Shown here: positions 1 to 64,000 of the stretch, one piece after another | How positions within the stretch are numbered: position 1 is the stretch's first letter | How the letters are laid out: each line of letters begins with the position of its first letter | From: Candidatus Melainabacteria bacterium | Lineage (GTDB): Bacteria; Cyanobacteriota; Vampirovibrionia; 2-02-FULL-35-15 | DNA: 64,000 nt | Reading direction: 5' to 3' | NCBI GenBank assembly: GCA_023250155.1 | Contig: JAHFBG010000005.1 | Location: forward strand, 89,057-153,056 | Notes under the pieces: model-generated | Seen by the model: the letters and a program-made list of their open reading frames with translations, nothing else | Database searches by the model: none | Told to the model about the DNA's origin: nothing | Made by a program: the position numbers and the translations under genes

Positions 1-1001
1 AATCAAACAAACAAAATGAGATAAAACAATATTTCCAAGAGACCATTGTGCTCCTGAACAAAGCTAAAGAAGAAGCTTTAGAAAATAAAACCAAATTTCA
101 AAAACACTTACCTTTAATCATAAAATCATATGGGCTGGATTATAATTCACTTCTTACAAGAATAGCGTTTCTTGAAGCCTCTTCCCTATGTCTTGAATTA
201 AAACAAGATCATAAAATCGGGCTATCTATTTTAGAACCCTACATAAAAAACATAAAGAAAACAGATCCTAGAATTATAGAGCTATACACGCATTTTTTAA
301 ATGAAGATGGAAGATATAAAGAAGCAAGAGACGTATTGCTTAAAACAAACTCTATTTATCCAAAAACACCTTTTATTCTAATGGCTCTTGTTGATTTATT
401 TTCAAAGTATGAAAATGATTTCAATAGTGCTGAAAAATATTTATTAGAAGCTTTAAAACTGCTGCCTTATGATAAGGATATTTTATTAAAAGCTTTAGGC
501 TTCTATCAAGGATATAAAGATCCATCGGTCACTGCAAGATATGCATATCTATATGGACTTAGAGCACAGTCAAAACCTGCTTATGAACAAGCACTATCAC
601 TATATCTAAATCTTGGAGATATAAATAAGGCATCTACAATAGCTTCAAAACTATTAAAACTTGATCCTAATGATCCAGAACTTCTTTATTTCGTCAGTAT
701 GTTTTATTATAAAGTAAAAGATTTTAAAAAAGCAATTTCACTACTCAGCAATGGATATGAAATCTGTAGAAGAACCAATATCAGTGATGTTCTTAGACTA
801 GAAATTGGCTATACTTTATCCAGGCTTCACTTACAAACAGGAAATAAAAATGCTGCAATAATTATTGCAAGAGATATACCTCAACTAGCTACAACTACAG
901 AAGATCTTAAAAAACTAGCTGTATTATATAACTCACTTGGATTAACTGACTATTTAAATTACTGTTTAAACAAATTTAAACTTCTAAACAAAACAAATTA
1001 G
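1..1001 (+). CDS. C-terminal TPR portion of a TMTC/PMT-like (membrane GT-C + TPR) protein; reading frame is open to the window start, so the N-terminal membrane domain probably lies upstream
   Basis: The frame has no stop back to nt 3. The 317-aa product aligns with the C-terminal TPR half of the downstream 800-aa paralog (KHLPLIIKSYGLDY / KIPLILKSYGLDY; RYAYLYGLRA in both). Confidence 0.5.
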   Translation, partial: SNKQNEIKQYFQETIVLLNKAKEEALENKTKFQKHLPLIIKSYGLDYNSLLTRIAFLEASSLCLELKQDHKIGLSILEPYIKNIKKTDPRIIELYTHFLNEDGRYKEARDVLLKTNSIYPKTPFILMALVDLFSKYENDFNSAEKYLLEALKLLPYDKDILLKALGFYQGYKDPSVTARYAYLYGLRAQSKPAYEQALSLYLNLGDINKASTIASKLLKLDPNDPELLYFVSMFYYKVKDFKKAISLLSNGYEICRRTNISDVLRLEIGYTLSRLHLQTGNKNAAIIIARDIPQLATTTEDLKKLAVLYNSLGLTDYLNYCLNKFKLLNKTN

Positions 1002-1003
1002 AA

Positions 1004-3406
1004 ATGAATAAAGAAATAAAACAAAAAAACTTTAGAACTTTAGTTGATCTGTTTATTTGCATAGTTATTGTTTTAGTCTTATTTATACCTACAATAAGTA
1101 GACCTTGGATCTCTTATGATGAGAGAGGCATCACTAATGAGTTGTATCTGCCCATACCAACCTCTTTCCAAGAGATATACGAGATTATTGAAAGTTTTGG
1201 TTTAAATTATAGTGTAACTTCTTCAAATACCCTCTACAGTTCAAATTACATAACAAGAACATGTCCACTAAGTACAATCTTAACGCTATCAGTTTTATAT
1301 CTATTTAAGAGCAATTCAATTTACTATCACCTAATGAATTTGTGCTTACATTTAATAACTACTTGTCTTATTTTTATTATTTTAAAGAACTTGCTAAAAG
1401 CCTGTCCAAGACCGTTGATAATTCTTTTAACAATTCTCTGGGGAATTCATCCAGTAGAACTAGAGTCAGTATTATTATCAACAAACTTTGGAGCACTTAT
1501 ATCTTACATGTTCTTTTTTATCTTTCTATTAGACTTCTTAAAAAACAAAGAAAAAAATAAGTCCATTCTTCGACAATGCTTAATACCTCTACTCTTCATG
1601 ATTCCAATGCTCACCAATGAATATATAATCACACTCCCTCTTGTTCTATTTACATTCTCATTCTATGAAAATTATAAAAATAATGATTTTAGAAAAGCTA
1701 TTTCTTTAACCATCATTCACACTAAGCCTTATTTTATTGGACTATTTATATACATACTTTATTTCTTTTTTATATCTCACTACAGTATAAGCCAAACTTC
1801 AAACCATAACTATTTTCTTCTGTTAATAGAACGGGGTTTTTGGCTTTCTCCTCAAGTATTTTTTCACTTGATTAAGCTTGTTTTCTTTCCATTCAAGCTC
1901 TCAATTGATCAAGGAGTCTTTGTAACACTTGGAAAATCTTTATTTGACCCTTATTCTATTTTTTGTATTTTATTTATGTCTATTTGGCTTTTTGTACCAT
2001 TGATATTTTTTCTATCAAAAAGAAAACTAGAAAATCTATTTCTTTTAACCTGGTCTTTTTTCTTTGCTCTATTACCATTTCTACATATTCTTATGCCATC
2101 GTATACCCTTGCTGCAGAACGATATCTTTATGCTCCGTTAGCAATAATGATCATAGGGGTAGGAATCATGTTAAATGAAAACATCCATAAGTACGGGTCC
2201 CGCCCACAAAGTGGGCGAGGCTCGCTCGAAAACCGAGTGGCACGACCCGCACCTACTAGTAAGGGCATACTGCAGTATGCCCTTACACTAATCATAGTGC
2301 TTTGTTTCATGCGCTCATATATTCGAACACAGGACTGGAAAAATGATTTCACTCTTGCCAATTCAACTATTCAAATCACTGACAACTTACTGTTAAAAGG
2401 TATAAGAACACAAGACCTAGGACAAACATTTTTAAAATCAAATCCCAATAATCTTACTAAAGCTTATAAACACTTCACGAAAGCTCAAGAATACTTCTAC
2501 CAAGCCATAGAAAAACTAAAACAAGAAAAAAAAGAAAATCCAAAGATACCACTCATTCTAAAAAGCTATGGACTTGATTATGATTCTCTTAGTGTAAAAG
2601 CTATATATCTAATCTGTGTTGAACCGTTTAACAACAATTCAGAAAATAAAAAAGACTATGAAGATGCCTTGAGAATTCTTATCCCTTATTTAAAACACAT
2701 TAAGATCTTTGATCCACGCACGCTGGAACTCTATGCAAATCTCTTAATAAAAAATAATGATCTAGAAAGTGCAAAAAAGATTTTTCTTTATGCTTACAAT
2801 AAATACCCAACCCAGCAAACATTGCTAATTTCACTAATTCGGTTAAATAGAGATATTGAAAGAAACTTACCCGAAGCAAAAAATTATCTCTTAAAAGCTT
2901 TAAGGTTGTATCCTTATTCAAAAGATATATTGTTCGAAGCAGTAAGATACTATCAGACAGAGAACAATTTAGAAGAATATTCTAGATATGCATATTTATA
3001 TGGACTACGAGCTCACTCTGCTTTTACTTATAGAGAAGCACTTACAGGATTTTTAACTCTTGGAACTCTTGATAAAGCCAAACAAGCTGTAGAAAAACTC
3101 TTGAGACTTGATCCAAGCAATCCAAGAACTTTATATCTTGTAAGTAGTTACTATATAAAAATACAAAACTATGATCTAGCCATTACACTACTAAATCAAG
3201 CATTAACACTTAATCAAAATAAAGACAAACAACTCGAATTTGATTTAAATAACTTATTAGCTAACTTATATCTGGCTCAGGGAAGCATAGAACAAGGCAT
3301 TCACCACATAATAGAAGCATTAAATATAGACAAAGAAAATATAGTCAATAAAAACAAAATGAATGAACTAATTAAAAGATATAGACTAAACCTACATGTA
3401 CCTTAA
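1004..3406 (+). CDS. Polytopic membrane protein with C-terminal TPR repeats, TMTC/PMT-like GT-C glycosyltransferase candidate; carries an in-frame GC-rich repeat insertion
   Basis: N-terminal multi-TM domain with a D-E (SYDERG) motif in the first loop. Conserved FWLSPQVFFHLIKLVFFPF block shared with ORFs 12653..14908 and 31935..33962. C-terminal TPR-like helical repeats. Confidence 0.55.
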   Translation: MNKEIKQKNFRTLVDLFICIVIVLVLFIPTISRPWISYDERGITNELYLPIPTSFQEIYEIIESFGLNYSVTSSNTLYSSNYITRTCPLSTILTLSVLYLFKSNSIYYHLMNLCLHLITTCLIFIILKNLLKACPRPLIILLTILWGIHPVELESVLLSTNFGALISYMFFFIFLLDFLKNKEKNKSILRQCLIPLLFMIPMLTNEYIITLPLVLFTFSFYENYKNNDFRKAISLTIIHTKPYFIGLFIYILYFFFISHYSISQTSNHNYFLLLIERGFWLSPQVFFHLIKLVFFPFKLSIDQGVFVTLGKSLFDPYSIFCILFMSIWLFVPLIFFLSKRKLENLFLLTWSFFFALLPFLHILMPSYTLAAERYLYAPLAIMIIGVGIMLNENIHKYGSRPQSGRGSLENRVARPAPTSKGILQYALTLIIVLCFMRSYIRTQDWKNDFTLANSTIQITDNLLLKGIRTQDLGQTFLKSNPNNLTKAYKHFTKAQEYFYQAIEKLKQEKKENPKIPLILKSYGLDYDSLSVKAIYLICVEPFNNNSENKKDYEDALRILIPYLKHIKIFDPRTLELYANLLIKNNDLESAKKIFLYAYNKYPTQQTLLISLIRLNRDIERNLPEAKNYLLKALRLYPYSKDILFEAVRYYQTENNLEEYSRYAYLYGLRAHSAFTYREALTGFLTLGTLDKAKQAVEKLLRLDPSNPRTLYLVSSYYIKIQNYDLAITLLNQALTLNQNKDKQLEFDLNNLLANLYLAQGSIEQGIHHIIEALNIDKENIVNKNKMNELIKRYRLNLHVP
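2191..2288. repeat. GC-rich nested-palindrome element inserted in frame in a CDS (encodes ..SRPQSGRGSLENRVARPAPTSKGILQYAL..)
   Basis: Local GC spike in AT-rich CDS. Hairpins cgggtc..gacccg, cgcccac-aaa-gtgggcg, and perfect palindrome agggcatactgcagtatgccct. Shares the tcccgccca..ggcgaggctcgct core with the insert in the UbiD gene at 62501..62605. Confidence 0.5.
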
Positions 3407-3466
3407 AACAAGATTGTTTAAAGATGCTTGTTGCTTTTATGATTATCAAATTTAATCATCTGTAAG

Positions 3467-5749
3467 TTAAAAATATTTTAAGACACAATTATGAATTGTA
3501 GCTTGCTGCTTTAAAATATCTTCACTAAAGGCATTAACAAATAACTTGTTTTTCTTAATCGTATGATCTATTTCCATGATCCGCTTCAGATACTTCGTAG
3601 CATCGATTTCACTTTGAAATAAAAGCATTACTTTAGTATTATAAGATTCTGGAAAAATAGCTACTTTTTCACTCAAATATACATTAAAAGTCCAATAAGC
3701 TCTCCTAGGAAAAGTAGAAATATATTTTTCTTGATCTGTAAATTCCAATAACATTGCTTTTGCATTAGGCAAATATTTATCTTCTATCTCAATAAGAGGC
3801 TTTAGCACACCTTCTTGAATTAATTTTTCAATCAATCCTAAATCAACAAATGGAGCTGTTCTACTATCTAAAAACAACCACTTAATATTTAATTCTTTTA
3901 TTAAATAGGGATCTAATGTTTGTAGCAAAGTAATATACGTTGCTTTTCTAGATAAGCTTGAGCCATTAATAGAGTAACAAGGTATCCCTACATAACCAAA
4001 TGGTAAAGAATTTATAGACAATCCACATTCATTGCTTTGTGAATGTTTTTGTAGATACTCAACAATTTCAGTAAATGATTTATCTGCATCTAATTTCCCC
4101 CTTAAGGATAATAATAAATTAGTTGAACTATTAAAAGTACTATCATGTAACCCAAGTTGAATTTTATTTATAAAATCATGATTTAAATAAATAGACGGGG
4201 AAAATATGCCACCTAAGACCAATGTTATAACTGGCTGGGAAATTATTATTACAACAAACAATATATTTTTGAATGTATTTAAAAATCTCACCCGCATTAC
4301 AAATGCCATATTGAATATACACAGTATAAATAAGCAAGTTAAAAGCTCATGTGCAGGATGATAAAGCCTTAAAATGTCTGGGGGAGAAGTCTTTATTAAG
4401 ACAAAAAATGGAATAATATATGAAATCAAAATAAATGACAGAATAAAATTTGTCCAAACAAAATTCTTTCGAATTAACCAGTAAACTACAAATATTGAAA
4501 ATATAAACTGTAACCCTAGTTCACATAAAAAATCCCATGAGAAAAAATTTATAATTCTATGATGATTTAAATCACCAAATCTACCAAAGACCTCAAATTG
4601 AAATGGGTTGGATTTTAGAAGATAGATAAAGAAATCTGGAATATAAGTATAATTTTGACTTATTATTGTAGTTGCTAAACCATTAAAAACTATAATTGCT
4701 ATAAAACAAATCAAACAAATCAGATTCTTAAGAACTAATGACTTGTAATTTGATTGGTTTTTAAATATCAGAAAGAGCATAGAAGACAATAATAAAGAAG
4801 CCATAAAAATATAAAGTATCCACTCTGCTGAATGAAATAACGCCAAAGAGGTAATGAGTATTGGTATTAAGTAAATAAAACTTGAAGTCTTACTTACAAA
4901 GTTAAAATACAAAAAAAGAAGTAGTAAAAAGAACTGAACACCTAAAGTAATTGATGCAAACATAATTCCAGCACTACCTAAATCACTCATGAAGCTTCCA
5001 TGCATTCCAAGAGCACAGACAGATTCAAATAAAGACCAGCTATTAGTAACAGGTTCAATTTTAAAAATATATCGAATTAATGAATCCAGCCAAAGTAAGT
5101 TCCCCGCAAAATAAAAAGCAATACTCCCGGCTAAAGCTTGCAAAAATGATTTTCCCTCTGTAAAAAAATAAACGATGGCAAAGCAAGAGAAAAAGATCAC
5201 AACTACTGAGGTAAGAACTACAAAATGAAATGAATTCAAAACACTAATATGCATGAGCTTAGACAATAATGCACTATATATATCAAAACCATAATGATAT
5301 GGAATAAAAATAGAAGGCCATGAGTATGTCCCTGTGGGAAATTTATCACTTGTAACAAAAAAAGATGCCTGTGAAAGATGGTACCCAAAATCCCAAATAG
5401 ATGACTTATTCAAAGTTAAGTAAGTGAAAAATAAAATAAAGGTACATATTATACTTAAAATTATTAGTTGTTTAAATTCTAATGTATTCTCAAATTTGAA
5501 AACTTTTTCCTTAAAAAAAAGTCCTACTGTAATCGAAATTAAAAATAAAATTAAAATCGATACTAAAGTAGCATTCTGTACACCAATGAAATAAGCCAAG
5601 CTATAAATTAATATTAAAAAAGATGCTGTACCAAATACAAAAGAAAAAGGAAATAAATAAACAATAGAGCTTATATCAAGCAAAGTTCTTAATACAACCC
5701 ATCCAAAAAAAGGTAATATTAAAAATAACAATGAATAAATAGTTATCAT
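3467..5749 (-). CDS. Large polytopic membrane protein, paralog A of a three-member family; putative GT-C-type glycosyltransferase with C-terminal soluble domain
   Basis: 760 aa, many TM helices. Conserved loop (IWDFGYH vs IHDQAWH / IHDKEFH) and C-terminal LDPxLxxELNIKW motif shared with 5803..8121 and 8121..10421. Confidence 0.45.
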   Translation of the reverse strand: MITIYSLLFLILPFFGWVVLRTLLDISSIVYLFPFSFVFGTASFLILIYSLAYFIGVQNATLVSILILFLISITVGLFFKEKVFKFENTLEFKQLIILSIICTFILFFTYLTLNKSSIWDFGYHLSQASFFVTSDKFPTGTYSWPSIFIPYHYGFDIYSALLSKLMHISVLNSFHFVVLTSVVVIFFSCFAIVYFFTEGKSFLQALAGSIAFYFAGNLLWLDSLIRYIFKIEPVTNSWSLFESVCALGMHGSFMSDLGSAGIMFASITLGVQFFLLLLFLYFNFVSKTSSFIYLIPILITSLALFHSAEWILYIFMASLLLSSMLFLIFKNQSNYKSLVLKNLICLICFIAIIVFNGLATTIISQNYTYIPDFFIYLLKSNPFQFEVFGRFGDLNHHRIINFFSWDFLCELGLQFIFSIFVVYWLIRKNFVWTNFILSFILISYIIPFFVLIKTSPPDILRLYHPAHELLTCLFILCIFNMAFVMRVRFLNTFKNILFVVIIISQPVITLVLGGIFSPSIYLNHDFINKIQLGLHDSTFNSSTNLLLSLRGKLDADKSFTEIVEYLQKHSQSNECGLSINSLPFGYVGIPCYSINGSSLSRKATYITLLQTLDPYLIKELNIKWLFLDSRTAPFVDLGLIEKLIQEGVLKPLIEIEDKYLPNAKAMLLEFTDQEKYISTFPRRAYWTFNVYLSEKVAIFPESYNTKVMLLFQSEIDATKYLKRIMEIDHTIKKNKLFVNAFSEDILKQQATIHNCVLKYF

Positions 5750-5802
5750 AAAGTCATATCAATTATTGCTTATTTATAATATAGTGTCAAAATAGGTAAA
5801 CA

Positions 5803-8121
5803 ATGGCACTATCAATCTTAATAACAATCTGTTTTTTTTCAATTTGCACATGTTTTGGATTTTTTTATTTGAGCAAAATTTTGAAAATTAATTCTTTGCT
5901 CTTTTTAATATCATTCTCTACTTCACTAGGCATAAGTTCTTATATTTTTCTTTGTCATCTTTTATCATTTATCATGGGACCTTCAAAAGCTTCAGAGATA
6001 TCTTTATGTGTGTTATTAGCCCTAACTATAATAATATTTCTAACTTGCAAAATAAAAGAAAAACTATTCTTAGAATTTAGCAAAAATAAATTTGGTTACA
6101 TCATATTAATCACAATAATTATAATTGCATGCACTTTTTCTGCAATATATAAGCACAGTATTCATGATCAAGCATGGCATATCCCTCTTGCACAAAGCAT
6201 TTACAAAAACTCTATTTATCCACTAAGAGATTTTTTAAGACCTGATTATGCTCTTATTTATCATTTTGGCGGAGATCTCTTTAGCGGAGCCATAAATCAT
6301 CTTTCTAAAATTGGTATCTTTAATTCTTTTGAGGTAACATCTAGCATTTGTGGTGGCATAACATTCCTAAGCTTGTTTTGTCTAGCTTGGATACTAACTA
6401 AAAAATATAAGTTATCTTTAATTTCAGCATTTTGTTGTTATTTTGGCTCAGGCTTACTCTGGTTAAATGCTCTTAGTACTTATACTACCAAGAACACATC
6501 TAATCTAAGTTTCATAGAAATATTCTTATCGAAAGGTATATATGGGTACATTTATAATTCACCATCTATAACTACTTTTTCATCCTCATCTAGCCTAGGA
6601 TACCCCATCCTGATTTTATGTTTTTTCTTGTTCTACATATTAACTAAGAAAAATAATTTGAAAGATTCCATTCTCTATATTCTTAGCTTGCCTATCTGTT
6701 TATTATCACTTAGCCTTTGTGCAGGCTGGTTATGCTTATCATTTCTAGCCAGTATATCCCTATACTTATTAATAATACTTTTAACAACCCTTATAAAAAA
6801 GAGAAAGATCCCTAGTCTGGCATTCGGCGTTTTTACAATGCTTTTTGTTTTTATTCTTCTGAATATTTTTTTTAGAAATGAAATGTACTCACAAGACCAA
6901 TTTCTTGGACGTTCAAATATTTTCAATATTGTCCTTAAAGAAAATCCATTTACAGTAACTGCTTGGAGCAGTGGGGAGGTATTCACCAAAACTATCTCAT
7001 GTTTTAGCTGGGATTTTATTCAGTCTTTTGGTTTAAGTCTTATACTCTTACCTATAGTTTTTATTTATTTATTAAAGTATAAAAATAAATTCTCTATATT
7101 GCTTTTTCTAGTACCACTTTTAACAATGCCACTGCCCCTATTATTTGAGTTCAAGCTAAGTCCTGTTGACTTTAATAGGCTGTTTGGTTTTGGAAATATC
7201 ATGCTTATACTTTTAACAACAACTGGAATTGGTTTACTTTATAAGAACTTTACTAATAATAAGCTTCTTCTTATAACTTATGTCATGTTCTTTTGTCTCT
7301 CATCACTTGCTGGATTATTAATTGGTGTTTTATTTTGTCCACAAATGTATTCAGATGCAGTCTTTACCAAGACTGCATTGCACAACCTTAGCAAAACAAA
7401 TTCCTTCGATGATTTATTCAAATTTCAAACAGAAATAACTAGAGACGCTCTAATGTCAAAATATTTATTCTCAGATAAATATAAAAGTGAGGTTAACTTC
7501 TTTACAAAATATGGTATGTCTTCTGATGTTGCTATAAGTAGTATCCCAGGTATTCCAATTTATTCTGGAGTTTATACTCTTATTCCATCAATGATGTATG
7601 GGCTAAAGAGTCAAATCTATTCTGGCTTTGACAATATTTATCCAACAGTTATTACTACACTAGATCCACATTTATTAAATGAACTGAATATAAAATGGGT
7701 GGGATATGATGAAGTATCAAAGAAAAAACTTCCTAAAGAAACACTTGACTTTCTAAATGACAGAAATATATTCATGTTGGTTTATTCAAGTCAAATCGAA
7801 CCAGATCCTAAGAATAAAATCTCTTATCAAATATTTCAAGTGAGTAACTTAACAAATCAATTACAAAATTATAAAAGACAAGCAGGATGGATACTGGTAG
7901 ATAAGGAAGGTAACCCAATTGAAATCATACAAAAACTTTATCCTAACATTAGCTTGTTTACTACAGAAAAAAATGCTCTTCAATACTTAAAAAAACTCAT
8001 ATCTCAAAATTTAAATCTTAAAACACAACTAATTACTGCACAACCAATTATTATTAAAATCACGCAAGAACAATTAGCTCAAAGTGGCTTATCTATAAAA
8101 TTAGAGGAGCATATTAATTAA
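5803..8121 (+). CDS. Large polytopic membrane protein, paralog B; putative GT-C-type glycosyltransferase
   Basis: 772 aa. Same architecture and motifs as paralogs A and C. Stop overlaps the next start (TAATG). Confidence 0.45.
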   Translation: MALSILITICFFSICTCFGFFYLSKILKINSLLFLISFSTSLGISSYIFLCHLLSFIMGPSKASEISLCVLLALTIIIFLTCKIKEKLFLEFSKNKFGYIILITIIIIACTFSAIYKHSIHDQAWHIPLAQSIYKNSIYPLRDFLRPDYALIYHFGGDLFSGAINHLSKIGIFNSFEVTSSICGGITFLSLFCLAWILTKKYKLSLISAFCCYFGSGLLWLNALSTYTTKNTSNLSFIEIFLSKGIYGYIYNSPSITTFSSSSSLGYPILILCFFLFYILTKKNNLKDSILYILSLPICLLSLSLCAGWLCLSFLASISLYLLIILLTTLIKKRKIPSLAFGVFTMLFVFILLNIFFRNEMYSQDQFLGRSNIFNIVLKENPFTVTAWSSGEVFTKTISCFSWDFIQSFGLSLILLPIVFIYLLKYKNKFSILLFLVPLLTMPLPLLFEFKLSPVDFNRLFGFGNIMLILLTTTGIGLLYKNFTNNKLLLITYVMFFCLSSLAGLLIGVLFCPQMYSDAVFTKTALHNLSKTNSFDDLFKFQTEITRDALMSKYLFSDKYKSEVNFFTKYGMSSDVAISSIPGIPIYSGVYTLIPSMMYGLKSQIYSGFDNIYPTVITTLDPHLLNELNIKWVGYDEVSKKKLPKETLDFLNDRNIFMLVYSSQIEPDPKNKISYQIFQVSNLTNQLQNYKRQAGWILVDKEGNPIEIIQKLYPNISLFTTEKNALQYLKKLISQNLNLKTQLITAQPIIIKITQEQLAQSGLSIKLEEHIN

Positions 8122-10421
8122 TGTTTTGTTATATAAAGTTTTTTTTATTTTTAATTTCTATTTGTGGCTTTGGTTTTACATCTTTAGTTCAAGTGAATAA
8201 AATAAAATCACTTGTCTTGTTAATTCCATCTTCTATCATAATGGGTACAGCCTCATATTTATTTCTTACTCACATTCTTTCTTTCATTATGGGTCCACAA
8301 TCTGCTTGCATAGTAAGTTTATTAGTTTTAATTGTTTGTACAATAACACTTTTAATTACAAAAAGGAGAGAGTTTTTAAAAATAGAGAATGAATTTACAA
8401 AGAATCAACTTATAAGTTTAATCCTCCTTGCAATATCAATATGTACTCTTACCTGGCTTGCTACAAGCAAGTTTGGTATCCATGACAAAGAATTTCATAT
8501 TCCTGTCGCACTGTCTATATTTCACAACAATATTTATCCTCCAAAAGATTTTTATAGACCTGAATATCTTTTACTCTATCATTATGGGGGAGACATATTA
8601 GCTGGTGCAATAAATCATATTTGCAAGATAGAAATTCTTTCTTGTTATGAATTAACCTCAACAATTTTTAGTGGAACAACATTTTTGTGTTTTTTTGCAC
8701 TGGCTTGGCTAATAACAAATAGTTTTCAAATATCAATTCTTAGTGCATTTTGTACTTATTTTGGCGGTGGACTTTTATGGCTGGACGCTATTATACGATA
8801 TCTCTCAAACACACTACCTGCAAACTCTTATAAATGGGATTTTCTACAAACCCTTTTAAATATTGGCATCCATGGAGGAATAATTGATGCTCCATCTGTT
8901 GGCACATTTGTATCTACAAGCAGCTTTGGTAATCCTTTGCTAATTTTCTCATTGATACTTTTTTGGAAATTCTTCAATGAAACCAATATTAAAATTCAGA
9001 TTGCAAATTTAATCTTTTTAACCATTTCTCTATTTAGTCTGTTCATCACTGCTGAATGGCTTTACATGACGTTTTGGGCAGGAATCATACCATTCTTACT
9101 ATTTCAAGCATTTAAGAGAAAAAATCTTGGTATGAGTGTTGTATTACTTATATCATCAATAATTCTTAATAAAACCCTTGGAAATGCTTTATTCCTACAG
9201 GATTCTATTCATCATCTTGGTCGTGCAAATATTTTTAACATCGGTATAAAAGAAAAATTGTTCTGGGTTACAAGTTGGGGGAGGCTTAGTGATATAACAA
9301 ATGAGTATAGAGAACTATCTTGTTTTTCATGGGATTTTATATCTGAGTTTGGCTTAAGTATGATTCTATTTCCACTTGTAATCATTTATTTATTTAAAGA
9401 AAGAAATAAACTTGCAATTCTTTTATTTCTATGCTCAATATTCACTATGTCACTACCCGTTATTATAGATTTTAAAATAAACCCTGTTGATGCTAATAGA
9501 TTTTTCGGGTTTGGAAACTCCATGTGTGTGATGTTAATTATAATTGGCATAAATAAAATCTTTAATTCCTATACACTTAAAAAGTTTATAGTTAGTGTTA
9601 GCATTATCGGATTTACATTGTCTCCAGTCACAGGACTAGTTCTTAGCTCAATTTTTAGTCCTTATATTTATCTAAGTAAACCGTTTGTCCATCATGTTTT
9701 TAATGAATTGAAAAAAGTTAAATCAATTGCAGAACTACAAGTTAACTTGTTAGCTTTAAATACATTGTTTTCGCAAAATTACAGATTCTATACACTCTAT
9801 CAATTTAAAAATATAATACAATTCTTAAAAGAACATAGCAAGCCAAATGATGTTGCAATTAGTAGCTCTACAGATATTTCTTTATATGCAGGTATTTATA
9901 CTTTAATACCTGCCAATGCATGGCTTTATAAGGATCTTTTATATTCACCATTTGACAGCATTTATTTAACTACACTTACTACTCTAGACTATCATCTATT
10001 AAATGAGCTAAATATTAAGTGGGTCATTCTCAGTAATCGAGCTAAACATAATCTCCCACAAGAAACTCAAAAGAAACTATTAGACAATGATATTTTAAAC
10101 TTAGTTTACATAGATAAGAATAATGATCTTGAAGTATATTACGTAAAAGCTCTAAGGAATATACTTCAAAATACTCCTCGTCAGACCGCTTGGTTATTAG
10201 TAAATAAAACTGGTAACCCTATTGAACCCAACATTCTACAAGAGAATAAAATTTCTTTATTTTCTACTTCATTTAATGCACTATCATATTTAAGCCAATT
10301 AATTAAATTGAAACTTATTGAAAAAAATGAATTGGTCACATCACAAGCTGTTGAGATAAGTAAACTTGAAGAACAAATAAATAAAGGTAATCTAGGAATC
10401 GCCCTGGATAGAAGATTTTAA
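8121..10421 (+). CDS. Large polytopic membrane protein, paralog C; putative GT-C-type glycosyltransferase
   Basis: 766 aa. The YHxGGD..GAINH block and LDYHLLNELNIKWV motif are shared with paralog B. Translationally coupled to paralog B. Confidence 0.45.
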   Translation: MFCYIKFFLFLISICGFGFTSLVQVNKIKSLVLLIPSSIIMGTASYLFLTHILSFIMGPQSACIVSLLVLIVCTITLLITKRREFLKIENEFTKNQLISLILLAISICTLTWLATSKFGIHDKEFHIPVALSIFHNNIYPPKDFYRPEYLLLYHYGGDILAGAINHICKIEILSCYELTSTIFSGTTFLCFFALAWLITNSFQISILSAFCTYFGGGLLWLDAIIRYLSNTLPANSYKWDFLQTLLNIGIHGGIIDAPSVGTFVSTSSFGNPLLIFSLILFWKFFNETNIKIQIANLIFLTISLFSLFITAEWLYMTFWAGIIPFLLFQAFKRKNLGMSVVLLISSIILNKTLGNALFLQDSIHHLGRANIFNIGIKEKLFWVTSWGRLSDITNEYRELSCFSWDFISEFGLSMILFPLVIIYLFKERNKLAILLFLCSIFTMSLPVIIDFKINPVDANRFFGFGNSMCVMLIIIGINKIFNSYTLKKFIVSVSIIGFTLSPVTGLVLSSIFSPYIYLSKPFVHHVFNELKKVKSIAELQVNLLALNTLFSQNYRFYTLYQFKNIIQFLKEHSKPNDVAISSSTDISLYAGIYTLIPANAWLYKDLLYSPFDSIYLTTLTTLDYHLLNELNIKWVILSNRAKHNLPQETQKKLLDNDILNLVYIDKNNDLEVYYVKALRNILQNTPRQTAWLLVNKTGNPIEPNILQENKISLFSTSFNALSYLSQLIKLKLIEKNELVTSQAVEISKLEEQINKGNLGIALDRRF

Positions 10422-10557
10422 AGTGTTATAACAATCTCAATGGTCTTTATAAATGCGCTTAATGACATATTATCCTAAAAATTTCTGCGGGAAACTCCAA
10501 ATTTAATCTATTGATATAATGTTATTTTAAATCTAAGGGTTAATATAGGTCAAAAAC

Positions 10558-11679
10558 TTGATTTCATATTTAAAAAATTTAAAAGATAAGGTAGACCGCC
10601 AAGTTGGTTCTGACTTTGTACAAAGAATTCTTCAATACCAAGGTGCAAAAGGATTAGTGAATCTTGTTAATGTTTCACTTACAGCTCTTCAGGAAGAACA
10701 GCCACCAAGATTAAATTATTTGCCCCCTTGTTTATTTGTAGAGGTAACAAACAGATGTAATCTTACATGTCCTACTTGCCAGCTTGGCACTGATGAAGCA
10801 TATAGAGGTTATAACAAAGGTGATATAAGTTTTGAGAACTTTAAAAAAGTCATTGATCAAATACCTTCTCTTGTTTATGTAACACTACAAGGTGTTGGTG
10901 AACCTCTTTTAAATAAAGACATTATGAAAATGATCCGACATTGTACTGATAGAGGAATTGCTACTTATATAAACACAAATGGCACAATACTTACTGAAAC
11001 AAAATCTCGCGAGCTTATTGAAGCTGGCTTATGCAATCTTTCAATATCAGTAAACAGCTTTAATGAAGATGTCTTTGCCAAAACAAGAAGTGGGGCATCT
11101 ATTACAAAAATCGCAGAAAACATTAAAAAATTTATAGAAATAAAAAGAAGTCTAAATTCAAAAAAACCAATTGTTTCTTTTAGATCCATACTAATGAAAG
11201 AAACTGAGCCTCATATGGAGGAATTGATTTTAAAATCAAGTGAGCTTGGAGTAGATGTATTATATATCCAGCTTTTTATCAGTATGATAGCAGACAAAAG
11301 TCTCATGGAATCTTCACTATCAAAAGATGAGGTTGAAAGCTTTTCAGAAAAGCTTGAGCAATGGAAGAAACAAGTTAAGAATCTTGAAATTGTTACTGAA
11401 AGTTTTGGCAAATCATCTAACAATCTAGGACAATGTAAGCTTCCATGGTTCAGTCCAAATGTAACTGCTGAAGGGTATGTTACACCATGCTGCACCATCA
11501 GCAATCCAAGCATTATAAATATGGGCAATGTTTTTGAAACCCCTTTTGAACAAATTTGGAATTCAGAAAAATTTGTAGAGTTTAGAGGGGGCTTCTATAA
11601 GAAGCAGCCTACAGTATGTACAGGCTGTCCTAGCTATATATTAAAATCGGCTTCTAATGGAAAGCCTGTCTACAATTAA
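10558..11679 (+). CDS. Radical SAM enzyme with C-terminal SPASM-type Cys cluster
   Basis: CNLTCPTC (CxxxCxxC) near the N-terminus, GVGEPLL. C-terminal Cys-rich region (CKLPW..PCCTIS..CTGCP). Confidence 0.65.
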   Translation: MISYLKNLKDKVDRQVGSDFVQRILQYQGAKGLVNLVNVSLTALQEEQPPRLNYLPPCLFVEVTNRCNLTCPTCQLGTDEAYRGYNKGDISFENFKKVIDQIPSLVYVTLQGVGEPLLNKDIMKMIRHCTDRGIATYINTNGTILTETKSRELIEAGLCNLSISVNSFNEDVFAKTRSGASITKIAENIKKFIEIKRSLNSKKPIVSFRSILMKETEPHMEELILKSSELGVDVLYIQLFISMIADKSLMESSLSKDEVESFSEKLEQWKKQVKNLEIVTESFGKSSNNLGQCKLPWFSPNVTAEGYVTPCCTISNPSIINMGNVFETPFEQIWNSEKFVEFRGGFYKKQPTVCTGCPSYILKSASNGKPVYN

Positions 11680-11684
11680 GCCTC

Positions 11685-12656
11685 ATGAGAAAATATACTT
11701 TTCTCATTATCAAACTAGTTCTCTTTGTAGGAATTTGTACTTGGATAGTTAAGTCAGTCAATATCACAGAATCACTTAATGTACTAAAAAAAACAAACCT
11801 GCTTTATTACTTAATAGCTTTTTTATTAAGTAATCTATCCAATATTTTTCTAACAATAAAATGGCATCGATTATCAACACCACTAAATATAAAAAGCAAT
11901 TTTTGGGAGTTATTATGTTTGAATTATATTTCCGTCTTTTATAGCATTTTTATTCCTGGGCAAGCCTCTGGAGAGGTGATTAAAGGACTAAAATTGATAA
12001 AAAAAGAGGGGTCTCATCAAACCATCTGGGTACCAATATTTATCGATAAGATAACCAATGTTTTAATCGTGTTTATAATAGGGTCCATTGCTACTTTATT
12101 AGATAGTAATTTCAGAAAAAATACAAGCTTAGTTATTTTACTTATTACAATAACAGCATTACTAGTGCTTTTGACTTTAATTCTATTCAGTGAAAATACA
12201 ACAAAAATTGTAGATTTTCTAAAAAAAATCCTCATTAATATCCTAACTATATTTAAACTGAATACTCAATTTATTAAAAACTTTTCAGTGGATTATTTTG
12301 AAAATTATAAAAAACAAGATTTAATTCTCTTAGAAACATTAATGTGGAGCTTATTTATAAAAATTCCTCCTGTTTTTTCTTTGTATTTTTTAGCTTTGAG
12401 TTTAAATATTGATTTGAATATAATCCAATCCGCATGGCTATTTTCACTTGTTTCTGTCGTAAGCCTATTACCTATAAGTTTTTCAGGGCTTGGTGTTAGA
12501 GAAGGGACTATAATTGTTTTACTATCAAAAATTGGAATACCAAATTCATTCAGCTTGAGTTTGTCTATGCTAATCTTTACTACAGGAATATTAATGGGAC
12601 TAATAGGAGGAGCACTAGAGCTGGTTTCTAGCTTTAGACTATTTAAGTCAAAATGA
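11685..12656 (+). CDS. Integral membrane protein of the flippase-like / lysyl-PG-synthase-TM-like family (UPF0104-like)
   Basis: About 8 TM helices and no soluble domain. Sits in a glycan locus. Its 3' end overlaps the next gene (ATGA). Confidence 0.4.
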   Translation: MRKYTFLIIKLVLFVGICTWIVKSVNITESLNVLKKTNLLYYLIAFLLSNLSNIFLTIKWHRLSTPLNIKSNFWELLCLNYISVFYSIFIPGQASGEVIKGLKLIKKEGSHQTIWVPIFIDKITNVLIVFIIGSIATLLDSNFRKNTSLVILLITITALLVLLTLILFSENTTKIVDFLKKILINILTIFKLNTQFIKNFSVDYFENYKKQDLILLETLMWSLFIKIPPVFSLYFLALSLNIDLNIIQSAWLFSLVSVVSLLPISFSGLGVREGTIIVLLSKIGIPNSFSLSLSMLIFTTGILMGLIGGALELVSSFRLFKSK

Positions 12657-14908
12657 GTAAAAAGTCTTGGTTCATTAACAACTATCACATTTGGATTCCT
12701 CTTCTAATAACATTTTTAATATATGCAATTTCCCTAATCTACGGATTTAGAAACTTCGATGAAGACATTTTAATAAAGAACTTTTACACACATAAAACAT
12801 TTCAAGAATATATTGAGAAATTTTTTTTAGTTCATGCTGGTGGTGCATCTAAAGCACATGGGTTTTCATTTTCAGGGGTACAGAATACTCATGTGTGTTT
12901 TCTTGGAATGCCAACCATTTATCTGGTGGCTTATCTCTTTAAAGCAAATCCTTTCTTATATCATTCATGGAGCTTGCTGTTACACTCTATTGCAGTAGTC
13001 TTTTTGGTGTTATTTGCACATCGATTAACTCAAGATAAAAAGATTGCAATGTTTACAGCATGCGCCTGGACATTACATCCTACAAATGTAGAGTCAATCA
13101 TTTGGGCTACAAACTGGTTACAGTGCTTAGGAGCAGGATTTTATTTTTTCATCTTGTGGTGGATCACATCAATCATTCATAGTGACATGCCGTGGCATGT
13201 CACTACGCGACAAACCTTTTCAATAATGCTTTTCACTACCATAGCAATTTTATTCACCGAGCACACCATTACCATACCAATTGCAATTTTTGTAACTACT
13301 TTCTATCTCTTAAACAATTTAAAACAAAAAAATGCTTTGCAAAATTCTATAAAAACAAGCTTACCATCATTTGTTGTAATATTTAGTTATTGGCTTATAA
13401 GAAATCTAATGATTTCAAAAGCAATACAAACATCTTCAAGTAATGGGTTTCATGAACTCTTGAATAGACTGCTCTTTTTAACTCCACAAGTTTTTATACA
13501 TCAAATAAAGCTTGTTTTATTTCCAGCAAATCTAACAATTGATCAATTGGATTTATTACATTTAGATCAATCATACTTCAGGAGCTATCACCTAATCTGC
13601 CTAATAACAATTGCATTAATTGGAGTAAGTATATTTCTTCTTAGAAAGAGTTTTCCATTCTTATCTTATGGACTACTGATGTACACGGTAACTCTCTTAT
13701 CTTTTATTCAAATCATTCCACTTTACTCTATGTCAGCTGAAAGATACAACTATTTTGGCTCTGCATTTATTGTCCTTGGAATTATAAGTACAATATTTCA
13801 ACTTAATAAATTTAAAAAAACAGCTCCTTATATAGCTATTTTATGGTGTTTAATACTAGGCATAAGAGGTGAGTTTAGAATATGGGACTGGAAGGATAGT
13901 AAAACACTATTCCGTAGCACAATCAACACAAGCAAATCATTCTTAAAGAAAGGGATTTGGACTTATAACCTTGCTATTTGTGAAGAAGATATAGAGAAAA
14001 AGAAAGTATTATTAACAGAGTCAAATATACTGTTGAAGCGGTTTATTCAACAACCTACAAAACGTTATGAGATTGACAAAAGCGTTGGTTTAATCCTTAC
14101 AAAGTATGAATTAGATCCTGAATCACTACTAGCAAAAGCCTCTGACAGAATAGCTACTAACTATGAAATCTTAGGAGATAAAAAAAATCAATTAAAATAT
14201 CTAAACAAAGCATTAAAATACTCAAGACCTAAATCCCAATCCAGAAGCTTAATCTATAAAAATCTTGGGACTTACTATTTTCAAGAAAGTAATTATAAAA
14301 AATCATTAGATTACTATTTTAGGAGTTATGAAATCTCACCTAATCCTACAATTTCATATGCTATAAGCATTTGTTATCTCAAGCTAAACGATTTTAACAA
14401 CTATGAGAAGTACTTAAAAGAAGCAGCTTCTGTAATTTCTCCATATAATGTTTCACCATTTAAAACCTATGGACAGTTTCTAGAACTAGAAAAGCATGAC
14501 TATGCAAATGCTCTTAAATACTATAAGATAGCAAGTTTACTTGAAAACAATGTTGAGCCTTATATCTTACTTAGTTCTCTTTATTTAAAACAAACTCAGA
14601 TTAATAAAGCCTATGAAATTATAAAGAATGGACTTCATAGTTTTCCAGAAAATCCTACACTCATTTATTTTCGAGGAACGGTAAATTTAAATAAAGGTAA
14701 AATTAATGATGGGCTACAAGATTTAATCAATGTAATTAAAAAAACTGATACTTCAAATGATATTAAAATCGAGGCTTGCCATATTCTTGTTAACCTATTT
14801 CTTAACCAAAATGATTATAATAATGCTAAAAAATATAATGATTTGATTCTATCCATAAATCCCAACGATAAAGAAGCTAATGAGTTAAAAAGAACTGAAA
14901 TTTATTGA
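12653..14908 (+). CDS. Polytopic membrane protein with C-terminal TPR repeats, TMTC/PMT-like GT-C candidate
   Basis: FDEDIL in first loop. FLTPQVFIHQIKLVLFPANLTIDQ block paralogous to the 1004 and 31935 ORFs. TPR-like C-terminal half. Confidence 0.55.
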   Translation: MSKKSWFINNYHIWIPLLITFLIYAISLIYGFRNFDEDILIKNFYTHKTFQEYIEKFFLVHAGGASKAHGFSFSGVQNTHVCFLGMPTIYLVAYLFKANPFLYHSWSLLLHSIAVVFLVLFAHRLTQDKKIAMFTACAWTLHPTNVESIIWATNWLQCLGAGFYFFILWWITSIIHSDMPWHVTTRQTFSIMLFTTIAILFTEHTITIPIAIFVTTFYLLNNLKQKNALQNSIKTSLPSFVVIFSYWLIRNLMISKAIQTSSSNGFHELLNRLLFLTPQVFIHQIKLVLFPANLTIDQLDLLHLDQSYFRSYHLICLITIALIGVSIFLLRKSFPFLSYGLLMYTVTLLSFIQIIPLYSMSAERYNYFGSAFIVLGIISTIFQLNKFKKTAPYIAILWCLILGIRGEFRIWDWKDSKTLFRSTINTSKSFLKKGIWTYNLAICEEDIEKKKVLLTESNILLKRFIQQPTKRYEIDKSVGLILTKYELDPESLLAKASDRIATNYEILGDKKNQLKYLNKALKYSRPKSQSRSLIYKNLGTYYFQESNYKKSLDYYFRSYEISPNPTISYAISICYLKLNDFNNYEKYLKEAASVISPYNVSPFKTYGQFLELEKHDYANALKYYKIASLLENNVEPYILLSSLYLKQTQINKAYEIIKNGLHSFPENPTLIYFRGTVNLNKGKINDGLQDLINVIKKTDTSNDIKIEACHILVNLFLNQNDYNNAKKYNDLILSINPNDKEANELKRTEIY

Positions 14909-15018
14909 TTTTACAAAAGCCTTACAATGTGTTATAAGTTATACAACTTAGAAAAAGTAAGCTATGCAATATACAACAATTTCTGTTAGGTGATTTCTAA
15001 CATTTAATAACCCAATTC

Positions 15019-17382
15019 ATGAAAATCAGCCAATTAATAGGCTCAGCAATACTAAGTACCACTTTTATCGTGGGCTCACAAAGTATTTCTGCAGGTGAAA
15101 AAGATAAACAGCCATCAAAAACCTTAACAGAAAAGAGACTCCAACCTCCACCTAAAATAAAAATAGCCTTAGACCAATTTGATATTACAAAACAAGAAAT
15201 TGTAGATGAGTTATTTAAGAATTTTGAAGATGTAAAACTCGGCAAAAGTGAAAGAGAAGAAATATCTAAATTTTTTAATGACAAGCTACAAACAATAGAT
15301 CGACCTACTGAGTCTTTTACGAAGGGATGTTTTTTATTGTTAGAGCTTTCTCGCAATGAACGAAATCATCATCAAAAATTTATTGAGTGGCTAAACCTAC
15401 AAGCAGAACAATCAATTCGCGATAAATCAAAAGAAAAGCAAAAAATCATAGAAAGTGCTATTAGAGAAGAATTGCGCATGGTAATAAAAACATTGAATCA
15501 TATTGAGCTCTCTAAATCTTTGGTTATACCTTATACAAAACTAATAAAAGAAAATAATTCTAATGCAGACTTTCTAAAGAATGGGATACGAGTTTATGAC
15601 CAATTTAAATCAAGAGGAAGTAAAGAAATCAATGACAACTCAATAGCACTACTTGACAATATCATAGAAGGATTATTAAAACTTCCGCGAAATGAACAAA
15701 AAGAACTTAAAGCTCAGATTCTTTTACTCCCTCAAAATAGTAATTTTCAGTCTGATAATGAAGCAGAACAAAACAGGCTTGTAGAACGATTATCAAAAGC
15801 ATTATGTAAGAATAAAAATGTTGATACCGATGGATTGATACAATTAACTGATTCATTTTTATATAAGGTTCCTTATCTTGGTTCAACTCAAACAGCAACA
15901 AAATGGCATCCTTATACACTCTATAAACTAGTCAATGATAATAAAGAATATTTTGAAAAAAATATTAAAAATATTACTGAAACAACTCAAGATTCTAAAG
16001 ATGAAAAGGCTAGATTAAAGGCAAGAGATGAGCTTCTACAAGCCTATATAACCTTCCAACATATTCCTAGAATAAAAAAGCTTTCTGATACTTACATTAA
16101 TATAGATCCAAAACTTGTTAGTCTTGAAAACTTAGGTAAGCTACAAAAAGAAGTAAGTACTTGGTATAACGATAAGCTAGAAAGACCAATGTTTAAAAGT
16201 ATTGTACAAGCATTAGAAAGTGAATCTGTAGAAACAACTACTTCAAGTAATGGAATACGATATGCTAAAAATGAAAGCTGGAGAGATCTTAACAAACACT
16301 TAGAAATCATAGTGAGGGTTAATCCTGAGCTAAAAAATGAATTTCGAGATGTCTTAATTAAAAGACTTGAAAATGATAAGAGTCCACAAAATAGAGAAAT
16401 GGTATATGAAACAATTAAAAACATATTGTATAACCAAGCATTTATAGAACACCCTCCACTAATGAATCTTATAAAAAAAGGAATTGCTGAGGAATCATCA
16501 AATGGAGCTTATCTCATTGGAGAACTGCTGCCTTCTGGTTGGCGTCCTCACTCATTTGTCAATGCATTTGAAAACTATGATGTAATTAAAGAATTAGACC
16601 CAAAAGAAGTGTCAGCAATTGATGCTATCAAATTTGATCTTATTCGTACTGTAAGTGGTGACACTGATTTATACAAAATTTATCTACCGCGACATTCTTT
16701 TGAACCAACAAAAGATAAAACAATAGATCCTAAAACGCTTAGTGCTATCTTACAACTTAGAGAAAATGCATACATTGCACTTTCTTCTATTAATCTACAC
16801 AGCCTTGAAGCAAGGGCTCATGATAAAAGAATTGATTACCTTGAAAGAAGAATTGAAAGGGTTGGAACCATTCAAACGCTTACCCCAACATGGGGAAAAC
16901 AAGCTGCTTCTCTTACCATGCTTTATCTTCAATATAGCGATACTGTCTTACCTGAAAGCGAAGGTAAAATTTACTTTGAATCAAAGTTAGATTTTTTAAG
17001 GGGAAAATTTTTTGATGGTATTACAAAAACATATGAAATAGAAGGTGAGAAAAAAAAATACACAACTATACCCTTTTTCAATGCAGTATTAGAAAGTGAG
17101 TTCATCAGATTAAACCCAGATGAAAATAGAAAAATTATCGACCAGCTTTATCGTCAAAAAGCTACAAATGCAGAAATTAGAGATCAAATTTTCAGACAAG
17201 AATCAAAACTTCAAAGAAGATATATTGAAATGAAACAAACATTTGCATTAAATTTTTTAACTCTTTTATGTGAGCGTGACCACACAAAGTTTAATGAATA
17301 CCTGCCTTATCTACAAAGACTAGGATATAGAAATGATGAGATTAGAGAAGTAGTAGCTATGTTTCTTGAAACGAAGGACTGA
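15019..17382 (+). CDS. Secreted α-helical protein, member 1 of a two-paralog family (function unknown)
   Basis: N-terminal signal-peptide-like segment (…ILSTTFIVGSQSISA|GE). The C-terminal third aligns with ORF 18935 (LDFLRGKFFDG / LDFLREKFFEG; YEIEGEKKKYTT). Confidence 0.5.
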   Translation: MKISQLIGSAILSTTFIVGSQSISAGEKDKQPSKTLTEKRLQPPPKIKIALDQFDITKQEIVDELFKNFEDVKLGKSEREEISKFFNDKLQTIDRPTESFTKGCFLLLELSRNERNHHQKFIEWLNLQAEQSIRDKSKEKQKIIESAIREELRMVIKTLNHIELSKSLVIPYTKLIKENNSNADFLKNGIRVYDQFKSRGSKEINDNSIALLDNIIEGLLKLPRNEQKELKAQILLLPQNSNFQSDNEAEQNRLVERLSKALCKNKNVDTDGLIQLTDSFLYKVPYLGSTQTATKWHPYTLYKLVNDNKEYFEKNIKNITETTQDSKDEKARLKARDELLQAYITFQHIPRIKKLSDTYINIDPKLVSLENLGKLQKEVSTWYNDKLERPMFKSIVQALESESVETTTSSNGIRYAKNESWRDLNKHLEIIVRVNPELKNEFRDVLIKRLENDKSPQNREMVYETIKNILYNQAFIEHPPLMNLIKKGIAEESSNGAYLIGELLPSGWRPHSFVNAFENYDVIKELDPKEVSAIDAIKFDLIRTVSGDTDLYKIYLPRHSFEPTKDKTIDPKTLSAILQLRENAYIALSSINLHSLEARAHDKRIDYLERRIERVGTIQTLTPTWGKQAASLTMLYLQYSDTVLPESEGKIYFESKLDFLRGKFFDGITKTYEIEGEKKKYTTIPFFNAVLESEFIRLNPDENRKIIDQLYRQKATNAEIRDQIFRQESKLQRRYIEMKQTFALNFLTLLCERDHTKFNEYLPYLQRLGYRNDEIREVVAMFLETKD

Positions 17383-17450
17383 AAGCATCACTTGCTCTAT
17401 CATGTAACATATCTTAAATACAAATAAGTCTTTAAAAAAACTTTATCTTT

Positions 17451-17476
17451 CTGTAACTCCTGGTTACAGTTTTTTT
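17451..17476 (+). terminator. Rho-independent terminator after ORF 15019..17382
   Basis: ctgtaac-tcctg-gttacag hairpin followed by T7. Confidence 0.5.
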
Positions 17477-17535
17477 AAAGCTACCGGGGTATACTCCATA
17501 GGTGTAGGCTAAATATAACTTTTTAGGGGTATAAT

Positions 17536-17877
17536 ATGAATACAACAATGAATGATCCTATTGAACAAAGAGTAAAAACACTAGAATTGAAAGTCGAGTT
17601 TCTTGAAAATTGGAAAAATACTCCTTTTATTCAAGTAACACTTCCAGTCATACTTTCTATTTTCTTGGCTACTTCCTGGAATAATTTTGGATTTACATCC
17701 ATTGATAAAAGATTTGACTCGGTAGAGAAGGGGATGAATAAACTATCATACAGAATTGGAAAGGTAGAAAATCGACTAGGTAAAGTAGAAAACCGATTAG
17801 GTAAAGTAGAAGATCGACTAGACAAAGTAGAGAATCGACTAGGTAAAGTAGAAGTCAAAATCGAAAGACTTAACTAG
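17536..17877 (+). CDS. Small membrane-anchored coiled-coil protein with five tandem heptads (KVENRLG)
   Basis: One central hydrophobic helix. The C-terminus is a 21-nt tandem repeat at 17757..17860 encoding GKVENRL x5. Confidence 0.4.
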   Translation: MNTTMNDPIEQRVKTLELKVEFLENWKNTPFIQVTLPVILSIFLATSWNNFGFTSIDKRFDSVEKGMNKLSYRIGKVENRLGKVENRLGKVEDRLDKVENRLGKVEVKIERLN

Positions 17878-18715
17878 ATTTTATTACTGCATTTGAATTA
17901 AGTTCTTTATAATCAAGCTCTTGATTATCAGACTCAATAAGATATTTTTTAAAAGCATCAGTACCAGGAATAGGTTTATATTTTTTTGAAACTATACTTA
18001 TATCTCTTAAGAGATAATTTTCAAACTCTTCTTTAATAAAATACTGTTTCCTTTTATCTTCAATTATATGAAAGCAATTTCTTTCTAAGTACCTCTCTAA
18101 AAGTTTTTTTTCATCTGCTGCAATCACAGCAAGCACAAATAGCCATAAGTGATCAGTTGTTGCGCCTGCATTATATAACTTCTCACAAGTAGAAGCACCT
18201 ATTCCAAACATTCGATAAATAGCTGGTCGTTCAATTCCATCTCGAAAGATTAGTCTTATTGTTTCTTTTTTCTTTTGTTGTAATTCATTAAACTTTTCTT
18301 CAATCTCTGTATCAGCAATAACGGAGTAAAGATATCGTTCAAGCTCTTCATCAGCTTGTTTCCATCCTCCATCTTCTAGGATAGAAATACAATCCATAGT
18401 CAAATGTTTTATAGGACAGTTTCTTTCAACTCTATTAACCGCAGCATCATAATAAAGCCTGATTTGTTCAGAAGATGCAGAAGCACCTATTAGTTCTGCA
18501 ACTCCTTCTTCAAAGTCTTCTATAGGTAAATCATTTCTATGAAGGTAATTTATTATATGATCATATAACTCAGAATCATCATATAAACTAGTGGATAGAG
18601 AAATTAATTCCCAAATTGTTGTATCACTGAACTTATCAAAAGACTGATATGAAGAGTATTTAGGAAGTGAAGGAAAAGTATCTACTTTTTGTATAGAAAC
18701 ACTCATAAAGTACAA
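17870..18715 (-). CDS. Hypothetical protein, 281 aa, no recognisable domain
   Basis: Long ORF with coding-like composition. Divergently arranged to ORF 18935. Confidence 0.35.
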   Translation of the reverse strand: MYFMSVSIQKVDTFPSLPKYSSYQSFDKFSDTTIWELISLSTSLYDDSELYDHIINYLHRNDLPIEDFEEGVAELIGASASSEQIRLYYDAAVNRVERNCPIKHLTMDCISILEDGGWKQADEELERYLYSVIADTEIEEKFNELQQKKKETIRLIFRDGIERPAIYRMFGIGASTCEKLYNAGATTDHLWLFVLAVIAADEKKLLERYLERNCFHIIEDKRKQYFIKEEFENYLLRDISIVSKKYKPIPGTDAFKKYLIESDNQELDYKELNSNAVIKSS

Positions 18716-18934
18716 ATATTATAGTTTATTCTTAGAGTAGTTGTTCACCTGATTTTATTACAAGCAATAGTCCTTATTCACTCCAGGTGAACAGTTTTAC
18801 TTCTTATGATAAAGTTAGAGGTTAAACATCTTAAACATGTATTTCCATCATTGTTTGACATTAAGATCTTAATTGTGTTATAAATCTTTCAGTTAAATTT
18901 TTATATTTAAGAAGGCAATTATAAGAAATAAATC

Positions 18935-21754
18935 GTGATAAGTAAAATCACTCCAAATAGATTAATAGGTTCCCTAGTACTAGGTTCAGCTTTTATTGTG
19001 GGTTCACAAGGCATATCTGCAGATAAAAAAGAAAGTCCAAAAGTTTTGAATGAGAAAGGTGACAAATCCTTACCTAAACAAAATATAACATTAGACAAAT
19101 TAACTCTTTCAAAAGAAGTATTACAAGAAAAACTATTTAAACAAGTTGAAATATTAAAACCAGGTACAAAAGAAAGAAAAGAAGTACTTGAGATTTTAAA
19201 ACAAAAAGCTGTTTTTGAATTTGAATCTCCAAACAGAAATGAGATTGGGAAAAAGCTAATCCAACTTATGGAGAAAAATAAAAATGCAGAGAGTTGGAAA
19301 GATTTAGCATCAACTATTTTAGATATAATGGAGAAACAAGCATTAGAAAATAAAGAAATTTTACGTGTTGATAACTGGACGGGTAAGGTCGATAAAATAA
19401 AACTCAATGAAGAGTTAATGACTCCATTTGCTAAATGTTTAATATCTGCCTTTGATGATAAATCTCCTGAAGAGTTAAAGACACAAGCTCAAGTTCAAAT
19501 AATCAATTTAATATATCCACCTTTTATATATAAAGAACCTTTCAAAGAATTTCATAAAATACTATTTCAAGAAATAAGTAACGTTCCAGAAGACAAACAA
19601 AAAGAAGTAGCAGTAAAGCTTCGTGACATCACTGGCATTCACTTCAACCATATGGCACATTTACAAAAGCATGAATATACTATCGTGTGGGAATTAGCTA
19701 GAACAATAGCACCTTCCTGTGAAACTATTTTAAAAACAAATTTAAAACTCCTAGCAAGTGATGATTTGACAAAAAAAACTATAGCAACAGATAACTTAAT
19801 AGCTTTAAATAATGTTTTTAGTTTTTCATCGTCAAGATCAGTTTTACATAGAGAAATGAATGCTGTTAAACATATGGATCAGTTTTTCAAAGGAACACTA
19901 ACAAAAGATCCTAAATTACTAAGCACTCAAGAACTAGAAGTCACTATTAAAGCAAGTCAAGCTCTTCTTGAGCTATGTAGTGAAAATCCAATTGAATACC
20001 ATAAATCATATCAAAGCTGGCTACAAAAACAGATTGATAATATACTCATAGATACTTCTAAAGAAAAGCAAATTCTTATAGAAGATGCCATAGCACATGA
20101 GGCAAATCGCAGTTATCTCCACCCACCAGAAATAAGAAAAGAATTTCAACCACTTATAGAAAAATACACAAAACTAACCGTACAGAATTTAGATAATCCT
20201 TTATTTCTAGGTAAAGCTTTAGATACATTTATCATATTCAGGGATCGTATAGTGAACTCATCATACGACATAGACCCTAAAATAAAAAATAACCTTAGTG
20301 AATCTACTATCAACTTATTGGATTTTATAATTGATGGAATTAACAAACTCCCAGAAAGTAAAGAGAAAACTCTTCTTAGGAGTCATATACTTTCAATACC
20401 AGCTTACTTAAGCGCTGAAGAAAAAGCCAAACAAAATAAACTCATTGAAAAGCTCTCTGATTTTTACTGTAAGCAACCTCATAATATAGAAGAGTTTTTA
20501 CAAGTTAGAGGATCCTTATTATATGAAGATCTTACATCTAGCTGGTCTCCTTATATGCTTCATAGTTTTGTATCTAAGAATTTAGACTATTTCGAAAAGA
20601 ATACTAATCAAATTCTTGAATCGCACAAAAAGGCTAAAGAGCCAGAGCATAAGCTATCTACTAGAATCCAAGTACTAGAGCTCTATAAATTCTTTTCAAG
20701 ATTAGAAGAGTCTGAGAATTTGGATGTGTGGTTAAAAACAAGAAATCTAAAAACTCGTTATGAGTTAGGTTCAAAAGAATTACAACCTCTAATATTGAAA
20801 ACAAGTTCTTTCTTTAAAGAAAAACTAGAAAGGCCTTTGTTTAAAATCATCTTATCTGAGATTGACAATGAAACAGTAAAAAGTAAAAAAACAAAAAGTG
20901 GGCAAATCCTTACAGACAATGTAACCTGGAAAGCATTAAACCGAGAACTCCAAATCTTAGTAAAGCTAAGACCATCACTAAGTAGTGAAATCAGAGAAAC
21001 TATAGTTAAGAGATTAAAAAAAGACTCAGATCCACACATCCGCGAAATGTGTTATGAAACTTTAAGAGCTACATTGTCTCGTGAACATAATATTGATAAA
21101 GATCTAATGAGTATTTTAAAAGATGGTATAGCTAAAGAAACCTCACCAGAAGCTATTCGTGGCATAAGTAAAGTTTTATCTGAATATTATATTCTTAGCA
21201 ATAAAAAAGATGGCTCATATTTTAATCCATTTAGAGATCTTTCAAAAGTAAAAGACATAAAATACGAAGAAGTCTCACCCCTATTTACTATTACCTTAGA
21301 CGCTATTCGTATATTAGGAGGAGATGGTGATTTGTTCAAAGCATATCTTCCTCACCATACATTTAAACCTGAAAAGGATGGAAGCATAAATAAAGATGAT
21401 CTTAAAGCCATATTACAGCTTAGAAAAAACGCATTTCTTACCCTTGCAAATACTGGAATTAATATTTCTACATCTGCACCAGACTATAGAGATAGTGTAA
21501 TGAACTATCTGGAAAGAAGATTAGAGAGATATGCTCCTCCAGATGACTTGATAAAAATCTGGGGAGAAGAAGCCACTGCTTTAATAAAAATTTACTCTAC
21601 CCTTGATTCAACAACAAAAAGCAATTCAGAGATTCAATTTAATTCTAAGCTTGATTTTTTAAGAGAAAAGTTTTTTGAGGGCACTCCTACATACTATGAA
21701 ATTGAAGGAAAAAAAAACTATACATCTCAATTCCACTATTCAACCATATCCTAG
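18935..21754 (+). CDS. Secreted α-helical protein, paralog 2 of the 15019 family; N-terminal 939 codons end at a frameshift in an A9 tract
   Basis: GTG start and signal-peptide-like N-terminus. Homology to paralog 1 continues past the stop in the -1 frame. Confidence 0.5.
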   Translation: MISKITPNRLIGSLVLGSAFIVGSQGISADKKESPKVLNEKGDKSLPKQNITLDKLTLSKEVLQEKLFKQVEILKPGTKERKEVLEILKQKAVFEFESPNRNEIGKKLIQLMEKNKNAESWKDLASTILDIMEKQALENKEILRVDNWTGKVDKIKLNEELMTPFAKCLISAFDDKSPEELKTQAQVQIINLIYPPFIYKEPFKEFHKILFQEISNVPEDKQKEVAVKLRDITGIHFNHMAHLQKHEYTIVWELARTIAPSCETILKTNLKLLASDDLTKKTIATDNLIALNNVFSFSSSRSVLHREMNAVKHMDQFFKGTLTKDPKLLSTQELEVTIKASQALLELCSENPIEYHKSYQSWLQKQIDNILIDTSKEKQILIEDAIAHEANRSYLHPPEIRKEFQPLIEKYTKLTVQNLDNPLFLGKALDTFIIFRDRIVNSSYDIDPKIKNNLSESTINLLDFIIDGINKLPESKEKTLLRSHILSIPAYLSAEEKAKQNKLIEKLSDFYCKQPHNIEEFLQVRGSLLYEDLTSSWSPYMLHSFVSKNLDYFEKNTNQILESHKKAKEPEHKLSTRIQVLELYKFFSRLEESENLDVWLKTRNLKTRYELGSKELQPLILKTSSFFKEKLERPLFKIILSEIDNETVKSKKTKSGQILTDNVTWKALNRELQILVKLRPSLSSEIRETIVKRLKKDSDPHIREMCYETLRATLSREHNIDKDLMSILKDGIAKETSPEAIRGISKVLSEYYILSNKKDGSYFNPFRDLSKVKDIKYEEVSPLFTITLDAIRILGGDGDLFKAYLPHHTFKPEKDGSINKDDLKAILQLRKNAFLTLANTGINISTSAPDYRDSVMNYLERRLERYAPPDDLIKIWGEEATALIKIYSTLDSTTKSNSEIQFNSKLDFLREKFFEGTPTYYEIEGKKNYTSQFHYSTIS

Positions 21755-22038
21755 AATATGAATTTATAAAATTAAATCCACAGGAAAACAGAAAAATCAT
21801 TGATGAAATATACAGAACTCCTAAGACAGGTGAACAAGTGAGAGAGATGATTTTTAAAGAAGCACCTAGACTACAAGGCAAGTATCTAAAGATGAGACAA
21901 GATTTTGCATTGACTATTCTAAACACCTTAGCTGACAGTCCACATACAAGTCTTAGTACCCATGCAGATTATTTAAGATTAATGGGTTATAGAGACTATG
22001 AGTTAAAAGAAGCTTTAGAAAATTTTATTCCGCAGTAG
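21716..22038 (+). pseudogene. Out-of-frame C-terminal continuation of paralog 2 (..IPLFNHILEYEFIKLNPQENRKIID..MGYRDYELKEALENFIPQ)
   Basis: Matches the paralog 1 C-terminus (IPFFNAVLESEFIRLNPDENRKIID…LGYRNDEIREVV). One extra A in the A9 run at 21709..21717 would fuse it to 18935..21754. Confidence 0.5.
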
Positions 22039-22043
22039 TTAAA

Positions 22044-22160
22044 AAAAGCATCTTTCATTCCACAGTGCCCTCCCTCAACTCCTCTGACCATTAACTAAGC
22101 GTTAACGGTTCCCCTCGGGGCATTCGGGAGTGGCACTGCTACATCATGCTTTTTTTTACA
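22044..22160 (+). repeat. Copy A of a ~110-nt nested-hairpin repeat element ending in a T-tract; probably acts as a terminator
   Basis: aaagcat…agtgccctccc…ccattaactaagcgttaacgg…cccctcgggg…gggagtggcact…atgcttttttt. Second copy at 23077..23185. Confidence 0.5.
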
Positions 22161-22226
22161 CTTAATCTATCCCAGACCTACTAACAAATCTCTTTTACCA
22201 ACTTCATGTTAATATAATCAACAATT

Positions 22227-23042
22227 ATGGTCATAACAGAAGAAAAAACAAGCAAATCAATTAACGAAAGAGAAAACGCTGTAAGACAAACAAGCACAAT
22301 AAGCTTAAACCTTTTTAATTATTGTTTTTTGATTTATTATTATTTAGTAAAAGAGATTAAAAAAAATGCTCATTATGCTAAAGGAGTATTGCTTGATGTA
22401 GGATGTGGATCTTCTCCATTTCAAAACTATTTTCTACCTCACATAGAAAAATATTTAAAACACGAACATCCCCTTGCTGTAAAACCAAACATTGAATATG
22501 ACTATCTTTCAGAACTACCAGAAATAAACGCACCCACAAATTCAATAGATACAATAATTTCATTCTCAGTTTTAGAACATGTAAGCGAACCATTTGAAGC
22601 CATAAAGGAGTTTAAAAGAATTTTAAAAGATAATGGAGTATTCATGATATCTGTTCCACAGTATTGGCATCTTCATGAAGAACCCCATGACTATCTTAGA
22701 TTTACAAAACACGTACTGAGAGAAAAAATTACTAAATTAGGTTTTAAGATCTTATACATGAAAGAAGAAGGAAAGTCTTTTGCTACTGTAGGCCAGGCTT
22801 TTTGTAATGCAATTATTTTAATGTTTGAATTAAAACATGTTAAAAATATTGTTAATTTTCTATCAGGAAAAAAAGTAGATAATATTGGGAAAAGTATTAT
22901 TTATGCTATTTACAAATCTCCTTTAATTCTTTTAGCAATTATCCTAATACCACTTATCAATTTAATCTTTTTAACCTTAGATCAAATACTAGGTAGCCCA
23001 AGAGATACTATTGGGTATTTTGTTATTGCAAGAAAAGTTTAA
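22227..23042 (+). CDS. Class I SAM-dependent methyltransferase (type 11-like)
   Basis: LLDVGCGSSPF motif I, FSVLEHV motif. Flanked by two copies of the structured repeat. Confidence 0.55.
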   Translation: MVITEEKTSKSINERENAVRQTSTISLNLFNYCFLIYYYLVKEIKKNAHYAKGVLLDVGCGSSPFQNYFLPHIEKYLKHEHPLAVKPNIEYDYLSELPEINAPTNSIDTIISFSVLEHVSEPFEAIKEFKRILKDNGVFMISVPQYWHLHEEPHDYLRFTKHVLREKITKLGFKILYMKEEGKSFATVGQAFCNAIILMFELKHVKNIVNFLSGKKVDNIGKSIIYAIYKSPLILLAIILIPLINLIFLTLDQILGSPRDTIGYFVIARKV

Positions 23043-23076
23043 ATGTATTAACTGGTATTGCATCTCTGAATACAAA

Positions 23077-23185
23077 AAGCATCTTACACTCCATATTGCC
23101 TTCCCTCAGCCCCTCCGACCATTAACTAGGCGTTAACAGTTCCCGTCGGGACATTCGGGAATGGCAATATTAAATCGTGCTTTTT
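23077..23185 (+). repeat. Copy B of the nested-hairpin repeat element
   Basis: About 85% identical to copy A. Differences are compensatory in stems (agtgcc/ggcact becomes attgcc/ggcaat; ctccc/gggag becomes ttccc/gggaa). Confidence 0.5.
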
Positions 23186-23251
23186 GTATTTAGTTATTTA
23201 GCCATCATTGACTTTTTAACAGACCCTGTAATTTGTTGTATATTAATATCC

Positions 23252-24346
23252 ATGAAAGCAGTTATTCTAAGCGGTGGTTCTGGACAAAGATTAGCACCAC
23301 TTACAAACACAATTACAAAACAACTTTTACCTGTTGCAAATAAACCAACATTGTTTCACATATTAGATCTAATCAAAGAAGAAACGCCAATAAAATCTAT
23401 CTGTGTCGTTGTCAGTGAAGAGTATGGTCATAAGGTAAAAGAAACCCTCTTGAACTCAGAACATGCAAAATACTTTGAGTTTGATTTTGTGTTTCAAGAC
23501 AAACCCCTTGGTTTAGCTCATGCTGTGCAGATTACAAATATGCATATGGGTGAAGAACAATTTCTTATGTTTCTTGGAGACATCTTAATAAACAAAGGAG
23601 AGCTAAAAGCTGCCTATGAACAGTTTATAAAAAACAAACCTGAAAGTCTTGTTTTAGTAAAAGAGGTTGAAGACCCAAGACCATATGGAATAGCTGAAGT
23701 TACAAATGGCAAAGTCACAAAGCTTGTAGAAAAGCCTCAGGACCCTAAATCTAATTTATGCTTGTCTGGAATTTATCTTTTTAATCCTTCCATTTTTTAT
23801 GCTATTGCAAATATAAAACCTAGCTATAGAGGTGAACTTGAAATAACGGATGCTGTGGATTTTCTAATACAACAAAAAAACACAGTAGAGTACTACATTA
23901 TAAAAAGCTGGTGGTTTGATGTAGGTACACCTGAAAACATGTTAAAAGGTAATGAGGTTTTATTAAATAACATTTCAAATACCATTAATTCAAAACTTAA
24001 CAATACTGTCAAAATACAAGGAAAAGTATCGATAGATCAAAATGTCATCATTGAAGATTCTGAAATAGTAGGTCCTGTAATCATTGCAAAGAATGCTCAC
24101 ATAAAGGGTTGTAAGATAGGTCCTTATGTAAGCCTTGGTGAAAGTGTCACATTAAAAAACACAAAAGTTGAAAACTCAATAATTAGAGAAAACTCTAGGG
24201 TAAAAAACTTCACAAGGATAATTTCAAATAGTGTTCTTGGAAAAAATGTAGAATTGGCTCTTGAAGACAATACTCAAGCAGTAAGCGGAAACAGCAAAAA
24301 GGTAAAAGTAATTTTAGGAGATGATACAAAATGCACATCATTGTAA
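23252..24346 (+). CDS. Sugar-1-phosphate nucleotidylyltransferase, RmlA-like long form with C-terminal left-handed β-helix
   Basis: MKAVILSGGSGQRLAPLT…KQLLPVANKP N-terminus, G1P-thymidylyltransferase-like. C-terminal hexapeptide-repeat region. Likely true start at Met 23252, not 23177. Confidence 0.7.
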   Translation: MKAVILSGGSGQRLAPLTNTITKQLLPVANKPTLFHILDLIKEETPIKSICVVVSEEYGHKVKETLLNSEHAKYFEFDFVFQDKPLGLAHAVQITNMHMGEEQFLMFLGDILINKGELKAAYEQFIKNKPESLVLVKEVEDPRPYGIAEVTNGKVTKLVEKPQDPKSNLCLSGIYLFNPSIFYAIANIKPSYRGELEITDAVDFLIQQKNTVEYYIIKSWWFDVGTPENMLKGNEVLLNNISNTINSKLNNTVKIQGKVSIDQNVIIEDSEIVGPVIIAKNAHIKGCKIGPYVSLGESVTLKNTKVENSIIRENSRVKNFTRIISNSVLGKNVELALEDNTQAVSGNSKKVKVILGDDTKCTSL

Positions 24347-25314
24347 CTGGTGGTTTAGGTTTTATTGGTTCAAACTTCATTAGACATCTCATCAATGAGA
24401 ATAAAGATATTTTCATTACAAATATTGATGCCCAGACTTATGCAGGAAGGCTTGATAATTTACAAGATATTGAAAAACACAAGAACTATCAGTATTTTAA
24501 GGGAAACATTCAAGACTATGATTTCATTCAAAATATAGTTAGAACTTATAAGCCTGATGCCATAATTAATTTTGCTGCTGAAACCCATGTAGACAGAAGC
24601 ATTACAAAAGCACAACCTTTTATTGAAACAAATATTATTGGCACTCACACGCTGCTTGAAGTAGCACTTAAAGAAAAGCTAAAAAAATACATCCAAATAA
24701 GCACTGATGAAGTCTATGGCTCAATTAATCCACCAGACAAATTCACTGAAACAAATTTAATCAAACCAAATAGTCCATACTCAGCCAGCAAAGCCTCAGC
24801 TGATCACTTAGTCAGAGCATACAATAAAACATATGGCTTAAACACTGTAATCATAAGATGTTCAAACAATTTTGGTCCTTATCAATTCCCTGAAAAAGTG
24901 ATCCCATTATTTATTTCCAATGCTATAGAAAATAAAAAAGTCCCTGTCTATGGTGATGGTTTAAATGTAAGAGATTGGATTTATGTCTTAGATTTCTGTT
25001 CAGCTATTTCACTGATTCTTGAAAAAGGGAAATCTGGTGAAGTCTATAATGTAGGTGGTGATTATGAAACAACAAACCTAGAACTCACAAAAACTATTCT
25101 TAAAAGACTGGAAAAAACAGAAGAATTAATAAACTATGTAGAAGATAGACTAGGACATGATCGTAGATATGCCATGGACACTACAAAAATCAGCACAGAA
25201 CTTGGCTGGAAGAAAAAACACGATTTTAATGAAGCACTAGATTTAACTATAGATTGGTATAAGAAAAACACAGTGTGGGTTGAAAGAAGAACTAAAGCAT
25301 CTGTAGTTAGATAA
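24331..25314 (+). CDS. rfbB: dTDP-glucose 4,6-dehydratase
   Basis: TGGLGFIGSNF Rossmann motif, STDEVYG, YSASKASADHLVRAY catalytic YxxxK. Overlaps the upstream gene by 16 nt. Confidence 0.85.
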   Translation: MHIIVTGGLGFIGSNFIRHLINENKDIFITNIDAQTYAGRLDNLQDIEKHKNYQYFKGNIQDYDFIQNIVRTYKPDAIINFAAETHVDRSITKAQPFIETNIIGTHTLLEVALKEKLKKYIQISTDEVYGSINPPDKFTETNLIKPNSPYSASKASADHLVRAYNKTYGLNTVIIRCSNNFGPYQFPEKVIPLFISNAIENKKVPVYGDGLNVRDWIYVLDFCSAISLILEKGKSGEVYNVGGDYETTNLELTKTILKRLEKTEELINYVEDRLGHDRRYAMDTTKISTELGWKKKHDFNEALDLTIDWYKKNTVWVERRTKASVVR

Positions 25315-25421
25315 ATACAACATGAATCCCAGATTGCTAAACCTATTAATCAAAGAAGGAGAAGGCTTAACCACTGAGTTCAAAGAAAAAATCACATCTA
25401 ACAATATATTTATACCCATTC

Positions 25422-25452
25422 TTGAGTTATAAAACCCTAGTTTATAACTCAA
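25422..25452. terminator. Bidirectional hairpin between convergent rfbB and asnB-like genes
   Basis: Perfect 11-bp stem ttgagttataa / ttataactcaa with 7-nt loop. Confidence 0.35.
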
Positions 25453-25511
25453 TATCTTTAAAAAATTCCTTAAACCCTCTAACATTTCCAGGGAATTGTT
25501 TCTCTAAAACA

Positions 25512-27509
25512 CTAAGCTAAAACAGCTTTAGTGATCTTACGCCCATCTATTTTTCGTTTCAAGAGCTTTTCAACAACTGGTTTAGATGGTTTATACATAG
25601 AAGATTTTATGAAGTTTTTATAAAGCAACACGGTGGATAAAAGAAAGATAAATGTTTGATTCTCTCTGTGACTTATTTGATTTTTTGGTGTATTTTTTAA
25701 TTTTTCAATTAACTTAAGTACAAAATCCGAATTTATAAAATCAATCTTTTTTAACTCATTCTCAGATAATACACAAGACAGATAATCAATCGGTTTATCA
25801 GTGTGTAAAAAAGCAGCTGCATCTGGTGATCTATATGCATGTTTAGATTTTTCTATAACGCTCTTTGGAATACAACCTTTAAAAGCTTGCTTTAGAATGT
25901 ATTTTTCTTCTACATCATTTCTTAACTTTAAATCTATAGGCAAAGAACATGCAAAATTTACAACATTTGGATCTAAAAATGGCAACCTGCTTTCTACACC
26001 ATGTGAAAAGCTCATCCTATCACCCTGGGTAGACAAAAGATATCCAGCTAACATTGTTCTTGACTCTAAATACTGAGACTTTTGTAATTTTGTTAAGTGA
26101 TTAAACTCATCCTTATGCAAATCTAAATATTTTTTTAAACAGTTAAGTCCATCTCCCAAAGAAGATAAGATACGAGTATTAAAGCTAGAACTATTAAATC
26201 TTGTTTCATGCGAAAACAACCCAGGTATTTTTTCATCTACTGATCTATCATAAAGAGCCATAAGTTTAGGAGCATTTTCCTGAAAGAATTCCTCATAAGG
26301 ATTTAATATTTGTAGACGAGATTTCTTTTCTTCACTAGATAAACTATTCCATGAGATTCTTAATAATGTTTCTTTAAATAAATCATATCCTAAAAAAAAC
26401 TCATCTGATCCTTCGCCAGTTAAAACGACTTTTATTCCTTCTTTTTGTACCATTTTAGATAAAAGATACATTGGAACAAAAGCTGTTCTAAAGACAGGTA
26501 CCTCTGCATGCCAAAGTGCACTTAAAAAAGATTCTCTAATGTGATCATTGGTAACACACAAACTACTATGCTTTGTACCCAGATATTCGCTGACTTCTTT
26601 TTGATATTTTGACTCATCAAATAGAGGATCTTCAAAAGCAATTGAAAAAGTCCTTACAGTGTGATTTGAAAGCTTTGTAGCAAGGTATGTTGTAATCGAA
26701 GAATCAATACCCCCACTAAGGTAAGTACCAACTTCTACATCACTCCTCAAACGGATTTTGACACTATCTGACAGAACTTCTCTGGTTCTTTCAATAGCTT
26801 CATCTTCAGAGCCAGAAAAAGTAGATGTTTTAAAATCCAGAAGATAATAAGGTTCAATTTTTGCAGAGCCTTTTTCATCTACTAAAACATAGCTTCCAAT
26901 TGGTACCTGATGAATATTTTTATATACAGTTTGATCTGGCAATGAGGTCCAGATAGTAAATGCTGAGCGTAATTGATCAAGATCAAAATCTATTTCTATA
27001 TTCTTATGAGGAATAAATGATTTTATTTCAGAAGCAAAATACCATTGTCCATTAAGATTTGTATAATATAACGGTCTTTCACCAAACTTATCTCTTACTA
27101 AATAAAGCTTACATTCTTTTTTGTCATAAATTGCAAATGCAAAGCCACCGTTTAGTTGAATAAATGACTTTTCGCGCCAAGCTATAAAAGCATTTAATAC
27201 AACTTCTGTATCAGAGTTCGTTCTAAATACATAACTAAGTTCTTCTAACTCGCTCCTTAGTTCTTTATAGTTATAAACTTCACCACTATAGACTATCCAG
27301 TAACGCTCAGAAACATCTGAAATAGGTTGTTGACCTGAAATTAAATCAATAATACTAAGCCTGGCTGTTCCAAAAGCAACTCTATCATCAAAGTAATATC
27401 CCATTTCATCTGGGCCACGATGAGTGATCATAGAGAGCATTTCACAAATCAACTCTGGATAAGTCTCTGGACTTTCATTAATATTATAAAATCCAACTAT
27501 TCCACACAT
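25512..27509 (-). CDS. Asparagine synthase (glutamine-hydrolysing)-like amidotransferase, WbpS-type in glycan clusters
   Basis: MCGIVGF N-terminal nucleophile, class II glutamine amidotransferase domain, SGGIDSS PP-loop. Confidence 0.8.
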   Translation of the reverse strand: MCGIVGFYNINESPETYPELICEMLSMITHRGPDEMGYYFDDRVAFGTARLSIIDLISGQQPISDVSERYWIVYSGEVYNYKELRSELEELSYVFRTNSDTEVVLNAFIAWREKSFIQLNGGFAFAIYDKKECKLYLVRDKFGERPLYYTNLNGQWYFASEIKSFIPHKNIEIDFDLDQLRSAFTIWTSLPDQTVYKNIHQVPIGSYVLVDEKGSAKIEPYYLLDFKTSTFSGSEDEAIERTREVLSDSVKIRLRSDVEVGTYLSGGIDSSITTYLATKLSNHTVRTFSIAFEDPLFDESKYQKEVSEYLGTKHSSLCVTNDHIRESFLSALWHAEVPVFRTAFVPMYLLSKMVQKEGIKVVLTGEGSDEFFLGYDLFKETLLRISWNSLSSEEKKSRLQILNPYEEFFQENAPKLMALYDRSVDEKIPGLFSHETRFNSSSFNTRILSSLGDGLNCLKKYLDLHKDEFNHLTKLQKSQYLESRTMLAGYLLSTQGDRMSFSHGVESRLPFLDPNVVNFACSLPIDLKLRNDVEEKYILKQAFKGCIPKSVIEKSKHAYRSPDAAAFLHTDKPIDYLSCVLSENELKKIDFINSDFVLKLIEKLKNTPKNQISHRENQTFIFLLSTVLLYKNFIKSSMYKPSKPVVEKLLKRKIDGRKITKAVLA

Positions 27510-27514
27510 GATTT

Positions 27515-28549
27515 CTAAATCTCGCTAAGTGCTAGCCCAACCTTATCCATTTGGTCTGTTAATTCGGAGAAATCAGGGATTTCAGTTACTTTTTTAAGAC
27601 CTAGCTCTCTATCCATCAATCCATATCTAACCTGTTCTGCAACTTCAAATTCATATGCATGAAATTTGTGTTTTTTATAGTGAATGGCAACTCCTAAATC
27701 ATTCAGCAAGCAGTTGCTGGAATTTCTTCCAGTATCTTGTGGTTTAATCCAACCTAAGTCTTTAATTGCAGTAATGATATCTTCTTCACCTATTGAAAGA
27801 GTAAGCATAGGATTAATGATAGTTACAGAGTTTCTATTTGCATTTGAAATTAAACTATCTTTGATAAAGAAAAATTTACTTGAACCTTGTCCAAATAAAC
27901 TATTATATTTCTCTAACAATGGCTTCTTTAATTGTTCTCTTTGTATTAAATTCATATTTAGCATAGAAGCATTTTTTGGCACCTGCCCACCAATATAACC
28001 ACCAGCTACAATTGGAGCTTCATGCAATAGTGCAAGCTTTATCATATAGTTGTTTATTAAATTTATACATGAATTACAAACAGAACTCACTCTTTTAATA
28101 GCAGCTTGATTTTGAACACCACCAGTTGTGATACTTGTTTTATACATATTCATCATAAAACTAGGTGCGGGTTTAAACATTAAAAAATCTACCCCCAAAG
28201 CTTCAGTAACTATGTAACAATTTTTTACCGCCTGTGAAGACATAAAATCATTGTCAATGGTAACTGCCAAACAGTTTAAATTATAGTGTTTAGTAAGATG
28301 CATTAAAGTATATGTAGAATCTTTACCACCACTATAAGCTACAATACAGTCATATTCACCTTTTCCTCTACTTTTCTCAATTTCAGCTTCCATTAAAGCT
28401 TGTAGTTGATTCCTCTCAGACTCAAGATCTTTTGAATCAGGGGTTTCTTGGCAGTACTCGCAAAGTCCTTTTTCATTAAAACTTATATTCGGAAAAGTCT
28501 CTGGAATAGTACATCTAATACAGCGTTGTAACTCACTGGCTTTTTTCAT
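27515..28549 (-). CDS. N-acetyl sugar amidotransferase (PP-loop ATPase, WbpG/WbuX-like)
   Basis: N-terminal Cys-x2-Cys…Cys-x2-Cys zinc ribbon (CIRCTIPETFP…CEYCQ) followed by AYSGGKDSTY PP-loop. Confidence 0.65.
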   Translation of the reverse strand: MKKASELQRCIRCTIPETFPNISFNEKGLCEYCQETPDSKDLESERNQLQALMEAEIEKSRGKGEYDCIVAYSGGKDSTYTLMHLTKHYNLNCLAVTIDNDFMSSQAVKNCYIVTEALGVDFLMFKPAPSFMMNMYKTSITTGGVQNQAAIKRVSSVCNSCINLINNYMIKLALLHEAPIVAGGYIGGQVPKNASMLNMNLIQREQLKKPLLEKYNSLFGQGSSKFFFIKDSLISNANRNSVTIINPMLTLSIGEEDIITAIKDLGWIKPQDTGRNSSNCLLNDLGVAIHYKKHKFHAYEFEVAEQVRYGLMDRELGLKKVTEIPDFSELTDQMDKVGLALSEI

Positions 28550-28805
28550 TTGTTTTATCCTTTACAAATTTAGTTAATGCATTTAAAGATCTTATAGAAT
28601 CTGATAGCAGTTCCTCATCTATTACTTTAATCTTATATTTCTTTTCAAGAAACAGAACCAACTCTACACAACCAAAAGAATCAATAACTCCAGACGAGAA
28701 AAGATCTGTATCTGGCGTAACATTTACACCATCAAAGTTAAAGAGGAATTGTTTTGTCAAATAACTTTCAATCTCTTTTTTTGCTTCATCTGTTTTAATT
28801 AGCAT
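28533..28805 (-). CDS. Acyl carrier protein-like
   Basis: 90 aa. DLFSSGVIDSFGCVELVLFLEKKYKIKV matches the ACP DSL/phosphopantetheine-site helix II pattern. Confidence 0.55.
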   Translation of the reverse strand: MLIKTDEAKKEIESYLTKQFLFNFDGVNVTPDTDLFSSGVIDSFGCVELVLFLEKKYKIKVIDEELLSDSIRSLNALTKFVKDKTNEKSQ

Positions 28806-28836
28806 TTATTACCTCATTTGAAAAGCGAATTTTTTA

Positions 28837-29559
28837 CTATACCCACATATGGTAGTAATACTCTTTTTTCCTTAGTTTTGTAAATCCAAGTCGATTAAAA
28901 AAATTCATTGAAACTAAATTATCTTCATAAAACCTAGTGGCTAAAGTGGTTACAGTAGTGTTGTCCTTTATTGATTTTATATTGTCTTTGACTAATTGCA
29001 AAGGTGCAAAACCAATACGATAAGTTGGTTTAACTAAAAGTTCTTGTAGAAAAAGTAAATCATCGCTTGTAATTCGTAAGAAATGAAACCCTTCTAACTT
29101 ATTTTCTTTAGAGAAAAGTCCTAATGAGTATTTTGGGTAGGTATTAGCCAAATGCTTGAGTATTGTTAGCTTATGCTCTAGAACTGTTTCTTTTTTAATT
29201 TTTATATCTTTGGAATATCTGTTTGGTGGATAAATATCTAAAAGTTCTTTAACTTCATTCCAATTAGAATTGTCAAGCTCTTTAACCTTAAATAAAGATG
29301 GAATGTTTTCTATGTTCTTCCAAACCTGATTTATATCTGCTTCAACCTCATGTATAACACCTACATAAGAAAAACCATTTAGTTCCACAGGTTCTAACGA
29401 ACTAAGAACTATAAGATTATAATTATTTTGTTGTGCAGCTTCTGAAATAAGTTTCTCATCTTCTTTTTTAAGATTTCTAAAATCTTCTAAAGTCAAATTA
29501 CCAACCTTTGGTGCAATAACCCCTGAATCAAACGAATTTTCTTCAATTTTAAACTTCAT
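28837..29559 (-). CDS. Hypothetical protein, possibly GNAT-fold N-acyltransferase
   Basis: 240 aa. C-terminal ATRFYEDNLVSMNFFNRLGF resembles the GNAT motif. Adjacent to ACP and amidotransferases. Confidence 0.3.
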   Translation of the reverse strand: MKFKIEENSFDSGVIAPKVGNLTLEDFRNLKKEDEKLISEAAQQNNYNLIVLSSLEPVELNGFSYVGVIHEVEADINQVWKNIENIPSLFKVKELDNSNWNEVKELLDIYPPNRYSKDIKIKKETVLEHKLTILKHLANTYPKYSLGLFSKENKLEGFHFLRITSDDLLFLQELLVKPTYRIGFAPLQLVKDNIKSIKDNTTVTTLATRFYEDNLVSMNFFNRLGFTKLRKKEYYYHMWV

Positions 29560-29831
29560 ATTAATACCTAAACAAACAACGATTAACTAATTCTAGCACT
29601 CTAATTTTAAGAAGGAAATTTTTCTATCTACCGCCGATTTTTTCGCTGCGCTCCCAAAACCGGCTTTCCTTAGTGCTTCCGGTCTGCTATTTATAATACC
29701 TTACAGATTTTACCGAATAAATCAGATAAAATCTTACCTTATAAGTTGTTTACTTAAAATTATTATGCTAGTTAGGTAATAACAATAAATTCATCAAGAC
29801 CTTTTCTTTAGAAGGTTATTTGCTTTAATTC

Positions 29832-30752
29832 TTACAAACCTATCTGACTTGAAATCACATATAAAGGACGTTTCTTTACTTCAGAAAAAGTCTTACCAAG
29901 ATAGATTCCTATAATTCCAAGAATAGTTATTATTACACCGGACAGGAAATACAGTGAAACAAATAAGCTTGTCCAACCTGTTACAGGAGATCCAAGAAAT
30001 ATAGCTCTAAGTAAAATATAGGTACCATAAACAAATGCAATAAAAGACAGACTAAAGCCAAGCATAGTAACAACTCTTAGTGGTTTGTCTGAATAAGAAA
30101 TAATTGTCCCAATAGCTAGATGAATCATCTTTCCTAAAGTATAGGTACTAGAACCCTCAGTTCTTTTACCATGGATCACATCAATACTTGCAGTTGAAAA
30201 CCCTGTCCATTGAACAAGTCCATGAATGTATCTGTTTTCTTCTCGAATCTGTTTCAAGTTTTCTACAACCTTCCTTGAAAGTATCCTAAAAGCACCAACT
30301 TCTGAATCACAATTCATATCGGTTAAATAATTAAAAACTTTATAAAATAACCAGTTTTGAAAAACCTTTATTAAAGAGTCTTTTCTTTTTCCACGTCTTG
30401 CTAAAACCACATCAAAACCTTCTTTAGCTTTGTTATAGAGCTTTATAATCTCTTCTGGGTTGTCTTGTAAGTCACAGTCTATAATAACAACCCATTCTCC
30501 CTTACATGTATCAAGACCAGCAGTAATTGCATTATGCTGCCCAAAATTTCTTGATAGTCTTATGCCTTTTACTCTGCTGTCTTTTTTAGAACTTTCTATT
30601 ATTGATTCCCATGAATTATCTGGGCTACCATCATCTATTAAAAGTATTTCAAAATCATTAGTAATCTTGCTCAAAGTCTCAATGAGTTGAGCCACTAAAA
30701 TATCTACCATCTTCTTTGCTTTATATACAGGGCTAACTACACTTATATCCAT
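29832..30752 (-). CDS. Polyprenyl-phosphate glycosyltransferase, GT2 (ArnC/GtrB-like) with C-terminal TM helices
   Basis: VVSPVYKA…IDDGSPD…LSRNFGQ…IDCDLQD motifs. Two C-terminal TM segments. Confidence 0.75.
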   Translation of the reverse strand: MDISVVSPVYKAKKMVDILVAQLIETLSKITNDFEILLIDDGSPDNSWESIIESSKKDSRVKGIRLSRNFGQHNAITAGLDTCKGEWVVIIDCDLQDNPEEIIKLYNKAKEGFDVVLARRGKRKDSLIKVFQNWLFYKVFNYLTDMNCDSEVGAFRILSRKVVENLKQIREENRYIHGLVQWTGFSTASIDVIHGKRTEGSSTYTLGKMIHLAIGTIISYSDKPLRVVTMLGFSLSFIAFVYGTYILLRAIFLGSPVTGWTSLFVSLYFLSGVIITILGIIGIYLGKTFSEVKKRPLYVISSQIGL

Positions 30753-30765
30753 AAATAGTTTCTAC

Positions 30766-31932
30766 CTAACTTGCTAACTCCTTACTTAATAGAACTTTTC
30801 CTCTTAAGAATGATCCTATACTATCAATTACATAATCTTGTTCTTCCTCTGTCATATCATTATAAAAGGGTAATCTAAGAAGTCTTCTACTAATATTCTC
30901 AGTAACAGGCAAATCTCCTTCTTTAAATCCTAATTGTAATCCCATTGGTGATGAGTGGAGAGGGACATAATGAAAAACACTTGTTATTCCCTGCTGTTTT
31001 AAATGGTTAATCAAATCATTTCTCTGTATCTCATTTTCAAGCATAATATAAAACATATGATAGTTTGACACACAATCGTGAGGAATAACTGGTAGTTGAA
31101 TTTTTCCTTCTTTTTCTAAATCGTGCAACCCCTTATAATATCTATCAAAAATATTTTTACGAATGCTGTTTATCTTATCCATATTTTCAAGCTGTGCATA
31201 TAAAAAAGCAGCCAATACATCTGAAGGAAGATAAGAGCTACCAATATCTACCCATGTATACTTATCTATTTCACCCCTAAAAAACTTGCTTCGATTTGTT
31301 CCTTTTTCTCTAACTATTTCAGCACGTTCTATAAATCTTTCGTCATTTATTACTAAAGCTCCACCCTCACCACAAATAAAATTCTTAGTTTCATGAAAAC
31401 TATAACAACCAAATGTTCCTATAGTTCCTAAGAAATTATTCTTGTACATAGCATTAACACCTTGTGCAGCATCTTCAACTACATAGAGATTATGCTTCTT
31501 TGCTATGTCATTAATTTTATCCATGTTACAGGATACTCCTGCATAATGCACAGGAACAATCGCTTTAGTTTTTGATGTGATTTTTTCTTCAATTAAACTT
31601 TCATCTATGTTTTTTGTGTCAAGCCTTATATCTACAAAAACAGGTTTTGCTCCACGCAGCATAAAAGAATTTACTGTAGACACAAAAGTATAAGAAGGTG
31701 CTATCACTTCATCTCCCTCTTTTAAATCTATAAGAATAGAAGCTAATTCTAATGAATGTGTACATGAGGTAGTCAATAAAACTTTCTTTGCACCAAATAC
31801 CCTTTCCATAAGGTCATGGCATTTTTTAGTGTACAAACCATCACCTGAAATCTTTCCACTTAAGACAGAACTTTTAATATATTCAAGTTCAAGTCCTGTA
31901 AATGATGGCTTATTAAATGGTATTTTTTTCAT
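30766..31932 (-). CDS. DegT/DnrJ/EryC1/ArnB-family PLP-dependent sugar aminotransferase
   Basis: Typical family length (388 aa) and motifs, including a conserved Lys region (SFHETKN). Confidence 0.85.
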   Translation of the reverse strand: MKKIPFNKPSFTGLELEYIKSSVLSGKISGDGLYTKKCHDLMERVFGAKKVLLTTSCTHSLELASILIDLKEGDEVIAPSYTFVSTVNSFMLRGAKPVFVDIRLDTKNIDESLIEEKITSKTKAIVPVHYAGVSCNMDKINDIAKKHNLYVVEDAAQGVNAMYKNNFLGTIGTFGCYSFHETKNFICGEGGALVINDERFIERAEIVREKGTNRSKFFRGEIDKYTWVDIGSSYLPSDVLAAFLYAQLENMDKINSIRKNIFDRYYKGLHDLEKEGKIQLPVIPHDCVSNYHMFYIMLENEIQRNDLINHLKQQGITSVFHYVPLHSSPMGLQLGFKEGDLPVTENISRRLLRLPFYNDMTEEEQDYVIDSIGSFLRGKVLLSKELAS

Positions 31933-31934
31933 AC

Positions 31935-33962
31935 TTATACTTTACTACTTAATAAAGAATCAATCTCATATAGTCTAGCTTTTGCTTTATCACTAAAGGG
32001 GTTTAACCGTAACATAATACGAAGTGTTTGTTTAGCTTCTTCATACATCTTATTTTCTACAAATATTCTAGCAGCTTGATAATACAATTCCTCTCCCGTT
32101 ACAAAAAGAGCTTTATCATAAGAAATACTTTTTTCTAAATAGGATAAAGCTTTATCATTATTGCCTATTTTACTATAAAACAACCCAGCAAAAAGATATG
32201 GAAAGGATGACTTCGGATTTAGTTTGATATAGTTTTCTACTAAAGGTATAGCTTCATTATATTTTTTGGTTCTTAACACAATTTCAATAAACGTAGTATT
32301 GTAAGAAAGTTGAAACTTAGGATTATTGATTATAGCCTGCTTTGTAGCTTCCCAAGCCATATCCCACTTGTTTACTCGTACCAAGAAGCTTGCAATTTCA
32401 TTCCATCCAATATAATTACCTTTTACCACTAATGCAGAATCAAAAGCCTTACTTAGATCATCAAAACGTTTTGTTTCTACAAGAAAATTAAATATTAATC
32501 TATAAACCAAGTAATTATATTGCATTTGCATTGGTCCATAGCTAATTGCAAGACTAGGTTTAAGATCTAGGAATTTATCAAGCCAATCTTCAATAATAGA
32601 ACCTTTACTTAAAAAGCCAGATAGTCTATCTAATTCATTTTGTTTTCTTGCTTGCTCTATAGCAAGCTTAACCCATAATGGCTTATTCCATACAGGGGCT
32701 TCTTTAACACAATATACAAACTGATTTAGAAAATCTTTGCTAGATGGCATATAGTATAAAGTTCTACTAATCAAAAAACAAAATAAAGAAAGACAAATCA
32801 ATAAAACAAGCTTACGTTTAACTATTGATTTTGTTAACAATCCAAATAAAGCCAAAGTTAAACCTAAACTTGGAATGTATAAATATCTTAAAGCCACTAT
32901 TGAAAACAAAGGAATTATTTGAATTACTAATAACATAGAAATTAAAAACCATATTATACCTATGCTAAATAAAGGAATTGTTCTAAAAAATACTATTGCA
33001 AAAATTATTAAAGCAATTACAATACACTGGCAAAATATACTATATGGGCTCAATAAAGAATCACCTACCATATACCACTCAGCAGCACTGTCAACTAACC
33101 CGTATGGACAGAAAAATAGTTTTAAATAATGAACAAGTAATTGAGGAGAAAACCAAACTGCTCTAAATAAGATATCTTTCATTGAACCTATTTCCATCCA
33201 CCTGGTTACTAGATTTGCACTTTCTATCAAACCACCATTAGTCGCTAGATACCTTACTAAAAAATAAACAGGATAAATTGAAATTATTGAAAATAATAAT
33301 GAGAGATTTCTTTTTGTGATCAATTCTTCTCTCTTTAAAAAACAGAGAATAAAAAACAACAAAATAGGAAAAAATAAAAAATACTCTACAGACATTATCC
33401 CAAGAAGAAAAAATATATTACCTACTAACATTAGTAAATAACTTTTATATGTAATATTTCTATCTGCTACCTTTAAGTAAAGTAAAAAATAACTTAATAT
33501 AAAACCAAATCCCATTATCCCTGGACCAACTACAAGCCTAGTTAACTGTTGTTGATTAACAGGGTGTATTGTCCACAAAGAAACAATTAAAACTGATATT
33601 AATTTACTGCTAGTAATCCGACAGAATAAAATTGTAGCTAATACACAAACGATACATTGTGCAAAATATTGATAAAGATGAAAACCAAATGGAAAGGCAT
33701 TTTTACCAAAGAAAAAATTGATCAAAAAACACTGCAAACAATGAACTGGCATATAATGATCAGATACCATCCCTGTAACAGAATAAAAGGATTTAATCAC
33801 TAATTGAAAGTCCTTTGTCTGTGGAGTAATTACAAAGGAATCATCACCCCATGCTTGTCCAAAATAAATTGATTGATAATATAAAAAGCAAAACAATAAA
33901 GATGGAATGAGAAAATAATATTTTTCCAATACTCTCAAAATATAGCTTGTAATGATTTTCAT
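31935..33962 (-). CDS. Polytopic membrane protein with C-terminal TPR repeats, TMTC/PMT-like GT-C candidate
   Basis: WGDDSF first-loop acidic motif. VWFSPQLLVHYLKLFFCPYG block paralogous to the 1004 and 12653 ORFs. TPR C-terminus. Confidence 0.55.
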   Translation of the reverse strand: MKIITSYILRVLEKYYFLIPSLLFCFLYYQSIYFGQAWGDDSFVITPQTKDFQLVIKSFYSVTGMVSDHYMPVHCLQCFLINFFFGKNAFPFGFHLYQYFAQCIVCVLATILFCRITSSKLISVLIVSLWTIHPVNQQQLTRLVVGPGIMGFGFILSYFLLYLKVADRNITYKSYLLMLVGNIFFLLGIMSVEYFLFFPILLFFILCFLKREELITKRNLSLLFSIISIYPVYFLVRYLATNGGLIESANLVTRWMEIGSMKDILFRAVWFSPQLLVHYLKLFFCPYGLVDSAAEWYMVGDSLLSPYSIFCQCIVIALIIFAIVFFRTIPLFSIGIIWFLISMLLVIQIIPLFSIVALRYLYIPSLGLTLALFGLLTKSIVKRKLVLLICLSLFCFLISRTLYYMPSSKDFLNQFVYCVKEAPVWNKPLWVKLAIEQARKQNELDRLSGFLSKGSIIEDWLDKFLDLKPSLAISYGPMQMQYNYLVYRLIFNFLVETKRFDDLSKAFDSALVVKGNYIGWNEIASFLVRVNKWDMAWEATKQAIINNPKFQLSYNTTFIEIVLRTKKYNEAIPLVENYIKLNPKSSFPYLFAGLFYSKIGNNDKALSYLEKSISYDKALFVTGEELYYQAARIFVENKMYEEAKQTLRIMLRLNPFSDKAKARLYEIDSLLSSKV

Positions 33963-34915
33963 TTTGTTGCAACTATAAGTAAAGAACTACCAAAAGGAAA
34001 CCGCATACCAATTTTAATGAGTATTGTTTCAAGATTCAATATTACTTCAAAAACTGTATTTAAAATAGTATTTAACTTAAACTCAGAATAAAGATCAAAT
34101 TTACCATTTAGCAATTTCAACCTCATCCTGGATAGTGTAATAAAAGGTAGTAAAAATGCTACAAAAGATGTCGAAGTTAGAACTTTAAATCCAGCATTTT
34201 CTATCTTAGTTTTTAATTCATTGATTCCATATCGCCTCTTGTGAAAGCTTACTTCATCAACCTTACTCCATAAGAATTTATGTTGTGGAACTGTTAAAAT
34301 CAACCCACCACCAGGCTTAATTGCTTTGTACATTTGCTCCAAAACTTCTTCATCCTCTTTAATATGTTCTAAAACATCAAACGCTCCCATTACATCAAAC
34401 TCTTCTTTAAATGGTATTAATCTAGCATCCATTTGAAAGAACTTAGCCTTAGTTCTTTTCTTAGCAAACTCCAATCCTTCTTTAAATATCTCACTTCCAT
34501 ATAAATCTAAATCAGGAAAAGCTTTTTCAATTCCAGAAAGAACAAAACCTGTTCCACAACCTACTTCAAAGAAATCTGTTGCATGTGGAAAATATTTACC
34601 TAAAGTCCATACTATTAACTTGTTTCTACTACAAAACCAAAAATTAGATGCTTCCAAGCTTGCTAGATTTTCAAAATAACCAGAAGCAAAACCTTCATTA
34701 GCTTGTGAAGAATCATTTGAAAAGAAAAGAAAACCGTTATTGCTTTGTGGCTCATATCCACAAGCTGGACAAATCCAATTATTTCTTTCAAAGTCTTTTT
34801 TACAACTTATACAAACCTTCATATTAGTTTTATCTTCTACCCCAAACTTAAACTTCACTAATAACATCAAATCCTTTAAAGCAATAAGTTTTTTTATTGT
34901 ACCAAGAATACTCAT
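33959..34915 (-). CDS. SAM-dependent methyltransferase with N-terminal zinc ribbon
   Basis: CISCKK…CPACGY zinc ribbon, EVGCGTGF motif I, FDVLEHI. True start may be the internal Met (MKVCISC). Confidence 0.6.
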   Translation of the reverse strand: MSILGTIKKLIALKDLMLLVKFKFGVEDKTNMKVCISCKKDFERNNWICPACGYEPQSNNGFLFFSNDSSQANEGFASGYFENLASLEASNFWFCSRNKLIVWTLGKYFPHATDFFEVGCGTGFVLSGIEKAFPDLDLYGSEIFKEGLEFAKKRTKAKFFQMDARLIPFKEEFDVMGAFDVLEHIKEDEEVLEQMYKAIKPGGGLILTVPQHKFLWSKVDEVSFHKRRYGINELKTKIENAGFKVLTSTSFVAFLLPFITLSRMRLKLLNGKFDLYSEFKLNTILNTVFEVILNLETILIKIGMRFPFGSSLLIVATK

Positions 34916-34979
34916 AATTACTAATTTATAGTTCGTGGTTCATGATGAACTATGAACTATTGATGAAGCTATTAAGATA

Positions 34980-36725
34980 TTAATTCCTCTCATATACAGC
35001 ATAAATATCAGCACCATTACTTGATGAGTCATTGACTTGTATCTCAGTCTTTATATGATAATTCTTTAATAAAAAAGAGTTTAACCAATTTAAAAATAAC
35101 TTCATCTTTTCAAGATGCCAGTCTTGTAGATGTACAGAATGAGGTAAAACTATAATCTTTGGCGGCATGCTCAAAAAGTCTTTCTTTACAAGCTCAATAC
35201 TATTATCAATGTATTGTTTATATGAAAAATACTCAGAAACTGCAGTAGTAGAACACAACCTTTTCATATAAACATACATAGTAATTGGAAAATATACAGC
35301 TTGGGCTTTACTGTTCGGCAAATCCAATATATAAACTGTATCTTTTTTATTTGGTATAAAACTATTAATTAAATCAGCAACAATAGGTACATAGTATACC
35401 CTGTTTGGATTCTTTTCTTTTCTTGTGACAGGATCTTCAAATGATTCTGGCTGATAAAACATATTCAATTTAACACTTTCACTAATTTGGTTTAATAATG
35501 CAGGAGTCACTAAATATAATCTATGTATAAAAAAGACAATAACAAGTCCAAATACTAAAATCTTTAAAAATTTGACTGAAGGAAAATAGTTAAAAATATC
35601 TTGAATTAACAAGATAAGAAAGATTGACACTGGTACCCATACTAAGATGTAGTAATAAGCACCATAACCACCAGGCGCTATGACTGCACAAATATTTCCA
35701 AAACTCCATATACTTATAAGTACAATAAATATATGAGAAGGATTGCTTGAACGAGTAAAACAAGATCTAAGTCCTATAAAAACCATGCCAAACAAAGATA
35801 TACCAAGCAATAAAAGATTGCTTAATATAGATTGTGCATTGTGGACAGTTGAAGAAACATCTCTTCTTAAAAACATATGAATGCTAGAAACAAATGATTG
35901 AGCTGATTTTACAGCATCATCACTATAGACTCCTACATCAAAACATCTATGCCAATAAGCCACTAAATCTACTTTGTAGAGATAGATTCCTAGATTAAAT
36001 AACAATAAACCAAGCAACATTCCACCAAACAAACAAAACAAATTGCTACTGTTTTTCTTAATTAGCTCTCTTTTAAAGATTGTCAAATACACTAACCAAC
36101 ACATATAAGCAATGAGCAATACACCACCACTAGCTTTAAACATAATAGGCATAGAAGCAAATAGACCTGCAAGCACAGATAGTAAAAAAGCGTTTGTACC
36201 CTGTATAGCTTTAAGTAAAGAAAAAAATGACAACAAAGAAAATAAAACAATAAAATACTCTGCTTCCAATGTAAAAGCAGATTCAAATTCGTGTTTCAAT
36301 CCCCATCCTCCAATGGGTGTTAGCTGAACTAGTATCCAAACTAATACAGCTAATCCTACATAAAACTCACTGGTAAACAAAGTCTTGCATATTAAAAACA
36401 TTAAAATACCAATCATTATTACAATAAAGGTTTGAATAAAATGAACTACAATAATAGACCACGTACCAAATCCAAACAGTTTCAATACCAATGCATAAAC
36501 TAAAATCAACAAAGTCAAACAAGGTCTTTCTGGTGGATGAAAATGTAATCCATTTAAATAGTGTTGCCCCCAAATAAAATAAAAACCTTCATTTTGACTG
36601 CTGCAAAGAACTGAGAGATTAAATGGTAACTTTAGTAAAAAGTAAAACACCAATGAACCAATAAAAATATAAGTACCTAATCTATTGTAGAAATCTTTAT
36701 TTAAAGCTGGTTTGAACATATTCAA
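34980..36725 (-). CDS. Polytopic membrane protein (about 12 TM), possibly a GT-C-like glycosyltransferase
   Basis: 581 aa, highly hydrophobic, in glycan locus. No clear DE motif (QNEGFY), so family is uncertain. Confidence 0.35.
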   Translation of the reverse strand: MNMFKPALNKDFYNRLGTYIFIGSLVFYFLLKLPFNLSVLCSSQNEGFYFIWGQHYLNGLHFHPPERPCLTLLILVYALVLKLFGFGTWSIIVVHFIQTFIVIMIGILMFLICKTLFTSEFYVGLAVLVWILVQLTPIGGWGLKHEFESAFTLEAEYFIVLFSLLSFFSLLKAIQGTNAFLLSVLAGLFASMPIMFKASGGVLLIAYMCWLVYLTIFKRELIKKNSSNLFCLFGGMLLGLLLFNLGIYLYKVDLVAYWHRCFDVGVYSDDAVKSAQSFVSSIHMFLRRDVSSTVHNAQSILSNLLLLGISLFGMVFIGLRSCFTRSSNPSHIFIVLISIWSFGNICAVIAPGGYGAYYYILVWVPVSIFLILLIQDIFNYFPSVKFLKILVFGLVIVFFIHRLYLVTPALLNQISESVKLNMFYQPESFEDPVTRKEKNPNRVYYVPIVADLINSFIPNKKDTVYILDLPNSKAQAVYFPITMYVYMKRLCSTTAVSEYFSYKQYIDNSIELVKKDFLSMPPKIIVLPHSVHLQDWHLEKMKLFLNWLNSFLLKNYHIKTEIQVNDSSSNGADIYAVYERN

Positions 36726-36805
36726 TCAACACTATTATAATGGGAGCTTATAAGAAAATGTGAATTTGTTTTGCCCTATACAAATAAGGTATAATTTACT
36801 AACTA

Positions 36806-38020
36806 ATGTCTAAAAGCTTAAAAGTCTTAATGGTAAACTACGAATTCCCTCCTATAGGTGGTGGGGGCGGTACTACCACACGTTTCCTAGCTAAGTATAT
36901 GGTAAGACTTGGATTAGATGTTTCTCTGATTACATCAAAACCAGGAAATGACAACACTCTAATTCATCCTGATGGATTTAAAATTTATTATGTAGGTCCT
37001 ACAAGGACCAATCACACTACTACCTATATATCAGAGCTAGCACGTTTCATGGGAACAACTATTTTCTATGCAAAAAATCTTATTAAAACCATAAATCCAG
37101 ACATCATACATTGTTTTTTTGCAATACCCTGTGGAGCATTTGGGCTTTATTGTAAAAAGACTTTCAATATTCCATATATAACTTCTACCCTGGGTGCTGA
37201 TGTTCCTGGTTTTAATATAGGAGATAAAAGATTAAATGCTTATCACTTTTTAACACAATCTCTTACAAAATCAATCTGGAACAATTCATCTTTTATAGTA
37301 GCAAACAGCTCATCACTAAAAGAACTCTGTGAAAAGTTTATGCCAAGCCTTTCATTAAAACATCATTCAATCACTAATGGCGTTGATACAGAAGTGTTTT
37401 ACCCAAGCTCATTACACAACACACCTGAAAACAATATCGTAAAACTACTATTCGTTAGTCGATTAAGCTCACAGAAAGGTGTTGAAACATTAATCAAAGC
37501 ATGTGGAATATTGCTTCAACGAAAAGTTTCAAACTTCAAATTAACTATTGTTGGTGATGGTCCATTAAAAGATAGAATGTTTTCATTGATTAATGAGTAT
37601 AAATTAAAAGATAAAATTGATTTCCTGGGATGGGTTAGGCTTGAAGAACTACCAGATATTTACAGAGACTCTAATGTTTTTATTTTGCCATCTGTTATGG
37701 AAGGTATGCCTAGCGTAGTTCTACAAGCCATGGCTTGTGGGCTTCCCATCATAGCTTCTAAAGTAAAAGGTTTTGAAGAGGTCTTAGAGGAAAATGTAAA
37801 TGGTTTATTAGCTGAGTATAATGATGAAATAGCTTTTGCTAATGCCATTGAACAATTAATAAAATCACCTGACTTATTAAACAAAATGTCTAAAAACAGT
37901 TTTGAAAAGTCTAAGCAGTTTTCATGGAAAACAATTGCTGAAAGATATTTAGAGCTTTATGAAAAGGCTTTATACACTACTATAAAGTCAAAAGAAGTGG
38001 CACCTGCTATTTCTTCCTAA
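36806..38020 (+). CDS. Glycosyltransferase family 4 (GT-B)
   Basis: N-terminal EFPPIGGGGG loop. C-terminal E..G.P..EAMA-like motif (MEGMPSVVLQAMACGLPIIAS). Confidence 0.75.
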   Translation: MSKSLKVLMVNYEFPPIGGGGGTTTRFLAKYMVRLGLDVSLITSKPGNDNTLIHPDGFKIYYVGPTRTNHTTTYISELARFMGTTIFYAKNLIKTINPDIIHCFFAIPCGAFGLYCKKTFNIPYITSTLGADVPGFNIGDKRLNAYHFLTQSLTKSIWNNSSFIVANSSSLKELCEKFMPSLSLKHHSITNGVDTEVFYPSSLHNTPENNIVKLLFVSRLSSQKGVETLIKACGILLQRKVSNFKLTIVGDGPLKDRMFSLINEYKLKDKIDFLGWVRLEELPDIYRDSNVFILPSVMEGMPSVVLQAMACGLPIIASKVKGFEEVLEENVNGLLAEYNDEIAFANAIEQLIKSPDLLNKMSKNSFEKSKQFSWKTIAERYLELYEKALYTTIKSKEVAPAISS

Positions 38021-38909
38021 CAGTAAGAACAATCGGAGTGTACATCTGAAAAGCATTTAAAACATCTGCTACTAAAAATGATATTTTTAATTTTTGTACT
38101 AACTGTACAAGTGGTCTAATAGTACGAAGTGAAGCCCAGTCACTATAATTTCCTATAGTCAAGCGATTTTTAAATATATCTTTCCCCCAGCTTAAAACCT
38201 TAGCTTTGTCACTAATCTCTTTTAAGATTTCTCTAATGCTAAATGGGCTAATTAGTTGTAAAGTATCTATGTAATCAGGATTTTGACCAATTAGTTTAAT
38301 ATAAATCTTAGCTAAAAATCTATTCGTTAAGCATGGCCAAAGTACTCCATAATGCCCTTCCCAAAATGAAAAATAATTTGGGACTACAAACTGCAAATAA
38401 CCACCAGGTCTTAAAATACGAAGTGATTCTCTTAGTACAAGCCTTGGATCTTTTACATGTTCAAGCACATTTGTAGAGTAAACTAAATCAAAACTATTGT
38501 CTTCAAATGGTAACTCTTCAGCAAACCCTTTCACCACTATATCTTTAGGCAGGTTATATTCTTCCAGTAATGCTTTTGATATTTCATTGAAGGGTGAAAA
38601 CTCATCTTTTGATGGCTCTACACCATAAGCATCAATATTGTATTTTGTTCTAGCTGTTATTAAAAAAGTACCAACACCTGCACCAATTTCTAAAAGTTTT
38701 TTCCCTTGAAAACTATAAGACTCCTGTTTATTTACTTCTGACTGAAATAACTCAATTTGCTCTATAGCTCTTTCAGAAGTTAAGAACTCAGCCGCAACTA
38801 GCCTAGTATCTCTACTTAAAAGCTCACCAACTGATTCTTTTAAAGCTACTGCTAATTTATCTACTATTGATTTATCTTTTGAAATTAAGGTAACCATTAT
38901 CTCTTTCAT
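38007..38909 (-). CDS. SAM-dependent methyltransferase
   Basis: LEIGAGVGTF motif I, VYSTNVLEHV, RPGGYL. Confidence 0.6.
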   Translation of the reverse strand: MKEIMVTLISKDKSIVDKLAVALKESVGELLSRDTRLVAAEFLTSERAIEQIELFQSEVNKQESYSFQGKKLLEIGAGVGTFLITARTKYNIDAYGVEPSKDEFSPFNEISKALLEEYNLPKDIVVKGFAEELPFEDNSFDLVYSTNVLEHVKDPRLVLRESLRILRPGGYLQFVVPNYFSFWEGHYGVLWPCLTNRFLAKIYIKLIGQNPDYIDTLQLISPFSIREILKEISDKAKVLSWGKDIFKNRLTIGNYSDWASLRTIRPLVQLVQKLKISFLVADVLNAFQMYTPIVLTVRKK

Positions 38910-39032
38910 TATGACTCAAGCAACGTGTATATTCAAGAGTAAAGAATGTACATTCTTCTTAACCAAGTTAAAAGTAAATACTAGGAACCTAGAGAACAAC
39001 ACAATCAACAATACAAGTATAATAATTAAGTC

Positions 39033-40115
39033 ATGAAAGAAAAAATGCTTAAGTATCTTTGTTGTCCTGAATGTAGCTCTAATATAGAGTTAGCTAGACA
39101 TAAAGGAATTGACTCAACAAATCATATCACTGAGGGTGAATTAGTTTGTACTGGATGCAAAAATACTTATCCCATTATAAGTGGCGTGCCATTTTTCTGT
39201 TTAAATACAGATGATAAAACAGTAGACTTAAATAGAAAGAATTTTGCCAGTGAGTGGAACTACTTTACATCCTCAATGGGAGATAAAAATGAACAGCTTG
39301 CAAAAGATGAATTAGAAAGTTATTTTTCTCCATTTGTTCAGTTTAAAGATTTAGAAGATAAGAGTGTTCTTGAAGGTGGTTGTGGTGGTGGAAGATTAGT
39401 TTATGCAGCAGCAAAATACTCAGGGGCAAAAGAGATAATAGGCGTTGACTTATCAAATGCAGTAATAACAGCTTTTAAAAACACCAGACATCTCCCTAAT
39501 GTTTCAATTATTCAGGCAGATATTACAAATCTACCTTTTAAAAAAGATAAAATGTTTGATTTTATTTATTCTGTTGGTGTATTACACCACATGCCAAATC
39601 CATATTTAGGTTTCAGCTCTTTAGTAGAACATTTAAAAAAAGATGGCAAGATCCTTGCCTGGGTATATGGAAAAGAAGGAAACTCACTATACATAAACTT
39701 TGCAGACCCAATAAGGAAACTAATCACTTCAAGGTTTCCATTTAAAGTAAATCTTTACTTATCATGTTTTATATCACTTATCGTATGGGGCATCATATTA
39801 GGTTTTTATTCTCCACTCAATTTAATATTGAAAGAAAAAAATACTAATAAAGTCTTACCTTTTAATGAATACTTTAACTATTTTAGAAAAAGAGGATTTA
39901 AAGATTTTTGGAGAACTGTTTTTGATAAAATGGTTCCAACAATTTCATACTATATTTCGCATGAAGAATTTAAAACTTGGTTTGAAAAAAGCAATCTAGA
40001 ATATGAAACATATTTTCGAAATGGGCATAGCTGGACTGGGATTGGAAAATCTGCTGTAGGTCTGAGTCGCGACTCAGACCTACAGCAACATGGGTTTAAA
40101 ACAACGTATAAATAA
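39033..40115 (+). CDS. SAM-dependent methyltransferase with N-terminal Trm112-like zinc-ribbon
   Basis: LKYLCCPEC…CTGC zinc ribbon, VLEGGCGGGRL motif I, VGVLHHM. The C-terminal tail is encoded by a 34-nt palindrome. Confidence 0.6.
   Translation: MKEKMLKYLCCPECSSNIELARHKGIDSTNHITEGELVCTGCKNTYPIISGVPFFCLNTDDKTVDLNRKNFASEWNYFTSSMGDKNEQLAKDELESYFSPFVQFKDLEDKSVLEGGCGGGRLVYAAAKYSGAKEIIGVDLSNAVITAFKNTRHLPNVSIIQADITNLPFKKDKMFDFIYSVGVLHHMPNPYLGFSSLVEHLKKDGKILAWVYGKEGNSLYINFADPIRKLITSRFPFKVNLYLSCFISLIVWGIILGFYSPLNLILKEKNTNKVLPFNEYFNYFRKRGFKDFWRTVFDKMVPTISYYISHEEFKTWFEKSNLEYETYFRNGHSWTGIGKSAVGLSRDSDLQQHGFKTTYK
40054..40087. repeat. 34-nt perfect palindrome (17-bp arms, no loop), GC-rich, inside the 3' end of the methyltransferase CDS
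   Basis: gctgtaggtctgagtcg|cgactcagacctacagc read directly. Confidence 0.6.
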
Positions 40116-40254
40116 ACGGTGCTAATGCTGAACCTTCAGTAAAAACAATTAAAGCACCAAGCAAAACTAAAAAAACAATAATAGGAGTTAACCACCATTT
40201 TTTTCTTGTCTTTAAAAATTCCCAGAACTCTGAAACGATTGAAAGATTGCTCAT
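40096..40254 (-). CDS. Small membrane protein (52 aa), SxtK/DUF5989-like, not in the ORF track
   Basis: Reverse-strand ORF translates to MSNLSIVSEFWEFLKTRKKWWLTPIIVFLVLLGALIVFTEGSALAPFIYTLF. This matches the conserved small partner of carbamoyltransferase/SGNH gene sets. Confidence 0.5.
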   Translation of the reverse strand: MSNLSIVSEFWEFLKTRKKWWLTPIIVFLVLLGALIVFTEGSALAPFIYTLF

Positions 40255-40260
40255 AATTTC

Positions 40261-41628
40261 TTATCCCTTAGTATAAAAAACATTCTTAGTCACTAAAAAA
40301 TTATAAACGTATTTTGCAATTTCATGGGACATTTCAGGAGAATAATGATCTATGTCTATATACAATGGTTTTTTCATATTTTCCTGTATATCAGCCAGCC
40401 ATAAGAAATCATTTCCCATATTATGCTTCTTAATAAAGTCTTCCATATAAGCATAACCATACTTAGAATACATAAACCTACCAAATCCCTTACCTGCAAA
40501 TATATGATATTTCAAATCATATTTATAAGTAGGAACGGGTTGCCATATGAAAAATGTTTTTACATTGAAATGTTCACCTATTAGTTCAATGATTTTCTTA
40601 TTCATTACATATCTTTCAACTACAGTTCTTATCATAGGTAAATCATTGTACTCAGACTCACTACTAACAGCTCCTTTTATTTTTGCTTCACCCTCATGTC
40701 CTTTTTTAAAATTTTTGATGGCTGAAAGCAAAGGTAAACTAAGCAAATCAGTACCTTTATCTTCCATAAATTTTCTTAGGTTTTCTGTAAACAATGGCTC
40801 ATCACTATAATAATAAAAATCATTTAAACCATCTATGAAAATCGCAACATCTGGCTTTACACCTGATGTTATAAGCTTTTCAAATAGTATTCTTTCTTGT
40901 GATGAAAAGTAATGACCTCGTCCAAAGTTATAAATATAAGCATTTTTCTTTGAGTTCTGATTCCCACAAAGCTCTTGTAAATAAGAAGCAATGGTTTCAT
41001 TGTCAGGAACACCATAATTAAACGTAGTTGACCCACCAAATAAAAAAATATTTAAGTTTTTAGGATCAGGCGGCCATGGACCTTGATTTTTTGTAACTCT
41101 AAAACCATTTTCACTTACATTAACATACTTACCTTTACATGCCCTCTCTTTAAACTGTGTATAAGGCTCATAAACATAAGGTCTAGACCATGTTTCATAT
41201 AAGAATTTGGGTATCTCTGACTCTTTCAAAGTAGCATACAAAGGTATAAGTTCTTGCCTATATCCTAAAAAAATCTGCTCTCTATAATAAGCCGCATCTT
41301 TAAGTAAAGAAAAGCCATACAAAACACCGTTAAAAAATATAAACAATAAAATCGAGCTAACAATTGTTATTGCAGAATATTTATAATACTGCCCCATCTT
41401 TTTCAGTGACAAGAAACTACTTTTCAAAAAGACAATAACAAATCCTAATACAATTAGACTCAGGCTTATTAGCTCTAAAGGGATTCTATAACTTAACTCT
41501 ACGATTGCATATGGTGAAACAAATTTTTCTAATACAAAGCGACTCGATATTATACCCAAGAAAATAAAAAATATTCCGACTATGGTTTTTAAGTTTTTCA
41601 TGCTTGCCTCATTAGAACTGTCTTTCAT
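40261..41628 (-). CDS. Membrane-anchored SGNH/GDSL-like hydrolase or O-acyltransferase (AlgX/AlgJ-like)
   Basis: N-terminal TM. FLFGGSTTF (GDS-like block), IFIDGLND (GxND), C-terminal DIDHYS (DxxH). Confidence 0.45.
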   Translation of the reverse strand: MKDSSNEASMKNLKTIVGIFFIFLGIISSRFVLEKFVSPYAIVELSYRIPLELISLSLIVLGFVIVFLKSSFLSLKKMGQYYKYSAITIVSSILLFIFFNGVLYGFSLLKDAAYYREQIFLGYRQELIPLYATLKESEIPKFLYETWSRPYVYEPYTQFKERACKGKYVNVSENGFRVTKNQGPWPPDPKNLNIFLFGGSTTFNYGVPDNETIASYLQELCGNQNSKKNAYIYNFGRGHYFSSQERILFEKLITSGVKPDVAIFIDGLNDFYYYSDEPLFTENLRKFMEDKGTDLLSLPLLSAIKNFKKGHEGEAKIKGAVSSESEYNDLPMIRTVVERYVMNKKIIELIGEHFNVKTFFIWQPVPTYKYDLKYHIFAGKGFGRFMYSKYGYAYMEDFIKKHNMGNDFLWLADIQENMKKPLYIDIDHYSPEMSHEIAKYVYNFLVTKNVFYTKG

Positions 41629-42055
41629 AGTTTAACTTATTGAATGATTCTTTTTTTCTTTTTATCCAGTATGTTTGTAACTCTTTATTAAATCTTAGAT
41701 TTAAAGAATCTTTTGAAGTCATTTTATTTAAGAGACCAAGTGGTGTAACCACAACATAAAATAAAAGACATAAAATGACTCTTGTCATAACAGCACCAAT
41801 AATAAGTCCTACTGCCATCCAGATTTTTTGAATGGGTTTAAGAATAATAGGAATTAACAATCCTGATAGTATAAAAAATAATGACAAAATAAAGAAATAA
41901 ATATAATGCTCTTTATGTCTCCACCACAGGCTTCCACCAATGAAGCCAAATACAACACCAACTACTATTCCAAACTCTCTTAACTCTTTCTTTCCACTTT
42001 TTATATTTTTAATTTCTTCTAAAATCATCTTCTTTTCCTTCTTAGTCACGATCAA
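41612..42055 (-). CDS. SxtJ-like small membrane protein
   Basis: 147 aa, 3 TM. Sits between carbamoyltransferase and SGNH genes as in SxtI/J/K-type modules. Confidence 0.4.
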   Translation of the reverse strand: MIVTKKEKKMILEEIKNIKSGKKELREFGIVVGVVFGFIGGSLWWRHKEHYIYFFILSLFFILSGLLIPIILKPIQKIWMAVGLIIGAVMTRVILCLLFYVVVTPLGLLNKMTSKDSLNLRFNKELQTYWIKRKKESFNKLNYERQF

Positions 42056-42071
42056 TCGTATCCCTCCTATA

Positions 42072-43889
42072 TCAATCTAACTCAAACTCTTTTTGCCAAT
42101 GAATATCTTCTTCTAATGGCTTTTGCTCTTTTTTATCTACAAGAAAATTGCCCATGATTAAGTAATCCATATTCGTTCTCATAAAGCAAAGATACGCTTC
42201 TTCTGGAGTACAAACAATAGGCTCTCCTCTAACATTAAACGAAGTGTTTATTACCACTCCACAACCATCCTTTTCATTTAGCTTGGAAATCATTTTATGA
42301 TATAAAAAATTGTCAGCCTTATCTACAGTCTGAACACGTGCAGAGTAGTCTACATGGGTCACTGCAGGAATAGTAGATCTGGCAATATTCAGCTTATCAA
42401 TTCCAAAAAGACTTTCTTCATCTTTTGTCATTTTACGTCGTATTTCTTCTTTTACTGGAGCGACTAGAAGCATATAAGGACTTTCAGAAGATAAATCAAA
42501 ATAATCTTGCACTTTTTCTTTTAAAACAGACGGTGCAAATGGTCTAAAACTTTCTCTAAATTTTATTTTTAAATTCATTTGTTCCTGCATCTTTGGAGAT
42601 CTGGCATCACCTATAATCGACCTAGCACCAAGGGCTCTAGGACCAAATTCCATTCTCCCTTGAAACCACCCTATTACTTTCTCACCACTAATTAACTCAG
42701 CAACCTTTCCTGCAATCTCATTGTCACTTAATTCAATATAAGGAATGTTTTTTGTTTTTAAGAAATTCTGTATATAGTTCTTATCAAAACCAGGTCCAAG
42801 ATATGAACCTTTCTGAGAGTCTTTTTTTCCACTTGCAATTCTTTTATTTCCAAGGTACTGATACCAAACAAACAATGCAGCACCTAAAGCACTACCAGCA
42901 TCTCCGGCTGCTGGCTGTATCCATATATTTTTAAATGGACTATCACGTAATATTCTTCCATTTCCTACACAGTTCAAAGCCACACCACCAGATAAGCACA
43001 AGTTTTTTAATCTTGTTTCTTTATGAGCATATTTAGCCATTCTAAGCATAATCTCTTCAGTGACTTCCTGTATCGATCGTGCAATGTCCATGTCTTTTTG
43101 AGTAAGCTTAGTCTCTGGTTTTCTTGGTTTGCTATCAAACAATTTACTAAATGCAGCATTGGTCATAGTAAGCCCAACACAATAGTCAAAATACTTCATG
43201 TTCAATCTAAATGATCCATCTTCTTTTAAATCTACTAATTCACTTAAAATAAGGTCTTTGTATTTTGGCTCTCCATACGGTGCTAATCCCATAAGCTTAT
43301 ATTCACCAGAGTTGACCTTAAACCCTGTATAGTATGTGAATGCAGAATATAATAATCCTAATGAATGGGGGAATTTTATCTCTGAAAGCAACTCTATTGA
43401 ATTATCTCTACCAATTCCCATGCTAGTAGTTGCCCATTCACCAACTCCATCCATGGTTAATATCGCTGCTTCTTGGTATGGCGATGGAAAAAAAGCACTG
43501 GAAGCATGAGACTCATGATGTTCTGGGAATATAAGCTTTCCACCATAGTTAAGTTCTTTTTGAATAAACTCTTTCATCCACAACTTTTGTTTTATCCAAA
43601 GAGGTATTGCTTTTAGAAAAGACTTTATACCAAACGGTGCATATGTCAAATATGTTTCTAAAATACGCTCAAATTTAATAAATGACTTCTCATAAAATGC
43701 TACAAAATCTAAATCAGATACTTGTATTTTTCCTTCTTGTAAACAATACTGAATAGCATTCCTTGGAAAAGCTGCATCATGTTTCTTTCGTGTGAATCGC
43801 TCTTCCTGAGCAGCCGCCACAATAACACCATCCTGCACCAAACAAGCTGCACTATCATGATAAAAAGCTGAGATTCCTAATATATTCAT
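42072..43889 (-). CDS. Carbamoyltransferase (NodU/CmcH family)
   Basis: MNILGISAFYHDSAACLV N-terminus (YrdC/Kae1-like fold), 605 aa, C-terminal carbamoyltransferase domain. Confidence 0.85.
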   Translation of the reverse strand: MNILGISAFYHDSAACLVQDGVIVAAAQEERFTRKKHDAAFPRNAIQYCLQEGKIQVSDLDFVAFYEKSFIKFERILETYLTYAPFGIKSFLKAIPLWIKQKLWMKEFIQKELNYGGKLIFPEHHESHASSAFFPSPYQEAAILTMDGVGEWATTSMGIGRDNSIELLSEIKFPHSLGLLYSAFTYYTGFKVNSGEYKLMGLAPYGEPKYKDLILSELVDLKEDGSFRLNMKYFDYCVGLTMTNAAFSKLFDSKPRKPETKLTQKDMDIARSIQEVTEEIMLRMAKYAHKETRLKNLCLSGGVALNCVGNGRILRDSPFKNIWIQPAAGDAGSALGAALFVWYQYLGNKRIASGKKDSQKGSYLGPGFDKNYIQNFLKTKNIPYIELSDNEIAGKVAELISGEKVIGWFQGRMEFGPRALGARSIIGDARSPKMQEQMNLKIKFRESFRPFAPSVLKEKVQDYFDLSSESPYMLLVAPVKEEIRRKMTKDEESLFGIDKLNIARSTIPAVTHVDYSARVQTVDKADNFLYHKMISKLNEKDGCGVVINTSFNVRGEPIVCTPEEAYLCFMRTNMDYLIMGNFLVDKKEQKPLEEDIHWQKEFELD

Positions 43890-45565
43890 CGTGAGTGATC
43901 TATTTGATAGATTACAACATGTTCCTGTTCATTGTATCCAAGCGGCTTATACATCCCATTTAATATAGGTTTACCTTGGATAATAAGATCTTTATTGTTT
44001 TGAAGTAACCAGTCACTAGATCTTAAAAACAAGTATTCAATTGGCTCTGGTAAAATCTTATTAACTTGCATTAATTGATCATTTGTAGCATCTTTAAAGA
44101 TCTGAATGACTGGATAAGTCACATAAGTAGTATGTATTCCATCGTTAAAGTATATAAACCGAGGTCTTGATCCACCTAATACCTGTTCAATTAATTCAGC
44201 TCTTCGTTTAGCTGGAATATGATAGTAATCTTCATTATAAACATATTGAACTATTGTTGATATAAAAAGAGGGGAGTAAATAAATATAAACAAGAGTGAC
44301 ACCAATGCATTCAGTATTTTAGGATGTAATTGCTTAAAAGATTTAACATATTCACTATTTGCTCTAAATACAATTACTACTAAACAAAGATAAACAGGTA
44401 AATAGTAGTAATTATAACGCCAAATATTTGAATGATATGACCTAAATAAAACATCAAAAATTAAATTAAAACTAATTATAGAAGAAAAGGAAAATAAAAC
44501 AAAAATTCTTTGAATAGAAGAAAGATACCTCCATCCAGAAAATGACAATAGGAACACCAAGAAAAGCATCAGAATATATAGTCCTAAAAATACAAAACAG
44601 GAAGTTAGATGTAGTATTTCACCTGTATATGGAAGATAATTTGTAGGGTAAATAAAATAAGGTAAAATAATCATTTTAAAAAAGTAAATAAGGTTTTTAA
44701 TTACATTGCCTGTAAAATCATTAAAATACCCACCTAAAAAATTTGCATATACCTGAGTAAGATCTTGTTCTGGTGAAAAGTTCATCATGGGTGCAACAGG
44801 AAGAAATATAAATTTGTTGGCAATACAAAAAAGAATCACAAATAAGCCAAAAGAAGAAGCTAAAAAAGCAAAAAATGGGATTTTTGTATTGATCATTTTC
44901 CCAGTAATATTTGTCCTATAAGCCGCTACTATAAAACAAAGTATTCCAAAGAAATAACCTATATACAAGCTCTTATATAAAAATAAAATCAATAAAGAAA
45001 GTGAGATTTTAAGTATCGTCCAAAAATTAAATGCACCTTTATCATAATCTTTAAAAATTAAATAAACAAATAAACAAAGCAACAGGCATCCACACTGTTC
45101 CATCATTGCAGTGTCACAATTTTTTAAAATACCCGGAGTAAATAAATATGAGAGAGAAACAATAAAAGCCAATTTATGACTATCTTTTACAAGAGTTAAA
45201 ATAATAAAATACATTAGTATGCAAACACCAAGTCCACATAACCAATTAGCAAAATAAGCTACATACATTGACACTCCAAAGATTTTAAAAAATATTGCTA
45301 AGAAAACAGAATAGAGTGGGTAGTTAATAATATGTGTAGGATAACCATACTTTATAAGACCCATTATGGTATACGACCTTGCTTCAAAATCACCATCCTG
45401 AGCTATTCCTCTGGCTATAGACATATAATTCACTTCATCCCAGCCAAGTTTTTGCTCAAATAGAACTTGAACAACGACATAAGTTATTAACCAGATTAAT
45501 ATAATTAGTGAAACATAAACAATGTTTTTTTTGTCAGGCATTAATTTTGTTTTCATTTCTAGCAA
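43886..45565 (-). CDS. GT39/GT83 (PMT/ArnT-like) GT-C glycosyltransferase
   Basis: KLGWDEVNY DE motif in first loop, then YxxxxxxxGW/MxxxxxxxxG pattern. About 11 TM. Confidence 0.6.
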   Translation of the reverse strand: MLEMKTKLMPDKKNIVYVSLIILIWLITYVVVQVLFEQKLGWDEVNYMSIARGIAQDGDFEARSYTIMGLIKYGYPTHIINYPLYSVFLAIFFKIFGVSMYVAYFANWLCGLGVCILMYFIILTLVKDSHKLAFIVSLSYLFTPGILKNCDTAMMEQCGCLLLCLFVYLIFKDYDKGAFNFWTILKISLSLLILFLYKSLYIGYFFGILCFIVAAYRTNITGKMINTKIPFFAFLASSFGLFVILFCIANKFIFLPVAPMMNFSPEQDLTQVYANFLGGYFNDFTGNVIKNLIYFFKMIILPYFIYPTNYLPYTGEILHLTSCFVFLGLYILMLFLVFLLSFSGWRYLSSIQRIFVLFSFSSIISFNLIFDVLFRSYHSNIWRYNYYYLPVYLCLVVIVFRANSEYVKSFKQLHPKILNALVSLLFIFIYSPLFISTIVQYVYNEDYYHIPAKRRAELIEQVLGGSRPRFIYFNDGIHTTYVTYPVIQIFKDATNDQLMQVNKILPEPIEYLFLRSSDWLLQNNKDLIIQGKPILNGMYKPLGYNEQEHVVIYQIDHSR

Positions 45566-47270
45566 TTGCTCCTATAGCTGGCTCTTGTAATCTATAAACA
45601 ACAACTTTATTCTCTAAATCTACCCCATAATATACATAAGAGTTATCAACTATAGGTTGTCCTTTTAATATGTTAGCTTCATTTTCTTTAAATAGTGGAT
45701 TTTCTGGCTGAAGAAATAAAAACTCTATAGGCTTTGGAAGTTTGTGATTTATAAGTTTAAGCTGATCATTAGACATATCCATTAAAACAACTCTCATTGG
45801 ATATAAATCCCAATTGGTATGCTGTCCAGTATTGAAGTAAATAAACATAGGATTTATATTTCCAACAAATTTTCTTACTATTTCAGCATTTTTATGTGCA
45901 ATACCATGATATAAATCTTTATTCCATTGAGAGATTCTCAAGGCATCTAAATTGAGTGGAACATATACAAGTAGAATAAATATCAAAGCAATAACACTAC
46001 TGCCTTTTTTATATTCACACATAAAAGGTAAAAAATATTTTCTGTTGACCCATAAAATGATTCCTGATGAAATTAAAAGCAATGGTACATAAAGTAAATT
46101 ATACCTACACCTAACACCAATACAACTACCTGCAATTAAATTAAAAATAGTATTTAAGATCAAAATTGAAGTTATTGTAAGAACAATAAAAGCTCTATGT
46201 ACAGGCAAAAGCTCTTTCCATGATAGAAATAAAAAAACTACGATATAGATGAAAATTAAATAATATAATCCAAATTCAAGCCAAGCCGGACTAAAATTAT
46301 ACATTGCTTCTGTATCCATTCCTAAGACTAACATTGGAAACCTTGGGAAATAATATATAACCACATTTTGAATAAAGCCACTAAAGTTATTAATTGCATT
46401 ATTAATAGGATTATGAAAAAAGCCACCTGCAAAATCTGCATACGTACCCAAGATTTCTGTCTTTCTATCAAAGTTCATCATAGGTGCTAAAGGAAGAAAA
46501 ATATATTTTGTAAAAATAAAATAAATACTTGAAAACACACCAAGATAAATAAATAGATGTGCATACCAAGGTCGTTTTGTTTTAACACTTAATCCCATTT
46601 GTTTCACATTACAAAGCATAAAAATAAGAATAATAAAACCAAAAACAATACCGATAAAAAGACTCTTAAAGAAATAAAGCCATATAGCTGCTATTGCCAG
46701 CAAGACTATATTAATCTTACCTTTTGAAATATCTTTAAATATAAAATAAGTAAAAATAGACACTAAGGCACAACCTGGAACCTCCATCATCGCTGAATCA
46801 CAATAGTCCACAATCCTAGGTAAAAATAAAAAAGTTATTCCTGTAAAAAAAGAAAACAGTCTATGATTAGTCATTAATAGCATAGTTAAATAAACAAAAA
46901 TACAAACCACTAAACCACAAAGCCATGTTGAAAAGTAAGCTACATTAATCGATGTTCCAAATAGTTTAAAAAAAATGGCAAGATATGTAGAGTAAACAGG
47001 ATAATGATGAGTATGCTGTGGAAAAGGATATTTAATCGTGCCTAAAACGGTCGTAGTTCTAGTACTGAAATCAAAATCTTTTACTATGCCTTTAGCAGTA
47101 GATAAATAACTGTTTTCATCCCATACAATTTTTTGCTCCCAACAAAGTGTACAAATCACATATATAATCAGCCAAATAAAAAAAATTAAAGCAGGGTATA
47201 AATATTTGGCTTTATCATTATCTATAGAAAATACCTTTTCTATAGGATTCTTACCCACATTACTTATCAT
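45534..47270 (-). CDS. GT39/GT83 (PMT/ArnT-like) GT-C glycosyltransferase, tandem paralog
   Basis: KIVWDENSY DE motif. Collinear similarity to 43886..45565. 32-nt overlap with it. Confidence 0.6.
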   Translation of the reverse strand: MISNVGKNPIEKVFSIDNDKAKYLYPALIFFIWLIIYVICTLCWEQKIVWDENSYLSTAKGIVKDFDFSTRTTTVLGTIKYPFPQHTHHYPVYSTYLAIFFKLFGTSINVAYFSTWLCGLVVCIFVYLTMLLMTNHRLFSFFTGITFLFLPRIVDYCDSAMMEVPGCALVSIFTYFIFKDISKGKINIVLLAIAAIWLYFFKSLFIGIVFGFIILIFMLCNVKQMGLSVKTKRPWYAHLFIYLGVFSSIYFIFTKYIFLPLAPMMNFDRKTEILGTYADFAGGFFHNPINNAINNFSGFIQNVVIYYFPRFPMLVLGMDTEAMYNFSPAWLEFGLYYLIFIYIVVFLFLSWKELLPVHRAFIVLTITSILILNTIFNLIAGSCIGVRCRYNLLYVPLLLISSGIILWVNRKYFLPFMCEYKKGSSVIALIFILLVYVPLNLDALRISQWNKDLYHGIAHKNAEIVRKFVGNINPMFIYFNTGQHTNWDLYPMRVVLMDMSNDQLKLINHKLPKPIEFLFLQPENPLFKENEANILKGQPIVDNSYVYYGVDLENKVVVYRLQEPAIGAIARNENKINA

Positions 47271-48153
47271 TAAAAATCCTTTTTTTCATTAGGACAGCAA
47301 TTAAACCTAAAGAAAGTGTAAAGAGTGCAATGCCTTGTACAATAACATAAACCATAATCCCAAAAGAAACACTTAAACCTTCTGTAAAAACAGGAACTAG
47401 CAATGCTACCAAACCTAACATACTAATCACTCCTGCAATTAACATAAACAATTTAATAGGATTATAAAGTGTAATAGTCTCAGTTAGAATTTGTGCAGAT
47501 CTTAAAATATCTCGAACATACCTTACTTTAGACTTTCCGATACGTGGTCTGTATTCAATGGGAAAATAATATACAGATAAGCCTTCAAGAATAAAAATCA
47601 GTGTAGTAGACAATGAAAAAGAAAATCCACTAGATGTATGTGGAAAATATTTTATAATGGTTGATTTTCTAAATACTCTAAGACCAGAGTTTACATCAAG
47701 GATCTTTTCTCCTGCCACGAACTGAGCTAATTGTTTAAAACAATATCTTGAAAGTTTTTTTAAGAAAGGGTCAAAGCTTTTTAAATTTGTTCTTTTCCCA
47801 ATAATCAAGTCATATCCTTCTTCAAGTTTTTTCATCATCAGTAAAATGTCTTCAATAGGATATGTGCCATCAGCATCTGTAATTGCAATAATATCTCCAG
47901 AGGCAGCAGCAATACCTTTCTTTATAGAAAATCCATAACCTTTATTGTAAGGATTTCTAACAAGCTTAATATCTGCTCGATTTTTTAAAATCTCATGAGT
48001 ACCATCAAATGAGCCATCATCTACAATTACTATTTCCCATAAAACTTTTCCTAATAAGAATTTAATCTCATCTATTGTTTTTTCAATCGCACCTCTCTCA
48101 TTAAAACAAGGAATTACAAGTGAAATTTTTTCTGTTTTGTCTGCTTTTTCCAT
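47260..48153 (-). CDS. Polyprenyl-phosphate sugar synthase, GT2 (Dpm1/ArnC-like)
   Basis: ISLVIPCFNE…VDDGSFDGT…ITDADG motifs. C-terminal TM helices. Overlaps downstream GT39 by 11 nt. Confidence 0.8.
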   Translation of the reverse strand: MEKADKTEKISLVIPCFNERGAIEKTIDEIKFLLGKVLWEIVIVDDGSFDGTHEILKNRADIKLVRNPYNKGYGFSIKKGIAAASGDIIAITDADGTYPIEDILLMMKKLEEGYDLIIGKRTNLKSFDPFLKKLSRYCFKQLAQFVAGEKILDVNSGLRVFRKSTIIKYFPHTSSGFSFSLSTTLIFILEGLSVYYFPIEYRPRIGKSKVRYVRDILRSAQILTETITLYNPIKLFMLIAGVISMLGLVALLVPVFTEGLSVSFGIMVYVIVQGIALFTLSLGLIAVLMKKRIFNDK

Positions 48154-48375
48154 TGTATTTTTTAATTATATTATAAGAAGGTATTACTCATCTTACTTAA
48201 CACTTTTAGACTTTGTATATCAATATCACTTATCTCATCAACAGTATTTATAGTCATTCAATTCATTATATCTAAGGGTTACCTATTTTTTAATGCTAAT
48301 AGTTAAATACATTTCTGTTATAATGTTTTTTGCTAAAATTAAGTACTCTTCTATAAATATAAAGAAAAAAATAAA

Positions 48376-49107
48376 ATGCCAGCATTTACACTTAAAAACT
48401 CAAAACCCGGCGAAGACTTCATTTTATGGAATGAAGAGATGTCCAGGACCTATAACCAAGAAGAGTACTATGAGAAGTCTAATTTTGCCATAATATGGAT
48501 TGAAAAAAAAAGATTGGCTGCAATAAGTAGTTTAATTAAAAACCACTTAGAACAAGCTAACCTCACAGATCCAACAATCCTAGAAGTAGGATGTGGGACT
48601 GGTCAGGTCCTTGAAGAGATTGCACATAAAATAAAAACTAAAAACTTGATTGGAATAGATCCTTTAGAACATTGGTTAAAAAAGGCTAAAGAAAAGCTCA
48701 ATGGCAAAGCTAAGTTAATGAAGGGGTTTGGAGAAGATCTTCCATTTGAAAATAACTCTATAGACTATATCGTTTGTACAGAAGTTTTAGAACATGTAAT
48801 AGATCCAAAAGTTGTTTTAATGGAATTTAACAGGGTTTTAAAAAAAGAAGGCTTAATAATAATTTCAATACCAAATGAAAAATTAATAAATAATTTAAAA
48901 GAGTTAATAAATTCTTTTAAGCTTTATAACAAGCTATTTCCAAACATTCAAAAAGACAATGATTGGCATATACACGATTTCGATTTAAAGCTACTAAATC
49001 ATTACATTCCAGATAAATTAGAAATCCTTCCACCTATACACTTTATTCCTCATTACTTCACACCACTTAGATATGTAATAGCTCTTCGAAAGAAAACTGC
49101 TAATTAA
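48376..49107 (+). CDS. SAM-dependent methyltransferase (type 11)
   Basis: LEVGCGTGQVL motif I, VCTEVLEHV, LKKEGLII. Confidence 0.65.
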   Translation: MPAFTLKNSKPGEDFILWNEEMSRTYNQEEYYEKSNFAIIWIEKKRLAAISSLIKNHLEQANLTDPTILEVGCGTGQVLEEIAHKIKTKNLIGIDPLEHWLKKAKEKLNGKAKLMKGFGEDLPFENNSIDYIVCTEVLEHVIDPKVVLMEFNRVLKKEGLIIISIPNEKLINNLKELINSFKLYNKLFPNIQKDNDWHIHDFDLKLLNHYIPDKLEILPPIHFIPHYFTPLRYVIALRKKTAN

Positions 49108-49129
49108 AGTAAAGCCTATACTTTCCAAA

Positions 49130-50923
49130 TTACATGCCACCACTTTTGTTTTGAGAATTGATAATTAAAAATCTTTCAAAATCTACTGGCTGACCAAATA
49201 AAAAATTTACCCCAAATTGTGTCTGTTGGCGAAGCGCATCCCAATTCACCAATAGTTTAAAATCTTTTGGTCCAACCTTTGCTCTAACTTGTCGTTCTAT
49301 AAGTTCATCTGCTTTTACATTATAAGTCCCATAGCCACCTAATGTAACCCATTCAGTTAGCTTTACATCACCATCGAGAGAAACACTTTGCATACCTTGA
49401 ATAAATTGATCATAAAACAATGGTGATTTACCACTTACATATCCTTGATCATAACCAATCTCAAATGTAGCAGGGCCCACCGTGTTGTCTAATAAAGGAC
49501 CTCCTGTAAATATTCCTTGGAAATCCCCCGTGGAATATGCCCTGAAAGCATTTCTAGTTCTAACTCTTAGAGCAGTATTGAATTTTTCAGCACCTAGTTT
49601 AAATATAGGCTTACTCACTAATGAAATTTGTTCTTCTGTTTTAAATGCAGTATTTTGAAAATTCATTTGATCTCCAGAACCTTTTAAAAACTGTTGGTAG
49701 CGTGATGGCAAAATACCCGGGCTACTTTGTACCCAGCTACCAGCAGTTCTAAAATTTATACCGGATTCTGAAAATGGAACTTTGATTTTCCTCTTATCTA
49801 CCAATTCAACATTTATTTGTGCCAATGTACTACCTAAAAAACCATCATCAAGGTAATAGTTATAAGCACTGCGAAACTCTGTATGCCTCCCAAATCTTTG
49901 TCTAAATTGACCAATAAAACGTTGTTTCAAAGAACCATAGGAACCCTCTAAAATTGTAGATGGTCCATAAAAACCAACCATACCACCAAACCCTAAAGCA
50001 TTACTTGAACCAAGCTGCCCAAATGGAGATAAAGAAAGAATATGGTAGTCTGTAACATTCAAATTAAATGTAGGACCAAAAGCAAGTCCACCCAATGCTC
50101 CTTGTGTACCAAAAGTAGGAGCAATTAATGGTGCAGTTCTAACTTTTGGATCTGAATTAACAGTAGTCGTAAATTTAGGAGTGACAGGAAGAGAAAAATT
50201 CTGAAAGTGTACTCTTGCTCCATACACAGTTAGGTTATTGATTTTTTTAGAGTTATCATAAACAATCTTTTCTGCAGTGACCCTATACTTTGGAGACTTT
50301 GATACATCATCCCATACAGGTCGTGCTTTTGAAGCTCTTGATTGTTTTTGGCTATAAAATGTACGAGGATGCTTTCTTGCACCAAATCCTTGAGCTACCC
50401 TAATAGGTTCATCCAGTCTCAATCTTCCATGTTCATATTCAATTTTATCGTCTGGTGAACTAGCTACATTTCTTGATCTAATTACAGCCCCTTCTAAAAC
50501 AGTCTTTGGCTGAGTTAATAAGTATTTGTTTGATGTTACATCAAATTTAAAAGAATCTCCAACTGTAACTATCCCACCACGTGTAATTTTAATATTTCCT
50601 TTTGCTTCCACATGCTGATCTGAGCCATAATAAATAATTTCATCAGCTTCAAGTTTTGCTCCCTGATCAACAATGTGTGCAGTTGCCATACCATATGTAA
50701 TATAAACATTAGATTCATGATCATATTCAACATCATCACCCTCAAGTTCAAGATAAACAGCTTTTGCCTTTAAGGTAGTATCTGAGGATTGATTTCCAAC
50801 TACTGATTGCTGATTGTTTTTTTTATGGAATGGATTTTTTAAAATACTTGCTCTTACTTCTACAGGAAGCACAAAGATAAAAGAAAAAATTAAAACAACC
50901 AATAAATAAGTTTGCTTTTTCAT
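49130..50923 (-). CDS. Outer-membrane β-barrel protein with LptD/OstA-like N-terminal domain (tentative)
   Basis: Signal peptide (MKKQTYLLVVLIFSFIFVLPVEVRA). Gly/Ser-rich amphipathic β-strand composition with aromatic residues near the C-terminus. Confidence 0.4.
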   Translation of the reverse strand: MKKQTYLLVVLIFSFIFVLPVEVRASILKNPFHKKNNQQSVVGNQSSDTTLKAKAVYLELEGDDVEYDHESNVYITYGMATAHIVDQGAKLEADEIIYYGSDQHVEAKGNIKITRGGIVTVGDSFKFDVTSNKYLLTQPKTVLEGAVIRSRNVASSPDDKIEYEHGRLRLDEPIRVAQGFGARKHPRTFYSQKQSRASKARPVWDDVSKSPKYRVTAEKIVYDNSKKINNLTVYGARVHFQNFSLPVTPKFTTTVNSDPKVRTAPLIAPTFGTQGALGGLAFGPTFNLNVTDYHILSLSPFGQLGSSNALGFGGMVGFYGPSTILEGSYGSLKQRFIGQFRQRFGRHTEFRSAYNYYLDDGFLGSTLAQINVELVDKRKIKVPFSESGINFRTAGSWVQSSPGILPSRYQQFLKGSGDQMNFQNTAFKTEEQISLVSKPIFKLGAEKFNTALRVRTRNAFRAYSTGDFQGIFTGGPLLDNTVGPATFEIGYDQGYVSGKSPLFYDQFIQGMQSVSLDGDVKLTEWVTLGGYGTYNVKADELIERQVRAKVGPKDFKLLVNWDALRQQTQFGVNFLFGQPVDFERFLIINSQNKSGGM

Positions 50924-50995
50924 AAGTCTAAGTACTAATTATATTCTACGAGACATATGTAAAGATTAAGAAGTGCCATACGCTATTATACTCAT

Positions 50996-52234
50996 GTGAT
51001 TCTAAAGAAGTTAAAACTTACCAATTTTAGGAATTACTTAGATTTCGAGGAAGGATTTCATCATTTAAAAACCATTATTATTGGCCAAAACGCACAGGGT
51101 AAAAGTAATATACTTGAAGCTATTAACATTCTTGCTACTAGTCAATCTGATAGAGCAGAAAAAGATAGTAATCTCGTATATTGGAATAAAGAGTACGCTC
51201 TTATATTTGCAAATATTAAAACAAAAGAAGATGACTTAGATATTGCTCTGCAAATAAATTCAACAGGAAGAAGAAAACTTAAAATGAATGGTGTAGCAAA
51301 AAAGGCTCCACAAGCCGATCTTGTAGGAAATTTTTTCAGTGTAATGTTTTCTTGCGATGATTTATATCTTATTAAAGGCTCGCCATCGATTCGAAGAAAC
51401 TGGATTGACAATGTATTATTTCAGCTTGACACAAAATACCATAAAGCTCTTCAAAACTATCAAAAATCAGTAGTTCAAAAAAACGCTCTTTTAAAAAAAG
51501 CACAAGAAGGCAACCTGTCAAGAAAAGCATTAAAGGAACAATTAGATATTTGGAATGAGCAAATTTTAAACTTTGGCACAGAGGTCATTTATACCAGAAT
51601 AAATTTTATAGCCGATCTACAACCCATAGCAAAAGACTTCCAGGACAGGATTTCAAAACAAACTGAAGATTTAGATATGATTTACAAGTCAACAATTCAG
51701 AACTTAGCACTCAGCACTCAGCTATCAGCTATCAGCACAGAAACAGAGAAGCAGGAGACAGGAGACAAGAAACAGGAAACAGAAGACAAGAAGATCATGC
51801 CTCATGCCTCATGTCTCAATCCCCAATCCTTGAGAGAATCCTTCAAACAAGCTCTTGATAAGTCCTTTGACGAAGAGTTAGCCCGTGGTCAGTCAGTAAT
51901 AGGTCCACATAGAGATGATTTAATATTTCTAATAAATAAAAAAGAAGCTAAATCATTTGCAAGCCAGGGACAACAAAGATCCTTTGTACTTTCTATAAAA
52001 CTTGCTGAGTTACAGATTATTGAAAACAGGAAAGGTGAAATCCCTGTTTTACTTTTAGATGATGTATTTGCAGAATTAGATGAAAGTAGACAGGATTTTC
52101 TATTACATAATTTGCCTAAAAATATACAAATTTTTTTAACTACAACTCATCTAAGTGATGTTCAAAAGGAGTTTTTACAAGAGGCACAAATATTAGAAGT
52201 AGAAGCAGGTAAAATAAAAGTAAAACATTTATAA
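50996..52234 (+). CDS. recF: DNA replication/repair protein RecF, with a ~45-aa low-complexity insertion
   Basis: LKLTNFRNY…GQNAQGKSNILEAI Walker A, C-terminal LLLDDVFAELD Walker B. Extra STQLSAISTETEKQETGDKKQETEDKK..PHASCLNPQSL segment. Confidence 0.85.
   Translation: MILKKLKLTNFRNYLDFEEGFHHLKTIIIGQNAQGKSNILEAINILATSQSDRAEKDSNLVYWNKEYALIFANIKTKEDDLDIALQINSTGRRKLKMNGVAKKAPQADLVGNFFSVMFSCDDLYLIKGSPSIRRNWIDNVLFQLDTKYHKALQNYQKSVVQKNALLKKAQEGNLSRKALKEQLDIWNEQILNFGTEVIYTRINFIADLQPIAKDFQDRISKQTEDLDMIYKSTIQNLALSTQLSAISTETEKQETGDKKQETEDKKIMPHASCLNPQSLRESFKQALDKSFDEELARGQSVIGPHRDDLIFLINKKEAKSFASQGQQRSFVLSIKLAELQIIENRKGEIPVLLLDDVFAELDESRQDFLLHNLPKNIQIFLTTTHLSDVQKEFLQEAQILEVEAGKIKVKHL
51706..51835. repeat. 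In-frame low-complexity microsatellite-like insertion in recF (cagcactcagctatcagctatcagc; ggagacaggagacaagaaacaggaaacagaagacaag; atgcctcatgcctcatg; ctcaatccccaatcc)
   Basis: Direct repeats read directly. Shares the tcaatcc motif with the UbiD insert. Confidence 0.45.
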
Positions 52235-52242
52235 TAAGTACA

Positions 52243-52584
52243 ATGCTTGAAAATACTTTCGACAAAAAAACAAAAAGACAAAAAAGTAATCTCACAAAAA
52301 TAAGTGAATTAATTACCGTTGTTAAGGAAAATCTTGGCATTGAGCAAAGCTTAAAAGTAAAAGCATTAAAAGAGTTGTGGCCTTTAGTTACAAGTTTCAA
52401 CATTTCAAAACAAAGTCAGCCAGCATATTTTGACAGAGAAAACAATCTTGTCATTTCAGTAAAGAGCGGGACTCTTGCAGTAGAACTGTCTATGCAAAAA
52501 AGTAGTATTTTAGAGCGTTTAAAACAAGCAACAAAAGACACAAGCATTACTTTTAAGGATATTAGGTTTATAAATAGGTCCTAG
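52243..52584 (+). CDS. DUF721/DciA-like protein (putative helicase loader) in the canonical recF–gyrB slot
   Basis: 113 aa. Position between recF and gyrB. ELWPLV…LVISVKSGTLAVELSMQKSSILERL pattern. Confidence 0.5.
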   Translation: MLENTFDKKTKRQKSNLTKISELITVVKENLGIEQSLKVKALKELWPLVTSFNISKQSQPAYFDRENNLVISVKSGTLAVELSMQKSSILERLKQATKDTSITFKDIRFINRS

Positions 52585-52679
52585 GGGGCTTTATATACAA
52601 CAATTGTTTTACAGATAGTTTTTTATCTAATGAAATGATAAAATAAGAGTTCATAAAATAAAAGCTCAACAATTAAACT

Positions 52680-54695
52680 ATGTCAAAAATAGACACTGCA
52701 AAAGATAAAGAACTACAAGGAAATGGCTCCTATTCAGCAAGTGATATTGAGGTTTTAGAAGGATTAGATGCTGTAAGACGTCGACCTGGTATGTATATTG
52801 GTGGTGTTGATCAAAAAGCTTTACATCATTGTGTCTATGAAATCGTGGACAATTCCATTGATGAAGCTTTAGCTGGCTATTGTACAGATATTAAAGTTTC
52901 TATAAATACTGATGATTCTATTACTGTAGAAGATAATGGACGAGGGATTCCTGTAGAAAAGGTTTCAAAGACTGGCTTATCTGGCGTTGAGACGGTTTTT
53001 ACCGTATTGCATTCTGGAGGAAAGTTTGGAACTAATGCTAGCTACAAAGTTTCTGGTGGTCTTCATGGAGTAGGAGCATCTTGTGTAAATGCAGTTTCTA
53101 CTAAAATGCAGGTAGAGGTTTACAGAGATGGGCAGATCCATTTCGTTGAATTTTATGGTGATAATTCAGATGGAATTGCAGGACTTAGCAAAAAATCTCT
53201 TAAAGTAACAGGAAGAACTGATAAAAGAGGAACTAAAGTTACCTTTTGGCCTGACCCAAAAATCTTTAAAGAACAAGAGACCGGTAAAATGCCTATTTGC
53301 AATAGAGAGGTAATAGCTGCAAGACTACGTGAAATGGCATTTTTAAATAAAGCATTAAAAATAATTTTTACTGATGAAAGACTTCAAAAATCTGATCCCC
53401 ATTATGAAGAGACTTTCTTTTATGAAGGTGGGATTAAAAGCTATGTCCAGTTATTGAATTCTACAAAGCCTTGTCTCCACAAAGAAGTTATTTATTTTGA
53501 AAGCACTAAGGAGGATGTTGTAGCTGAAATTGCAATGCAGTATACAGATACTTACAGTGAGTCAATTTTTGCCTTTGCAAACAATATTAACAATCCTGAT
53601 GGAGGTACACATCTAACAGGCTTTAGAAATGCTCTAACAAGAATTATAAATGATTATGCAAGAAAGTCAGAACTATTAAAAGAAAACGATCAAAACCTCG
53701 TGGGTGAAGATGTTAGAGAAGGACTAACTGCAATCATTTCTGTAAAAGTCAAAGACCCACAGTTTGAAAGCCAAACCAAAGTCAAGCTTTTAAACAACGA
53801 AGTTCAAACTGCTGTAATATCTATTTTAGGTCAAGAATTAAAAGACTGGCTAGACAGAAATCCAAAAGAGTCAAAAATTATTATCCAAAAAGCAATGCAA
53901 GCTAGAGATGCTCGTGAAGCAGCAAGAAAAGCTAAAAACCTTATACGAAGACAATCTGTACTAGAGTCTGCTGGTGGACTTCCAGGAAAACTTGCTGACT
54001 GTACTAGTAGAGATCCTGAGCGATGCGAAGTATTCATAGTAGAAGGTGATTCGGCAGGCGGTTCAGCTAAGCAAGGTCGCGACAGAATGTACCAAGCTAT
54101 TCTTCCGCTTAGAGGAAAGATATTAAATGTTGAGCGAGCAAGAATTGGAAAGATTTATGACAATACTGAAATCCAAGCATTAATTCAAGCCATTGGTTTA
54201 TCTACCATTGGAGATGACGTGCTTAGACCAAATATCGATGAGTTGGACTTGGATAAGATAAGATATCACAAAGTTATAATAATGACAGATGCCGATGTAG
54301 ACGGAGCTCATATTAGAACGTTACTTTTAACCTTCTTTTTTAGATATGCAAGACCTATCATTGAAAATGGATATATGTTTATTGCTCAACCACCTTTGTA
54401 TAAAGTTGAAAAAAATAAAAAGGTTACCTACTGCTACAACGAACATCAGCTAGAATTAGCAAAAGCAGAATTAGGCGACAAAGCAAGCATACAGCGATTT
54501 AAAGGACTTGGAGAAATGATGCCAGAACAATTATGGAATACTACAATGAATCCTGAAAAAAGGACATTAAAACAAGTTTCTTTTGAAGATGCAGCGGAAG
54601 CAGATAGAATATTTGATGTTTTAATGGGAGATGCTGTAGGTCCAAGACGTGAATTTATAGAAGAGCATGCGGGTTTAGCCATTCTTGATGTTTAA
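52680..54695 (+). CDS. gyrB: DNA gyrase subunit B
   Basis: GHKL ATPase motifs (YEIVDNSIDEALAGY, GLHGVGASCVNAVS), Toprim EGDSAGGSAKQGRDR, PLRGKILNVE, C-terminal GLGEMMPEQLW. Confidence 0.95.
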   Translation: MSKIDTAKDKELQGNGSYSASDIEVLEGLDAVRRRPGMYIGGVDQKALHHCVYEIVDNSIDEALAGYCTDIKVSINTDDSITVEDNGRGIPVEKVSKTGLSGVETVFTVLHSGGKFGTNASYKVSGGLHGVGASCVNAVSTKMQVEVYRDGQIHFVEFYGDNSDGIAGLSKKSLKVTGRTDKRGTKVTFWPDPKIFKEQETGKMPICNREVIAARLREMAFLNKALKIIFTDERLQKSDPHYEETFFYEGGIKSYVQLLNSTKPCLHKEVIYFESTKEDVVAEIAMQYTDTYSESIFAFANNINNPDGGTHLTGFRNALTRIINDYARKSELLKENDQNLVGEDVREGLTAIISVKVKDPQFESQTKVKLLNNEVQTAVISILGQELKDWLDRNPKESKIIIQKAMQARDAREAARKAKNLIRRQSVLESAGGLPGKLADCTSRDPERCEVFIVEGDSAGGSAKQGRDRMYQAILPLRGKILNVERARIGKIYDNTEIQALIQAIGLSTIGDDVLRPNIDELDLDKIRYHKVIIMTDADVDGAHIRTLLLTFFFRYARPIIENGYMFIAQPPLYKVEKNKKVTYCYNEHQLELAKAELGDKASIQRFKGLGEMMPEQLWNTTMNPEKRTLKQVSFEDAAEADRIFDVLMGDAVGPRREFIEEHAGLAILDV

Positions 54696-54771
54696 TTCCT
54701 TAACCAATAAAAAGTTTAATTTTTTATGTATTGATTATAGTACTTAAGTACGGTATTATTTTTACTAATTT

Positions 54772-55473
54772 ATGATAACCAGAATACCAAACCAAACTCC
54801 AAATTTGGATCTAAACCAACGCACGAGAAAATATCTTGAGTTGGTAAGTCACTCCCATCCTGACGAATTAAAAAAACTTGGTGTAGATACTACTAACCTT
54901 GATAAATTAAATGGTGAAGCTGTAAAAAAGTTTGCAATGCTTGTAAAACCAATTCAAATCCAGGCTTTCTGTGAGCTATTAAAAACTTTCAATACTCATG
55001 AACTTGCAGAAATGACAAACCCTAATACAGGAGTTGTCCATATAAATGAAAGAATTGTTGCAGCACAACTCTTAATCGAAAAAGGAATTTCACCTGAGGA
55101 TAGACAACTTGAGTTAGATATCGTTAAGGATGAAGAGGATTTTCCAATAGCAGGCAGCAACTATGATAAAGATACAAAAGAAAATGATGGATTATTAAGA
55201 GCGGAACTTGTTGAGGCACTTATAAAATCTGGCGACAAAAGTCATGAGCTTATAGAAGCACTTAAAGAAATACTAAATAATATGATAGCTGAACCGTCAT
55301 TATCTAAGATTCTTGAAAATGGCTTAAATACAAAAAATCATAATTTTTATTTTACCGCCTTTTTATACTTCTTATCGGAACTATATCATCTTGACAAGAA
55401 ATCTGCCGAAGAAATAATGAAACCATTTGGTATTTCAAAGGAAAGTCTTAATCCTGGATTTATCTCTAATTAA
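54772..55473 (+). CDS. Hypothetical protein (233 aa)
   Basis: ORF with coding-like composition only. Confidence 0.35.
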   Translation: MITRIPNQTPNLDLNQRTRKYLELVSHSHPDELKKLGVDTTNLDKLNGEAVKKFAMLVKPIQIQAFCELLKTFNTHELAEMTNPNTGVVHINERIVAAQLLIEKGISPEDRQLELDIVKDEEDFPIAGSNYDKDTKENDGLLRAELVEALIKSGDKSHELIEALKEILNNMIAEPSLSKILENGLNTKNHNFYFTAFLYFLSELYHLDKKSAEEIMKPFGISKESLNPGFISN

Positions 55474-55733
55474 TAGTGATGTAATTTACAATCAACTTTG
55501 TAATCATTCTTGTGCTTTTTACATATTGATTTTAAGTCTTTCTGTTACTACCTACCGCTCGTTTCGCACGAATGCTCAACTCGCTCTTCTTTCACATCGC
55601 TTTTTGGTGAATAAATCACACAAAAAACTTAGTTATGCTCTTATACACTGTAGCTAAGTAGTAACTCTTTCTGTTAAACTCTTTAAAAGATGAGTAGTTA
55701 TGCTGATTTATCTATTCTGGAAAGGCAATATAA

Positions 55734-56741
55734 ATGGTAGAAACCCTTGTAAAAAAAGAAACGAGTGAAAATCCCTTATTAACACATATGAATGGAAAAC
55801 GAACAGTAAAAATATTTTCAGGCCGAGCAAATGTACCTCTTTCTACGGACATTTGTAATTATCTAAACTTACCGCTTGGGAAAATAAAAATAGATCCTTT
55901 TTCTGATGGTGAGTTATACGTTCAGATACAAGAAAGCGTACGTGGTTGTGATGTATTTGTAATCCAGCCTACATGCCCACCCGTAAATGAAAATATAATG
56001 GAGCTTTTAATTGTAATTGACGCACTAAAGAGAGCTAGTGCAGAAAAAATTACACTAGTAATGCCTTACTATGGTTATGGTAGACAAGACAGAAAAGCTG
56101 CTGGCAGAGAAGCTATTACAGCAAAACTTGTAGCAGATTTACTTGGTCAAGCTGGTACGACAAGAATACTTGCATTAGATTTACATGCTACACAAATAGT
56201 AGGATTTTTTGATGTTCTTGTAGATCATTTATTTGCAACACCTGTATTAGTAGATCACATAAAGTCATTAAATTTAAAAGATATTGTTGTAGTAAGCCCT
56301 GACGTAGGTGGCGTAACAAGAGCTAGAGCGTTTGCTAAAAAATTAAACGATGCTCCTATTGCTATTCTTGATAAAAGAAGACCAGTAGATAAACACAATA
56401 CAGTTGAAGTCATAAATATCATCGGAGAAATTAAAGGTAAGACTTGCATCATAGTAGATGACATGATTGATACAGCAGGGACCATTACCCAAGGTGCAGA
56501 GCTCTTAGCTAAAGAAGGTGCTAAAGAAGTCTTAGCTTGTTCTACACATGCTGTTTTATCTGGTCCAGCAAAAGATAGAATTGACAAATCTCCATTAACT
56601 ACTTTAATAGTAACAAACTCAATACCAGTACCATCTGAAAGAAAACCTAAAAAATTAACGACATTAAGTGTAGCTGGTTTACTTGCTGAAGCTATTAAGA
56701 GAATTCATCTAGATGACTCTGTTAGTGAGATGTTTGAATAG
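55734..56741 (+). CDS. prs: Ribose-phosphate pyrophosphokinase
   Basis: FSDGELYVQIQESVRGCDVFVIQPT; PRPP-binding loop IVDDMIDTAGTI. Confidence 0.9.
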   Translation: MVETLVKKETSENPLLTHMNGKRTVKIFSGRANVPLSTDICNYLNLPLGKIKIDPFSDGELYVQIQESVRGCDVFVIQPTCPPVNENIMELLIVIDALKRASAEKITLVMPYYGYGRQDRKAAGREAITAKLVADLLGQAGTTRILALDLHATQIVGFFDVLVDHLFATPVLVDHIKSLNLKDIVVVSPDVGGVTRARAFAKKLNDAPIAILDKRRPVDKHNTVEVINIIGEIKGKTCIIVDDMIDTAGTITQGAELLAKEGAKEVLACSTHAVLSGPAKDRIDKSPLTTLIVTNSIPVPSERKPKKLTTLSVAGLLAEAIKRIHLDDSVSEMFE

Positions 56742-56920
56742 TACAGTGTGTCTGTACGCATGGACTTAACCATATAAGATATAATACTTTATGTTTTCTC
56801 ATTAGAGACAATAAAAAGTAAATTCTAAGCAAAGGATGTTGCGATGAGCAATATTCTTTGCGTCGAGAGGGAAAAGGAAAAATCTTGTTTGATCCGAGAT
56901 TTTTCCGATTAAAAAGAAAA

Positions 56921-56992
56921 GGGCAGTTAGCGCAGTGGTAGCGCACCTCGTTTACACCGAGGGGGTCATAGGTTCAAATCCTATACTGCCCA
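56921..56992 (+). tRNA. tRNA-Val (anticodon TAC)
   Basis: Hand-folded cloverleaf: acceptor GGGCAGT/ACTGCCC, D arm GCGC-AGTGGTA-GCGC, anticodon arm CCTCG-TTTACAC-CGAGG, T arm ATAGG-TTCAAAT-CCTAT. No encoded CCA. Confidence 0.8.
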
Positions 56993-57011
56993 AGTTTTTA
57001 TATAGCGCTCT

Positions 57012-57040
57012 GCATTTCATAATGAAATGCTTCGCTTTTT
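57012..57040 (+). terminator. Rho-independent terminator after tRNA-Val
   Basis: gcatttcat-a-atgaaatgc hairpin followed by ttcgcttttt. Confidence 0.5.
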
Positions 57041-57254
57041 GTGATTTCATTTCACGACGTTCCGGTTTTTCGCTTATGGAAAAACCTACACTTGGGATTT
57101 TGCTATAACAATCTTCATAAAATAGGTTAACGACCTTAACCTAGAATACAGATTCTAGAAATCTTAAATCAATATAAATAATTCACCTTAACCACTCTTT
57201 GTATTGTGAAATATAACCTATATAAATTAATACTATTGTGAAAGGATTTTTTAA

Positions 57255-60224
57255 ATGAACAAGTATATTCCAGCCAAATTATTTTTATCTTTTATATTAA
57301 TGGTCCAGTTATTGGTCTTACAAAATTTTTATCCTTTATATTCTCAAGCAGCGATGCCAACCTGTAGTGGAACCACAGCTGTATGCCCTTCTGGCCAAAC
57401 TGCGGTTTGTACAAATGGCCATGTTGGTACAGCAAAGTGTGTAGCACAAATTTATGGTGCACCTTATATACCAGGCTGTGAAACAGAGACTGCTTTCTAT
57501 ACTGATGATGCTAATTGTGTTAGCTCATCAACTACTAGCTCATCAACTACTAGTTCATCGACCACAAGCTCATCAACTACCAGCTCTACTAGTGGAACAT
57601 TGTCGATTACAAGTAATTCCCCTTTACCAAATGGCTCATTAAATACTTCTTACTTTAATTCACTTCAAGCTACAGGTGGTTCCCTTCCATATACCTGGTC
57701 ATGGGTTACTGGTTTCCTGCCAAGTGGTTTATTATTTACTACAAACGGTATATTGAACGGTACTCCTACTCAATCTGGTACTTTTACTCCTACCTTTAGA
57801 GTTACTGATTCTTTTAATCAAACTGCTCAACGAACTTTTTCTCTTACTATTGGAGCTCCTATATCAATTACAAGCAGTTCTGTTTTACCTAACGGTACAT
57901 CAAACTCTTTTTATTCTAATACACTTCAAGCTACTGGCGGCACTCTTCCTTACTCCTGGACATTTATTGCAGGTACTTTACCTAGTGGTTTATCATTTAG
58001 TTCTAATGGTGTTTTAAGTGGTACTCCTACTCAATCGGGTACATTCACTCCTACCTTTAGAGTTACTGATGCTTTTGGACAATCCAGCCAACAAACCTTC
58101 TCCCTTACAGTAAATTCTTTTCTGTCAATTACAACTAATGCTTTATCTAATGGTACTTTAAACTCTTTTTATTCCAATACACTTCAAGCTACTGGCGGCA
58201 ACCTTCCTTATACCTGGGCATTTATTGCAGGTACTTTACCTAGCGGTTTATCATTTAGTTCTAATGGTGTTTTAAGTGGTACTCCTACTCAATCGGGTAC
58301 ATTCACACCTACCTTTAGAGTTATTGATGCCATTGGACAATCTAGCCAAAGAACTTTCTCTCTTACTGTAAATTCCTCCCTATCAATTACAACTAGTGCT
58401 TTATCTAATGGTACTTTAAACTCTTTTTATTCCAATACACTTCAAGCTACTGGCGGCACTCTTCCTTACTCCTGGACATTTATTGCAGGTACTTTACCTA
58501 GTGGTTTATCATTTAGTTCTAACGGTGTCTTAAGTGGTACTCCTACCCAATCTGGTACTTTCACTCCTACCTTTAGAGTTACTGATGCTTTTGGACAATC
58601 CAGCCAACAAACCTTCTCTCTTACGGTAAATTCTTCTCTGTCAATTACAAGTACTACTTTATCTAACGGTACTTTAAACTCTTTTTATTCCAATACACTT
58701 CAAGCTACTGGCGGCACTCTTCCTTATTCTTGGTCATTTATTGCAGGTACTTTACCGAGTGGTTTATCATTTAGTTCTAATGGCGTTTTAAGTGGCACTC
58801 CTACTCAATCTGGTACATTCACTCCTACCTTTAGAGTTACTGATGCTCTTGGTAGCACTTTTCAAAGAACTTTCTCTCTTACTGTCAATTCTTCTCTATC
58901 AATTACAACTAGTGCTTTATCCAATGGTATTTTAAATACTTTTTACTCTTATACAGTCCAAGCTACTGGCGGTACTCTTCCATATAGCTGGTCACTTATT
59001 GCTGGTACTTTAGCAAGCGGTTTATCGTTTAGTTCAAATGGTATTGTAAGTGGTACTCCTACTCAAACAGGTACTTTTACTCCTACCTTTAGAGTTATTG
59101 ATGCCCTTGGACAGTCTAGCCAAAGAACTTTCTCTTATACCATTGCCTTACCATTATCTATTACAACTAGTCCTACCCTACCTAATGGTTCTCTAATTGC
59201 TTCTTACTCCAATACACTTCAAGCTACTGGTGGTACTCTTCCTTATACCTGGTCATTTATTGCTGGTACTTTACCTAGTGGTTTATCATTTAGCTCAAAT
59301 GGGGTTGTAAGTGGTACTCCTACTCAAACAGGCACATTCACTCCTACTTTTAGAGTTACTGATGCTCTTAGTCAATCTAGTCAACGAACTTTCTCCATTA
59401 CTGTAGATTCTTCTCAATGCCCTGTATGTCCACTTGGTTCTCCATTAGTACAATGCTCTAATACTTGTACACAACAAGTTATTAATTGTGAAGGAATGAG
59501 CTATACAAATAGCTGTGACTTCCAAATGAGTTATTGCGGCTGTATCCCAACAACATCTTCAAGCAGCTCATCATCTTCTTCAAGCAGCTCTTCTGGAGGG
59601 GTTTGTCAAAGACCTTGTGGAATAGGTTGTTGTACATCTAATCAACTCTGTGTTGTATATGATCCTTGTATGGGGAGTCCTGGTTGTTTAGCACCTATTG
59701 TTCAATATTGTGCTTCACCAACCGGTGGTGCAGTCAACCTCCCATTCTGTTCATATGGAAGTGTAATGTGTGATGTGGGTTCACCGTTGTGTTCTTCAGG
59801 AAGCAATCTTCCTATCTGTGGTTCAACACTAGGATTTACTGGTGACTTAGCTGGTCCTGCATGTACAAATCTAACAACAACAGTATTAAATGTAGGAAAT
59901 GTCTCTTGTTCACAACAACCTCTAAGCAGACTTTCTCTTGATAATGATGTTACTTGTAATAAGAACAAGCTGTGTCCATCAGGGAAGCGATATAGAGCTT
60001 GTAGAGAAGATAGAACAACATGTAAGTGTGTTTGTCCATTTAGAATTAGAGGACAAAAAGTTACACCTACTTGTAATTCCACAGATACACCAATCTGTTC
60101 AAAAGGCTTAACACCTAAGTGCGGAAATGAAAACAATATTCCATTCTGCTCTAAAGGAAAACTATTCTGTGTAGAACCAACTGCACAATCGATAGATTTA
60201 ACTGATACTATTGAGTGTAAGTAA
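57255..60224 (+). CDS. Secreted surface/adhesin-like protein: signal peptide, Ser/Thr-rich linker, ~7.5 tandem He_PIG/cadherin-like Ig repeats, poly-Ser tract, Cys-rich C-terminal domain
   Basis: MNKYIPAKLFLSFILMVQLLVL signal sequence. SSSTTSSSTT linker. ~81-aa repeats with LP.G..F...G.LSGTPT..GTF.PTFRV.D motif. S13GG tract. Many Cys in the last 230 aa. Confidence 0.65.
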   Translation: MNKYIPAKLFLSFILMVQLLVLQNFYPLYSQAAMPTCSGTTAVCPSGQTAVCTNGHVGTAKCVAQIYGAPYIPGCETETAFYTDDANCVSSSTTSSSTTSSSTTSSSTTSSTSGTLSITSNSPLPNGSLNTSYFNSLQATGGSLPYTWSWVTGFLPSGLLFTTNGILNGTPTQSGTFTPTFRVTDSFNQTAQRTFSLTIGAPISITSSSVLPNGTSNSFYSNTLQATGGTLPYSWTFIAGTLPSGLSFSSNGVLSGTPTQSGTFTPTFRVTDAFGQSSQQTFSLTVNSFLSITTNALSNGTLNSFYSNTLQATGGNLPYTWAFIAGTLPSGLSFSSNGVLSGTPTQSGTFTPTFRVIDAIGQSSQRTFSLTVNSSLSITTSALSNGTLNSFYSNTLQATGGTLPYSWTFIAGTLPSGLSFSSNGVLSGTPTQSGTFTPTFRVTDAFGQSSQQTFSLTVNSSLSITSTTLSNGTLNSFYSNTLQATGGTLPYSWSFIAGTLPSGLSFSSNGVLSGTPTQSGTFTPTFRVTDALGSTFQRTFSLTVNSSLSITTSALSNGILNTFYSYTVQATGGTLPYSWSLIAGTLASGLSFSSNGIVSGTPTQTGTFTPTFRVIDALGQSSQRTFSYTIALPLSITTSPTLPNGSLIASYSNTLQATGGTLPYTWSFIAGTLPSGLSFSSNGVVSGTPTQTGTFTPTFRVTDALSQSSQRTFSITVDSSQCPVCPLGSPLVQCSNTCTQQVINCEGMSYTNSCDFQMSYCGCIPTTSSSSSSSSSSSSSGGVCQRPCGIGCCTSNQLCVVYDPCMGSPGCLAPIVQYCASPTGGAVNLPFCSYGSVMCDVGSPLCSSGSNLPICGSTLGFTGDLAGPACTNLTTTVLNVGNVSCSQQPLSRLSLDNDVTCNKNKLCPSGKRYRACREDRTTCKCVCPFRIRGQKVTPTCNSTDTPICSKGLTPKCGNENNIPFCSKGKLFCVEPTAQSIDLTDTIECK
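57597..59410 (+). repeat. Tandem ~243-nt coding repeats (~7.5 copies); some units near-identical at nucleotide level
   Basis: Repeat units 2 and 4 encode identical peptide stretches (TLPYSWTFIAGTLPSGLSFSSNGVLSGTPTQSGTFTPTFRVTDAFGQSSQQTFSLTVNS). Confidence 0.7.
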
Positions 60225-60329
60225 AACTCCAGCCAATAGCAAATTGGGGAATTAAACAAAGAGGAATCTACTCACAGATAACGTTAGTAGATTCTTCATT
60301 TTGTTCAGAGTGACTTTACTGGTTTATAA

Positions 60330-61667
60330 TCAATACTTATCTCGTAATACTTCTTCTTGCTCTTCGCGAGGTATTTCTTCATTTGTTAATTCGCCAGAAA
60401 TACTCTTTGTTCTTATAATACTTGCACCTATAGAGCTTAGTTTCTGATCCAGATTTTCATAACCACGATCCAGATGGATTAGTCCTGTTACTTCAGTTTT
60501 ACCTTCTGCTATTAAGCCTGCTACAACTAAACCTGCTCCCCCACGTATATCACGAGCTATTATTTTCGTACCACTTAGTTTTTTGACTCCATTAATTACA
60601 GCAACGTTATTGCTTACTTTTATGTCTGCTCCCATCCTTACCAATTCATTTATATTAGCAAAGCGTTCTTCATAGATAGTTTCTTTTATTGTACTTGTAC
60701 CATTGGCTACAGAAAGCGGTACTGTAATTAGTGCCTGAACATCTGTAGGAAAGCCTGGATACCATCCTGTGCTAATGGTTACTGCATTAAGTTTTTTTGT
60801 GTTTGGCTTAGTTTTCAATGTATACGGATCTATTATTTCAACTAATGCACCAGCCTCCTGTAACTTACTTAAGGTAGCTTGTATGTGTTCTATATTTATA
60901 TTTTTCAATACAAGCTCTCCACCTGTACATATTCCAGCCATTAAATAAGTACTAGCTTCTAACCTATCTGAAATAGCTGTATATTCAGTAGAATGTAATT
61001 CTTTTGGGCTTATTCCTTTAATTGTAATTTGGTGTGTTCCAGCTCCTTGAATTTTTGCTCCCATAGAAATTAAGAAGTTTGCAAGATCTGTTATTTCTGG
61101 ATCACAAGCTGCATTTTCAATAATCGTTTCCCCATCTGCTAAAACACTTGCAAGCATAATATTTTCAGTAGCACCATTACTTGGTAAATCAAGGTAAACT
61201 CGTGTACCTGTTAACTTGTTTGCATGGGCAATCATATACCCTTGATCAAAAACAATCTCAGCTCCTAAAGCTTTCAACCCCTTTTCATGAAGATCCAGTC
61301 TGCGAGCCCCTATTTGACACCCACCTGGTAATGCTACTTTTGCTTCCTTAAACCTTCCAACTAAAGCACCTAAAACATTGAACGAAGCCCTCAATCTATT
61401 TACTAGTTCGTTCGGTGCAAATGAACCAGAAATTTCAGAGCTATCAATTTCTAAAGTACTATTTTTAAACTTAACTTTTGCTCCTAAAAATTCTAAAACC
61501 TCTAACATGCTGTATACATCAGCAAGATTTGGTACATTTTTTATGTAGACAGAGCCTGGGTAAAGCAGTGATGCAGCCATTTGTTTTAAAACAGCATTTT
61601 TAGCACCAGCAACGGTTAATTCACCTGATAATTTATTTCCACCAGTTATGACTAATTTTTCTTCCAT
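60330..61667 (-). CDS. murA: UDP-N-acetylglucosamine 1-carboxyvinyltransferase
   Basis: MEEKLVITGGNKLSGELTVAGAKNAVLK N-terminus, 445 aa, EPSP-synthase-like fold length and motifs. Confidence 0.9.
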   Translation of the reverse strand: MEEKLVITGGNKLSGELTVAGAKNAVLKQMAASLLYPGSVYIKNVPNLADVYSMLEVLEFLGAKVKFKNSTLEIDSSEISGSFAPNELVNRLRASFNVLGALVGRFKEAKVALPGGCQIGARRLDLHEKGLKALGAEIVFDQGYMIAHANKLTGTRVYLDLPSNGATENIMLASVLADGETIIENAACDPEITDLANFLISMGAKIQGAGTHQITIKGISPKELHSTEYTAISDRLEASTYLMAGICTGGELVLKNINIEHIQATLSKLQEAGALVEIIDPYTLKTKPNTKKLNAVTISTGWYPGFPTDVQALITVPLSVANGTSTIKETIYEERFANINELVRMGADIKVSNNVAVINGVKKLSGTKIIARDIRGGAGLVVAGLIAEGKTEVTGLIHLDRGYENLDQKLSSIGASIIRTKSISGELTNEEIPREEQEEVLRDKY

Positions 61668-61783
61668 TTTTATTTCCTTTTAATTACCTGGCCAAATTAA
61701 CACAAATAGGCATTGTAGCATTTATTCCTATTTATTTTAACTATTCCACAGATTCTTTATACCCCGATTTATAATGAAAAGCT

Positions 61784-63436
61784 ATGGCCTACAGAGATCT
61801 TAGAGAGTTCTTAAATAAACTTGAGGAGCTAAATGAACTTCAAAGAATAAGAGTTCAGGTTGACCCTTATTTAGAAGTCTCTGAAATTACAGATAGGGTC
61901 TCAAAGGGTATACATGAGAAAAACAAAGCCTTACTTTTCGAAAATATTAAAGGGTATCAGATTCCAATATTGATTAATACCTTAGGCTCTTATAAAAGAA
62001 TGAATCTAGCTCTTGGTATTAATTCCTTTAAAGAGATTGCTCAAAGGATTGAAAAGTTCCTTGAAAAGAAAGTACCTGACAATCTTATTGGCAAATTAGG
62101 TATGCTGCCAAAATTAATAGAACTAGCCTCAATCCCTCCCAAAATGACTAAATTTGCTCCATGCCAAGAAATAGTGATTACAAATCCAGCTGAGCCTATG
62201 TTAGATAAGCTCCCTATTATTACAGCATGGCCTGAAGATGCAGCCCCTTTTATTACACTTACAGTAGTTATTACTAAAGATCCAAAAACAGGTGTTAGAA
62301 ACATTGGAATGTATAGGCTTCAAAAGCTCAACAATAGTACTACCTGCATGCACTGGCATAAGCATCATGATGGAGCACAAAACTATTTAGAAACAGCTAT
62401 TGAATCCCAGTTAAATCAAGTTAAAGATACTTTGTGTAAGGAAGTAAGTGCTATTGAAAACGAAAAAGCTCTAGAAGAATTTGTTGGTATAATGAGCAAT
62501 CCGCGGTCAGCGGTCAACAATCAGCCAACAGCTTCTACTCAATCCTCAATCCTCCCGCCCAATGAGGCGAGGCTCGCTGGAAGCGGCAATCCTCAATCCT
62601 CCCGTAAAATGGAAGTAGCTGTAGTTATAGGCTGTGATCCTAGTGTTATGTACGCAGCATCAGCACCTCTTCCACCAGGAATAGATGAGTTTCTATTTGC
62701 TGGATTTTTAAGAAGTTCACCAGTAGAACTTATTAAGTGTAAAACAATAGATGTTGAAGTTCCTGCAACAAGCGAAATAGTCCTAGAAGGATATGTAGAT
62801 TTAGATGAACTTACTACTGAAGGTCCATTTGGAGATCATACAGGCTTTTACAGTATGCCAGCCTTATTCCCAAAATTTCATATTACAGCAATGACACATA
62901 GAAAAGATCCTATTTATTCAACCATTATTGTAGGAAAACCTCCTATGGAGGATTGTTATATGGGTAAAGCAACAGAACAAATTTTCTTACCTTTAATTAG
63001 AGTGTTTTTACCTGAAATTGTAGATATGAATTTACCATTTGAAGGCGTATTTCACAATTGTGCAATAGTAAGCATAAAGAAAAAATACCCTGCACATGCA
63101 AAAAAAGTAATGAGTGCTATTTGGGGTATAGGACAATTAATGTTTACAAAATATGTTATCGTCGTAGATGATGATATCAATGTTCATGATTTATCTGAGG
63201 TGGCATTTAAAGTTTTTGCAAATACTGATCCCAAGCGTGACTCAATGTTTAGTGAAGGACCTACCGATATATTAGATCATGCATCTACCATATCGTCTAT
63301 CAGTGGCAAGATGGGACTAGATGCTACAAGAAAATGGAAATCAGAAGGATATACCCGTCAGTGGCCTTCTGAAATGACCATGGATTCTAAGACCAAAGAT
63401 CTTGTATCAAATCGATGGAATGAGTACGGTTTATAA
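61784..63436 (+). CDS. UbiD-family (prenylated-FMN-dependent) decarboxylase with ~45-aa in-frame GC-rich insertion
   Basis: N-terminal YRDLREFLNKLEE…, FENIKGY; central and C-terminal UbiD blocks. 550 aa, longer than typical UbiD because of the SNPRSAVNNQPTASTQSSILPPNEARLAGSGNPQSS insert. Confidence 0.8.
   Translation: MAYRDLREFLNKLEELNELQRIRVQVDPYLEVSEITDRVSKGIHEKNKALLFENIKGYQIPILINTLGSYKRMNLALGINSFKEIAQRIEKFLEKKVPDNLIGKLGMLPKLIELASIPPKMTKFAPCQEIVITNPAEPMLDKLPIITAWPEDAAPFITLTVVITKDPKTGVRNIGMYRLQKLNNSTTCMHWHKHHDGAQNYLETAIESQLNQVKDTLCKEVSAIENEKALEEFVGIMSNPRSAVNNQPTASTQSSILPPNEARLAGSGNPQSSRKMEVAVVIGCDPSVMYAASAPLPPGIDEFLFAGFLRSSPVELIKCKTIDVEVPATSEIVLEGYVDLDELTTEGPFGDHTGFYSMPALFPKFHITAMTHRKDPIYSTIIVGKPPMEDCYMGKATEQIFLPLIRVFLPEIVDMNLPFEGVFHNCAIVSIKKKYPAHAKKVMSAIWGIGQLMFTKYVIVVDDDINVHDLSEVAFKVFANTDPKRDSMFSEGPTDILDHASTISSISGKMGLDATRKWKSEGYTRQWPSEMTMDSKTKDLVSNRWNEYGL
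62501..62605. repeat. GC-rich repeat element inserted in frame in the UbiD gene; contains a ctcaatcctcaatcctcccg direct repeat and the shared tcccgccca…ggcgaggctcgct core
   Basis: Sequence read directly. The core matches the element at 2191..2288. Confidence 0.5.
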
Positions 63437-63438
63437 CA

Positions 63439-64000
63439 ATGTATTTTTTACTTCACCCTATTTCATCGATCAATCACCTAGTTGCAAGAATTGTAACTGA
63501 TCAGCTTTCAGTTTTAGCATCCCTGATTTTTTTTATCTTCTTATCATTAAATTATAAAAAGCCTTTCTGGCAAAAAGCTGACGACGATATTAAACTATGG
63601 AGTAACGAATCAAAAGACTCTTTTTTAAAGAAGCGTTCTGAAGATTTTGCACTTTTTGGCAATGCAATTTTTCATATCTTGTTTTCAGTAGTATTGGCTA
63701 TTCTTTTTTTTATTGTAAAGCATAGTACTAGCGAAGTTTTTCCAATTCTATTTGTTCTTATTTTTTCCTGGGGATTAAACAGATTAACGAAATTGATTTA
63801 TAAGAGAGAAAGACCAGAATACTCTTCAAATGTGGTAAAACGACGATTGAGCTATTGTTTCCCAAGTGGACATGTAATGGCAAGCATATCGATTTATTTT
63901 TTTAGTGCTGTTATTTTACAAAATCATATTTCTTTTATACCTTGGTATTTAATTGCACTATTAGTCTCATATTTTGTAATTATGTCAAGGATTTATTTGA
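63439..64000 (+). CDS. PAP2-family phosphatase (phosphatidic acid / undecaprenyl-pyrophosphate phosphatase-like), 3' truncated by window end
   Basis: KLIYKRERP, PSGH and SRIYL motifs (KxxxxxxRP / PSGH / SRxxxxxH) in a multi-TM protein. Not in the ORF track because there is no stop in the window. Confidence 0.6.
   Translation, partial: MYFLLHPISSINHLVARIVTDQLSVLASLIFFIFLSLNYKKPFWQKADDDIKLWSNESKDSFLKKRSEDFALFGNAIFHILFSVVLAILFFIVKHSTSEVFPILFVLIFSWGLNRLTKLIYKRERPEYSSNVVKRRLSYCFPSGHVMASISIYFFSAVILQNHISFIPWYLIALLVSYFVIMSRIYL

Follow-up and report, generated by a model that had tools for sequence, protein, structure and literature searches.

A GC-rich double-hairpin element inserted in frame in protein genes of Melainabacteria and Patescibacteria

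Introduction

In-frame insertion of small palindromic elements into bacterial proteins is known essentially from Rickettsia, and to our knowledge the mechanism by which such palindromic mini-elements move has never been solved. REPs are extragenic, and MITEs are characterized by terminal inverted repeats, target-site duplications and a parent IS. The Rickettsia palindromic elements (RPEs) measure about 100–150 bp and fall into ten Rickettsia-specific families, each with a conserved peptide; these palindromic repeats lie in frame in numerous genes of an AT-rich genome that are unrelated to one another and often have housekeeping functions (PMC10969869).

Mitochondrial GC clusters are tiny GC-rich hairpin elements of very AT-rich genomes, with an unknown transposition mechanism, and the GC42 clusters of yeast lie mostly between genes and target the dinucleotide AG (PMC4478555). 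Double-hairpin elements occur in Allomyces (Paquin et al. 2000, as cited in PMC4478555), and mitochondrial hairpin-forming elements, including repetitive ones of sponges, are also a subject of PMC2800124. According to the abstract of PMC2330249, SegB of phage T4 is a site-specific endonuclease that drives the inheritance of the T4 tRNA gene region.

The locus studied here lies in a stretch of 64,000 nucleotides from Candidatus Melainabacteria bacterium (contig JAHFBG010000005.1), referred to below as the window. An original prediction, made from the sequence alone, described a GC-rich block of nested inverted repeats within a membrane-protein gene and assigned it to a family of palindromic elements that insert in frame. 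The analysis reported here supports this interpretation.

Results

The gene that hosts the first copy, at 1004–3406 on the plus strand, encodes an 800-residue polytopic membrane protein of GT-C/TPR-like type, with a C-terminal TPR domain that is matched by Pfam. Its homologs carry the name Melainabacteria, several paralogs lie within the window, and the AF2 model of its product has a mean pLDDT of 82. The GC content of the window is 31.6%, and the most pronounced GC island (2175–2285, reaching 0.70 over 60 nt) lies inside this gene. The RNA fold of 2185–2295 has an energy of −53.9 kcal/mol, compared with −28.9 ± 3.4 kcal/mol for shuffled sequences (z = −7.45), and none of 200 shuffles equaled it. 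The GC island, the fold and the open frame bear out the GC-rich, in-frame block of inverted repeats that had been predicted.

The block contains a double hairpin of 42 nt, copy 1 (2200–2241, plus strand), with the sequence CCGCCCACAAAGTGGGCG-AG-GCTCGCTCGAAAACCGAGTGGC. Hairpin A (2201–2217) is formed by CGCCCAC-AAA-GTGGGCG and is followed by the AG linker (2218–2219) and by hairpin B (2220–2241), GC-T-CGCTCG-AAAAC-CGAGTG-GC, which carries a bulged T. In both the MFE and the centroid fold, the strand CGGGTC (2194–2199) pairs with GACCCG (2244–2249) to give a 6-bp closing stem, P1, around the two hairpins, so that 2194–2249 adopts a three-way structure. The covariance model of the element (R1) scores 55.2 bits at 2193–2248 for copy 1 and 49.3 bits at 62548–62594 for a second copy, both of which belonged to its training set. 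The same scan found no third copy in the window.

A perfect 28-nt palindrome, GTAAGGGCATACTGCAGTATGCCCTTAC, is located next to copy 1 at 2259–2286 (plus strand). The original prediction was right that the palindrome is perfect, but had included it in the repeated element. A search of the window and of all fetched loci found no relative of it, and it codes for the beginning of a predicted helix (residues 417–444); it was rejected as part of the element on both grounds. Including this one, three perfect palindromes with a stem of at least 11 bp are present in the coding sequence of the window, compared with about 0.06 expected by our own estimate. A palindrome at 13180–13205 was rejected as an insertion, since the paralog alignment shows no length difference.

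Copy 1 codes for residues ~400–413, in frame with the surrounding gene. Its site is a gap in the orthologs P0002 and P0003, which are 62–63% identical, and in the adjacent paralog P0004, so that the ortholog alignment agrees with an insertion. P0002 has the same gene order as the window, and this positional ortholog is without the segment, the empty site being compared at the protein level. Based on the ortholog gap and the model, the insertion amounts to about 16–20 residues (~398–416) and not to the roughly 33 residues first proposed. In the AF2 model, copy 1 is situated in a loop (residues 397–416, pLDDT <50) between helices 372–398 and 417–444. As judged from alignment and model, copy 1 is an in-frame insertion in a predicted disordered, length-variable loop of a membrane-protein gene.

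The second copy is present in the gene for a UbiD-family decarboxylase (61784–63436, plus strand), whose homologs match Pfam UbiD_N/UbiD/UbiD_C. Here the element has a minimal form of 33 nt, CCGCCCAATGAGGCG-AG-GCTCGCTGGAAGCGGC, at 62555–62587 (plus strand), which codes for residues 258–268 in a reading frame different from that of copy 1. Within the window, the 13-mer GGCGAGGCTCGCT is found at 2214 and at 62566, compared with 0.07 expected occurrences, and copy 2 is identical across three independent ENA assemblies. The fold of copy 2 alone is no better than chance (z = −1.05). Recurrence of the core in this gene had been predicted correctly, but the extent given for it (62501–62605) had been too wide: the copy proper is flanked by a 14-nt direct repeat, AATCCTCAATCCTC, which consists of two heptamers and abuts the copy on the left (62541–62554, plus strand) and on the right (62588–62601, plus strand). 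Deletion of the 33-nt copy alone yields (AATCCTC)x4 and leaves the frame intact, whereas deletion of the copy together with one repeat breaks it.

The site of copy 2 is a hypervariable loop among melainabacterial UbiD proteins, and residues 235–271, including copy 2, have a pLDDT below 50 in the AF2 model and are predicted to be disordered. On this evidence, copy 2 is an insertion in a putatively disordered, length-variable loop of UbiD. Both inserts thus occupy low-pLDDT loops (397–416 and UbiD 235–271).

The double hairpin belongs to a family with more than 90 distinct loci in Patescibacteria (CPR), Melainabacteria and groundwater metagenomes. The exact core is found in GTDB genomes of Saccharibacteria, Nealson-, Harrison-, Lipton- and Staskawiczbacteria, Parcubacteria and Melainabacteria and on at least 120 metagenome contigs, and there are further covariance-model matches. 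Complete genomes with the element include CP179887.1 (Nealsonbacteria) and CP129474.1 (Paceibacterota). Single loci of 6–12 kb hold several copies, and modular arrays and nested copies occur in loci L146, L142 and L125. The many additional copies in genomes and metagenomes agree with the predicted family of small elements, but show that it extends beyond this genome to CPR/Patescibacteria and other Melainabacteria.

The conserved core reads CC-CGCCC...GGGCG-AG-GC-U-CGCY...RGCG-GC, with distal stems that covary. Conserved bases are restricted to the bottoms of both hairpins and the AG linker, a pattern owed in part to ascertainment, as the core was a requirement of the collection scans. The element is about 33–62 nt long, with measured copies extending to 80 nt and modes at 33 and 42. 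Over 88 matches, where matches on both strands at one locus are counted separately, 94.6% of the cells are paired and 141 double-sided changes are present, compared with 54 in shuffles; sliding the register drops the pairing to 35–49%. The element is near two-fold symmetric, and either strand folds. A closing stem P1 of at least 5 bp is present in 22 copies, compared with ~16 expected from shuffled flanks. Given this marginal excess, P1 was rejected as a general family feature and is assigned to a subset of copies only.

No Rfam match to the element was obtained for the window at gathering thresholds, for 2100–2400 at E ≤ 10 or for eight other loci at E ≤ 1, and searches for the core sequence, for CPR palindromic elements or MITEs and for GIY-YIG genes with tRNA in Patescibacteria found no published description. 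The family therefore appears to be undescribed so far. Carriage by phages was rejected, as the seven IMG/VR matches are all weak (18–30 bits). Matches of a first search pattern in Streptomyces, Rathayibacter and Acrocarpospora were rejected as well; they are without the hairpin architecture and represent one conserved gene segment or GC-rich chance.

The copies are biased toward insertions that keep a reading frame. The length is divisible by 3 (3n) in 65 of 84 solo copies (77%), compared with 2 of 8 copies in tRNA fragments, and open frames of at least 100 codons hold 64% of all copies, 75% of the 3n copies and 29–45% of the non-3n copies. All three frames are used, and the copies in coding sequence are split 26/33 between the strands. 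Hosts include LeuRS, GyrB, UvrA, IF-2, DnaG, GatB, TsaD and ATP synthase, recognized by eye from the translations, and uL11 and RF2, which were confirmed by PDB matches. In uL11 the 36-nt element corresponds to an exact gap of 12 residues, and in RF2 the 33-nt element corresponds to an exact gap of 11 residues. The suggestion that the elements tolerate, or are selected for, in-frame insertion is in keeping with both the length bias and these exact gaps.

Because the gaps in uL11 and RF2 equal the length of the element, a target-site duplication is absent at both sites, and the insertion is precise. Repeats of at least 6 nt flank 8 of 93 copies, compared with ~1 expected. This weak enrichment clashes with the intact frames, since in the window and in L081 the frame would be lost if the element were removed together with one flank repeat, and a target-site duplication was rejected on these grounds together with the exact gaps. 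The left flank of solo copies is enriched in TTC (27/84), and no conserved flanking tetranucleotide is apparent beyond this partial motif. A T-loop-like right flank, RANTY, is present in 4 of 84 solo copies, which is no enrichment; a T-loop-like target was rejected for solo copies, and cleavage at a T-loop target fails to explain them. The copies are dispersed and the orthologs are gapped, from which we infer that the element is mobile; mobility is put no higher because no near-identical filled and empty pair of one site was found.

Longer copies occupy the junctions of tRNA 3′ ends that are duplicated on the two sides of small, free-standing GIY-YIG genes. In some cases the copy interrupts the T-loop of a 3′ fragment of a tRNA, between nucleotides 56 and 57; in others it begins in the 3′ acceptor end of a complete tRNA. 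In L039 and L054, and in L175, which came from a protein-similarity test, the order is tRNA, GIY-YIG ORF and the 3′ end of the same tRNA, split by the element at TTC|RA. A tRNA intron in the T-loop was considered and rejected: when 101 copies were spliced out in silico, ARAGORN detected only neighboring intact tRNAs and none that spans the T-loop junction. The T-loop copies themselves are hosted by 3′ fragments of tRNAs. The second tRNA fragment of L026 carries a different, unrelated double hairpin.

In six loci, the element is directly adjoined by a GIY-YIG ORF, and Pfam PF01541 matched all three ORFs scanned (L039, L162 and L097) with E values of 3e-12 to 4e-20. As an unbiased test, five GIY-YIG loci were picked by protein similarity alone; all five homologs lie 3′ of a tRNA and have a covariance-model match at most 100 nt away. 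In ~12% of 120 GIY-YIG homologs, the C-terminal tail is a translated T-arm plus element. The CPR proteins are ~80–95 residues long and consist of the predicted catalytic domain only. Within ±2.5 kb of 92 copies, GIY-YIG is the sole neighbor family that recurrently abuts or overlaps the element, and no recurrent transposase-like neighbor was found.

Discussion

We consider it probable, if well short of certain, that the double hairpin is a dispersed insertion element at the DNA level and not native coding sequence, moved by nuclease breaks and their repair. A homing-type GIY-YIG nuclease would make the breaks, and during repair the double hairpin, either alone or together with the nuclease gene, would be copied into them; the bases of the hairpins may be the part recognized by the machinery. 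The element inserts precisely into genes, without target-site duplication, and an insertion would survive only if it keeps the frame and brings in no stop. Such a filter would leave copies that are mostly 3n, free of stops in the frame used and situated in tolerant surface loops, where each would contribute 11–20 arbitrary amino acids, with a high share of G, R, P, A, S and E. The two insertions in the window would be neutral or near-neutral passengers in disordered loops of the GT-C/TPR protein and UbiD. The observations establish the structure, the insertions and their precision, the family, the bias toward 3n lengths and open frames, and the association with tRNA and GIY-YIG genes; mobility, the nuclease as mobilizer and copying by break repair are inferred from them.

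Several observations count against this explanation. Copies in one genome differ in their distal stems but keep the pairing, and some copies are 98–100% conserved, compared with 53–75% for their coding flanks; this combination is more suggestive of constraint or conversion than of decaying junk. In addition, the window, L001 and the melainabacterial loci L020 and L029 all lack a GIY-YIG gene, and the named GIY-YIG homologs are all from CPR, so for this genome the nuclease is only a candidate mobilizer.

A more specific form of the same reading, which we put forward tentatively, is that the double hairpins represent a miniature and non-autonomous version of an unrecognized GIY-YIG mobile system of CPR and their neighbors. 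A nuclease gene with the catalytic domain only would home beside or into tRNA genes, with the duplicated tRNA 3′ ends as portable homology arms and the double hairpin as a junction or recognition structure of the nuclease. The hairpin module alone might then be copied precisely into breaks elsewhere, and the in-frame peptides in essential proteins such as uL11, RF2, LeuRS, GyrB and IF-2 would have been peppered across whole phyla in this manner.

Of the alternatives, the one that survives best, although we regard it as unlikely, is a functional RNA, in which the double hairpin would be a 3′-trailer or processing element, or a set of stabilizer hairpins, of tRNA operons and GIY-YIG mRNA, and the copies within genes would be by-products or mRNA structure. 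The covariation is strong with variable distal stems, compensatory change keeps the pairing in the uL11 copies, and some copies are better conserved than their flanks. Several copies abut stable-RNA genes on the same strand: the copy in L028 overlaps a tRNA 3′ end by 4 nt, that in L029 lies 6 nt ahead of tRNA-Trp, and that in L011 is in the 23S-5S spacer. In L172–L174, the tRNA acceptor 3′ end itself forms the 5′ arm of hairpin A. However, the copies in coding sequence have no strand preference (26 vs 33), and the near two-fold symmetry allows folding from either strand. The 3n bias together with the use of all three frames argues for a selection filter on insertion and not for a role in the host mRNA, the contexts are otherwise unrelated, and Rfam gave no match, even at E ≤ 10 in the window.

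Less probable still is transposition by a single-strand HUH/Y1 enzyme (RAYT or the TnpA of IS200/IS605); the element would then be REP/BIME- or PATE-like, and its two similar hairpins would be recognized as the left end and the right end. The ends of IS608 have tandem-hairpin and bulged-T features like those of the present element, whose tandem hairpins share the basal sequence CGCCC/GGGCG and include one with a conserved bulged T. The absence of a target duplication at uL11 and RF2 and the modular and nested copies in L146, L142 and L125 also speak for it. Against it, within ±2.5 kb of 92 copies GIY-YIG alone recurs as a neighbor and no transposase-like gene does, the copies are largely intragenic whereas REPs are extragenic by definition, and past the partial TTC there is no conserved flanking tetranucleotide.

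That the element is ordinary coding sequence, arose by compositional accident or reflects an assembly artefact is very hard to credit: protein loops do vary freely and the UbiD copy alone folds no better than chance, but the same core and two-hairpin layout recur in more than 90 unrelated loci of several phyla, in three frames and on both strands, the sequence is identical in three independent assemblies, the fold has a z of −7.45, and the 13-mer occurs twice against 0.07 expected.

The double-hairpin family is smaller than the systems described before and sharply defined, it occurs in at least two very different lineages (CPR/Patescibacteria and Melainabacteria), and it resides in universally conserved proteins. 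With the tRNA-linked GIY-YIG nuclease cassettes as a concrete candidate partner, it could open the movement of palindromic mini-elements to experiment. The family accounts for a class of previously unexplained GC-rich insertions in CPR and Melainabacteria protein alignments, and the covariance model lets annotators avoid mistaking the inserts for lineage-specific features or for frameshifted GIY-YIG tails.

How the element compares with known systems depends on the feature considered. Like free-standing GIY-YIG homing endonuclease cassettes, related loci, though not the window, encode a GIY-YIG catalytic domain (PF01541), and in the CPR loci a tRNA 3′ end is duplicated around the GIY-YIG ORF, as seen from the genomic layout alone. 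As far as the abstract on SegB goes, a small GIY-YIG nuclease gene among tRNA genes is common to these loci and T4. SegB is a phage protein, however, and the CPR loci have a hairpin element and a duplicated tRNA 3′ end, neither of which that abstract mentions.

With REP/BIME/REPIN elements and their RAYT, and with MITEs, the double hairpin shares short, GC-rich, imperfect palindromes that are modular and present in many copies. Unlike REP/BIME, it lies mostly in coding sequence (64% in open frames of at least 100 codons), and unlike classical MITEs, it inserts precisely, without target duplication. No recurrent transposase neighbor was found within ±2.5 kb of 92 copies. The mitochondrial GC clusters, the Allomyces elements and the hairpin elements of sponges resemble it in their tiny size, GC-rich hairpins, conserved stems, variable loops, merged or nested arrays and AT-rich genomes. 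This is a likeness of form only, and the descriptions set the two apart: the double hairpin is bacterial, largely intragenic and 3n-biased, has an apparently different sequence and comes with a candidate nuclease partner. It belongs neither to the mitochondrial double-hairpin elements nor to the GC clusters.

The RPEs are similar in that a double hairpin is inserted in frame in unrelated protein genes and adds a peptide at a tolerated position, and in this behavior the original prediction of an RPE-like element holds. The double hairpin is only 33–80 nt long, however, has no conserved peptide and uses all three frames and both strands, and its hosts are Melainabacteria and Patescibacteria, with links to tRNA ends and GIY-YIG genes. 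Because size, host and the missing conserved peptide all fail to match, it falls outside the definition of RPEs, and by this comparison the likeness is one of behavior only.

Structure and Host Gene of the First Copy

The strongest GC island in the window, which has an overall GC content of 31.6%, lies at 2175-2285, and the sequence of this block reads as originally described. Folded as a single strand, 2185-2295 reaches -53.9 kcal/mol, compared with -28.9 ± 3.4 kcal/mol for dinucleotide-shuffled sequences (z = -7.45; none of 200 as stable). In this fold, a 6-bp stem pairing CGGGTC (2194-2199) with GACCCG (2244-2249) closes off two hairpins joined by an AG linker: hairpin A (CGCCCAC-AAA-GTGGGCG, 2201-2217) and hairpin B (GC-T-CGCTCG-AAAAC-CGAGTG-GC, 2220-2241), the latter with a bulged T. 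A separate perfect palindrome is present at 2259-2286.

The original prediction of an in-frame palindromic element was essentially right, and the finding is real. Source names of homologous proteins identify the organism as a Melainabacteria-like MAG. The block is in frame within an 800-aa GT-C/TPR ORF (1004-3406), as had been proposed, whose product is a polytopic membrane protein with a TPR domain at the C terminus. Alignment of host orthologs, suggested earlier as a test of insertion, places a gap at this position in the closest orthologs, P0002 and P0003 (62-63% identical, 776 aa), and in the neighbouring paralog P0004. Because gene order is identical, P0002 is a positional ortholog. In the AF2 model, residues 397-416 (pLDDT <50) form a coil between helices 372-398 and 417-444, and the copy encodes residues 400-413. 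From the coil limits and the position of the ortholog gap, the true insertion is ~16-20 aa rather than the ~33 aa first estimated. The palindrome at 2259-2286, which had been counted as part of the element, encodes the beginning of helix 417-444 and lies outside the insert. The ORF that the window start truncates encodes the C-terminal part of P0004. Paralogous GT-C/TPR-like genes and other genes for very large polytopic membrane proteins form an array (48-1001, 1004-3406, 12653-14908, and other large membrane ORFs in 3467-10421).

The Second Copy and Its Loop in UbiD

The 13-mer GGCGAGGCTCGCT of the first copy is found once more, in UbiD (62566; 0.07 expected), so the claimed recurrence of the core holds. 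The second copy (62555-62587) is 33 nt long and encodes residues 258-268; the allele carrying it is present in three independent assemblies. The surrounding loop, which is a hot spot for palindromic inserts, varies in length and sequence across every melainabacterial homolog, and residues 235-271 are disordered in the structure model (pLDDT <50). Both window copies are insertions placed in tolerant loops that are predicted to be disordered. The reading frame differs between the two copies, and therefore no peptide is conserved.

In another melainabacterial UbiD (JAHFBE010000040.1; locus L170, 2257-2345), the same loop carries a different palindromic element of ~88 nt, CGTCATTGCGAG...CTCGCAATGACG, translated as RHCEES..RRSNLT..MEIASP.ARNDV. 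Its peptide is found in several UbiD homologs (P0109, P0114, P0119, P0122, and P0128), and the element also occurs at an unrelated locus (L161, 5987-6067).

A Widespread Family of Double Hairpins

One genome per GTDB species was searched with a pattern derived from both copies in the window. Matches were obtained in Saccharibacteria, Nealson-, Harrison-, Lipton-, and Staskawiczbacteria, Parcubacteria/Patescibacteria, two Melainabacteria, and a few others. Matches in Streptomyces came from a single GC-rich gene segment without hairpin structure and were discarded. All low-GC matches have a common layout, CC-CGCCC[variable stem and loop]GGGCG-AG-GC-U-CGCY[variable stem and loop]RGCG-GC, and this two-hairpin arrangement is more than the pattern required; the collection scans demanded the conserved core, so that its invariance and the limits of the family are partly ascertainment.

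A covariance model trained on 17 copies gave at least 88 matches (both strands counted) in at least 80 metagenome loci and revealed second copies inside 8-kb loci; in the window it found no copy beyond the two known. The core sought in relatives thus recurs in Patescibacteria, Melainabacteria, and metagenome loci. The two-hairpin module is conserved: among the matches listed, 94.6% of cells are paired, double-sided changes number 141 compared with 54 in shuffles, and pairing falls to 35-49% when the register is slid. No matching family exists in Rfam, and no description was found in the literature searched. The element is a member of a widespread family that appears to be undescribed in that literature.

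The core GGCGAG-G-CTCGCC is an imperfect palindrome. The element as a whole has near two-fold symmetry, and the covariance model therefore also scores the opposite strand. The element is modular and capable of self-insertion, and copies are also found as arrays and nested copies. At L146 (640-830 and 2230-2400), L142 (1830-1910), and L125 (3480-3584), three or four hairpins are chained via AGGCT/AGCCT linkers in mixed orientations, with one copy nested within hairpin B of another. The first window copy and two melainabacterial loci (L020 and L029) have a common 7-bp hairpin A, CGCCCAC/GTGGGCG, which suggests a lineage-specific subfamily.

Precise In-frame Insertion into Coding Sequence

Element length is filtered to multiples of three. 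This holds for 65 of the 84 solo copies, those outside tRNA fragments (modes, 33 and 42 nt), but for only 2 of 8 copies hosted by tRNA fragments. An open frame of at least 100 codons surrounds 75% of copies with such a length, compared with 29-45% of the remaining copies. Insertion occurs in many unrelated genes and on both strands; orientation is unbiased, the strand of the frame relative to the element splitting 26 to 33. From their translations, inspected by eye, we take the hosts to include GatB, DnaG, ATP synthase α and γ, TsaD, trigger factor, LeuRS, UvrA, GyrB, IF-2, a PolX-type polymerase, and phosphoglycerate mutase.

For uL11 and RF2, host identity was checked against the PDB. Compared with solved structures, a 36-nt element is an exact 12-aa insertion in uL11, and a 33-nt element is an exact 11-aa insertion in RF2. 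Insertion is therefore precise, without target-site duplication. In uL11, two different genomes carry the element at one and the same codon (L007, minus strand, element CCGCCCAATAGG...; L096, 1473-1508), in the context KAA/ARP.GEAR..GA/GIEKG. A minority of copies, including that in UbiD, lie mid-array among short tandem 7-8-nt units. Since adding the flanking repeat to the insertion length would break the frame in the window and at L081, these repeats are read as pre-existing.

Association with tRNA Fragments and GIY-YIG Genes

Longer copies are situated systematically at the junctions formed by tRNA 3' ends that are duplicated around GIY-YIG genes. In a subset of all copies, the closing stem and junctions match the tRNA T-arm exactly, with the element between T-loop positions 56 and 57 (GGGTTC-element-RAWTCCC), followed by the acceptor 3' strand. 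The hosts are tRNA 3' fragments; tRNA introns were ruled out, as splicing the element out restores no tRNA. At L039, an intact tRNA-Gly ending in GGGGTTCGACTCCCCTTACCTGCTCA is directly followed by an 85-aa GIY-YIG ORF and then by GGGGTTC-element-GACTCCCCTTACCTGCTCA. The arrangement is the same at L054 (tRNA-Pro) and L175 (tRNA-Arg); at L162 and L026, the 3' fragment is not that of the upstream tRNA.

Neighbour clustering of the collected loci identified GIY-YIG as the sole gene family recurrently abutting or overlapping the element, and Pfam PF01541 matched all three ORFs scanned (L039, L162, and L097). In an unbiased test, five GIY-YIG homologs were chosen on protein similarity alone. Each of the five is located directly 3' of a tRNA gene, with a covariance-model match (13-34 bits) within 100 nt of the ORF. 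At L172-L174 (degenerate in L171), the element begins in the tRNA acceptor 3' end and reads CACCCGCTCA-loop-TGAGCG-AGG-CTCGCCC-AAA-GGGCGG-CCCGCTC, followed by the nuclease start codon; at L172, the unit of tRNA 3' part plus element is on both flanks of the ORF. The C-terminal tails of ~12% of 120 GIY-YIG homologs (GFPP.., GSRP.., ..GEAR.., ..GRGS..) are translated T-arm plus element.

At L175 (1040-1160), where the element has three hairpins, ATGTTTTATGTT comes after the duplicated tRNA-Arg 3' end downstream of the GIY-YIG ORF and repeats the first codons of that ORF (ATGTTTTACGTT). The duplication therefore includes part of the cassette in addition to tRNA sequence. On the minus strand of L026 (~7385-7470), a second tRNA 3' fragment, GGGTTC-...-AATTCCCAGCGGCCCGACCA, carries an unrelated double hairpin in its T-loop (ATCCGGTCATCCGACCGGAT plus GCCCAGTCGAATGACTGGGC). 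The same T-loop position may be used by other double-hairpin families.

Other Repeats and Palindromes in the Window

Two intergenic GC-rich 115-nt repeats (22040-22154 and 23071-23185; 83% identical), each bracketed by AAAAAGCAT...ATGCTTTTT, are upstream of genes with starts at 22227 and 23177. They have no Rfam match at gathering thresholds and may represent a structured RNA or a further small element. Three perfect palindromes with 11-16-bp stems lie in coding sequence (13180-13205, 40052-40087, and 2259-2286), with ~0.06 expected by chance by our own estimate; comparison with paralogs rules out a length insertion for that at 13180-13205. The genome seems to have some means of generating or retaining perfect palindromes within genes. 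A 989-aa ORF (57255-60224) contains seven tandem repeats of 258-261 nt (57620-59473; 66-94% identical), preceded by 15-nt repeats at 57521-57595.

Proposed Mechanism and Comparison with Known Elements

The GIY-YIG nuclease is a testable candidate mobiliser of the family. The two-hairpin module would be mobile, with GIY-YIG nucleases making breaks and repair copying the module alone or together with the ORF. Against this role of the nuclease, the window and the melainabacterial loci contain no GIY-YIG gene, and all named GIY-YIG homologs belong to the Candidate Phyla Radiation. Solo copies have no T-loop-like right flank.

That the element is a functional RNA is a less likely alternative, kept in play by three observations. 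Within one genome, the distal stems of copies differ yet stay paired; the uL11 copies of the two genomes differ in hairpin B through compensatory changes; and in one orthologous set, identity is 98-100% between the copies and 53-75% between their flanks. These observations suggest ongoing constraint, intra-hairpin correction, or conversion.

Among known elements, a classical MITE is rejected since target sites are not duplicated and no parent IS came to light within ±2.5 kb of the 92 copies surveyed, and a REP because the element is largely intragenic. SegB of phage T4, a GIY-YIG homing endonuclease among tRNA genes (PMC2330249), is a precedent for the nuclease association and differs in that it is not known to accompany such a double-hairpin module. 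The proposed likeness to Rickettsia palindromic elements stands for behaviour, namely in-frame insertion into housekeeping genes (PMC10969869), but the element falls outside their definition in size, conserved peptide, and host. The closest likeness in form is to mitochondrial GC clusters and double-hairpin elements (PMC4478555, PMC2800124), which differ in host compartment, sequence, and genomic context.

Follow-up and report, generated by a model that had tools for sequence, protein, structure and literature searches.

Three paralogous membrane proteins with a predicted GT-C fold in a conserved operon of Melainabacteria

Glycans on the outer face of cell envelopes are built by GT-C enzymes, and new sequence families of these enzymes have often been recognised only after biochemical work, as was the case for GT136 in 2024. 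Melainabacteria, the non-photosynthetic sister group of the cyanobacteria, have few cultured members. The mycobacterial arabinofuranosyltransferases AftA (8if8) and AftB are GT-C_A enzymes that use decaprenyl-P-arabinose donors. Enzymes of the GT-C_A class are recognised by two juxtamembrane helices within the first long extracytoplasmic loop, the first of them with a conserved and essential Asp at its tip, and by the TM2 and kinked TM3 that come next; AftB has an 11-TM layout (PMC12041299). In known three-component periplasmic glycosylation systems the gene for the GT-C enzyme lies beside lipid-sugar flippase and GT2 genes (PMC11127046); examples are GtrA/GtrB/Gtr-GT-C, ArnC/ArnEF/ArnT and the Citrobacter GT136 system.

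The locus examined here lies in a 64,000-nucleotide stretch of DNA (the window) from a Candidatus Melainabacteria bacterium. Its three open reading frames of 760–772 aa (genes A, B and C), which an earlier note had taken for paralogs, were recovered with the exact coordinates listed in Table 1 and showed pairwise identities of 24-43%. B and C were 43% identical over their full length (E = 0), A and C 27% (E 1e-60) and A and B 24% (E 3e-35), and the three are full-length paralogs with a similarity far beyond chance. The B/C junction reads ...AAT TAA TG..., with the stop codon at 8119-8121 and the ATG at 8121-8123; the TAATG overlap reported for this tandem pair is real and suggests that B and C are translationally coupled. 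A promoter and terminator scan revealed no enrichment compared with shuffled sequences, the single strong -35/-10 match being upstream of gene A. Gene C is the universal copy in the family and adjoins the radical SAM gene in every case, B-type orthologs (about 50-54% identity) are present in a minority of genomes, and A-type orthologs (35-46% identity) were found in two other loci (L006 and L008) at the same position and on the opposite strand.

Table 1. Positions in the window of the three paralogs, of selected elements within them and of neighbouring genes.
Feature	Position	Strand	Remarks
T1, polytopic membrane protein	1004..3406	+	800 aa; C-terminal TPR repeats; 'YDE' just past TM1
Gene A, divergent paralog	3467..5749	-	760 aa; predicted GT-C-fold family
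Gene B, tandem paralog	5803..8121	+	772 aa
TAATG stop/start overlap of B and C	8119..8123	+	read directly off the sequence
Gene C, tandem paralog	8121..10421	+	766 aa
Gene C residues 119-171, first long loop (EL1-like)	8475..8633	+	predicted periplasmic; two juxtamembrane helices, 123-136 and 156-168
D122 codon of gene C	8484-8486	+	one residue ahead of helix 123-136, at its tip
Gene C residues 512-766, C-terminal alpha/beta domain	9654..10418	+	predicted periplasmic; specific to core family
LDxxLLxELNxKW motif in C-terminal domain of gene C	9984-10025	+	
Radical SAM/SPASM enzyme	10558..11679	+	75-86% identity across genomes; always directly downstream of C-type gene
PF03706 / TIGR00374 'flippase-like domain' membrane protein	11685..12656	+	conserved operon member
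T2, membrane + TPR protein	12653..14908	+	751 aa; conserved operon member
Methyltransferase, RmlA (glucose-1-P thymidylyltransferase), RmlB (dTDP-glucose 4,6-dehydratase)	22227..25314	+	

In the structure model of gene C (pLDDT 91.2), residues 1-511 form about 14 membrane spans and are followed by an alpha/beta domain of ~255 residues, a refinement of the previous description of polytopic membrane proteins with a C-terminal soluble domain. In the model, TM 94-118 is followed by D122, helices 123-136 and 156-168 and TM 172-199, after which come a kinked TM (202-213/219-229, split at a conserved FGGGL), a loop, four TMs, a 49-residue loop, another four TMs and the soluble domain. The loop and helix hallmarks of GT-C_A are present, equivalence being judged by the order of the elements, and the polytopic fold of the model could be superposed on solved GT-C enzymes. 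The assignment of A, B and C as GT-C-fold integral-membrane proteins of the GT-C_A class, as predicted from the model, is solid, and the GT-C reading offered in the earlier note is supported both by the fold and by an AftB-like 11-TM layout behind three extra N-terminal TMs. A, B and C resemble AftA and AftB in this core layout, whereas they differ from them in sequence (about 9-12% identity, no sequence-level match), in the three additional TMs, in the signature (D-x3-H plus YH instead of DD), in the C-terminal domain and in their host group, which is Melainabacteria and not Actinobacteria; genes of an arabinan pathway are absent. When positive charges were counted in 48 sequences of the family, the short loops predicted to be inside carried 10.9 K+R per protein compared with 0.96 for those outside, and this charge bias assigns the loop with D122, like the C-terminal domain, to the periplasm. 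A point against the GT-C reading is that the putative catalytic loop follows four TMs and not one, so that an unusual N-out topology, deduced solely from the charge bias, is needed.

Judging from its secondary-structure position and its conservation, D122 would be the counterpart of the catalytic Asp; it was found in 47/48 core members, in at least 90% of 121 distant members and in A, B and C. Among these 121 sequences, with identities down to 16%, only P140 and H154 were invariant, and G18, G42, D122, Y153 and R460 were at least 90% conserved; equivalents of all these residues are kept in the three paralogs. The first loop of gene C also contains the conserved H126, Y153, H154 and D158. Of the sequence blocks that the earlier note assigned to all three proteins, 'HD' and 'GAINH' occur in B and C only, A having WD and lacking GAINH, whereas D122-x3-H126 and Y153-H154-x-G156-x-D158 are kept throughout (D120/H124 and Y151-H152-x-G-x-D156 in gene A, which also retains the residues aligned to K377, S403-W404 and R460 of C). 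Sites at which the types diverge include N136S, D143T and R368I in A and D222N and E409S in B. That the loop departs from the classic DE was correctly noted before, as it reads D-x3-H. The C-terminal motif ascribed to the three paralogs is present in B (TLDPHLLNELNIKWV), C (TLDYHLLNELNIKWV) and A (TLDPYLIKELNIKWL) and is conserved family-wide, with D623, E629, N631, K633 and W634 kept in 44-48 of 48 sequences.

The family had been regarded as unplaced, which does not wholly hold given that gene C and 37/48 relatives match Pfam DUF2298 (PF10060). Gene C scored 34.1 bits, with a gathering cut-off of 27.8 bits, and the relatives matched at E <= 0.01 with no other Pfam family matched among the 48; A and B gave no match at E <= 0.1. 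Of the wider superfamily, 9/10 tested members did not match either. The alignment covers only HMM positions 7-201 of 488, corresponding to the N-terminal half with D122 and the YH loop. As judged by these profile matches, the family appears to be a distant branch of DUF2298, which we take to be placed by Pfam in the GT-C clan. No functional study was found in the literature on DUF2298, PF10060, TIGR03662 or IPR018746, none of A, B and C matched NCBIfam, and the family, with several hundred 50%-identity clusters in metagenomes, has no function in any database. Sequence searches of PDB with the 48- and 121-sequence profiles returned nothing relevant, the YfhO (PF09586) and AftA (GT85) profiles matched none of the 48 members, and at the level of sequence neither a characterised GT-C family nor a solved structure was matched, which counts against the GT-C reading. 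Comparison of the family profile by hhalign with the window's own PMT_2 protein, or with T2 as a single sequence, was not significant; the profile-profile comparison with the T2 family gave a weak, register-consistent alignment of helix 172-199 with T2-family TM2 (Prob 56%, E 1.2e-4). A fold search with T2 was swamped by TPR matches.

A, B and C are probably GT-C_A glycosyltransferases, in a family characterised by three extra N-terminal TMs, an AftA/AftB-like 11-TM core and a periplasmic alpha/beta domain, and most likely they face the periplasm and use lipid-linked sugar donors. Support for the use of such donors is contextual and comes from the flippase-like gene, from RmlA and RmlB and from the GtrA and GT2 genes beside distant relatives. 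We infer the activity, donor, acceptor and single-residue roles as follows. A polyprenyl-phosphate-linked sugar would be synthesised in the cytoplasm and carried across the membrane, probably by the co-operonic PF03706 protein, a candidate flippase for the lipid-linked sugar. K377 and R460, joined in B and C by R368, would bind the donor phosphate. D122, located at the tip of juxtamembrane helix 123-136, would act as catalytic base or nucleophile for sugar transfer, and the C-terminal domain would hold the acceptor. The sugar would probably be derived from dTDP-4-keto-6-deoxyglucose through the RmlA and RmlB of the operon, and the methyltransferase and the radical SAM enzyme might modify it further. 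C would be the core enzyme; A and B would be accessory copies, probably with different acceptors or linkages.

Alternatively, these proteins might work in the manner of STT3, AglB and PglB (GT66), with a glycan that has been assembled beforehand on a polyprenyl-diphosphate carrier being passed on as a whole to protein or to some other acceptor. We consider such an oligosaccharyltransferase-like role unlikely: WWD[YFWN]G, representing the WWDYG motif, was found in 0/48 sequences, with no loose version past residue 500, the Pfam STT3 profile matched none of the 48 members, and the order of loops and TMs is closer to the 11-TM core of AftA/AftB than to the 13-TM core of the OSTs. A GT-C-like but non-catalytic lipid-binding subunit, comparable to PIG-U/GAB1, or a polymerase or ligase of the Wzy/WaaL type, is more improbable still. 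The strong conservation at 16% identity of the acidic residue at the tip of the first juxtamembrane helix and of basic residues argues for catalysis, and catalytic GT-Cs outscored PIG-U by far in the fold comparison. As for Wzy, Wzy_C and O-antigen ligase, no Pfam match was obtained in the 48 members and none was among the fold matches listed, and the earlier view that these are not Wzy/WaaL proteins stands.

Were the proteins polytopic transporters or permeases that carry a substrate-binding domain in the periplasm, this would account for the many TM helices and the soluble C-terminal domain and for nothing more; such an identity, under which the GT-C proposal was to have fallen, is effectively refuted by the fold evidence and has a negligible chance of being correct. 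Glycosyltransferases similar to PMT, PMT_2 or ArnT (GT39, GT83) were also rejected as candidates: compared with PMT, TMTC and ArnT (GT39, GT105, GT83), A, B and C have no Pfam PMT or PMT_2 match, no DE pair after TM1 and no TPR or MIR domains.

The preferred glycosyltransferase reading is also supported by the gene neighbourhood. An operon with the order TM+TPR proteins, A/B/C family (1-3 copies), radical SAM/SPASM, PF03706 flippase-like protein, TM+TPR protein, methyltransferase, RmlA and RmlB is conserved in about 8 MAGs of groundwater Melainabacteria. As in the three-component systems, a GT-C gene lies beside a putative flippase and nucleotide-sugar genes, and distant relatives show the layout of these systems: a GtrA-family gene lies immediately upstream of them, and genes for GT2, DegT and radical SAM proteins are close by. 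The operon differs from these systems in that its flippase candidate is a PF03706 protein and not GtrA, SMR or MATE, in that the conserved operon contains no polyprenyl-phosphate GT2, a point against the proposed role, and in that several TM+TPR proteins and a radical SAM/SPASM enzyme belong to it as fixed components. That the family recurs beside radical SAM enzymes and methyltransferases hints at unusual sugars.

It is conceivable, though less likely than not, that the A/B/C family, the highly conserved radical SAM/SPASM enzyme, the PF03706 protein and the expanded GT-C-like TM+TPR proteins form an undescribed periplasmic glycosylation pathway of the non-photosynthetic Melainabacteria. This pathway would attach a 6-deoxyhexose, tailored by radical SAM chemistry and methylation, to proteins or glycans of the envelope, and the 14-TM D-x3-H/YH enzymes would make up a new CAZy GT family. 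If true, this would also provide a first function for DUF2298-like proteins. To a specialist, finding a GT-C enzyme in a glycan locus will come as no surprise, and no concept is challenged. What is gained for a dark family is a confident fold, a topology, a conserved operon and a set of candidate catalytic residues, and with them a first way into the study of how Melainabacteria glycosylate their envelope.

Proteins of the T1 type occur in 1-4 tandem copies upstream of the A/B/C family in other genomes, and T1 may be a GT-C+TPR protein. In the T2 family D36 is invariant and E37 at least 90% conserved, both after TM1. The methyltransferase, RmlA and RmlB genes directly follow T2 in other genomes and are here parted from it by an insertion (15019-21754). 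An ArnC/PgfS-like GT2 gene is present in the window at 29832-30752, about 15 kb from the operon, adjoined by a WecE-type transaminase gene; in other genomes neither gene was found near the operon within the flanks examined. A small precursor-peptide ORF was sought between C and the radical SAM gene, where the gap is only 136 nt here; the larger gap in L006 and L008 is occupied by a hexapeptide acetyltransferase-like gene and not by a peptide.

Genes A, B and C, which encode three polytopic membrane proteins, were found as ORFs at exactly the coordinates proposed in an earlier note, and their proposed paralogy was found to be full-length, with identities of 43% for B/C, 27% for A/C (E 1e-60) and 24% for A/B (E 3e-35). 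The arrangement of one divergent and two tandem copies was likewise as described: a spacer of 53 nt separates A and B, which are read away from each other, and in the TAATG overlap of B and C one base is common to the TAA of B and the ATG of C (...AAT TAA TG...). The spacer holds the top sigma-70-like match of the 7.4-kb region scanned (TTGACA-17-AATAAT, 11/12, facing A), a region with no overall enrichment of such matches.

Coordinates of genes in the window (nucleotides) and of structural elements in the model of C (residues).
Feature	Position	Strand	Remarks
Gene A	3467-5749	(-)	760 aa
Gene B	5803-8121	(+)	772 aa
Gene C	8121-10421	(+)	766 aa
Methyltransferase, TM+TPR, WecE-type dTDP-4-amino-4,6-dideoxyhexose transaminase, ArnC/PgfS-like GT2	29832-34915	(-)	gene string
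Two tandem PMT_2-type paralogs	45534-47270, 43886-45565	(-)	membrane proteins, 37% identical
Second GT2, like dolichyl/undecaprenyl-phosphate hexose transferases	47260-48153	(-)	overlaps first PMT_2-type gene
Three N-terminal TMs	2-24, 31-57, 59-80		model
Core TM1	94-118		model; then G-I-H-D122
JM1	123-136		model
JM2	156-168		model
TM2	172-199		model
TM3	202-213/219-229		model; split at conserved FGGGL
35-residue loop with short helix, then four TMs	TMs within 265-354		model
49-residue loop, beta-hairpin	after four TMs 265-354		model; R368, K377, S403-W404
Last four TMs	404-511		model; R460 among them
Alpha/beta domain	C-terminal, after TMs 404-511		model; 255 residues

The description of the family as unplaced does not hold in full: A and B had no match in the Pfam scan, but C scored 34.1 bits against Pfam DUF2298 (PF10060; cut-off 27.8; residues 48-238 aligned with positions 7-201 of the 488-position HMM), and 37 of the 48 core-family members matched DUF2298 at E ≤ 0.01. 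None of the 48 matched any other GT-C family, the NCBIfam scan gave no match for A, B or C, and no solved structure was found with either the 48-sequence or the 121-sequence (wider superfamily) profile. Judged by sequence, A, B and C appear to belong only marginally to the function-less DUF2298, which we take to be part of Pfam's GT-C clan. Membership in GT66, GT39/83, YfhO, AftA and Wzy/WaaL was rejected, the proteins having failed the sequence and motif tests.

The fold of C was closest to AftA (13.4, 462 residues aligned), ArnT (13.1), Pmt4 (12.6), STT3B (12.5) and AglB (12.1), followed in order by ALG12, PglB, Pmt2, PIG-M, AftD, ALG9, DPY19, Pmt1, ALG3, ALG6, AftB and PIG-U. Foldseek was in agreement, returning STT3A (E 8e-7), yeast Stt3, DPY19, AftA (TM-score 0.43/0.51), PglB, AglB, Pmt4 and AftD, and both comparisons thus support the earlier proposal of GT-C-like proteins. 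Given that the fold matches were GT-C enzymes and that transporters came only at Foldseek probabilities ≤ 0.15, the alternative of transporters or O-antigen polymerases, also raised in the earlier note, was rejected. Enzymes of the GT-C_A class are described as having a conserved TM1-7 module in which TM1 and TM2 are separated by a pair of juxtamembrane helices, the first of them (JM1) with an essential Asp at its tip, together with a kinked TM3 and Arg residues that hold the donor phosphate (PMC12041299). A, B and C show every structural GT-C_A feature tested, and once the extra N-terminal helices are set aside, the predicted layout of C corresponds loop for loop to that reported for AftB, with 11 TMs and a periplasmic domain. 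Across the 48 sequences, the short loops carried 10.9 K+R per protein on the predicted cytoplasmic side versus 0.96 outside. A position on the periplasmic side is therefore expected for the loops with D122 and the beta-hairpin and for the C-terminal domain, and an outside position for the N-terminus.

Of the shared blocks reported previously (xHD…H and YHxGGD..GAINH), D122-x3-H126 and Y153-H154-x-G156-x-D158 (residue numbers of C, which also apply to B) are common to all three proteins, whereas 'HD' and 'GAINH' occur only in B and C; the reported C-terminal motif is an LDxxLLxELNxKW block conserved family-wide. In the 121-sequence alignment (identity down to 16%), P140 and H154 are the sole invariant residues and G18, G42, D122, Y153 and R460 are at least 90% conserved. 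Since G18 and G42 sit in the extra N-terminal helices, the N-terminal extension characterises the superfamily as a whole. D122, H126, Y153, H154, D158, K377, S403, W404, R460 and the C-domain residues are kept in A, B and C, and departures at otherwise conserved positions are few (N136S, Y139F, D143T, R368I and N466H in A; D222N and E409S in B), a pattern suggesting that all three are probably active yet non-equivalent.

In a word-indexed search, 71 relatives of full length were found (identity 39-100%), and the only name that any source gave them was 'hypothetical protein' from Candidatus Melainabacteria MAGs. When 1.8 billion cluster representatives were searched exhaustively with a profile, 512 matches were obtained at E ≤ 1e-3, including ~20 core-family clusters and several hundred proteins of ~640-750 aa that match the membrane part only (profile positions 1 to ~510); the C-terminal domain is therefore specific to the core family. 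Ten of these distant relatives were tested; all ten are unnamed or 'hypothetical', and nine had no match in the Pfam scan. Among 84 family proteins the nearest paralog was C for 76, B for 5 and A for 3 (searches seeded with C), which points to C as the core copy and to A and B as older accessory lineages with their own orthologs. Tandem expansion recurs elsewhere in the superfamily, given that one distant relative (L021 1-9231; genome of 3.6 Mb, 56% GC) occurs as three tandem paralogs of ~1075 aa each, with no glycan genes nearby. The species-level genome scan gave eight loci, seven from groundwater Melainabacteria MAGs and one labelled 'uncultured Gammaproteobacteria'. The latter (L008, CAZRTB010000002.1) has 27.9% GC and a complete Melainabacteria-type operon including an A-type copy, and its label probably reflects a mistake in binning or taxonomy.

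The conserved gene order is T1-like TM+TPR (1-4 tandem), A/B/C family (a single copy in five loci, two copies each in L007 and L008, and three copies each in L006 and the window), radical SAM/SPASM, PF03706/TIGR00374 ('flippase-like'), T2 (a second type of TM+TPR protein), methyltransferase, RmlA and RmlB, the last two exceeding NCBIfam cut-offs. The radical SAM/SPASM gene (10558-11679 (+)) is the best-conserved member (75-86% identity across MAGs, against 43-60% for the GT-C genes of the same MAGs), and the nearest solved relatives of its product include the sugar-modifying BtrN, BlsE and DesII and, besides these, PqqE and the lipid-crosslinking GDGT-MAS. In the window the otherwise contiguous operon is split between T2 and the methyltransferase by ORFs at 15019-21754, namely two large soluble paralogs of 787 and 939 aa (35% identity across 610 aa, E 1e-94) and an ORF of 281 aa on the reverse strand; none of the three has a Pfam match or a counterpart in the other loci. 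L006 (12318-12893 (-)) and L008 (12304-12858 (-)) carry a 184-191-aa gene on the opposite strand between the C-type and radical SAM genes, which by eye looks like a hexapeptide-repeat acetyltransferase; the corresponding 136-nt gap of the window holds no such gene.

TM+TPR proteins are encoded at 1004-3406 (T1), 12653-14908 (T2) and 31935-33962, with up to four tandem copies in related MAGs, and the Pfam scan gave no match for the TM parts of these three. An acidic pair directly follows TM1 ('YDE' in T1; 'FDED' with invariant D36 in T2), and in profile-profile comparison the T2 family aligned weakly with the core family in the same register, helix 172-199 of C falling on the second TM of T2 (Prob 56%, E 1.2e-4). 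The TM+TPR proteins are probably TMTC/PMT-like GT-C+TPR enzymes. The ORF at 48-1001 is probably the tail of another T1-like copy cut by the window edge, because its match is limited to the TPR end of T1-like genes.

The best-supported reading is, we infer, that A, B and C are periplasm-facing glycosyltransferases using lipid-linked donors. D122 would be the catalytic base or nucleophile, the donor phosphate would be held by K377 and R460, joined by R368 in B and C, the sugar site, or possibly a metal site, would be shaped by H126, Y153, H154 and D158, and the C-terminal domain would bind the acceptor. The donor would most likely be a polyprenyl-monophosphate 6-deoxyhexose derivative that starts from the operon's RmlA and RmlB, is modified by the methyltransferase, perhaps also by the radical SAM enzyme, and is flipped by the PF03706 protein; a weak point of this reading is that the conserved operon itself contains no polyprenyl-phosphate GT2. 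The main rival, OST-like enzymes with a diphosphate donor, agrees with the first place of STT3 in the Foldseek ranking and with an AglB-like C-domain, but we consider it unlikely, the WWDYG motif being absent from the whole family. A, B and C would work in the same way as GT-C_A enzymes of the AftA/AftB/ArnT type. Their distinguishing marks are the additional three TMs at the N-terminus, for a total of 14, a signature of D-x3-H with an invariant YH, a C-terminal domain of their own and, as fixed partners, a radical SAM/SPASM enzyme and TM+TPR proteins. Once their activity has been demonstrated, they would probably be the first members of a new CAZy family, though not a new kind of system.

The remainder of the window comprises a large glycan region followed by housekeeping genes. 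The WecE-type transaminase (605 bits versus a cut-off of 375) adjoins the ArnC/PgfS-like GT2, and their gene string, which was not found beside the operon in other genomes, represents an Arn-like pathway leading to a lipid-linked aminodeoxysugar, and it could supply donor for the GT-C enzymes. The region also holds a GT4, a carbamoyltransferase and several methyltransferases, and the genes at 43886-48153 (-) have the look of another, separate three-component-like set. Genomic context was sampled for six distant relatives. P0098 lies between GT2, B12-radical SAM, DegT and GtrA on one side and Wzx-like, GT2 and epimerase on the other, with PF03706 nearby, and P0086 comes directly after the gene for a GtrA-domain protein of 718 aa, two GT2 genes and one epimerase gene also lying upstream. 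Three-component periplasmic glycosylation is defined by such a GtrA/GT2/GT-C layout (PMC11127046). P0215 neighbours NDP-sugar genes, methyltransferases, a GT4, a Wzx-like gene and PF03706, P0089 is preceded by genes for a GT2, a nucleotidyltransferase and a B12-radical SAM enzyme, and the contexts of P0218 and P0234 were uninformative; B12-type radical SAM genes adjoin two distant relatives (loci L014 and L019). The 989-aa product of the gene at 57255-60224 (+) bears seven Ig-like repeats of the He_PIG/PKD type; it is therefore probably a surface protein and, as pure speculation, conceivably an acceptor for glycosylation by the neighbouring TPR-bearing enzymes.

Follow-up and report, generated by a model that had tools for sequence, protein, structure and literature searches.

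An undescribed family of predicted exported HEAT-like solenoid proteins in Candidatus Melainabacteria, with one frameshifted paralog in a strain-specific segment

The 64-kb stretch of Candidatus Melainabacteria DNA analyzed here (the window) encodes two large proteins, paralogs 1 and 2. By their sequences they belong, as divergent members, to a fast-evolving and still unnamed family of predicted exported helical-repeat proteins. The explanation that we favor as probable is that these exported HEAT-like solenoids serve as non-enzymatic binding platforms, paralog 1 being the ancestral copy and paralog 2 a frameshifted copy borne on a strain-specific segment. The two genes comprise the following features.

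15019..17382, plus strand: paralog 1 (P0001), 787 aa, predicted exported HEAT-like alpha-solenoid, syntenic ortholog of P0002
15019..15093, plus strand: predicted Sec signal peptide of paralog 1, MKISQLIGSAILSTTFIVGSQSISA then GEKD
17050..17058, plus strand: A9 run (AAA AAA AAA, encoding KKK), in frame in paralog 1, homologous to the paralog 2 frameshift site
18935..21754, plus strand: zero-frame ORF of paralog 2 (P0005), 939 aa, GTG start
21709..21717, plus strand: A9 run with the -1 frame shift in paralog 2 (GGA AAA AAA A/AA CTA..., shift at the slash)
21715..22038, plus strand: last 107 codons of paralog 2, read in the -1 frame, open and family-like

Two divergent paralogs with predicted signal peptides

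A previous sequence-only reading of this region had proposed two large, uncharacterized α-helical paralogs with signal-peptide-like N-termini and no recognizable domains, and this description stands. Both genes are present, the first with 787 aa, and their products are predicted to be all-alpha. Aligned to the 939-aa ORF, paralog 1 shows 35% identity over 610 aa (E 2e-95), rising to 41% across the 86 aa of the N-termini. Paralog 2 is longer at the N-terminus, by about 240 aa that have no counterpart in paralog 1. Nothing credible was returned by Pfam, NCBIfam, PHROGs, PADLOC or PDB sequence searches, and no clear homology to a known housekeeping family was found in the profile and PDB sequence searches. 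The family HMM detected no further copy in the window.

A recent tandem duplication of paralog 1 was considered as the origin of paralog 2 and rejected, identity being 36% to paralog 1 versus 33-35% to members from other genomes. Since paralog 2 is only 33-36% identical to any family member, it is an old paralog.

The criteria for a Sec signal were a basic n-region, an h-region of 10-15 hydrophobic residues, and small side chains at -1 and -3. A Sec-type signal is predicted on both paralogs, and the signal peptide is conserved across the family. By inspection and hydropathy, paralog 1 begins with MK-ISQLIGSAILSTTFIVG-SQSISA then G, that is, a hydrophobic core followed by an I-S-A motif with a putative cleavage site. 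Its N-terminus is moreover matched as a separate N-terminal domain in the family HMM (23 bits). Judging by these signals, both paralogs are very probably exported.

Predicted fold

In the AlphaFold model (pLDDT 74), the chain is folded as an alpha-solenoid carrying three beta-hairpins, in line with the helical proteins proposed by the earlier reading; confidence is low at residues 1-100 and 470-620. In this predicted model, tandem helix-turn-helix repeats are stacked into a solenoid, as in HEAT/ARM proteins. The fold resembles CAND1, karyopherins, VPS35 and TOG domains, with no enzyme fold among the likenesses. As in CAND1, karyopherin-beta/importins, SF3B1, VPS35 and TOG domains, antiparallel helix pairs are predicted to form a long curved solenoid; as in CAND1, the predicted beta-hairpin insertions protrude; and like HEAT/ARM binding scaffolds the model has no catalytic centre.

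The family nevertheless differs from HEAT/ARM proteins in several respects. Its sequences do not match the Pfam HEAT, ARM and TPR models: paralogs 1 and 2 gave no Pfam match at all at E<=0.1, HEAT, ARM and HEAT_2 included, and 47 aligned family members contained no credible Pfam domain at E<=1e-3, HEAT/ARM/TPR included. Global TM-scores are only about 0.2. Moreover, the family is bacterial and very narrowly distributed, carries Sec/Tat signals and would act outside the cytoplasm.

The combination of a signal peptide and an all-alpha repeat scaffold is also found in the Sel1-like proteins Hcp of Helicobacter and LpnE/EnhC of Legionella, and in the periplasmic TPR scaffolds AlgK/BcsC/PgaA. Exported bacterial helical-repeat proteins of this sort frequently occur in several copies and evolve fast, and polysaccharide loci encode some of them. 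Unlike them, the present family has no SLR or TPR signature; 34-36-residue TPR/Sel1-like repeat profiles from Pfam and NCBIfam found no match in the solenoid proteins, whereas the neighboring gene at 12653-14908 does match TPR. The repeat units are also longer and irregular, with neither Cys-bridged repeats nor a lipobox.

Only one column of the family alignment (F312) is at least 90% conserved, and no conserved polar or catalytic residues were seen in this alignment of only 16% identity. Active sites and small-ligand binding are both possible in alpha-solenoids, so missing conserved residues at 16% identity are weak evidence. The family proteins most likely serve as binding platforms without enzymatic activity, located in the periplasm or on the cell surface. 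The N-terminal Sec signal peptide (Tat-type in some distant relatives) would direct export across the inner membrane, and a disordered Lys/Pro/Thr-rich linker would then lead into the long HEAT-like alpha-solenoid with its three protruding beta-hairpins.

Size, hosts and genomic contexts of the family

A full HMM scan of 1.84 billion proteins recovered 58 representatives at E<=1e-3, 49 of them at E<=1e-10; a metagenome scan found no relatives. The family is undescribed and narrowly distributed, its fold being ordinary. An N-terminal hydrophobic segment (KD12 maxima 1.8-2.3) is present in 43 of the 48 long members, and most closer members share an xSQNxSA-like motif. Using S/T-R-R-x-F-L-K ahead of the h-region as the criterion, Tat-like motifs (RREFL, RRAFL, RRVFL, RRSFL, RRTFL) were found in five distant members, P0029, P0038, P0044, P0052 and P0057, and in neither window paralog.

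All sampled contigs are low in GC (30-34%). An organism or sample name is available for three of them, all Candidatus Melainabacteria MAGs whose source is groundwater or a groundwater metagenome. The family is found mostly in low-GC groundwater bacteria, the named ones being Melainabacteria. The contig of P0038 carries an LptF/G gene, indicating a diderm setting. Several copies can occur together, as P0004 and P0007 do in one MAG, and there are also tandem arrays. The family proteins evolve much faster than their neighbors.

A strain-specific 4.8-kb segment

Paralog 2 lies in a variable segment, together with several smaller features.

17383..~22200, no strand: strain-specific 4.8-kb segment (paralog 2, the genes for the 113-aa and 281-aa proteins, and the structured element), absent from the closest relative
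17451..17476, plus strand: intrinsic-terminator-like hairpin (17451-17469) and T-run, after paralog 1
17536..17877, plus strand: 113-aa orphan with a short N-terminal helix, a TM segment at ~29-53 and a C-terminal coiled coil of KVExxxx heptads
17764..17853, plus strand: heptad-coding 21-bp tandem repeat, 4.3 copies with 82% matches
17870..18715, minus strand: acidic, cytoplasmic 281-aa ORFan; 278 aa when started at the ATG at 18706
18742..18793, no strand: 10-bp inverted repeat TGTTCACCTG / CAGGTGAACA, exact arms at 18742-18751 and 18784-18793 separated by 32 nt, between the divergent genes
18855..18884, plus strand: candidate promoter TTGACA-N18-TATAAA with TG at -15/-14, ~50 nt upstream of paralog 2, read by eye
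22038..22159, plus strand: GC-rich structured element of ~120 nt directly after the paralog 2 stop, with a terminator-like outer stem A7GCAT/ATGCT8

In the relative GCA_023250175.1 (contig L001), a single ortholog, P0002, lies between the genes for the TPR membrane protein and the methyltransferase. There, 25 nt between the P0002 stop and the methyltransferase start replace 17383-~22200, and a conserved CATGnTAATATAATCAAC..ATGG upstream of the relative's methyltransferase aligns to window ~22207-22232. Paralog 1 and P0002 are 56% identical; the figures for three flanking genes are 77-90%. Because the relative has the paralog 1 ortholog in the same slot, only 17383-~22200 is the insertion. The earlier proposal of an island inserted in the glycan locus is thus not supported in its original form: this stretch is polymorphic for presence or absence, and paralog 1 is a syntenic resident outside it. 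Paralog 1 would be the ancestral occupant of its slot, and paralog 2 would have come in, or been kept, with the 113-aa and 281-aa genes as a strain-specific segment. The difference could equally be a deletion in the relative. GC content is the same inside (0.30-0.315) and outside (0.29-0.32). No integrase or transposase domains were detected in the segment (Pfam, NCBIfam, PHROGs), the repeat search found no flanking direct repeat, and the nearest tRNA is at 56921.

The 113-aa protein had been described as having one TM helix and five KVENRLG heptads. Indeed, it has one hydrophobic segment (~29-53) and five KVE-heptads; only three of these are exact KVENRLG, the others being KVEDRLD and KVEVKIE. 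Its Pfam matches fall below the gathering thresholds (XhlA, E 3e-4, 27.5 bits vs 40; FlaC_arch, 27.1 vs 27.8; DUF7310, 21.2 vs 34.7), and its NCBIfam matches are all far under the cut-offs. The best match is phrog_12015 (E 1.2e-12), with the similarity concentrated in the low-complexity heptads. Residues 34-110 are 38% identical to a hypothetical protein encoded beside cI in Mannheimia phages. Like the XhlA- and phrog_12015-like phage proteins, the 113-aa protein is small, with one TM segment and a heptad coiled coil. In contrast to them, its gene has no phage genes nearby. No homolog was found at other family loci.

The hypothetical 281-aa gene is present and divergent from paralog 2, as had been described; gene callers start it at the ATG at 18706, giving 278 aa. 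A stop-free run of its length has a chance probability of 2.5e-10. Among 5.8 billion proteins it matched only itself; there was no match in the Pfam, NCBIfam, PHROG, PADLOC, PDB, phage or plasmid sets and no homolog at other family loci. Its AF2 single-sequence model (pLDDT 35.6) is unusable. The idea that it carries two resolvase-like HTH motifs (..GASASSEQIRLYY.. and ..GIGASTCEKLYNAG..), which would connect it with the inverted repeat, was rejected, as no internal repeat or HTH profile was found.

Common regulation of the genes through the inverted repeat had also been suggested. Both arms are exact, and the left arm overlaps a sigma-70-like -35 element of the 278-aa gene (TGAACA-18-TATAAT, minus strand, 18747->18718). 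As RNA, the repeat folds at -14.7 kcal/mol (z -2.4). However, the window contains 41 perfect 10-mer inverted-repeat hits in ~17 loci versus ~13 hits in Markov simulations. Allowing at most one mismatch, the motif occurs 6 times versus 2.5 expected, a count reached by 3 of 100 shuffles. A third exact copy lies within the coding sequence of paralog 2 (21827-21836) and a 1-mismatch copy within paralog 1 (15092-15101), neither being in a promoter. The intergenic region that holds the repeat has no orthologous counterpart. The repeat is real and within chance expectation. Moreover, the terminator at 17451-17469, part of the only terminator-like site within 14800-22300, separates paralog 1 from the rest. 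The suggestion of common regulation is thus not borne out.

The candidate promoter of paralog 2 has A as the sixth base of its -10 hexamer, which is why it is missing from the list of the automated promoter scan. Finally, the element at 22038-22159 folds at -42.9 kcal/mol (z -5.75), none of 200 shuffles being as stable. It matched no Rfam family, is single-copy in the window and was absent from a JGI metagenome pattern scan.

Frameshift in paralog 2

The full span of paralog 2 is 18935-22038. Its length had been given as about 1034 aa, and the repaired product, ending at 22038, has exactly 1034 aa; this length is reached only via a -1 shift in the A9 run, the zero-frame ORF giving 939 aa. The frameshift had gone unremarked.

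The shifted C-terminal piece matches the family HMM (E 6.6e-24) and is 54.5% identical to P0032 and 48% to P0022. At such base composition, 107 stop-free codons would arise by chance with a probability of 2e-4. The annotation is therefore corrected: paralog 2 is one frameshifted gene, not a 939-aa gene and a 63-aa gene. Three A9 runs, and none longer, occur in the 64 kb. The identical A9 sequence is found in the assemblies of runs SRR14366783 and SRR14366787 and in one ENA assembly; every assembly checked has A9, and no full-length variant was found in a set of 5.8 billion proteins.

Paralog 1 and all aligned homologs are in frame at the homologous site. Since the homologs are in frame, the state of paralog 2 resembles a recent lesion rather than a mechanism of expression that has been conserved. 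An A10 tract (GGA AAA AAA AAA) would have lost one A. Standard decoding would then yield a 939-aa product without the conserved C-terminal helical bundle.

Programmed -1 ribosomal frameshifting, with two deliberate products as in dnaX, has to be weighed here, since a classical slippery heptamer is present in the zero frame (A_AAA_AAA / A_AAA_AAC at 21709-21718) and the downstream frame is intact and conserved. In dnaX, however, the -1 shift is stimulated by a Shine-Dalgarno (SD)-like sequence at a spacing of ~10 nt, and here the sole SD-like sequence, GAAGGA, directly abuts the slippery site. No stimulatory structure was found downstream, the 83 nt folding no better than shuffles (z -0.39). 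Paralog 1 and the homologs read straight through, and GGA followed by AAA AAA AAA corresponds to a simple A10 to A9 contraction. The fold score and the in-frame homolog alignment led us to reject programmed frameshifting, which we regard as very improbable.

For a lesioned gene, full-length paralog 2 would be made only through occasional polymerase or ribosome slippage on A9. Runs of 9A are known slippage-prone, hypermutable sites in bacteria, and genes frameshifted in 9A tracts are rescued by transcriptional slippage in Thermus dnaX, Shigella mxiE and IS elements (PMC1088944). As in those genes, the reading frame of paralog 2 changes right at the A9 run, and the frame beyond it is intact and conserved. 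Unlike them, its homologs are in frame, and slippage is here only a possibility.

Setting in the sugar-synthesis locus and possible functions

Across 1-50 kb, Pfam matches to GT2, GT4, PMT_2, DUF2298, DegT, NTP-transferase, carbamoyltransferase and many methyltransferases bear out the glycan-locus setting proposed earlier. The window thus contains a sugar-synthesis locus, and the predicted exported solenoid paralog 1 is a long-standing resident there. The second genome keeps the order TPR membrane protein, solenoid, methyltransferase and sugar-nucleotide genes.

The sequence-only reading had raised the possibility that the solenoids are acceptor substrates, glycosylated in the periplasm by the neighboring TPR-bearing GT-C-type membrane glycosyltransferases. 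Once exported, the solenoids would encounter a GT-C that faces the periplasm, GT-C-like proteins (DUF2298, PMT_2, TPR-fused polytopic proteins) abound in the locus, and TPR-fused GT-C enzymes such as the eukaryotic TMTCs act on proteins. The conserved gene order also fits. However, the two syntenic genomes are closely related, with flanks 77-90% identical, and therefore count as one observation, the adjacency being shared by descent. Moreover, seven other family contexts are unrelated housekeeping neighborhoods (PmbA/TldD, IMPDH-like, QueC, folate/riboflavin, FtsY, PEP synthase, and thioredoxin with ABC genes), so the link to glycosylation is weak. Ser and Thr make up only 12.6-13.2% of the paralogs, with no S/T/P-rich tract. 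There is no D/E-X-N-X-S/T sequon in paralog 1 and one in paralog 2, a weak test as O-glycosylation motifs of the lineage may differ. TPR models match the gene at 12653-14908, its TPR part being the only part that matches anything; its GT-C identity is putative. We thus consider a substrate role quite improbable.

A further alternative is a periplasmic accessory scaffold or chaperone, not a substrate, working in envelope glycan or lipid modification with a PF03706 flippase-like protein and GT-C. Both paralog 1 and its ortholog P0002 have a PF03706 (LPG_synthase_TM) gene two genes upstream. A second, independent case is P0038, the distant member with a Tat signal, which is immediately preceded by such a gene at a distance of 175 nt on the same strand. 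The PF03706 proteins of the window and of the P0038 contig are full-length homologs (25% identity, E 1e-21), and helical-repeat periplasmic scaffolds such as the TPR proteins AlgK, BcsC and PgaA are common in polysaccharide export. The family may act in the periplasm together with PF03706 flippase-like proteins, in an envelope-modification pathway that would be new. Against such a role, these are only two independent co-occurrences in about nine contexts, several paralogs per genome and tandem arrays misfit a stoichiometric pathway subunit, and the solenoids diverge fast relative to pathway genes. Altogether we find it unlikely. The ortholog of paralog 1 keeps its position, and a PF03706 gene directly precedes a distant member; both observations allow for a specific role in envelope glycans or lipids that the favored binding-platform explanation does not cover.

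The earlier reading had also mentioned secreted effectors or surface proteins. The proteins would then be variable effectors or adhesins directed at host or prey, with the poly-A tract as a phase-variation switch and the 4.8-kb segment as a horizontally acquired cassette. The family is lineage-restricted, expanded and fast-evolving, with a eukaryote-like HEAT fold and tandem arrays. Gene content is strain-specific, a homopolymer sits at the paralog 2 frameshift, and there is a weak resemblance of the 113-aa protein to small coiled-coil membrane proteins from phage immunity regions. Predation occurs in some Melainabacteria (Vampirovibrio). However, no secretion system beyond Sec/Tat, mobility gene or compositional anomaly was seen in the window, and the uniform A9 allele in all assemblies checked, with no full-length variant among the 5.8 billion proteins, speaks against switching. 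We regard this alternative as doubtful. A broader version, equally doubtful to us, would have low-GC groundwater Melainabacteria use a rapidly diversifying, lineage-specific repertoire of exported HEAT-like proteins on the cell surface; it would engage host, prey or partner cells, with strain-specific cassettes changing the copy number and poly-A contraction and expansion switching the expression of single copies.

Metagenome bins are nearly the only source of knowledge on non-photosynthetic cyanobacterial relatives in groundwater, whose lineage-specific genes mostly lack annotation. The solenoid fold and the frameshift mechanism are ordinary and do not overturn current understanding. The family is now defined by about 58 representatives, a predicted HEAT-like solenoid fold and a probable compartment (Sec/Tat export), and it is multi-copy, fast-evolving and strain-variable. 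Thus, by its fold, compartment and evolutionary behavior, it is a reasonable candidate for a part in envelope or cell-contact biology in this group.

Gene content of the glycan-synthesis locus

The window is AT-rich throughout (GC about 0.30). As the sequence-only reading had described, the genes under study lie in a single large glycan-synthesis locus, which spans about 1 to 50 kb of the window. It encodes a PMT_2 protein, GT2 and GT4 transferases, a radical-SAM/SPASM protein, a PF03706 flippase-like protein (11685-12656), at least six methyltransferases, a carbamoyltransferase, a DegT aminotransferase, an asparagine-synthase homolog and dTDP-sugar genes. At 1004-14908, five large polytopic membrane proteins form two paralogous groups, a TPR-fused pair and a DUF2298-like trio. 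For the TPR-fused pair, matches to known families were confined to the TPR part, and a GT-C identity is putative.

Features of the locus
1004-3406 and 12653-14908: TPR-fused pair of polytopic membrane proteins, sharing 25% identity
3467-5749, 5803-8121 and 8121-10421: three DUF2298-like polytopic proteins, the last two 43% identical
15019-17382, + strand: paralog 1, 787 aa
17536-17877, + strand: 113-aa gene
17870-18715, - strand: 281-aa gene
from GTG at 18935, + strand: paralog 2
22038-22159: GC-rich structured element of ~120 nt between the paralog 2 stop and a methyltransferase gene

Outside the glycan locus, a 989-aa protein with about seven He_PIG/PKD Ig-like repeats (57255-60224), whose gene adjoins a tRNA gene (56921-56992), is probably a surface protein.

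Family membership, export signals and predicted fold

The two large genes had been proposed to be paralogs, and alignment confirmed this: the two proteins are 35% identical across 610 residues (E 2e-95) and can be aligned at the N-terminus as well. Neither was recognised by the curated libraries (Pfam, NCBIfam, PHROGs, PADLOC, PDB sequences). An indexed protein search returned five family proteins among the matches listed, and when 1.84 billion cluster representatives were scanned exhaustively with an HMM, 58 matched at E<=1e-3 (49 at E<=1e-10), mostly of 690-1260 aa. No credible Pfam domain was detected in any of the 47 aligned members. Just one column of the family alignment is conserved at 90% or more, which argues against a common catalytic site.

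An N-terminal hydrophobic segment is present in 43 of the 48 long members. The closer members have a ..LG.A..IGSQNISA motif in common, compatible with a Sec signal and an SPase I site, and five distant ones (P0029, P0038, P0044, P0052 and P0057) carry an RRxFL twin-arginine signature in place of the Sec-type signal. Judging from these predicted signals, export across the inner membrane is a property of the family. The pathway apparently switched between Sec-type and twin-arginine during the family's history. LptF/G is encoded on one family contig, which is compatible with a diderm envelope.

For paralog 1, an AlphaFold2 model based on a five-sequence alignment (pLDDT 74.4, pTM 0.64) displayed a disordered region at residues 1-80, with about 35 helices in the remainder and three beta-hairpins (282-293, 405-417 and 669-682). 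In Foldseek, the model resembled CAND1, SF3B1 and karyopherin-beta with E around 1e-6; global TM-scores were low, in keeping with a flexible solenoid. No enzyme fold appeared among the matches listed. From the model and these matches, the family proteins are predicted to be HEAT-like alpha-solenoids, by fold and not by sequence membership. We consider it fairly probable that they are exported to the periplasm or cell surface and act there as non-enzymatic binding scaffolds, forming a fast-evolving multi-copy family.

Copy number and genomic neighbourhoods

Three loci carry organism or sample names: two belong to groundwater Candidatus Melainabacteria MAGs and one to a groundwater metagenome contig. 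All fetched family loci have 30-34% GC. Genomes contain several family copies; members P0004 and P0007 lie in the same MAG, and the locus of P0009 contains three consecutive large unannotated genes. A contig from the window strain's own sample (L017, Logan SRR14366787, 56-11186) carries three tandem genes of about 1200-1260 aa without spacing. No Pfam domains were found in these three; the first and third match the family HMM (E 6e-134 and 3e-67), and all three probably represent additional, highly diverged copies, carried by the same organism or by one that co-occurs with it. An effector or adhesin repertoire subject to poly-A phase variation would also be compatible with the expansion, divergence and strain variability of the family, but we judge it unlikely.

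The neighbours of family genes vary by locus (PmbA/TldD, IMPDH-like, QueC, folate and riboflavin genes, FtsY, PEP synthase, a HEAT_2 protein). The exception is P0002, the ortholog of paralog 1 in the closest relative, GCA_023250175.1, which is a single copy, 56% identical to paralog 1 and in the same slot (gene order: radical SAM, PF03706, TPR membrane protein, P0002, methyltransferase, NTP-transferase). Identities between the two genomes are 77%, 86% and 90% for the genes flanking the slot, so the solenoid evolves several times faster than its neighbours.

A PF03706 gene thus lies two genes upstream of both paralog 1 and its ortholog (window 11685-17382). An independent PF03706 gene is found directly upstream of P0038, a distant twin-arginine-type member (L016, 6797-10805); the two PF03706 (LPG_synthase_TM) proteins align along their entire length at 25% identity, and a functional linkage may exist. 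An envelope-modification partnership between the family and the flippase-like protein could account for this arrangement, but with only two observations it seems quite unlikely. The large proteins had also been suggested to be glycosylation substrates of the neighbouring GT-C enzymes. Adjacency to GT-C-like genes fits that proposal but is a single inherited case, and the paralogs lack acceptor motifs but for one D/E-X-N-X-S/T sequon in paralog 2. The link to glycosylation is unproven, and we regard the substrate role as very improbable.

A variable segment downstream of paralog 1

In GCA_023250175.1, the P0002 stop is followed, after a gap of 25 nt, by the methyltransferase start, and a conserved stretch directly upstream of this methyltransferase aligns with window ~22207-22232. 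On this comparison, the variable segment extends from 17383 to ~22200 and holds both small genes (113 aa and 281 aa), paralog 2 and the structured element. Of the gene set earlier called an "island", paralog 1 lies outside this segment; it is resident, with an ortholog in the same slot. Paralog 2 is 36% identical to paralog 1 and 33-35% identical to members from other genomes. A fresh duplication was rejected on these values, and paralog 2 is an old paralog brought to or kept at the locus. Mobility genes, flanking direct repeats and a compositional signature are all absent from the segment; the difference may equally reflect gain in the window strain or loss in the relative.

The element at 22038-22159 folds into a nested multi-stem hairpin (-42.9 kcal/mol, z -5.75; none of 200 shuffles was as stable) with an outer stem A7GCAT/ATGCT8, in a surrounding genome of 30% GC. 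It has no Rfam match and no second copy in the window, and is missing from GCA_023250175.1. A complex bidirectional terminator is one candidate identity, and a small RNA that arrived with the insertion is another.

The frameshift in paralog 2

In the zero frame, paralog 2 stops at 21754 after 939 codons. When one A of the A9 run at 21709-21717 is read twice, the product continues as ...YEIEGKKKLYISIPLFNHILEYEFIKLNPQEN..., aligning with ...YEIEGEKKKYTTIPFFNAVLESEFIRLNPDEN... of paralog 1, up to a stop at 22036-22038. Given this repair, the total is 1034 aa, the length first assigned to the protein. Read in the shifted frame, the 107-codon tail scores E 6.6e-24 against the family HMM; the chance of its being free of stops at this base composition is about 2e-4.

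Gene calls on four contigs give the 939-aa product. The region is 100% identical to the window in assemblies of two separate sequencing runs (SRR14366783 and SRR14366787) and in one ENA assembly, and no full-length variant was present among the matches listed from 5.8 billion proteins. Therefore, an assembly error is unlikely. A programmed ribosomal frameshift was rejected, since no stimulatory RNA structure was found downstream of the A9 run (z -0.39) and the homologs aligned at the site are all in frame.

A9 is the longest A run in the window and occurs three times. Two of these runs occupy the homologous Lys-Lys-Lys site of both paralogs: the run at 17050-17058 is read in frame as AAA AAA AAA in paralog 1, and that at 21709-21717 is the frameshift site of paralog 2. 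The simplest history would be contraction of GGA AAA AAA AAA (A10) to A9. Nine-A runs are slippage-prone and hypermutable in many bacteria, although tolerance of them seems to exist in some AT-rich genomes (PMC1088944). Slipped transcripts could be a source of some full-length paralog 2.

The small orphan genes

The 113-aa protein had been described as having one TM helix and five KVENRLG heptads. A single hydrophobic segment (about residues 29-53) and five KVE heptads are indeed present, but just three are exact: the C-terminal coiled coil consists of three KVENRLG, one KVEDRLD and one KVEVKIE, encoded by a 21-bp tandem repeat. Coiled-coil matches were all sub-threshold, and phrog_12015 was matched at E 1.2e-12. 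The closest sequence relative is a 161-aa hypothetical protein of Mannheimia phage vB_MhS_535AP2 (L018, 39809-40294), encoded two genes downstream of the cI repressor; similarity to this hypothetical protein beside cI in Mannheimia phages amounts to 38% identity over 77 residues. In lambdoid phages, exclusion genes occupy this position near cI. This is a weak hint of a phage-type origin of the 113-aa gene, and of nothing beyond that. The 281-aa protein matched itself alone in protein searches, and no usable structural model of it was obtained.

Transcription units and the inverted repeat

An intrinsic-terminator-like hairpin lies 3' of paralog 1 (17451-17469), which is therefore predicted to be a separate transcription unit. 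The inverted repeat reported in the divergent region, TGTTCACCTG...CAGGTGAACA, was recovered exactly at 18742-18751 and 18784-18793 (folding -14.7 kcal/mol, z -2.4). Its left arm overlaps the sigma-70-like -35 (TGAACA-18-TATAAT) of the 278-aa gene, as the 281-aa gene becomes when called from ATG at 18706. A promoter-like site, TTGACA-N18-TATAAA at 18855-18884, would serve paralog 2.

All three exact copies of TGTTCACCTG in the 64 kb lie within the region of the gene set, the third at 21827-21836 (- strand) within the post-frameshift part of paralog 2. A 1-mismatch copy is found at 15092-15101 (- strand), at the predicted signal-peptide cleavage region of paralog 1. The common regulation that had been proposed from the repeat was not supported: perfect 10-bp inverted repeats of this kind are spread over about 17 loci in the window (about 13 10-mer hits expected by chance), the extra motif copies fall in coding sequence, and paralog 1 lies behind its terminator-like hairpin. 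An operator role is possible but unsupported.

Altogether, the gene set is real and was correctly observed from the sequence. The family that it represents is new, its structural kind is known, and one of its copies, paralog 2, is damaged.

Follow-up and report, generated by a model that had tools for sequence, protein, structure and literature searches.

A reading frame that breaks at a run of nine A raises the question of whether the gene is being switched, is decaying, has been miscalled, or can still be expressed in full by a route other than standard decoding. Such a break occurs in the second of two tandem paralogs (paralogs 1 and 2), which belong to an envelope/glycan gene cluster in the window, i.e., the whole 64-kb stretch of DNA analyzed here, which comes from an uncultured Melainabacteria genome. 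A previous reading based only on the letters of this DNA (the sequence-only reading) had placed a frameshift at the slippage-prone A9 run in one of the two paralogs, had proposed that a tenth A would repair it, and had interpreted the lesion as either phase variation or pseudogenization. We found that this description of the lesion stands, whereas neither proposed meaning gained positive support. RNA-level slippage of RNA polymerase, a documented bypass of A-run frameshifts (PMC1088944, PMC4256274), was not among the meanings offered by that reading. In our assessment, the break is probably a real and recent one-base contraction (A10 to A9) that may be leaky via RNA polymerase slippage.

The frame break in paralog 2 and the region it affects

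The features of both paralogs are listed in Table 1. Beyond the nine A of the run, whose position and length were as previously described, the zero frame of paralog 2 continues for the expected 11 whole codons (...YYEIEG KK N YTSQFHYSTIS*) and ends in TAG, the spacing between run and premature stop being 34 nt. The frameshifted tail is NYTSQFHYSTIS, and the C-terminal domain of the family is missing from the 939-aa ORF, which represents the standard-decoding product. From position 21706, directly after a TGA (21703-21705), the -1 frame stays open up to its own TAG, the end that had also been claimed. Since both frames are open within the 46-nt overlap, any change of frame, be it in DNA, in RNA or on the ribosome, must fall there.

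Table 1. Positions in the window of the features of paralogs 1 and 2
Feature	Position	Strand	Details
Paralog 1, intact	15019..17382	+	787 aa; reference for uninterrupted architecture
In-frame A9 of paralog 1	17050..17058	+	E K K K Y; turn of beta-hairpin 669-674/677-682
Paralog 2, zero-frame ORF	18935..21754	+	GTG start, 939 aa, stop TAG 21752-21754
Signal-peptide-like N-terminus of paralog 2	18935..19021	+	MISKITPNRLIGSLVLGSAFIVGSQGISA/D, read by eye
Overlap, both frames open	21706..21751	+	46 nt; A9 run at 5' end
A9 homopolymer, frame-break site	21709..21717	+	zero frame GG[A AAA AAA AA]C
-1 frame segment	21709..22038	+	reads KKKLYISIPLFNHILEYEFIKLNPQENRKIID...FIPQ*, stop 22036-22038

Insertion of a single A restores a protein of 1034 aa with the junction peptide ...YYEIEGKKK LYISIPLFNHILEYEFIK, which confirms the repair proposed earlier; A7 also restores the frame (1033 aa), whereas A8 and A11 do not. 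The restored protein is colinear with paralog 1 (36% identity, E 4e-132), the junction being spanned straight and with equal length there, and it aligns end to end with full-length relatives, namely, P0008 (1016 aa), P0003 (1024 aa), P0011 (1034 aa), and the L008 protein (1028 aa). More specifically, the -1 segment accounts for the hairpin's second strand and for the helical C-terminal domain, which is conserved. Its claimed match to the C-terminus of paralog 1 was reproduced over the last 107 residues (45% identity, tblastn), and this match and the rarity of A9 runs (see below) speak against a chance pattern. Identity of this segment to P0019, a stand-alone 121-aa C-terminal-domain ORF from another ENA assembly, was 55%. 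P0019 might itself represent a second split near the site.

The product of paralog 2 may be secreted, judging from an N-terminus that resembles a signal peptide, and paralog 1 and other members of the family begin with the same pattern. The family is small and unannotated, has been seen only in Melainabacteria-type MAGs and metagenomes, and is matched by no Pfam or NCBIfam family. The AlphaFold2 model of paralog 1 is an alpha-solenoid (pLDDT 86.9; residues 1-44 at pLDDT <50), whose likeness to HEAT/ARM-type alpha-solenoids is one of fold only (TM-scores ~0.2, sequence identity 5-16%); in this family, unlike in those proteins, beta-hairpins are interspersed and a putative signal peptide is present. 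The tract falls in the model on a hairpin turn, after which come six helices (pLDDT >90). The A run is thus predicted to code for G-K-K-K, the Lys-rich turn in a conserved beta-hairpin, and truncation is predicted to remove the last ~100 residues, which correspond to these six helices of the paralog 1 model and form the family's most conserved part, nearly all invariant family columns being situated in the C-terminal block. Since 90% of the gene precedes the tract, an "off" state would be a C-terminal truncation (939 of 1034 residues) and no null.

Downstream of the break, 106 out-of-frame codons contain neither a stop nor a second frameshift, even though 58 single-base changes within them could create a stop; the neutral half-life of such an open frame is ~0.036 substitutions per site. 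Residues conserved in the family are kept at 33 of 39 positions downstream of the break, versus 148 of 195 upstream. The lesion in paralog 2 therefore looks, from its sequence, young or tolerated, and the intact downstream frame fits equally a very recent event and a region still translated under selection. The decay of a pseudogene that the sequence-only reading had offered as one meaning found no positive support: the frame is indeed disrupted relative to homologs, but the frameshift is the sole lesion, and constraint downstream appears unrelaxed.

Recurrence in assemblies and absence from relatives

An identical 939-aa product (P0001) is encoded on four contigs (NCBI, ENA, Logan), including a 174-kb NCBI contig, and two Logan loci, which are assemblies of separate runs, match the window across the tract at 100% identity. 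A literature search on sample provenance found no paper naming the run or assembly accessions. The assembly data bear on the alternative, listed earlier, that the true genome carries A10, that the gene is intact, and that A9 is an assembly or sequencing artifact. Indel miscalls classically occur at homopolymers, a perfect protein results from one extra A, and all of the assemblies may come from one project and one sequencing chemistry. However, the sequence is identical across assemblers and in at least two separate runs, and for this genome gyrB led to an ENA contig named in the k141_ style, which we take to be that of MEGAHIT and which suggests short-read data. Furthermore, among the 23 A/T runs of at least 8 bases in the window, the A9 at 21709 alone shows a frameshift signature, the other 22 (two in-frame A9 included) lying inside intact ORFs, with one outside genes, and disrupting no gene. 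We consider an artifact very unlikely.

In all eight related loci with DNA, none of which is from the same species, the C-terminal region is continuous in one frame. Runs at the site in these relatives range from A3 to A8 and are interrupted by AAG, GAG or GCA, the homologous codons reading, for instance, GAG AAA AAA GCA, GGA AAA AAG AAA ACA, GAA AAG AAA, and CAA AGA AGA. On the sequences compared, the frameshift is lineage-specific, and only this lineage has the uninterrupted run. Given that the closest family members of paralog 2 are at ≤36% identity, as is every family representative, the A10 ancestor is one that we infer and have not observed. Among ~15 billion public proteins, exact look-up returned neither the A10 nor the A7 product, and the sole match of the 1034-aa reconstruction in a word-index search was the truncated protein; a metagenome scan with P0001 gave no matches. 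A junction-spanning query of 158 aa retrieved P0019 (55%) and no in-frame allele, a negative result of little weight because the same search also missed the known P0001, P0002, and P0025.

The comparison with relatives is also informative as to phase variation, which the sequence-only reading had proposed and according to which the population would comprise ON cells (A10 or A7, 1034 or 1033 aa) and OFF cells (A9), with the tract selected as a switch. Simple-sequence contingency loci of this type are represented by the phase-variable surface genes of Neisseria, Haemophilus, Campylobacter, and Helicobacter, and paralog 2 resembles them in combining a coding-region homopolymer of slippage-prone length, a probably exported protein, and a frame that a one-base change toggles. 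The signal-peptide-like N-terminus, the tandem paralogous family and the envelope/glycan neighborhood are all in keeping with such a role, as is the wholly intact downstream frame, which is expected of a gene that is regularly ON; moreover, the only two all-AAA KKK sites of the window are in these two paralogs. In contrast to contingency loci, no length polymorphism was observed, as A9 recurs in four assemblies, two separate sequencing runs included; the ON products are missing from public proteins, and no in-frame allele surfaced with the low-sensitivity junction query; and the tract is not maintained in relatives, which break the run. A tract near the 3' end, at which OFF still gives most of the protein, is likewise atypical, and an A/T run of nine is of borderline length, at the low end of known phase-variation switches. 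Phase variation therefore appears unlikely.

Run length and possible routes to a full-length product

Long A runs are depleted in the window. Three A9 runs were observed versus 20.4 ± 6.5 in dinucleotide shuffles, no A run exceeds A9, and T9 does not occur; for runs of at least nine, the counts were 3 versus ~13 extrapolated (A) and 0 versus ~3.6 extrapolated (T). The third A9 is in frame in a methyltransferase gene (48503-48511). In many bacterial genomes, selection against A/T runs sets in at nine bases, and the A9 of Thermus dnaX is a site of slippage (PMC1088944); single-A insertions increase exponentially with run length (PMC5574713). By the criterion of Baranov et al. 2005 (PMC1088944), the avoidance of such runs by the host genome, as seen in this 64-kb window, would imply that its polymerases slip on them.

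In our model, replication strand slippage would have contracted A10 to A9 in a run that is uninterrupted only in this lineage. Standard decoding would then produce a 939-aa protein ending inside the hairpin, and in a minority of transcripts RNA polymerase would slip back and add one A, giving the full-length 1034 aa. The lesion would be leaky because slipped transcripts with one added A could still yield the full-length protein, and on DNA it would be reversible, in principle. RNA-level rescue of paralog 2 may thus take place by analogy with other bacteria, i.e., with the A9 of Thermus dnaX and the A11 of tssM1. For Buchnera, Traverse and Ochman found no transcription error that restored the frame of any pseudogene.

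A change of frame on the ribosome would lead to the same protein, the -1 product being identical to the A10 product. Programmed -1 frameshifting, as in E. coli dnaX or the IS3 family, would use the heptamer A_AAA_AAA (21709-21715), which is present in the correct phase (GG[A AAA AAA] AAC in the zero frame), and E. coli does shift on A-rich heptamers (PMC4066793). However, the fold of 21700-21800 has an MFE of -5.2 kcal/mol (z = +0.55), a stability equaled by 143 of 200 shuffles, and the lone SD-like element (GAAGGA) abuts the run. A stimulator of this kind is placed 10-14 nt upstream in -1 frameshifting. The site is also unconserved in relatives, and ribosome sliding in vitro yields little product on A9 or A10 (PMC4363877). 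We reject programmed -1 frameshifting, which we regard as extremely unlikely, on account of the lack of a downstream RNA structure, and -1 ribosome movement on the heptamer would be expected to contribute little to the leaky expression proposed above.

Polymerase slippage could also be under selection as a means of expressing two isoforms. Paralog 1 has an A9 at the homologous site, as the sequence-only reading had recognized, but in frame (GAG AAA AAA AAA TAC), and with A10 or A8 it would stop after 693 or 690 residues; paralog 2 would be made mostly in its short form, the long one arising by +1 A, and paralog 1 mostly in its long form together with these short ones. Several points are consistent with this idea. 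Although runs of nine A are otherwise strongly depleted in the 64 kb, two of the three fall on the homologous hairpin turn in paralogs whose DNA identity is just 55% and which have no gene-conversion patch around the runs. The overlap is short, its 5' end holds the run, and this run in the model sits exactly at the edge of a discrete C-terminal module. There is also a close precedent in tssM1, which requires both length variants. Arguing against selection, the arrangement occurs in no relative, the eight related loci being continuous with an interrupted run, and the coincidence is cheap, as the conserved G/E-K-K-K motif with 75% AAA usage gives ~0.43 per site. The contrast with other KKK sites amounts to just 2/2 versus 0/5, AAG being present in five of the six KKK tripeptides in listed ORFs, i.e., all but that of paralog 1. 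Selected two-isoform expression is, in our view, decidedly unlikely. We give even less credence to its fullest form, in which the A9 pair would be maintained slippage sites producing reciprocal long and short forms, with the C-terminal domain as a detachable module; if true, it would be a first both for recoding by slippage in Melainabacteria and for reciprocal paralog pairs of such kind.

Gene conversion was considered as the source of the shared A9 and was rejected because local nucleotide identity around it is 62-73%, with no near-identical patch between the paralogs. A terminator/promoter scan around both stops found a sole terminator-like site, which follows paralog 1.

Relation to known slippage systems

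The closest counterpart of the leaky contraction that we favor is tssM1 of Citrobacter rodentium (also tssM3 of Yersinia pseudotuberculosis), in which a premature stop is bypassed by poly-A transcriptional slippage (Gueguen et al. 2014, PMC4256274). In both genes, an A run shortly precedes the premature stop (by 28 nt in tssM1 and 34 nt in paralog 2), standard decoding gives a truncated product, a conserved C-terminal domain lies in another frame, and the product is, putatively so for paralog 2, envelope- or secretion-related. Altered A counts in the mRNA lead to the canonical full-length protein in tssM1, and the counterpart for paralog 2 is putative. tssM1 differs in having A11, in slippage of ~20%, and in a need for both forms, the last two established by experiment (PMC4256274), whereas for paralog 2 the case is A9 and one of sequence; the tssM1 protein is, moreover, unrelated to paralog 2, no relative of which has the arrangement. 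In mxiE of Shigella flexneri and dnaX of Thermus thermophilus, slippage occurs on nine A/T (Baranov et al. 2005, PMC1088944; Atkins et al. 2016, PMC5009743), the same length as in paralog 2, and mxiE requires slippage for its longer product, as paralog 2 would. Their recoding is conserved and experimentally established, whereas in paralog 2 the run is lineage-specific and its use putative. Thus, paralog 2 shares with slippage genes of the mxiE/tssM1/dnaX-Tth type a run of at least nine at the junction of overlapping ORFs and a colinear product upon addition of one A; the conservation of frameshift and run among orthologs that the term "programmed" requires was not found, the eight loci being continuous.

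A further parallel is offered by AT-rich endosymbionts (Buchnera, Blochmannia), for which, as cited in PMC5009743 and PMC5574713, genes frameshifted at poly(A) have been described and rescue by polymerase infidelity proposed. The present genome is similarly AT-rich (~31% GC here), and the lesion is similarly a single-base poly(A) indel in an otherwise intact gene, with possible rescue at the RNA level. In contrast, endosymbionts accumulate long runs, which are here avoided (3 A9 versus ~20 expected), and paralog 2 belongs to a redundant paralog family and is not an essential single-copy gene.

As the evidence stands, the frameshift in paralog 2 is a young, routine and ordinary representative of a known class, and it further illustrates that long A runs are mutational and transcriptional hazards in AT-rich genomes. 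If both length forms were used, recoding of the tssM1 type would extend to a new phylum; the locus has built-in controls in the in-frame A9 of the sister paralog and the third A9 in the methyltransferase gene. With regard to annotation, gene callers recorded paralog 2 as a 939-aa protein (P0001) plus a 63-aa orphan (P0025), and 18935..22038 is better described as one frameshifted gene.

The A9 tract and the split reading frame

We confirm that paralog 2, the second of two solenoid-protein genes, is frameshifted at an A9 tract prone to slippage, by a lesion that looks both real and young. Direct reading of the window places the tract at 21709-21717, and the ORF, running from GTG at 18935 to TAG at 21752-21754 with 11 whole codons between tract and stop, ends ...GTPTYYEIEG-KK-N-YTSQFHYSTIS. 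The -1 frame is open from 21706, directly after TGA at 21703-21705, until TAG at 22036-22038, and its peptide begins KKKLYISIPLFNHILEYEFIKLNPQENRKIID...; the two frames therefore share a mere 46 nt, at whose 5' end A9 sits. Paralog 1 (15019..17382, 787 aa) carries an A9 in frame at 17050-17058 (GAG AAA AAA AAA TAC). All of this agrees with the sequence-only reading, as does its expectation that A10 would restore a protein of about 1034 aa. More specifically, inserting one A yields 1034 aa, colinear with paralog 1 (36% identity overall, E 4e-132) and aligned across the junction without length difference (i.e., EIEGKKKLYISIPLF in reconstructed paralog 2 and EIEGEKKKYTTIPFF in paralog 1). The frame is also restored by A7, and by neither A8 nor A11. 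On three contigs, public gene calls give the stranded C-terminal piece (21847..22038) an entry of its own, a 63-aa protein (P0025, MIFKEAPRLQ...); this entry is an annotation artefact that results from the frameshift, and no independent gene.

The same reading had allowed for a sequencing artefact, against which the following evidence speaks. Public records list a 939-aa product of identical sequence (P0001) for four contigs, spread over three sources, i.e., a 174-kb NCBI contig, Logan assemblies of the separate runs SRR14366787 and SRR14366783, and one more, ENA being a listed source. Over 6176 and 3365 nt, the Logan loci are 100% identical to the window, A9 tract included. An ENA contig of the same genome, located via gyrB, bears a k141_... 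name in the MEGAHIT style, which suggests short-read data. We also surveyed all 23 A or T runs of at least 8 bases in the window: only at the paralog 2 A9 does a long ORF end just after the run and a second frame open at it, the remaining 22 lying well within intact ORFs (21 runs) or outside genes (1 run). Because these 22 disrupt no gene, an assembly generally prone to homopolymer errors is excluded. A consensus error common to all assemblies at this one tract is unlikely.

Age of the lesion and the tract in relatives

Over the 106 codons downstream of the A9 we found neither a stop nor a second frameshift. Stops would arise from 58 of the 954 possible single-base changes in this stretch, giving the open frame a neutral half-life of ~0.036 substitutions per site and a survival below 5% beyond ~0.155. 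At columns with at least 60% agreement among 15 full-length relatives, paralog 2 keeps the consensus residue at 33/39 positions downstream of the break versus 148/195 upstream; at a 75% threshold the counts are 9/9 and 64/72, respectively. Pseudogenisation, the other option raised from sequence, is thus not shown by this stretch. The open frame and the kept residues indicate either a lesion of very recent origin or continued reading of the downstream frame, and the data do not separate the two.

In all eight related loci with DNA (L003, L004, whose gene is also on L005 and L006, and L007-L012), the C-terminal region lies in a single frame. Their homologous codons read GAG AAA AAA GCA (A6), GGA AAA AAG AAA ACA, GAA AAG AAA, CAA AGA AGA, or GAA GAA AAA AAA GAA (A8); the motif [EK]-K-K is conserved, and no conserved run of at least 9 A was found at this site in the eight loci. 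Judged against them, this genome alone has the unbroken run, and it alone has the frameshift. Since the KKK motif is conserved and 75% of Lys codons are AAA (1112 AAA versus 361 AAG), an all-AAA spelling by chance is likely (~0.43 per site); as a counterpoint, AAG is present in 5/6 KKK sites of the listed ORFs, the exception being that of paralog 1. Recent gene conversion as the source of the A9 common to both paralogs was rejected: the paralogs share 55% of their nucleotides overall and 62-73% near the tract, fitting local amino-acid conservation.

Slippage and the switch hypothesis

Runs of at least nine bases are clearly avoided in the window: 3 A9 runs were observed versus 20.4 ± 6.5 in dinucleotide shuffles, and 3 A and 0 T runs of at least nine versus ~13 A and 3.6 T by geometric extrapolation from shorter runs. 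In many bacteria such avoidance sets in at length nine, a pattern ascribed to slipping polymerases, be it during transcription, during replication or during both (Baranov et al., PMC1088944). On the in-frame A9 of Thermus dnaX, slippage makes the shorter form about half of the product (PMC1088944). Single-A or single-T insertions via backward slippage climb exponentially with run length (Traverse and Ochman, PMC5574713), and such an insertion is exactly the +1 A correction that paralog 2 needs. In Citrobacter tssM1, an A11 located 28 nt before a premature stop allows ~20% full-length protein (PMC4256274); both runs shortly precede a premature stop, although that of paralog 2 is A9. The sequence anatomy of paralog 2 makes both a contraction and a leak possible, and this is the reading we favour: replication slippage would have shortened the run from A10 to A9, and transcriptional slippage on the A9 would render the lesion leaky. 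As a homopolymer frameshift, the lesion is one of a well-known class for which RNA-level rescue is possible.

Ribosomal routes to the full-length protein look minor. A_AAA_AAA is an in-phase heptamer, and we found neither downstream structure by folding (z = +0.55) nor a correctly spaced SD-like element upstream of the tract; in vitro, ribosome sliding gave little product on A9 or A10 (PMC4363877). Paired slippage sites yielding reciprocal long and short isoforms from both paralogs are of low probability, because no relative has this arrangement.

The gene type and intact downstream frame are compatible with the phase-variable on/off switch proposed from sequence, but its defining features were not seen: every assembly has A9 without length polymorphism, relatives do not retain the tract, which sits near the 3' end of the gene, exact look-up in a 15-billion-protein collection found no A10 or A7 product, and a junction-spanning search, an insensitive one, recovered no in-frame allele. 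Such a switch is unlikely, and would show only in minority reads; the analysis establishes neither phase variation nor programmed frameshifting nor gene decay.

The window has one further A9, its last (48503..48511), in frame near the start of an intact gene for a class-I SAM methyltransferase (about residues 43-45); it could provide a technical control when slippage is counted in reads or in cDNA.

The solenoid family and its neighbourhood

Neither paralog matched a Pfam or NCBIfam family. Searched exhaustively with HMMER, 1.84 billion representative proteins yielded a small family, with 48 representatives at E up to 1e-3, most of 750-1034 aa with the C-terminal region covered in one piece; the named members, P0003 (MBI3589873.1) and L003 (JAHFBD010000166.1), come solely from Candidatus Melainabacteria MAGs, so the window probably belongs to this group as well. 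End-to-end alignment of the reconstructed paralog 2 with members of 1016, 1024, 1034 and 1028 aa marks ~1034 aa as the ancestral architecture. A confident AlphaFold2 model of paralog 1 from 34 family sequences (pLDDT 86.9, pTM 0.81) predicts an all-helical solenoid with three beta-hairpins, in which the A run would encode the turn between strands 669-674 and 677-682 of the last hairpin, followed by six helices (686-784). Paralog 1 lacks a block found in paralog 2, the L003 protein (640..3408) and P0003, and is therefore an internally shortened copy; the block takes up ~240 columns of the alignment and 135 residues of the L003 protein.

In L003, a lone family gene immediately precedes the methyltransferase whose gene comes next after paralog 2 in the window (22227..23042). 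Family members that have diverged strongly are arrayed in tandem in the related loci L007, L012 and L008, so tandem duplication with divergence is a family trait. P0019 is a stand-alone 121-aa ORF that shares 55% identity with the C-terminal segment of paralog 2. Its first residues, MVLSCHLIEGEKKTY, lie a little ahead of the hairpin at the tract, and only 84 nt separate the ORF from the end of its contig. Another family gene may thus have been split in a different species, or P0019 may reflect an edge effect.

Both paralogs lie within a large envelope/glycan region (1..14908 and 22227..50923) with several diverged paralog sets, which also encodes a radical SAM/SPASM enzyme, a flippase-like protein, a dTDP-glucose 4,6-dehydratase, an AsnB-type amidotransferase and a WbuX-like protein.

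Features of the window and of related contigs (window coordinates unless a contig is named)
Feature	Location	Remarks
Multi-TM + TPR proteins	1004..3406, 12653..14908, 31935..33962	21-26% identity
DUF2298-like membrane proteins	3467..5749(-), 5803..8121, 8121..10421	24-43% identity
Nucleotidyltransferase	23177..24346	envelope/glycan region
Further paralog pair	43886..45565(-), 45534..47270(-)	37% identity
Class-I SAM methyltransferase	48376..49107	Methyltransf_11, E 1.4e-22
recF, 113-aa DciA-family gene, gyrB in a row	50996..54695	DciA call from Pfam PF05258 on matching ENA contig L013
tRNA gene	56921..56992	just upstream of 57255..60224
989-aa protein	57255..60224	seven He_PIG/PKD-like Ig repeats, E 7e-90; probable surface protein
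L007 tandem	273..2348, then directly 2427..5570	first paralog-1-like; second 1047 aa, similarity weak
L012 tandem	100..930, 1009..4152	
L008 tandem	3..314, 329..3415	
P0019	ENA assembly ERZ27296333, gene 85-450	1484-bp contig
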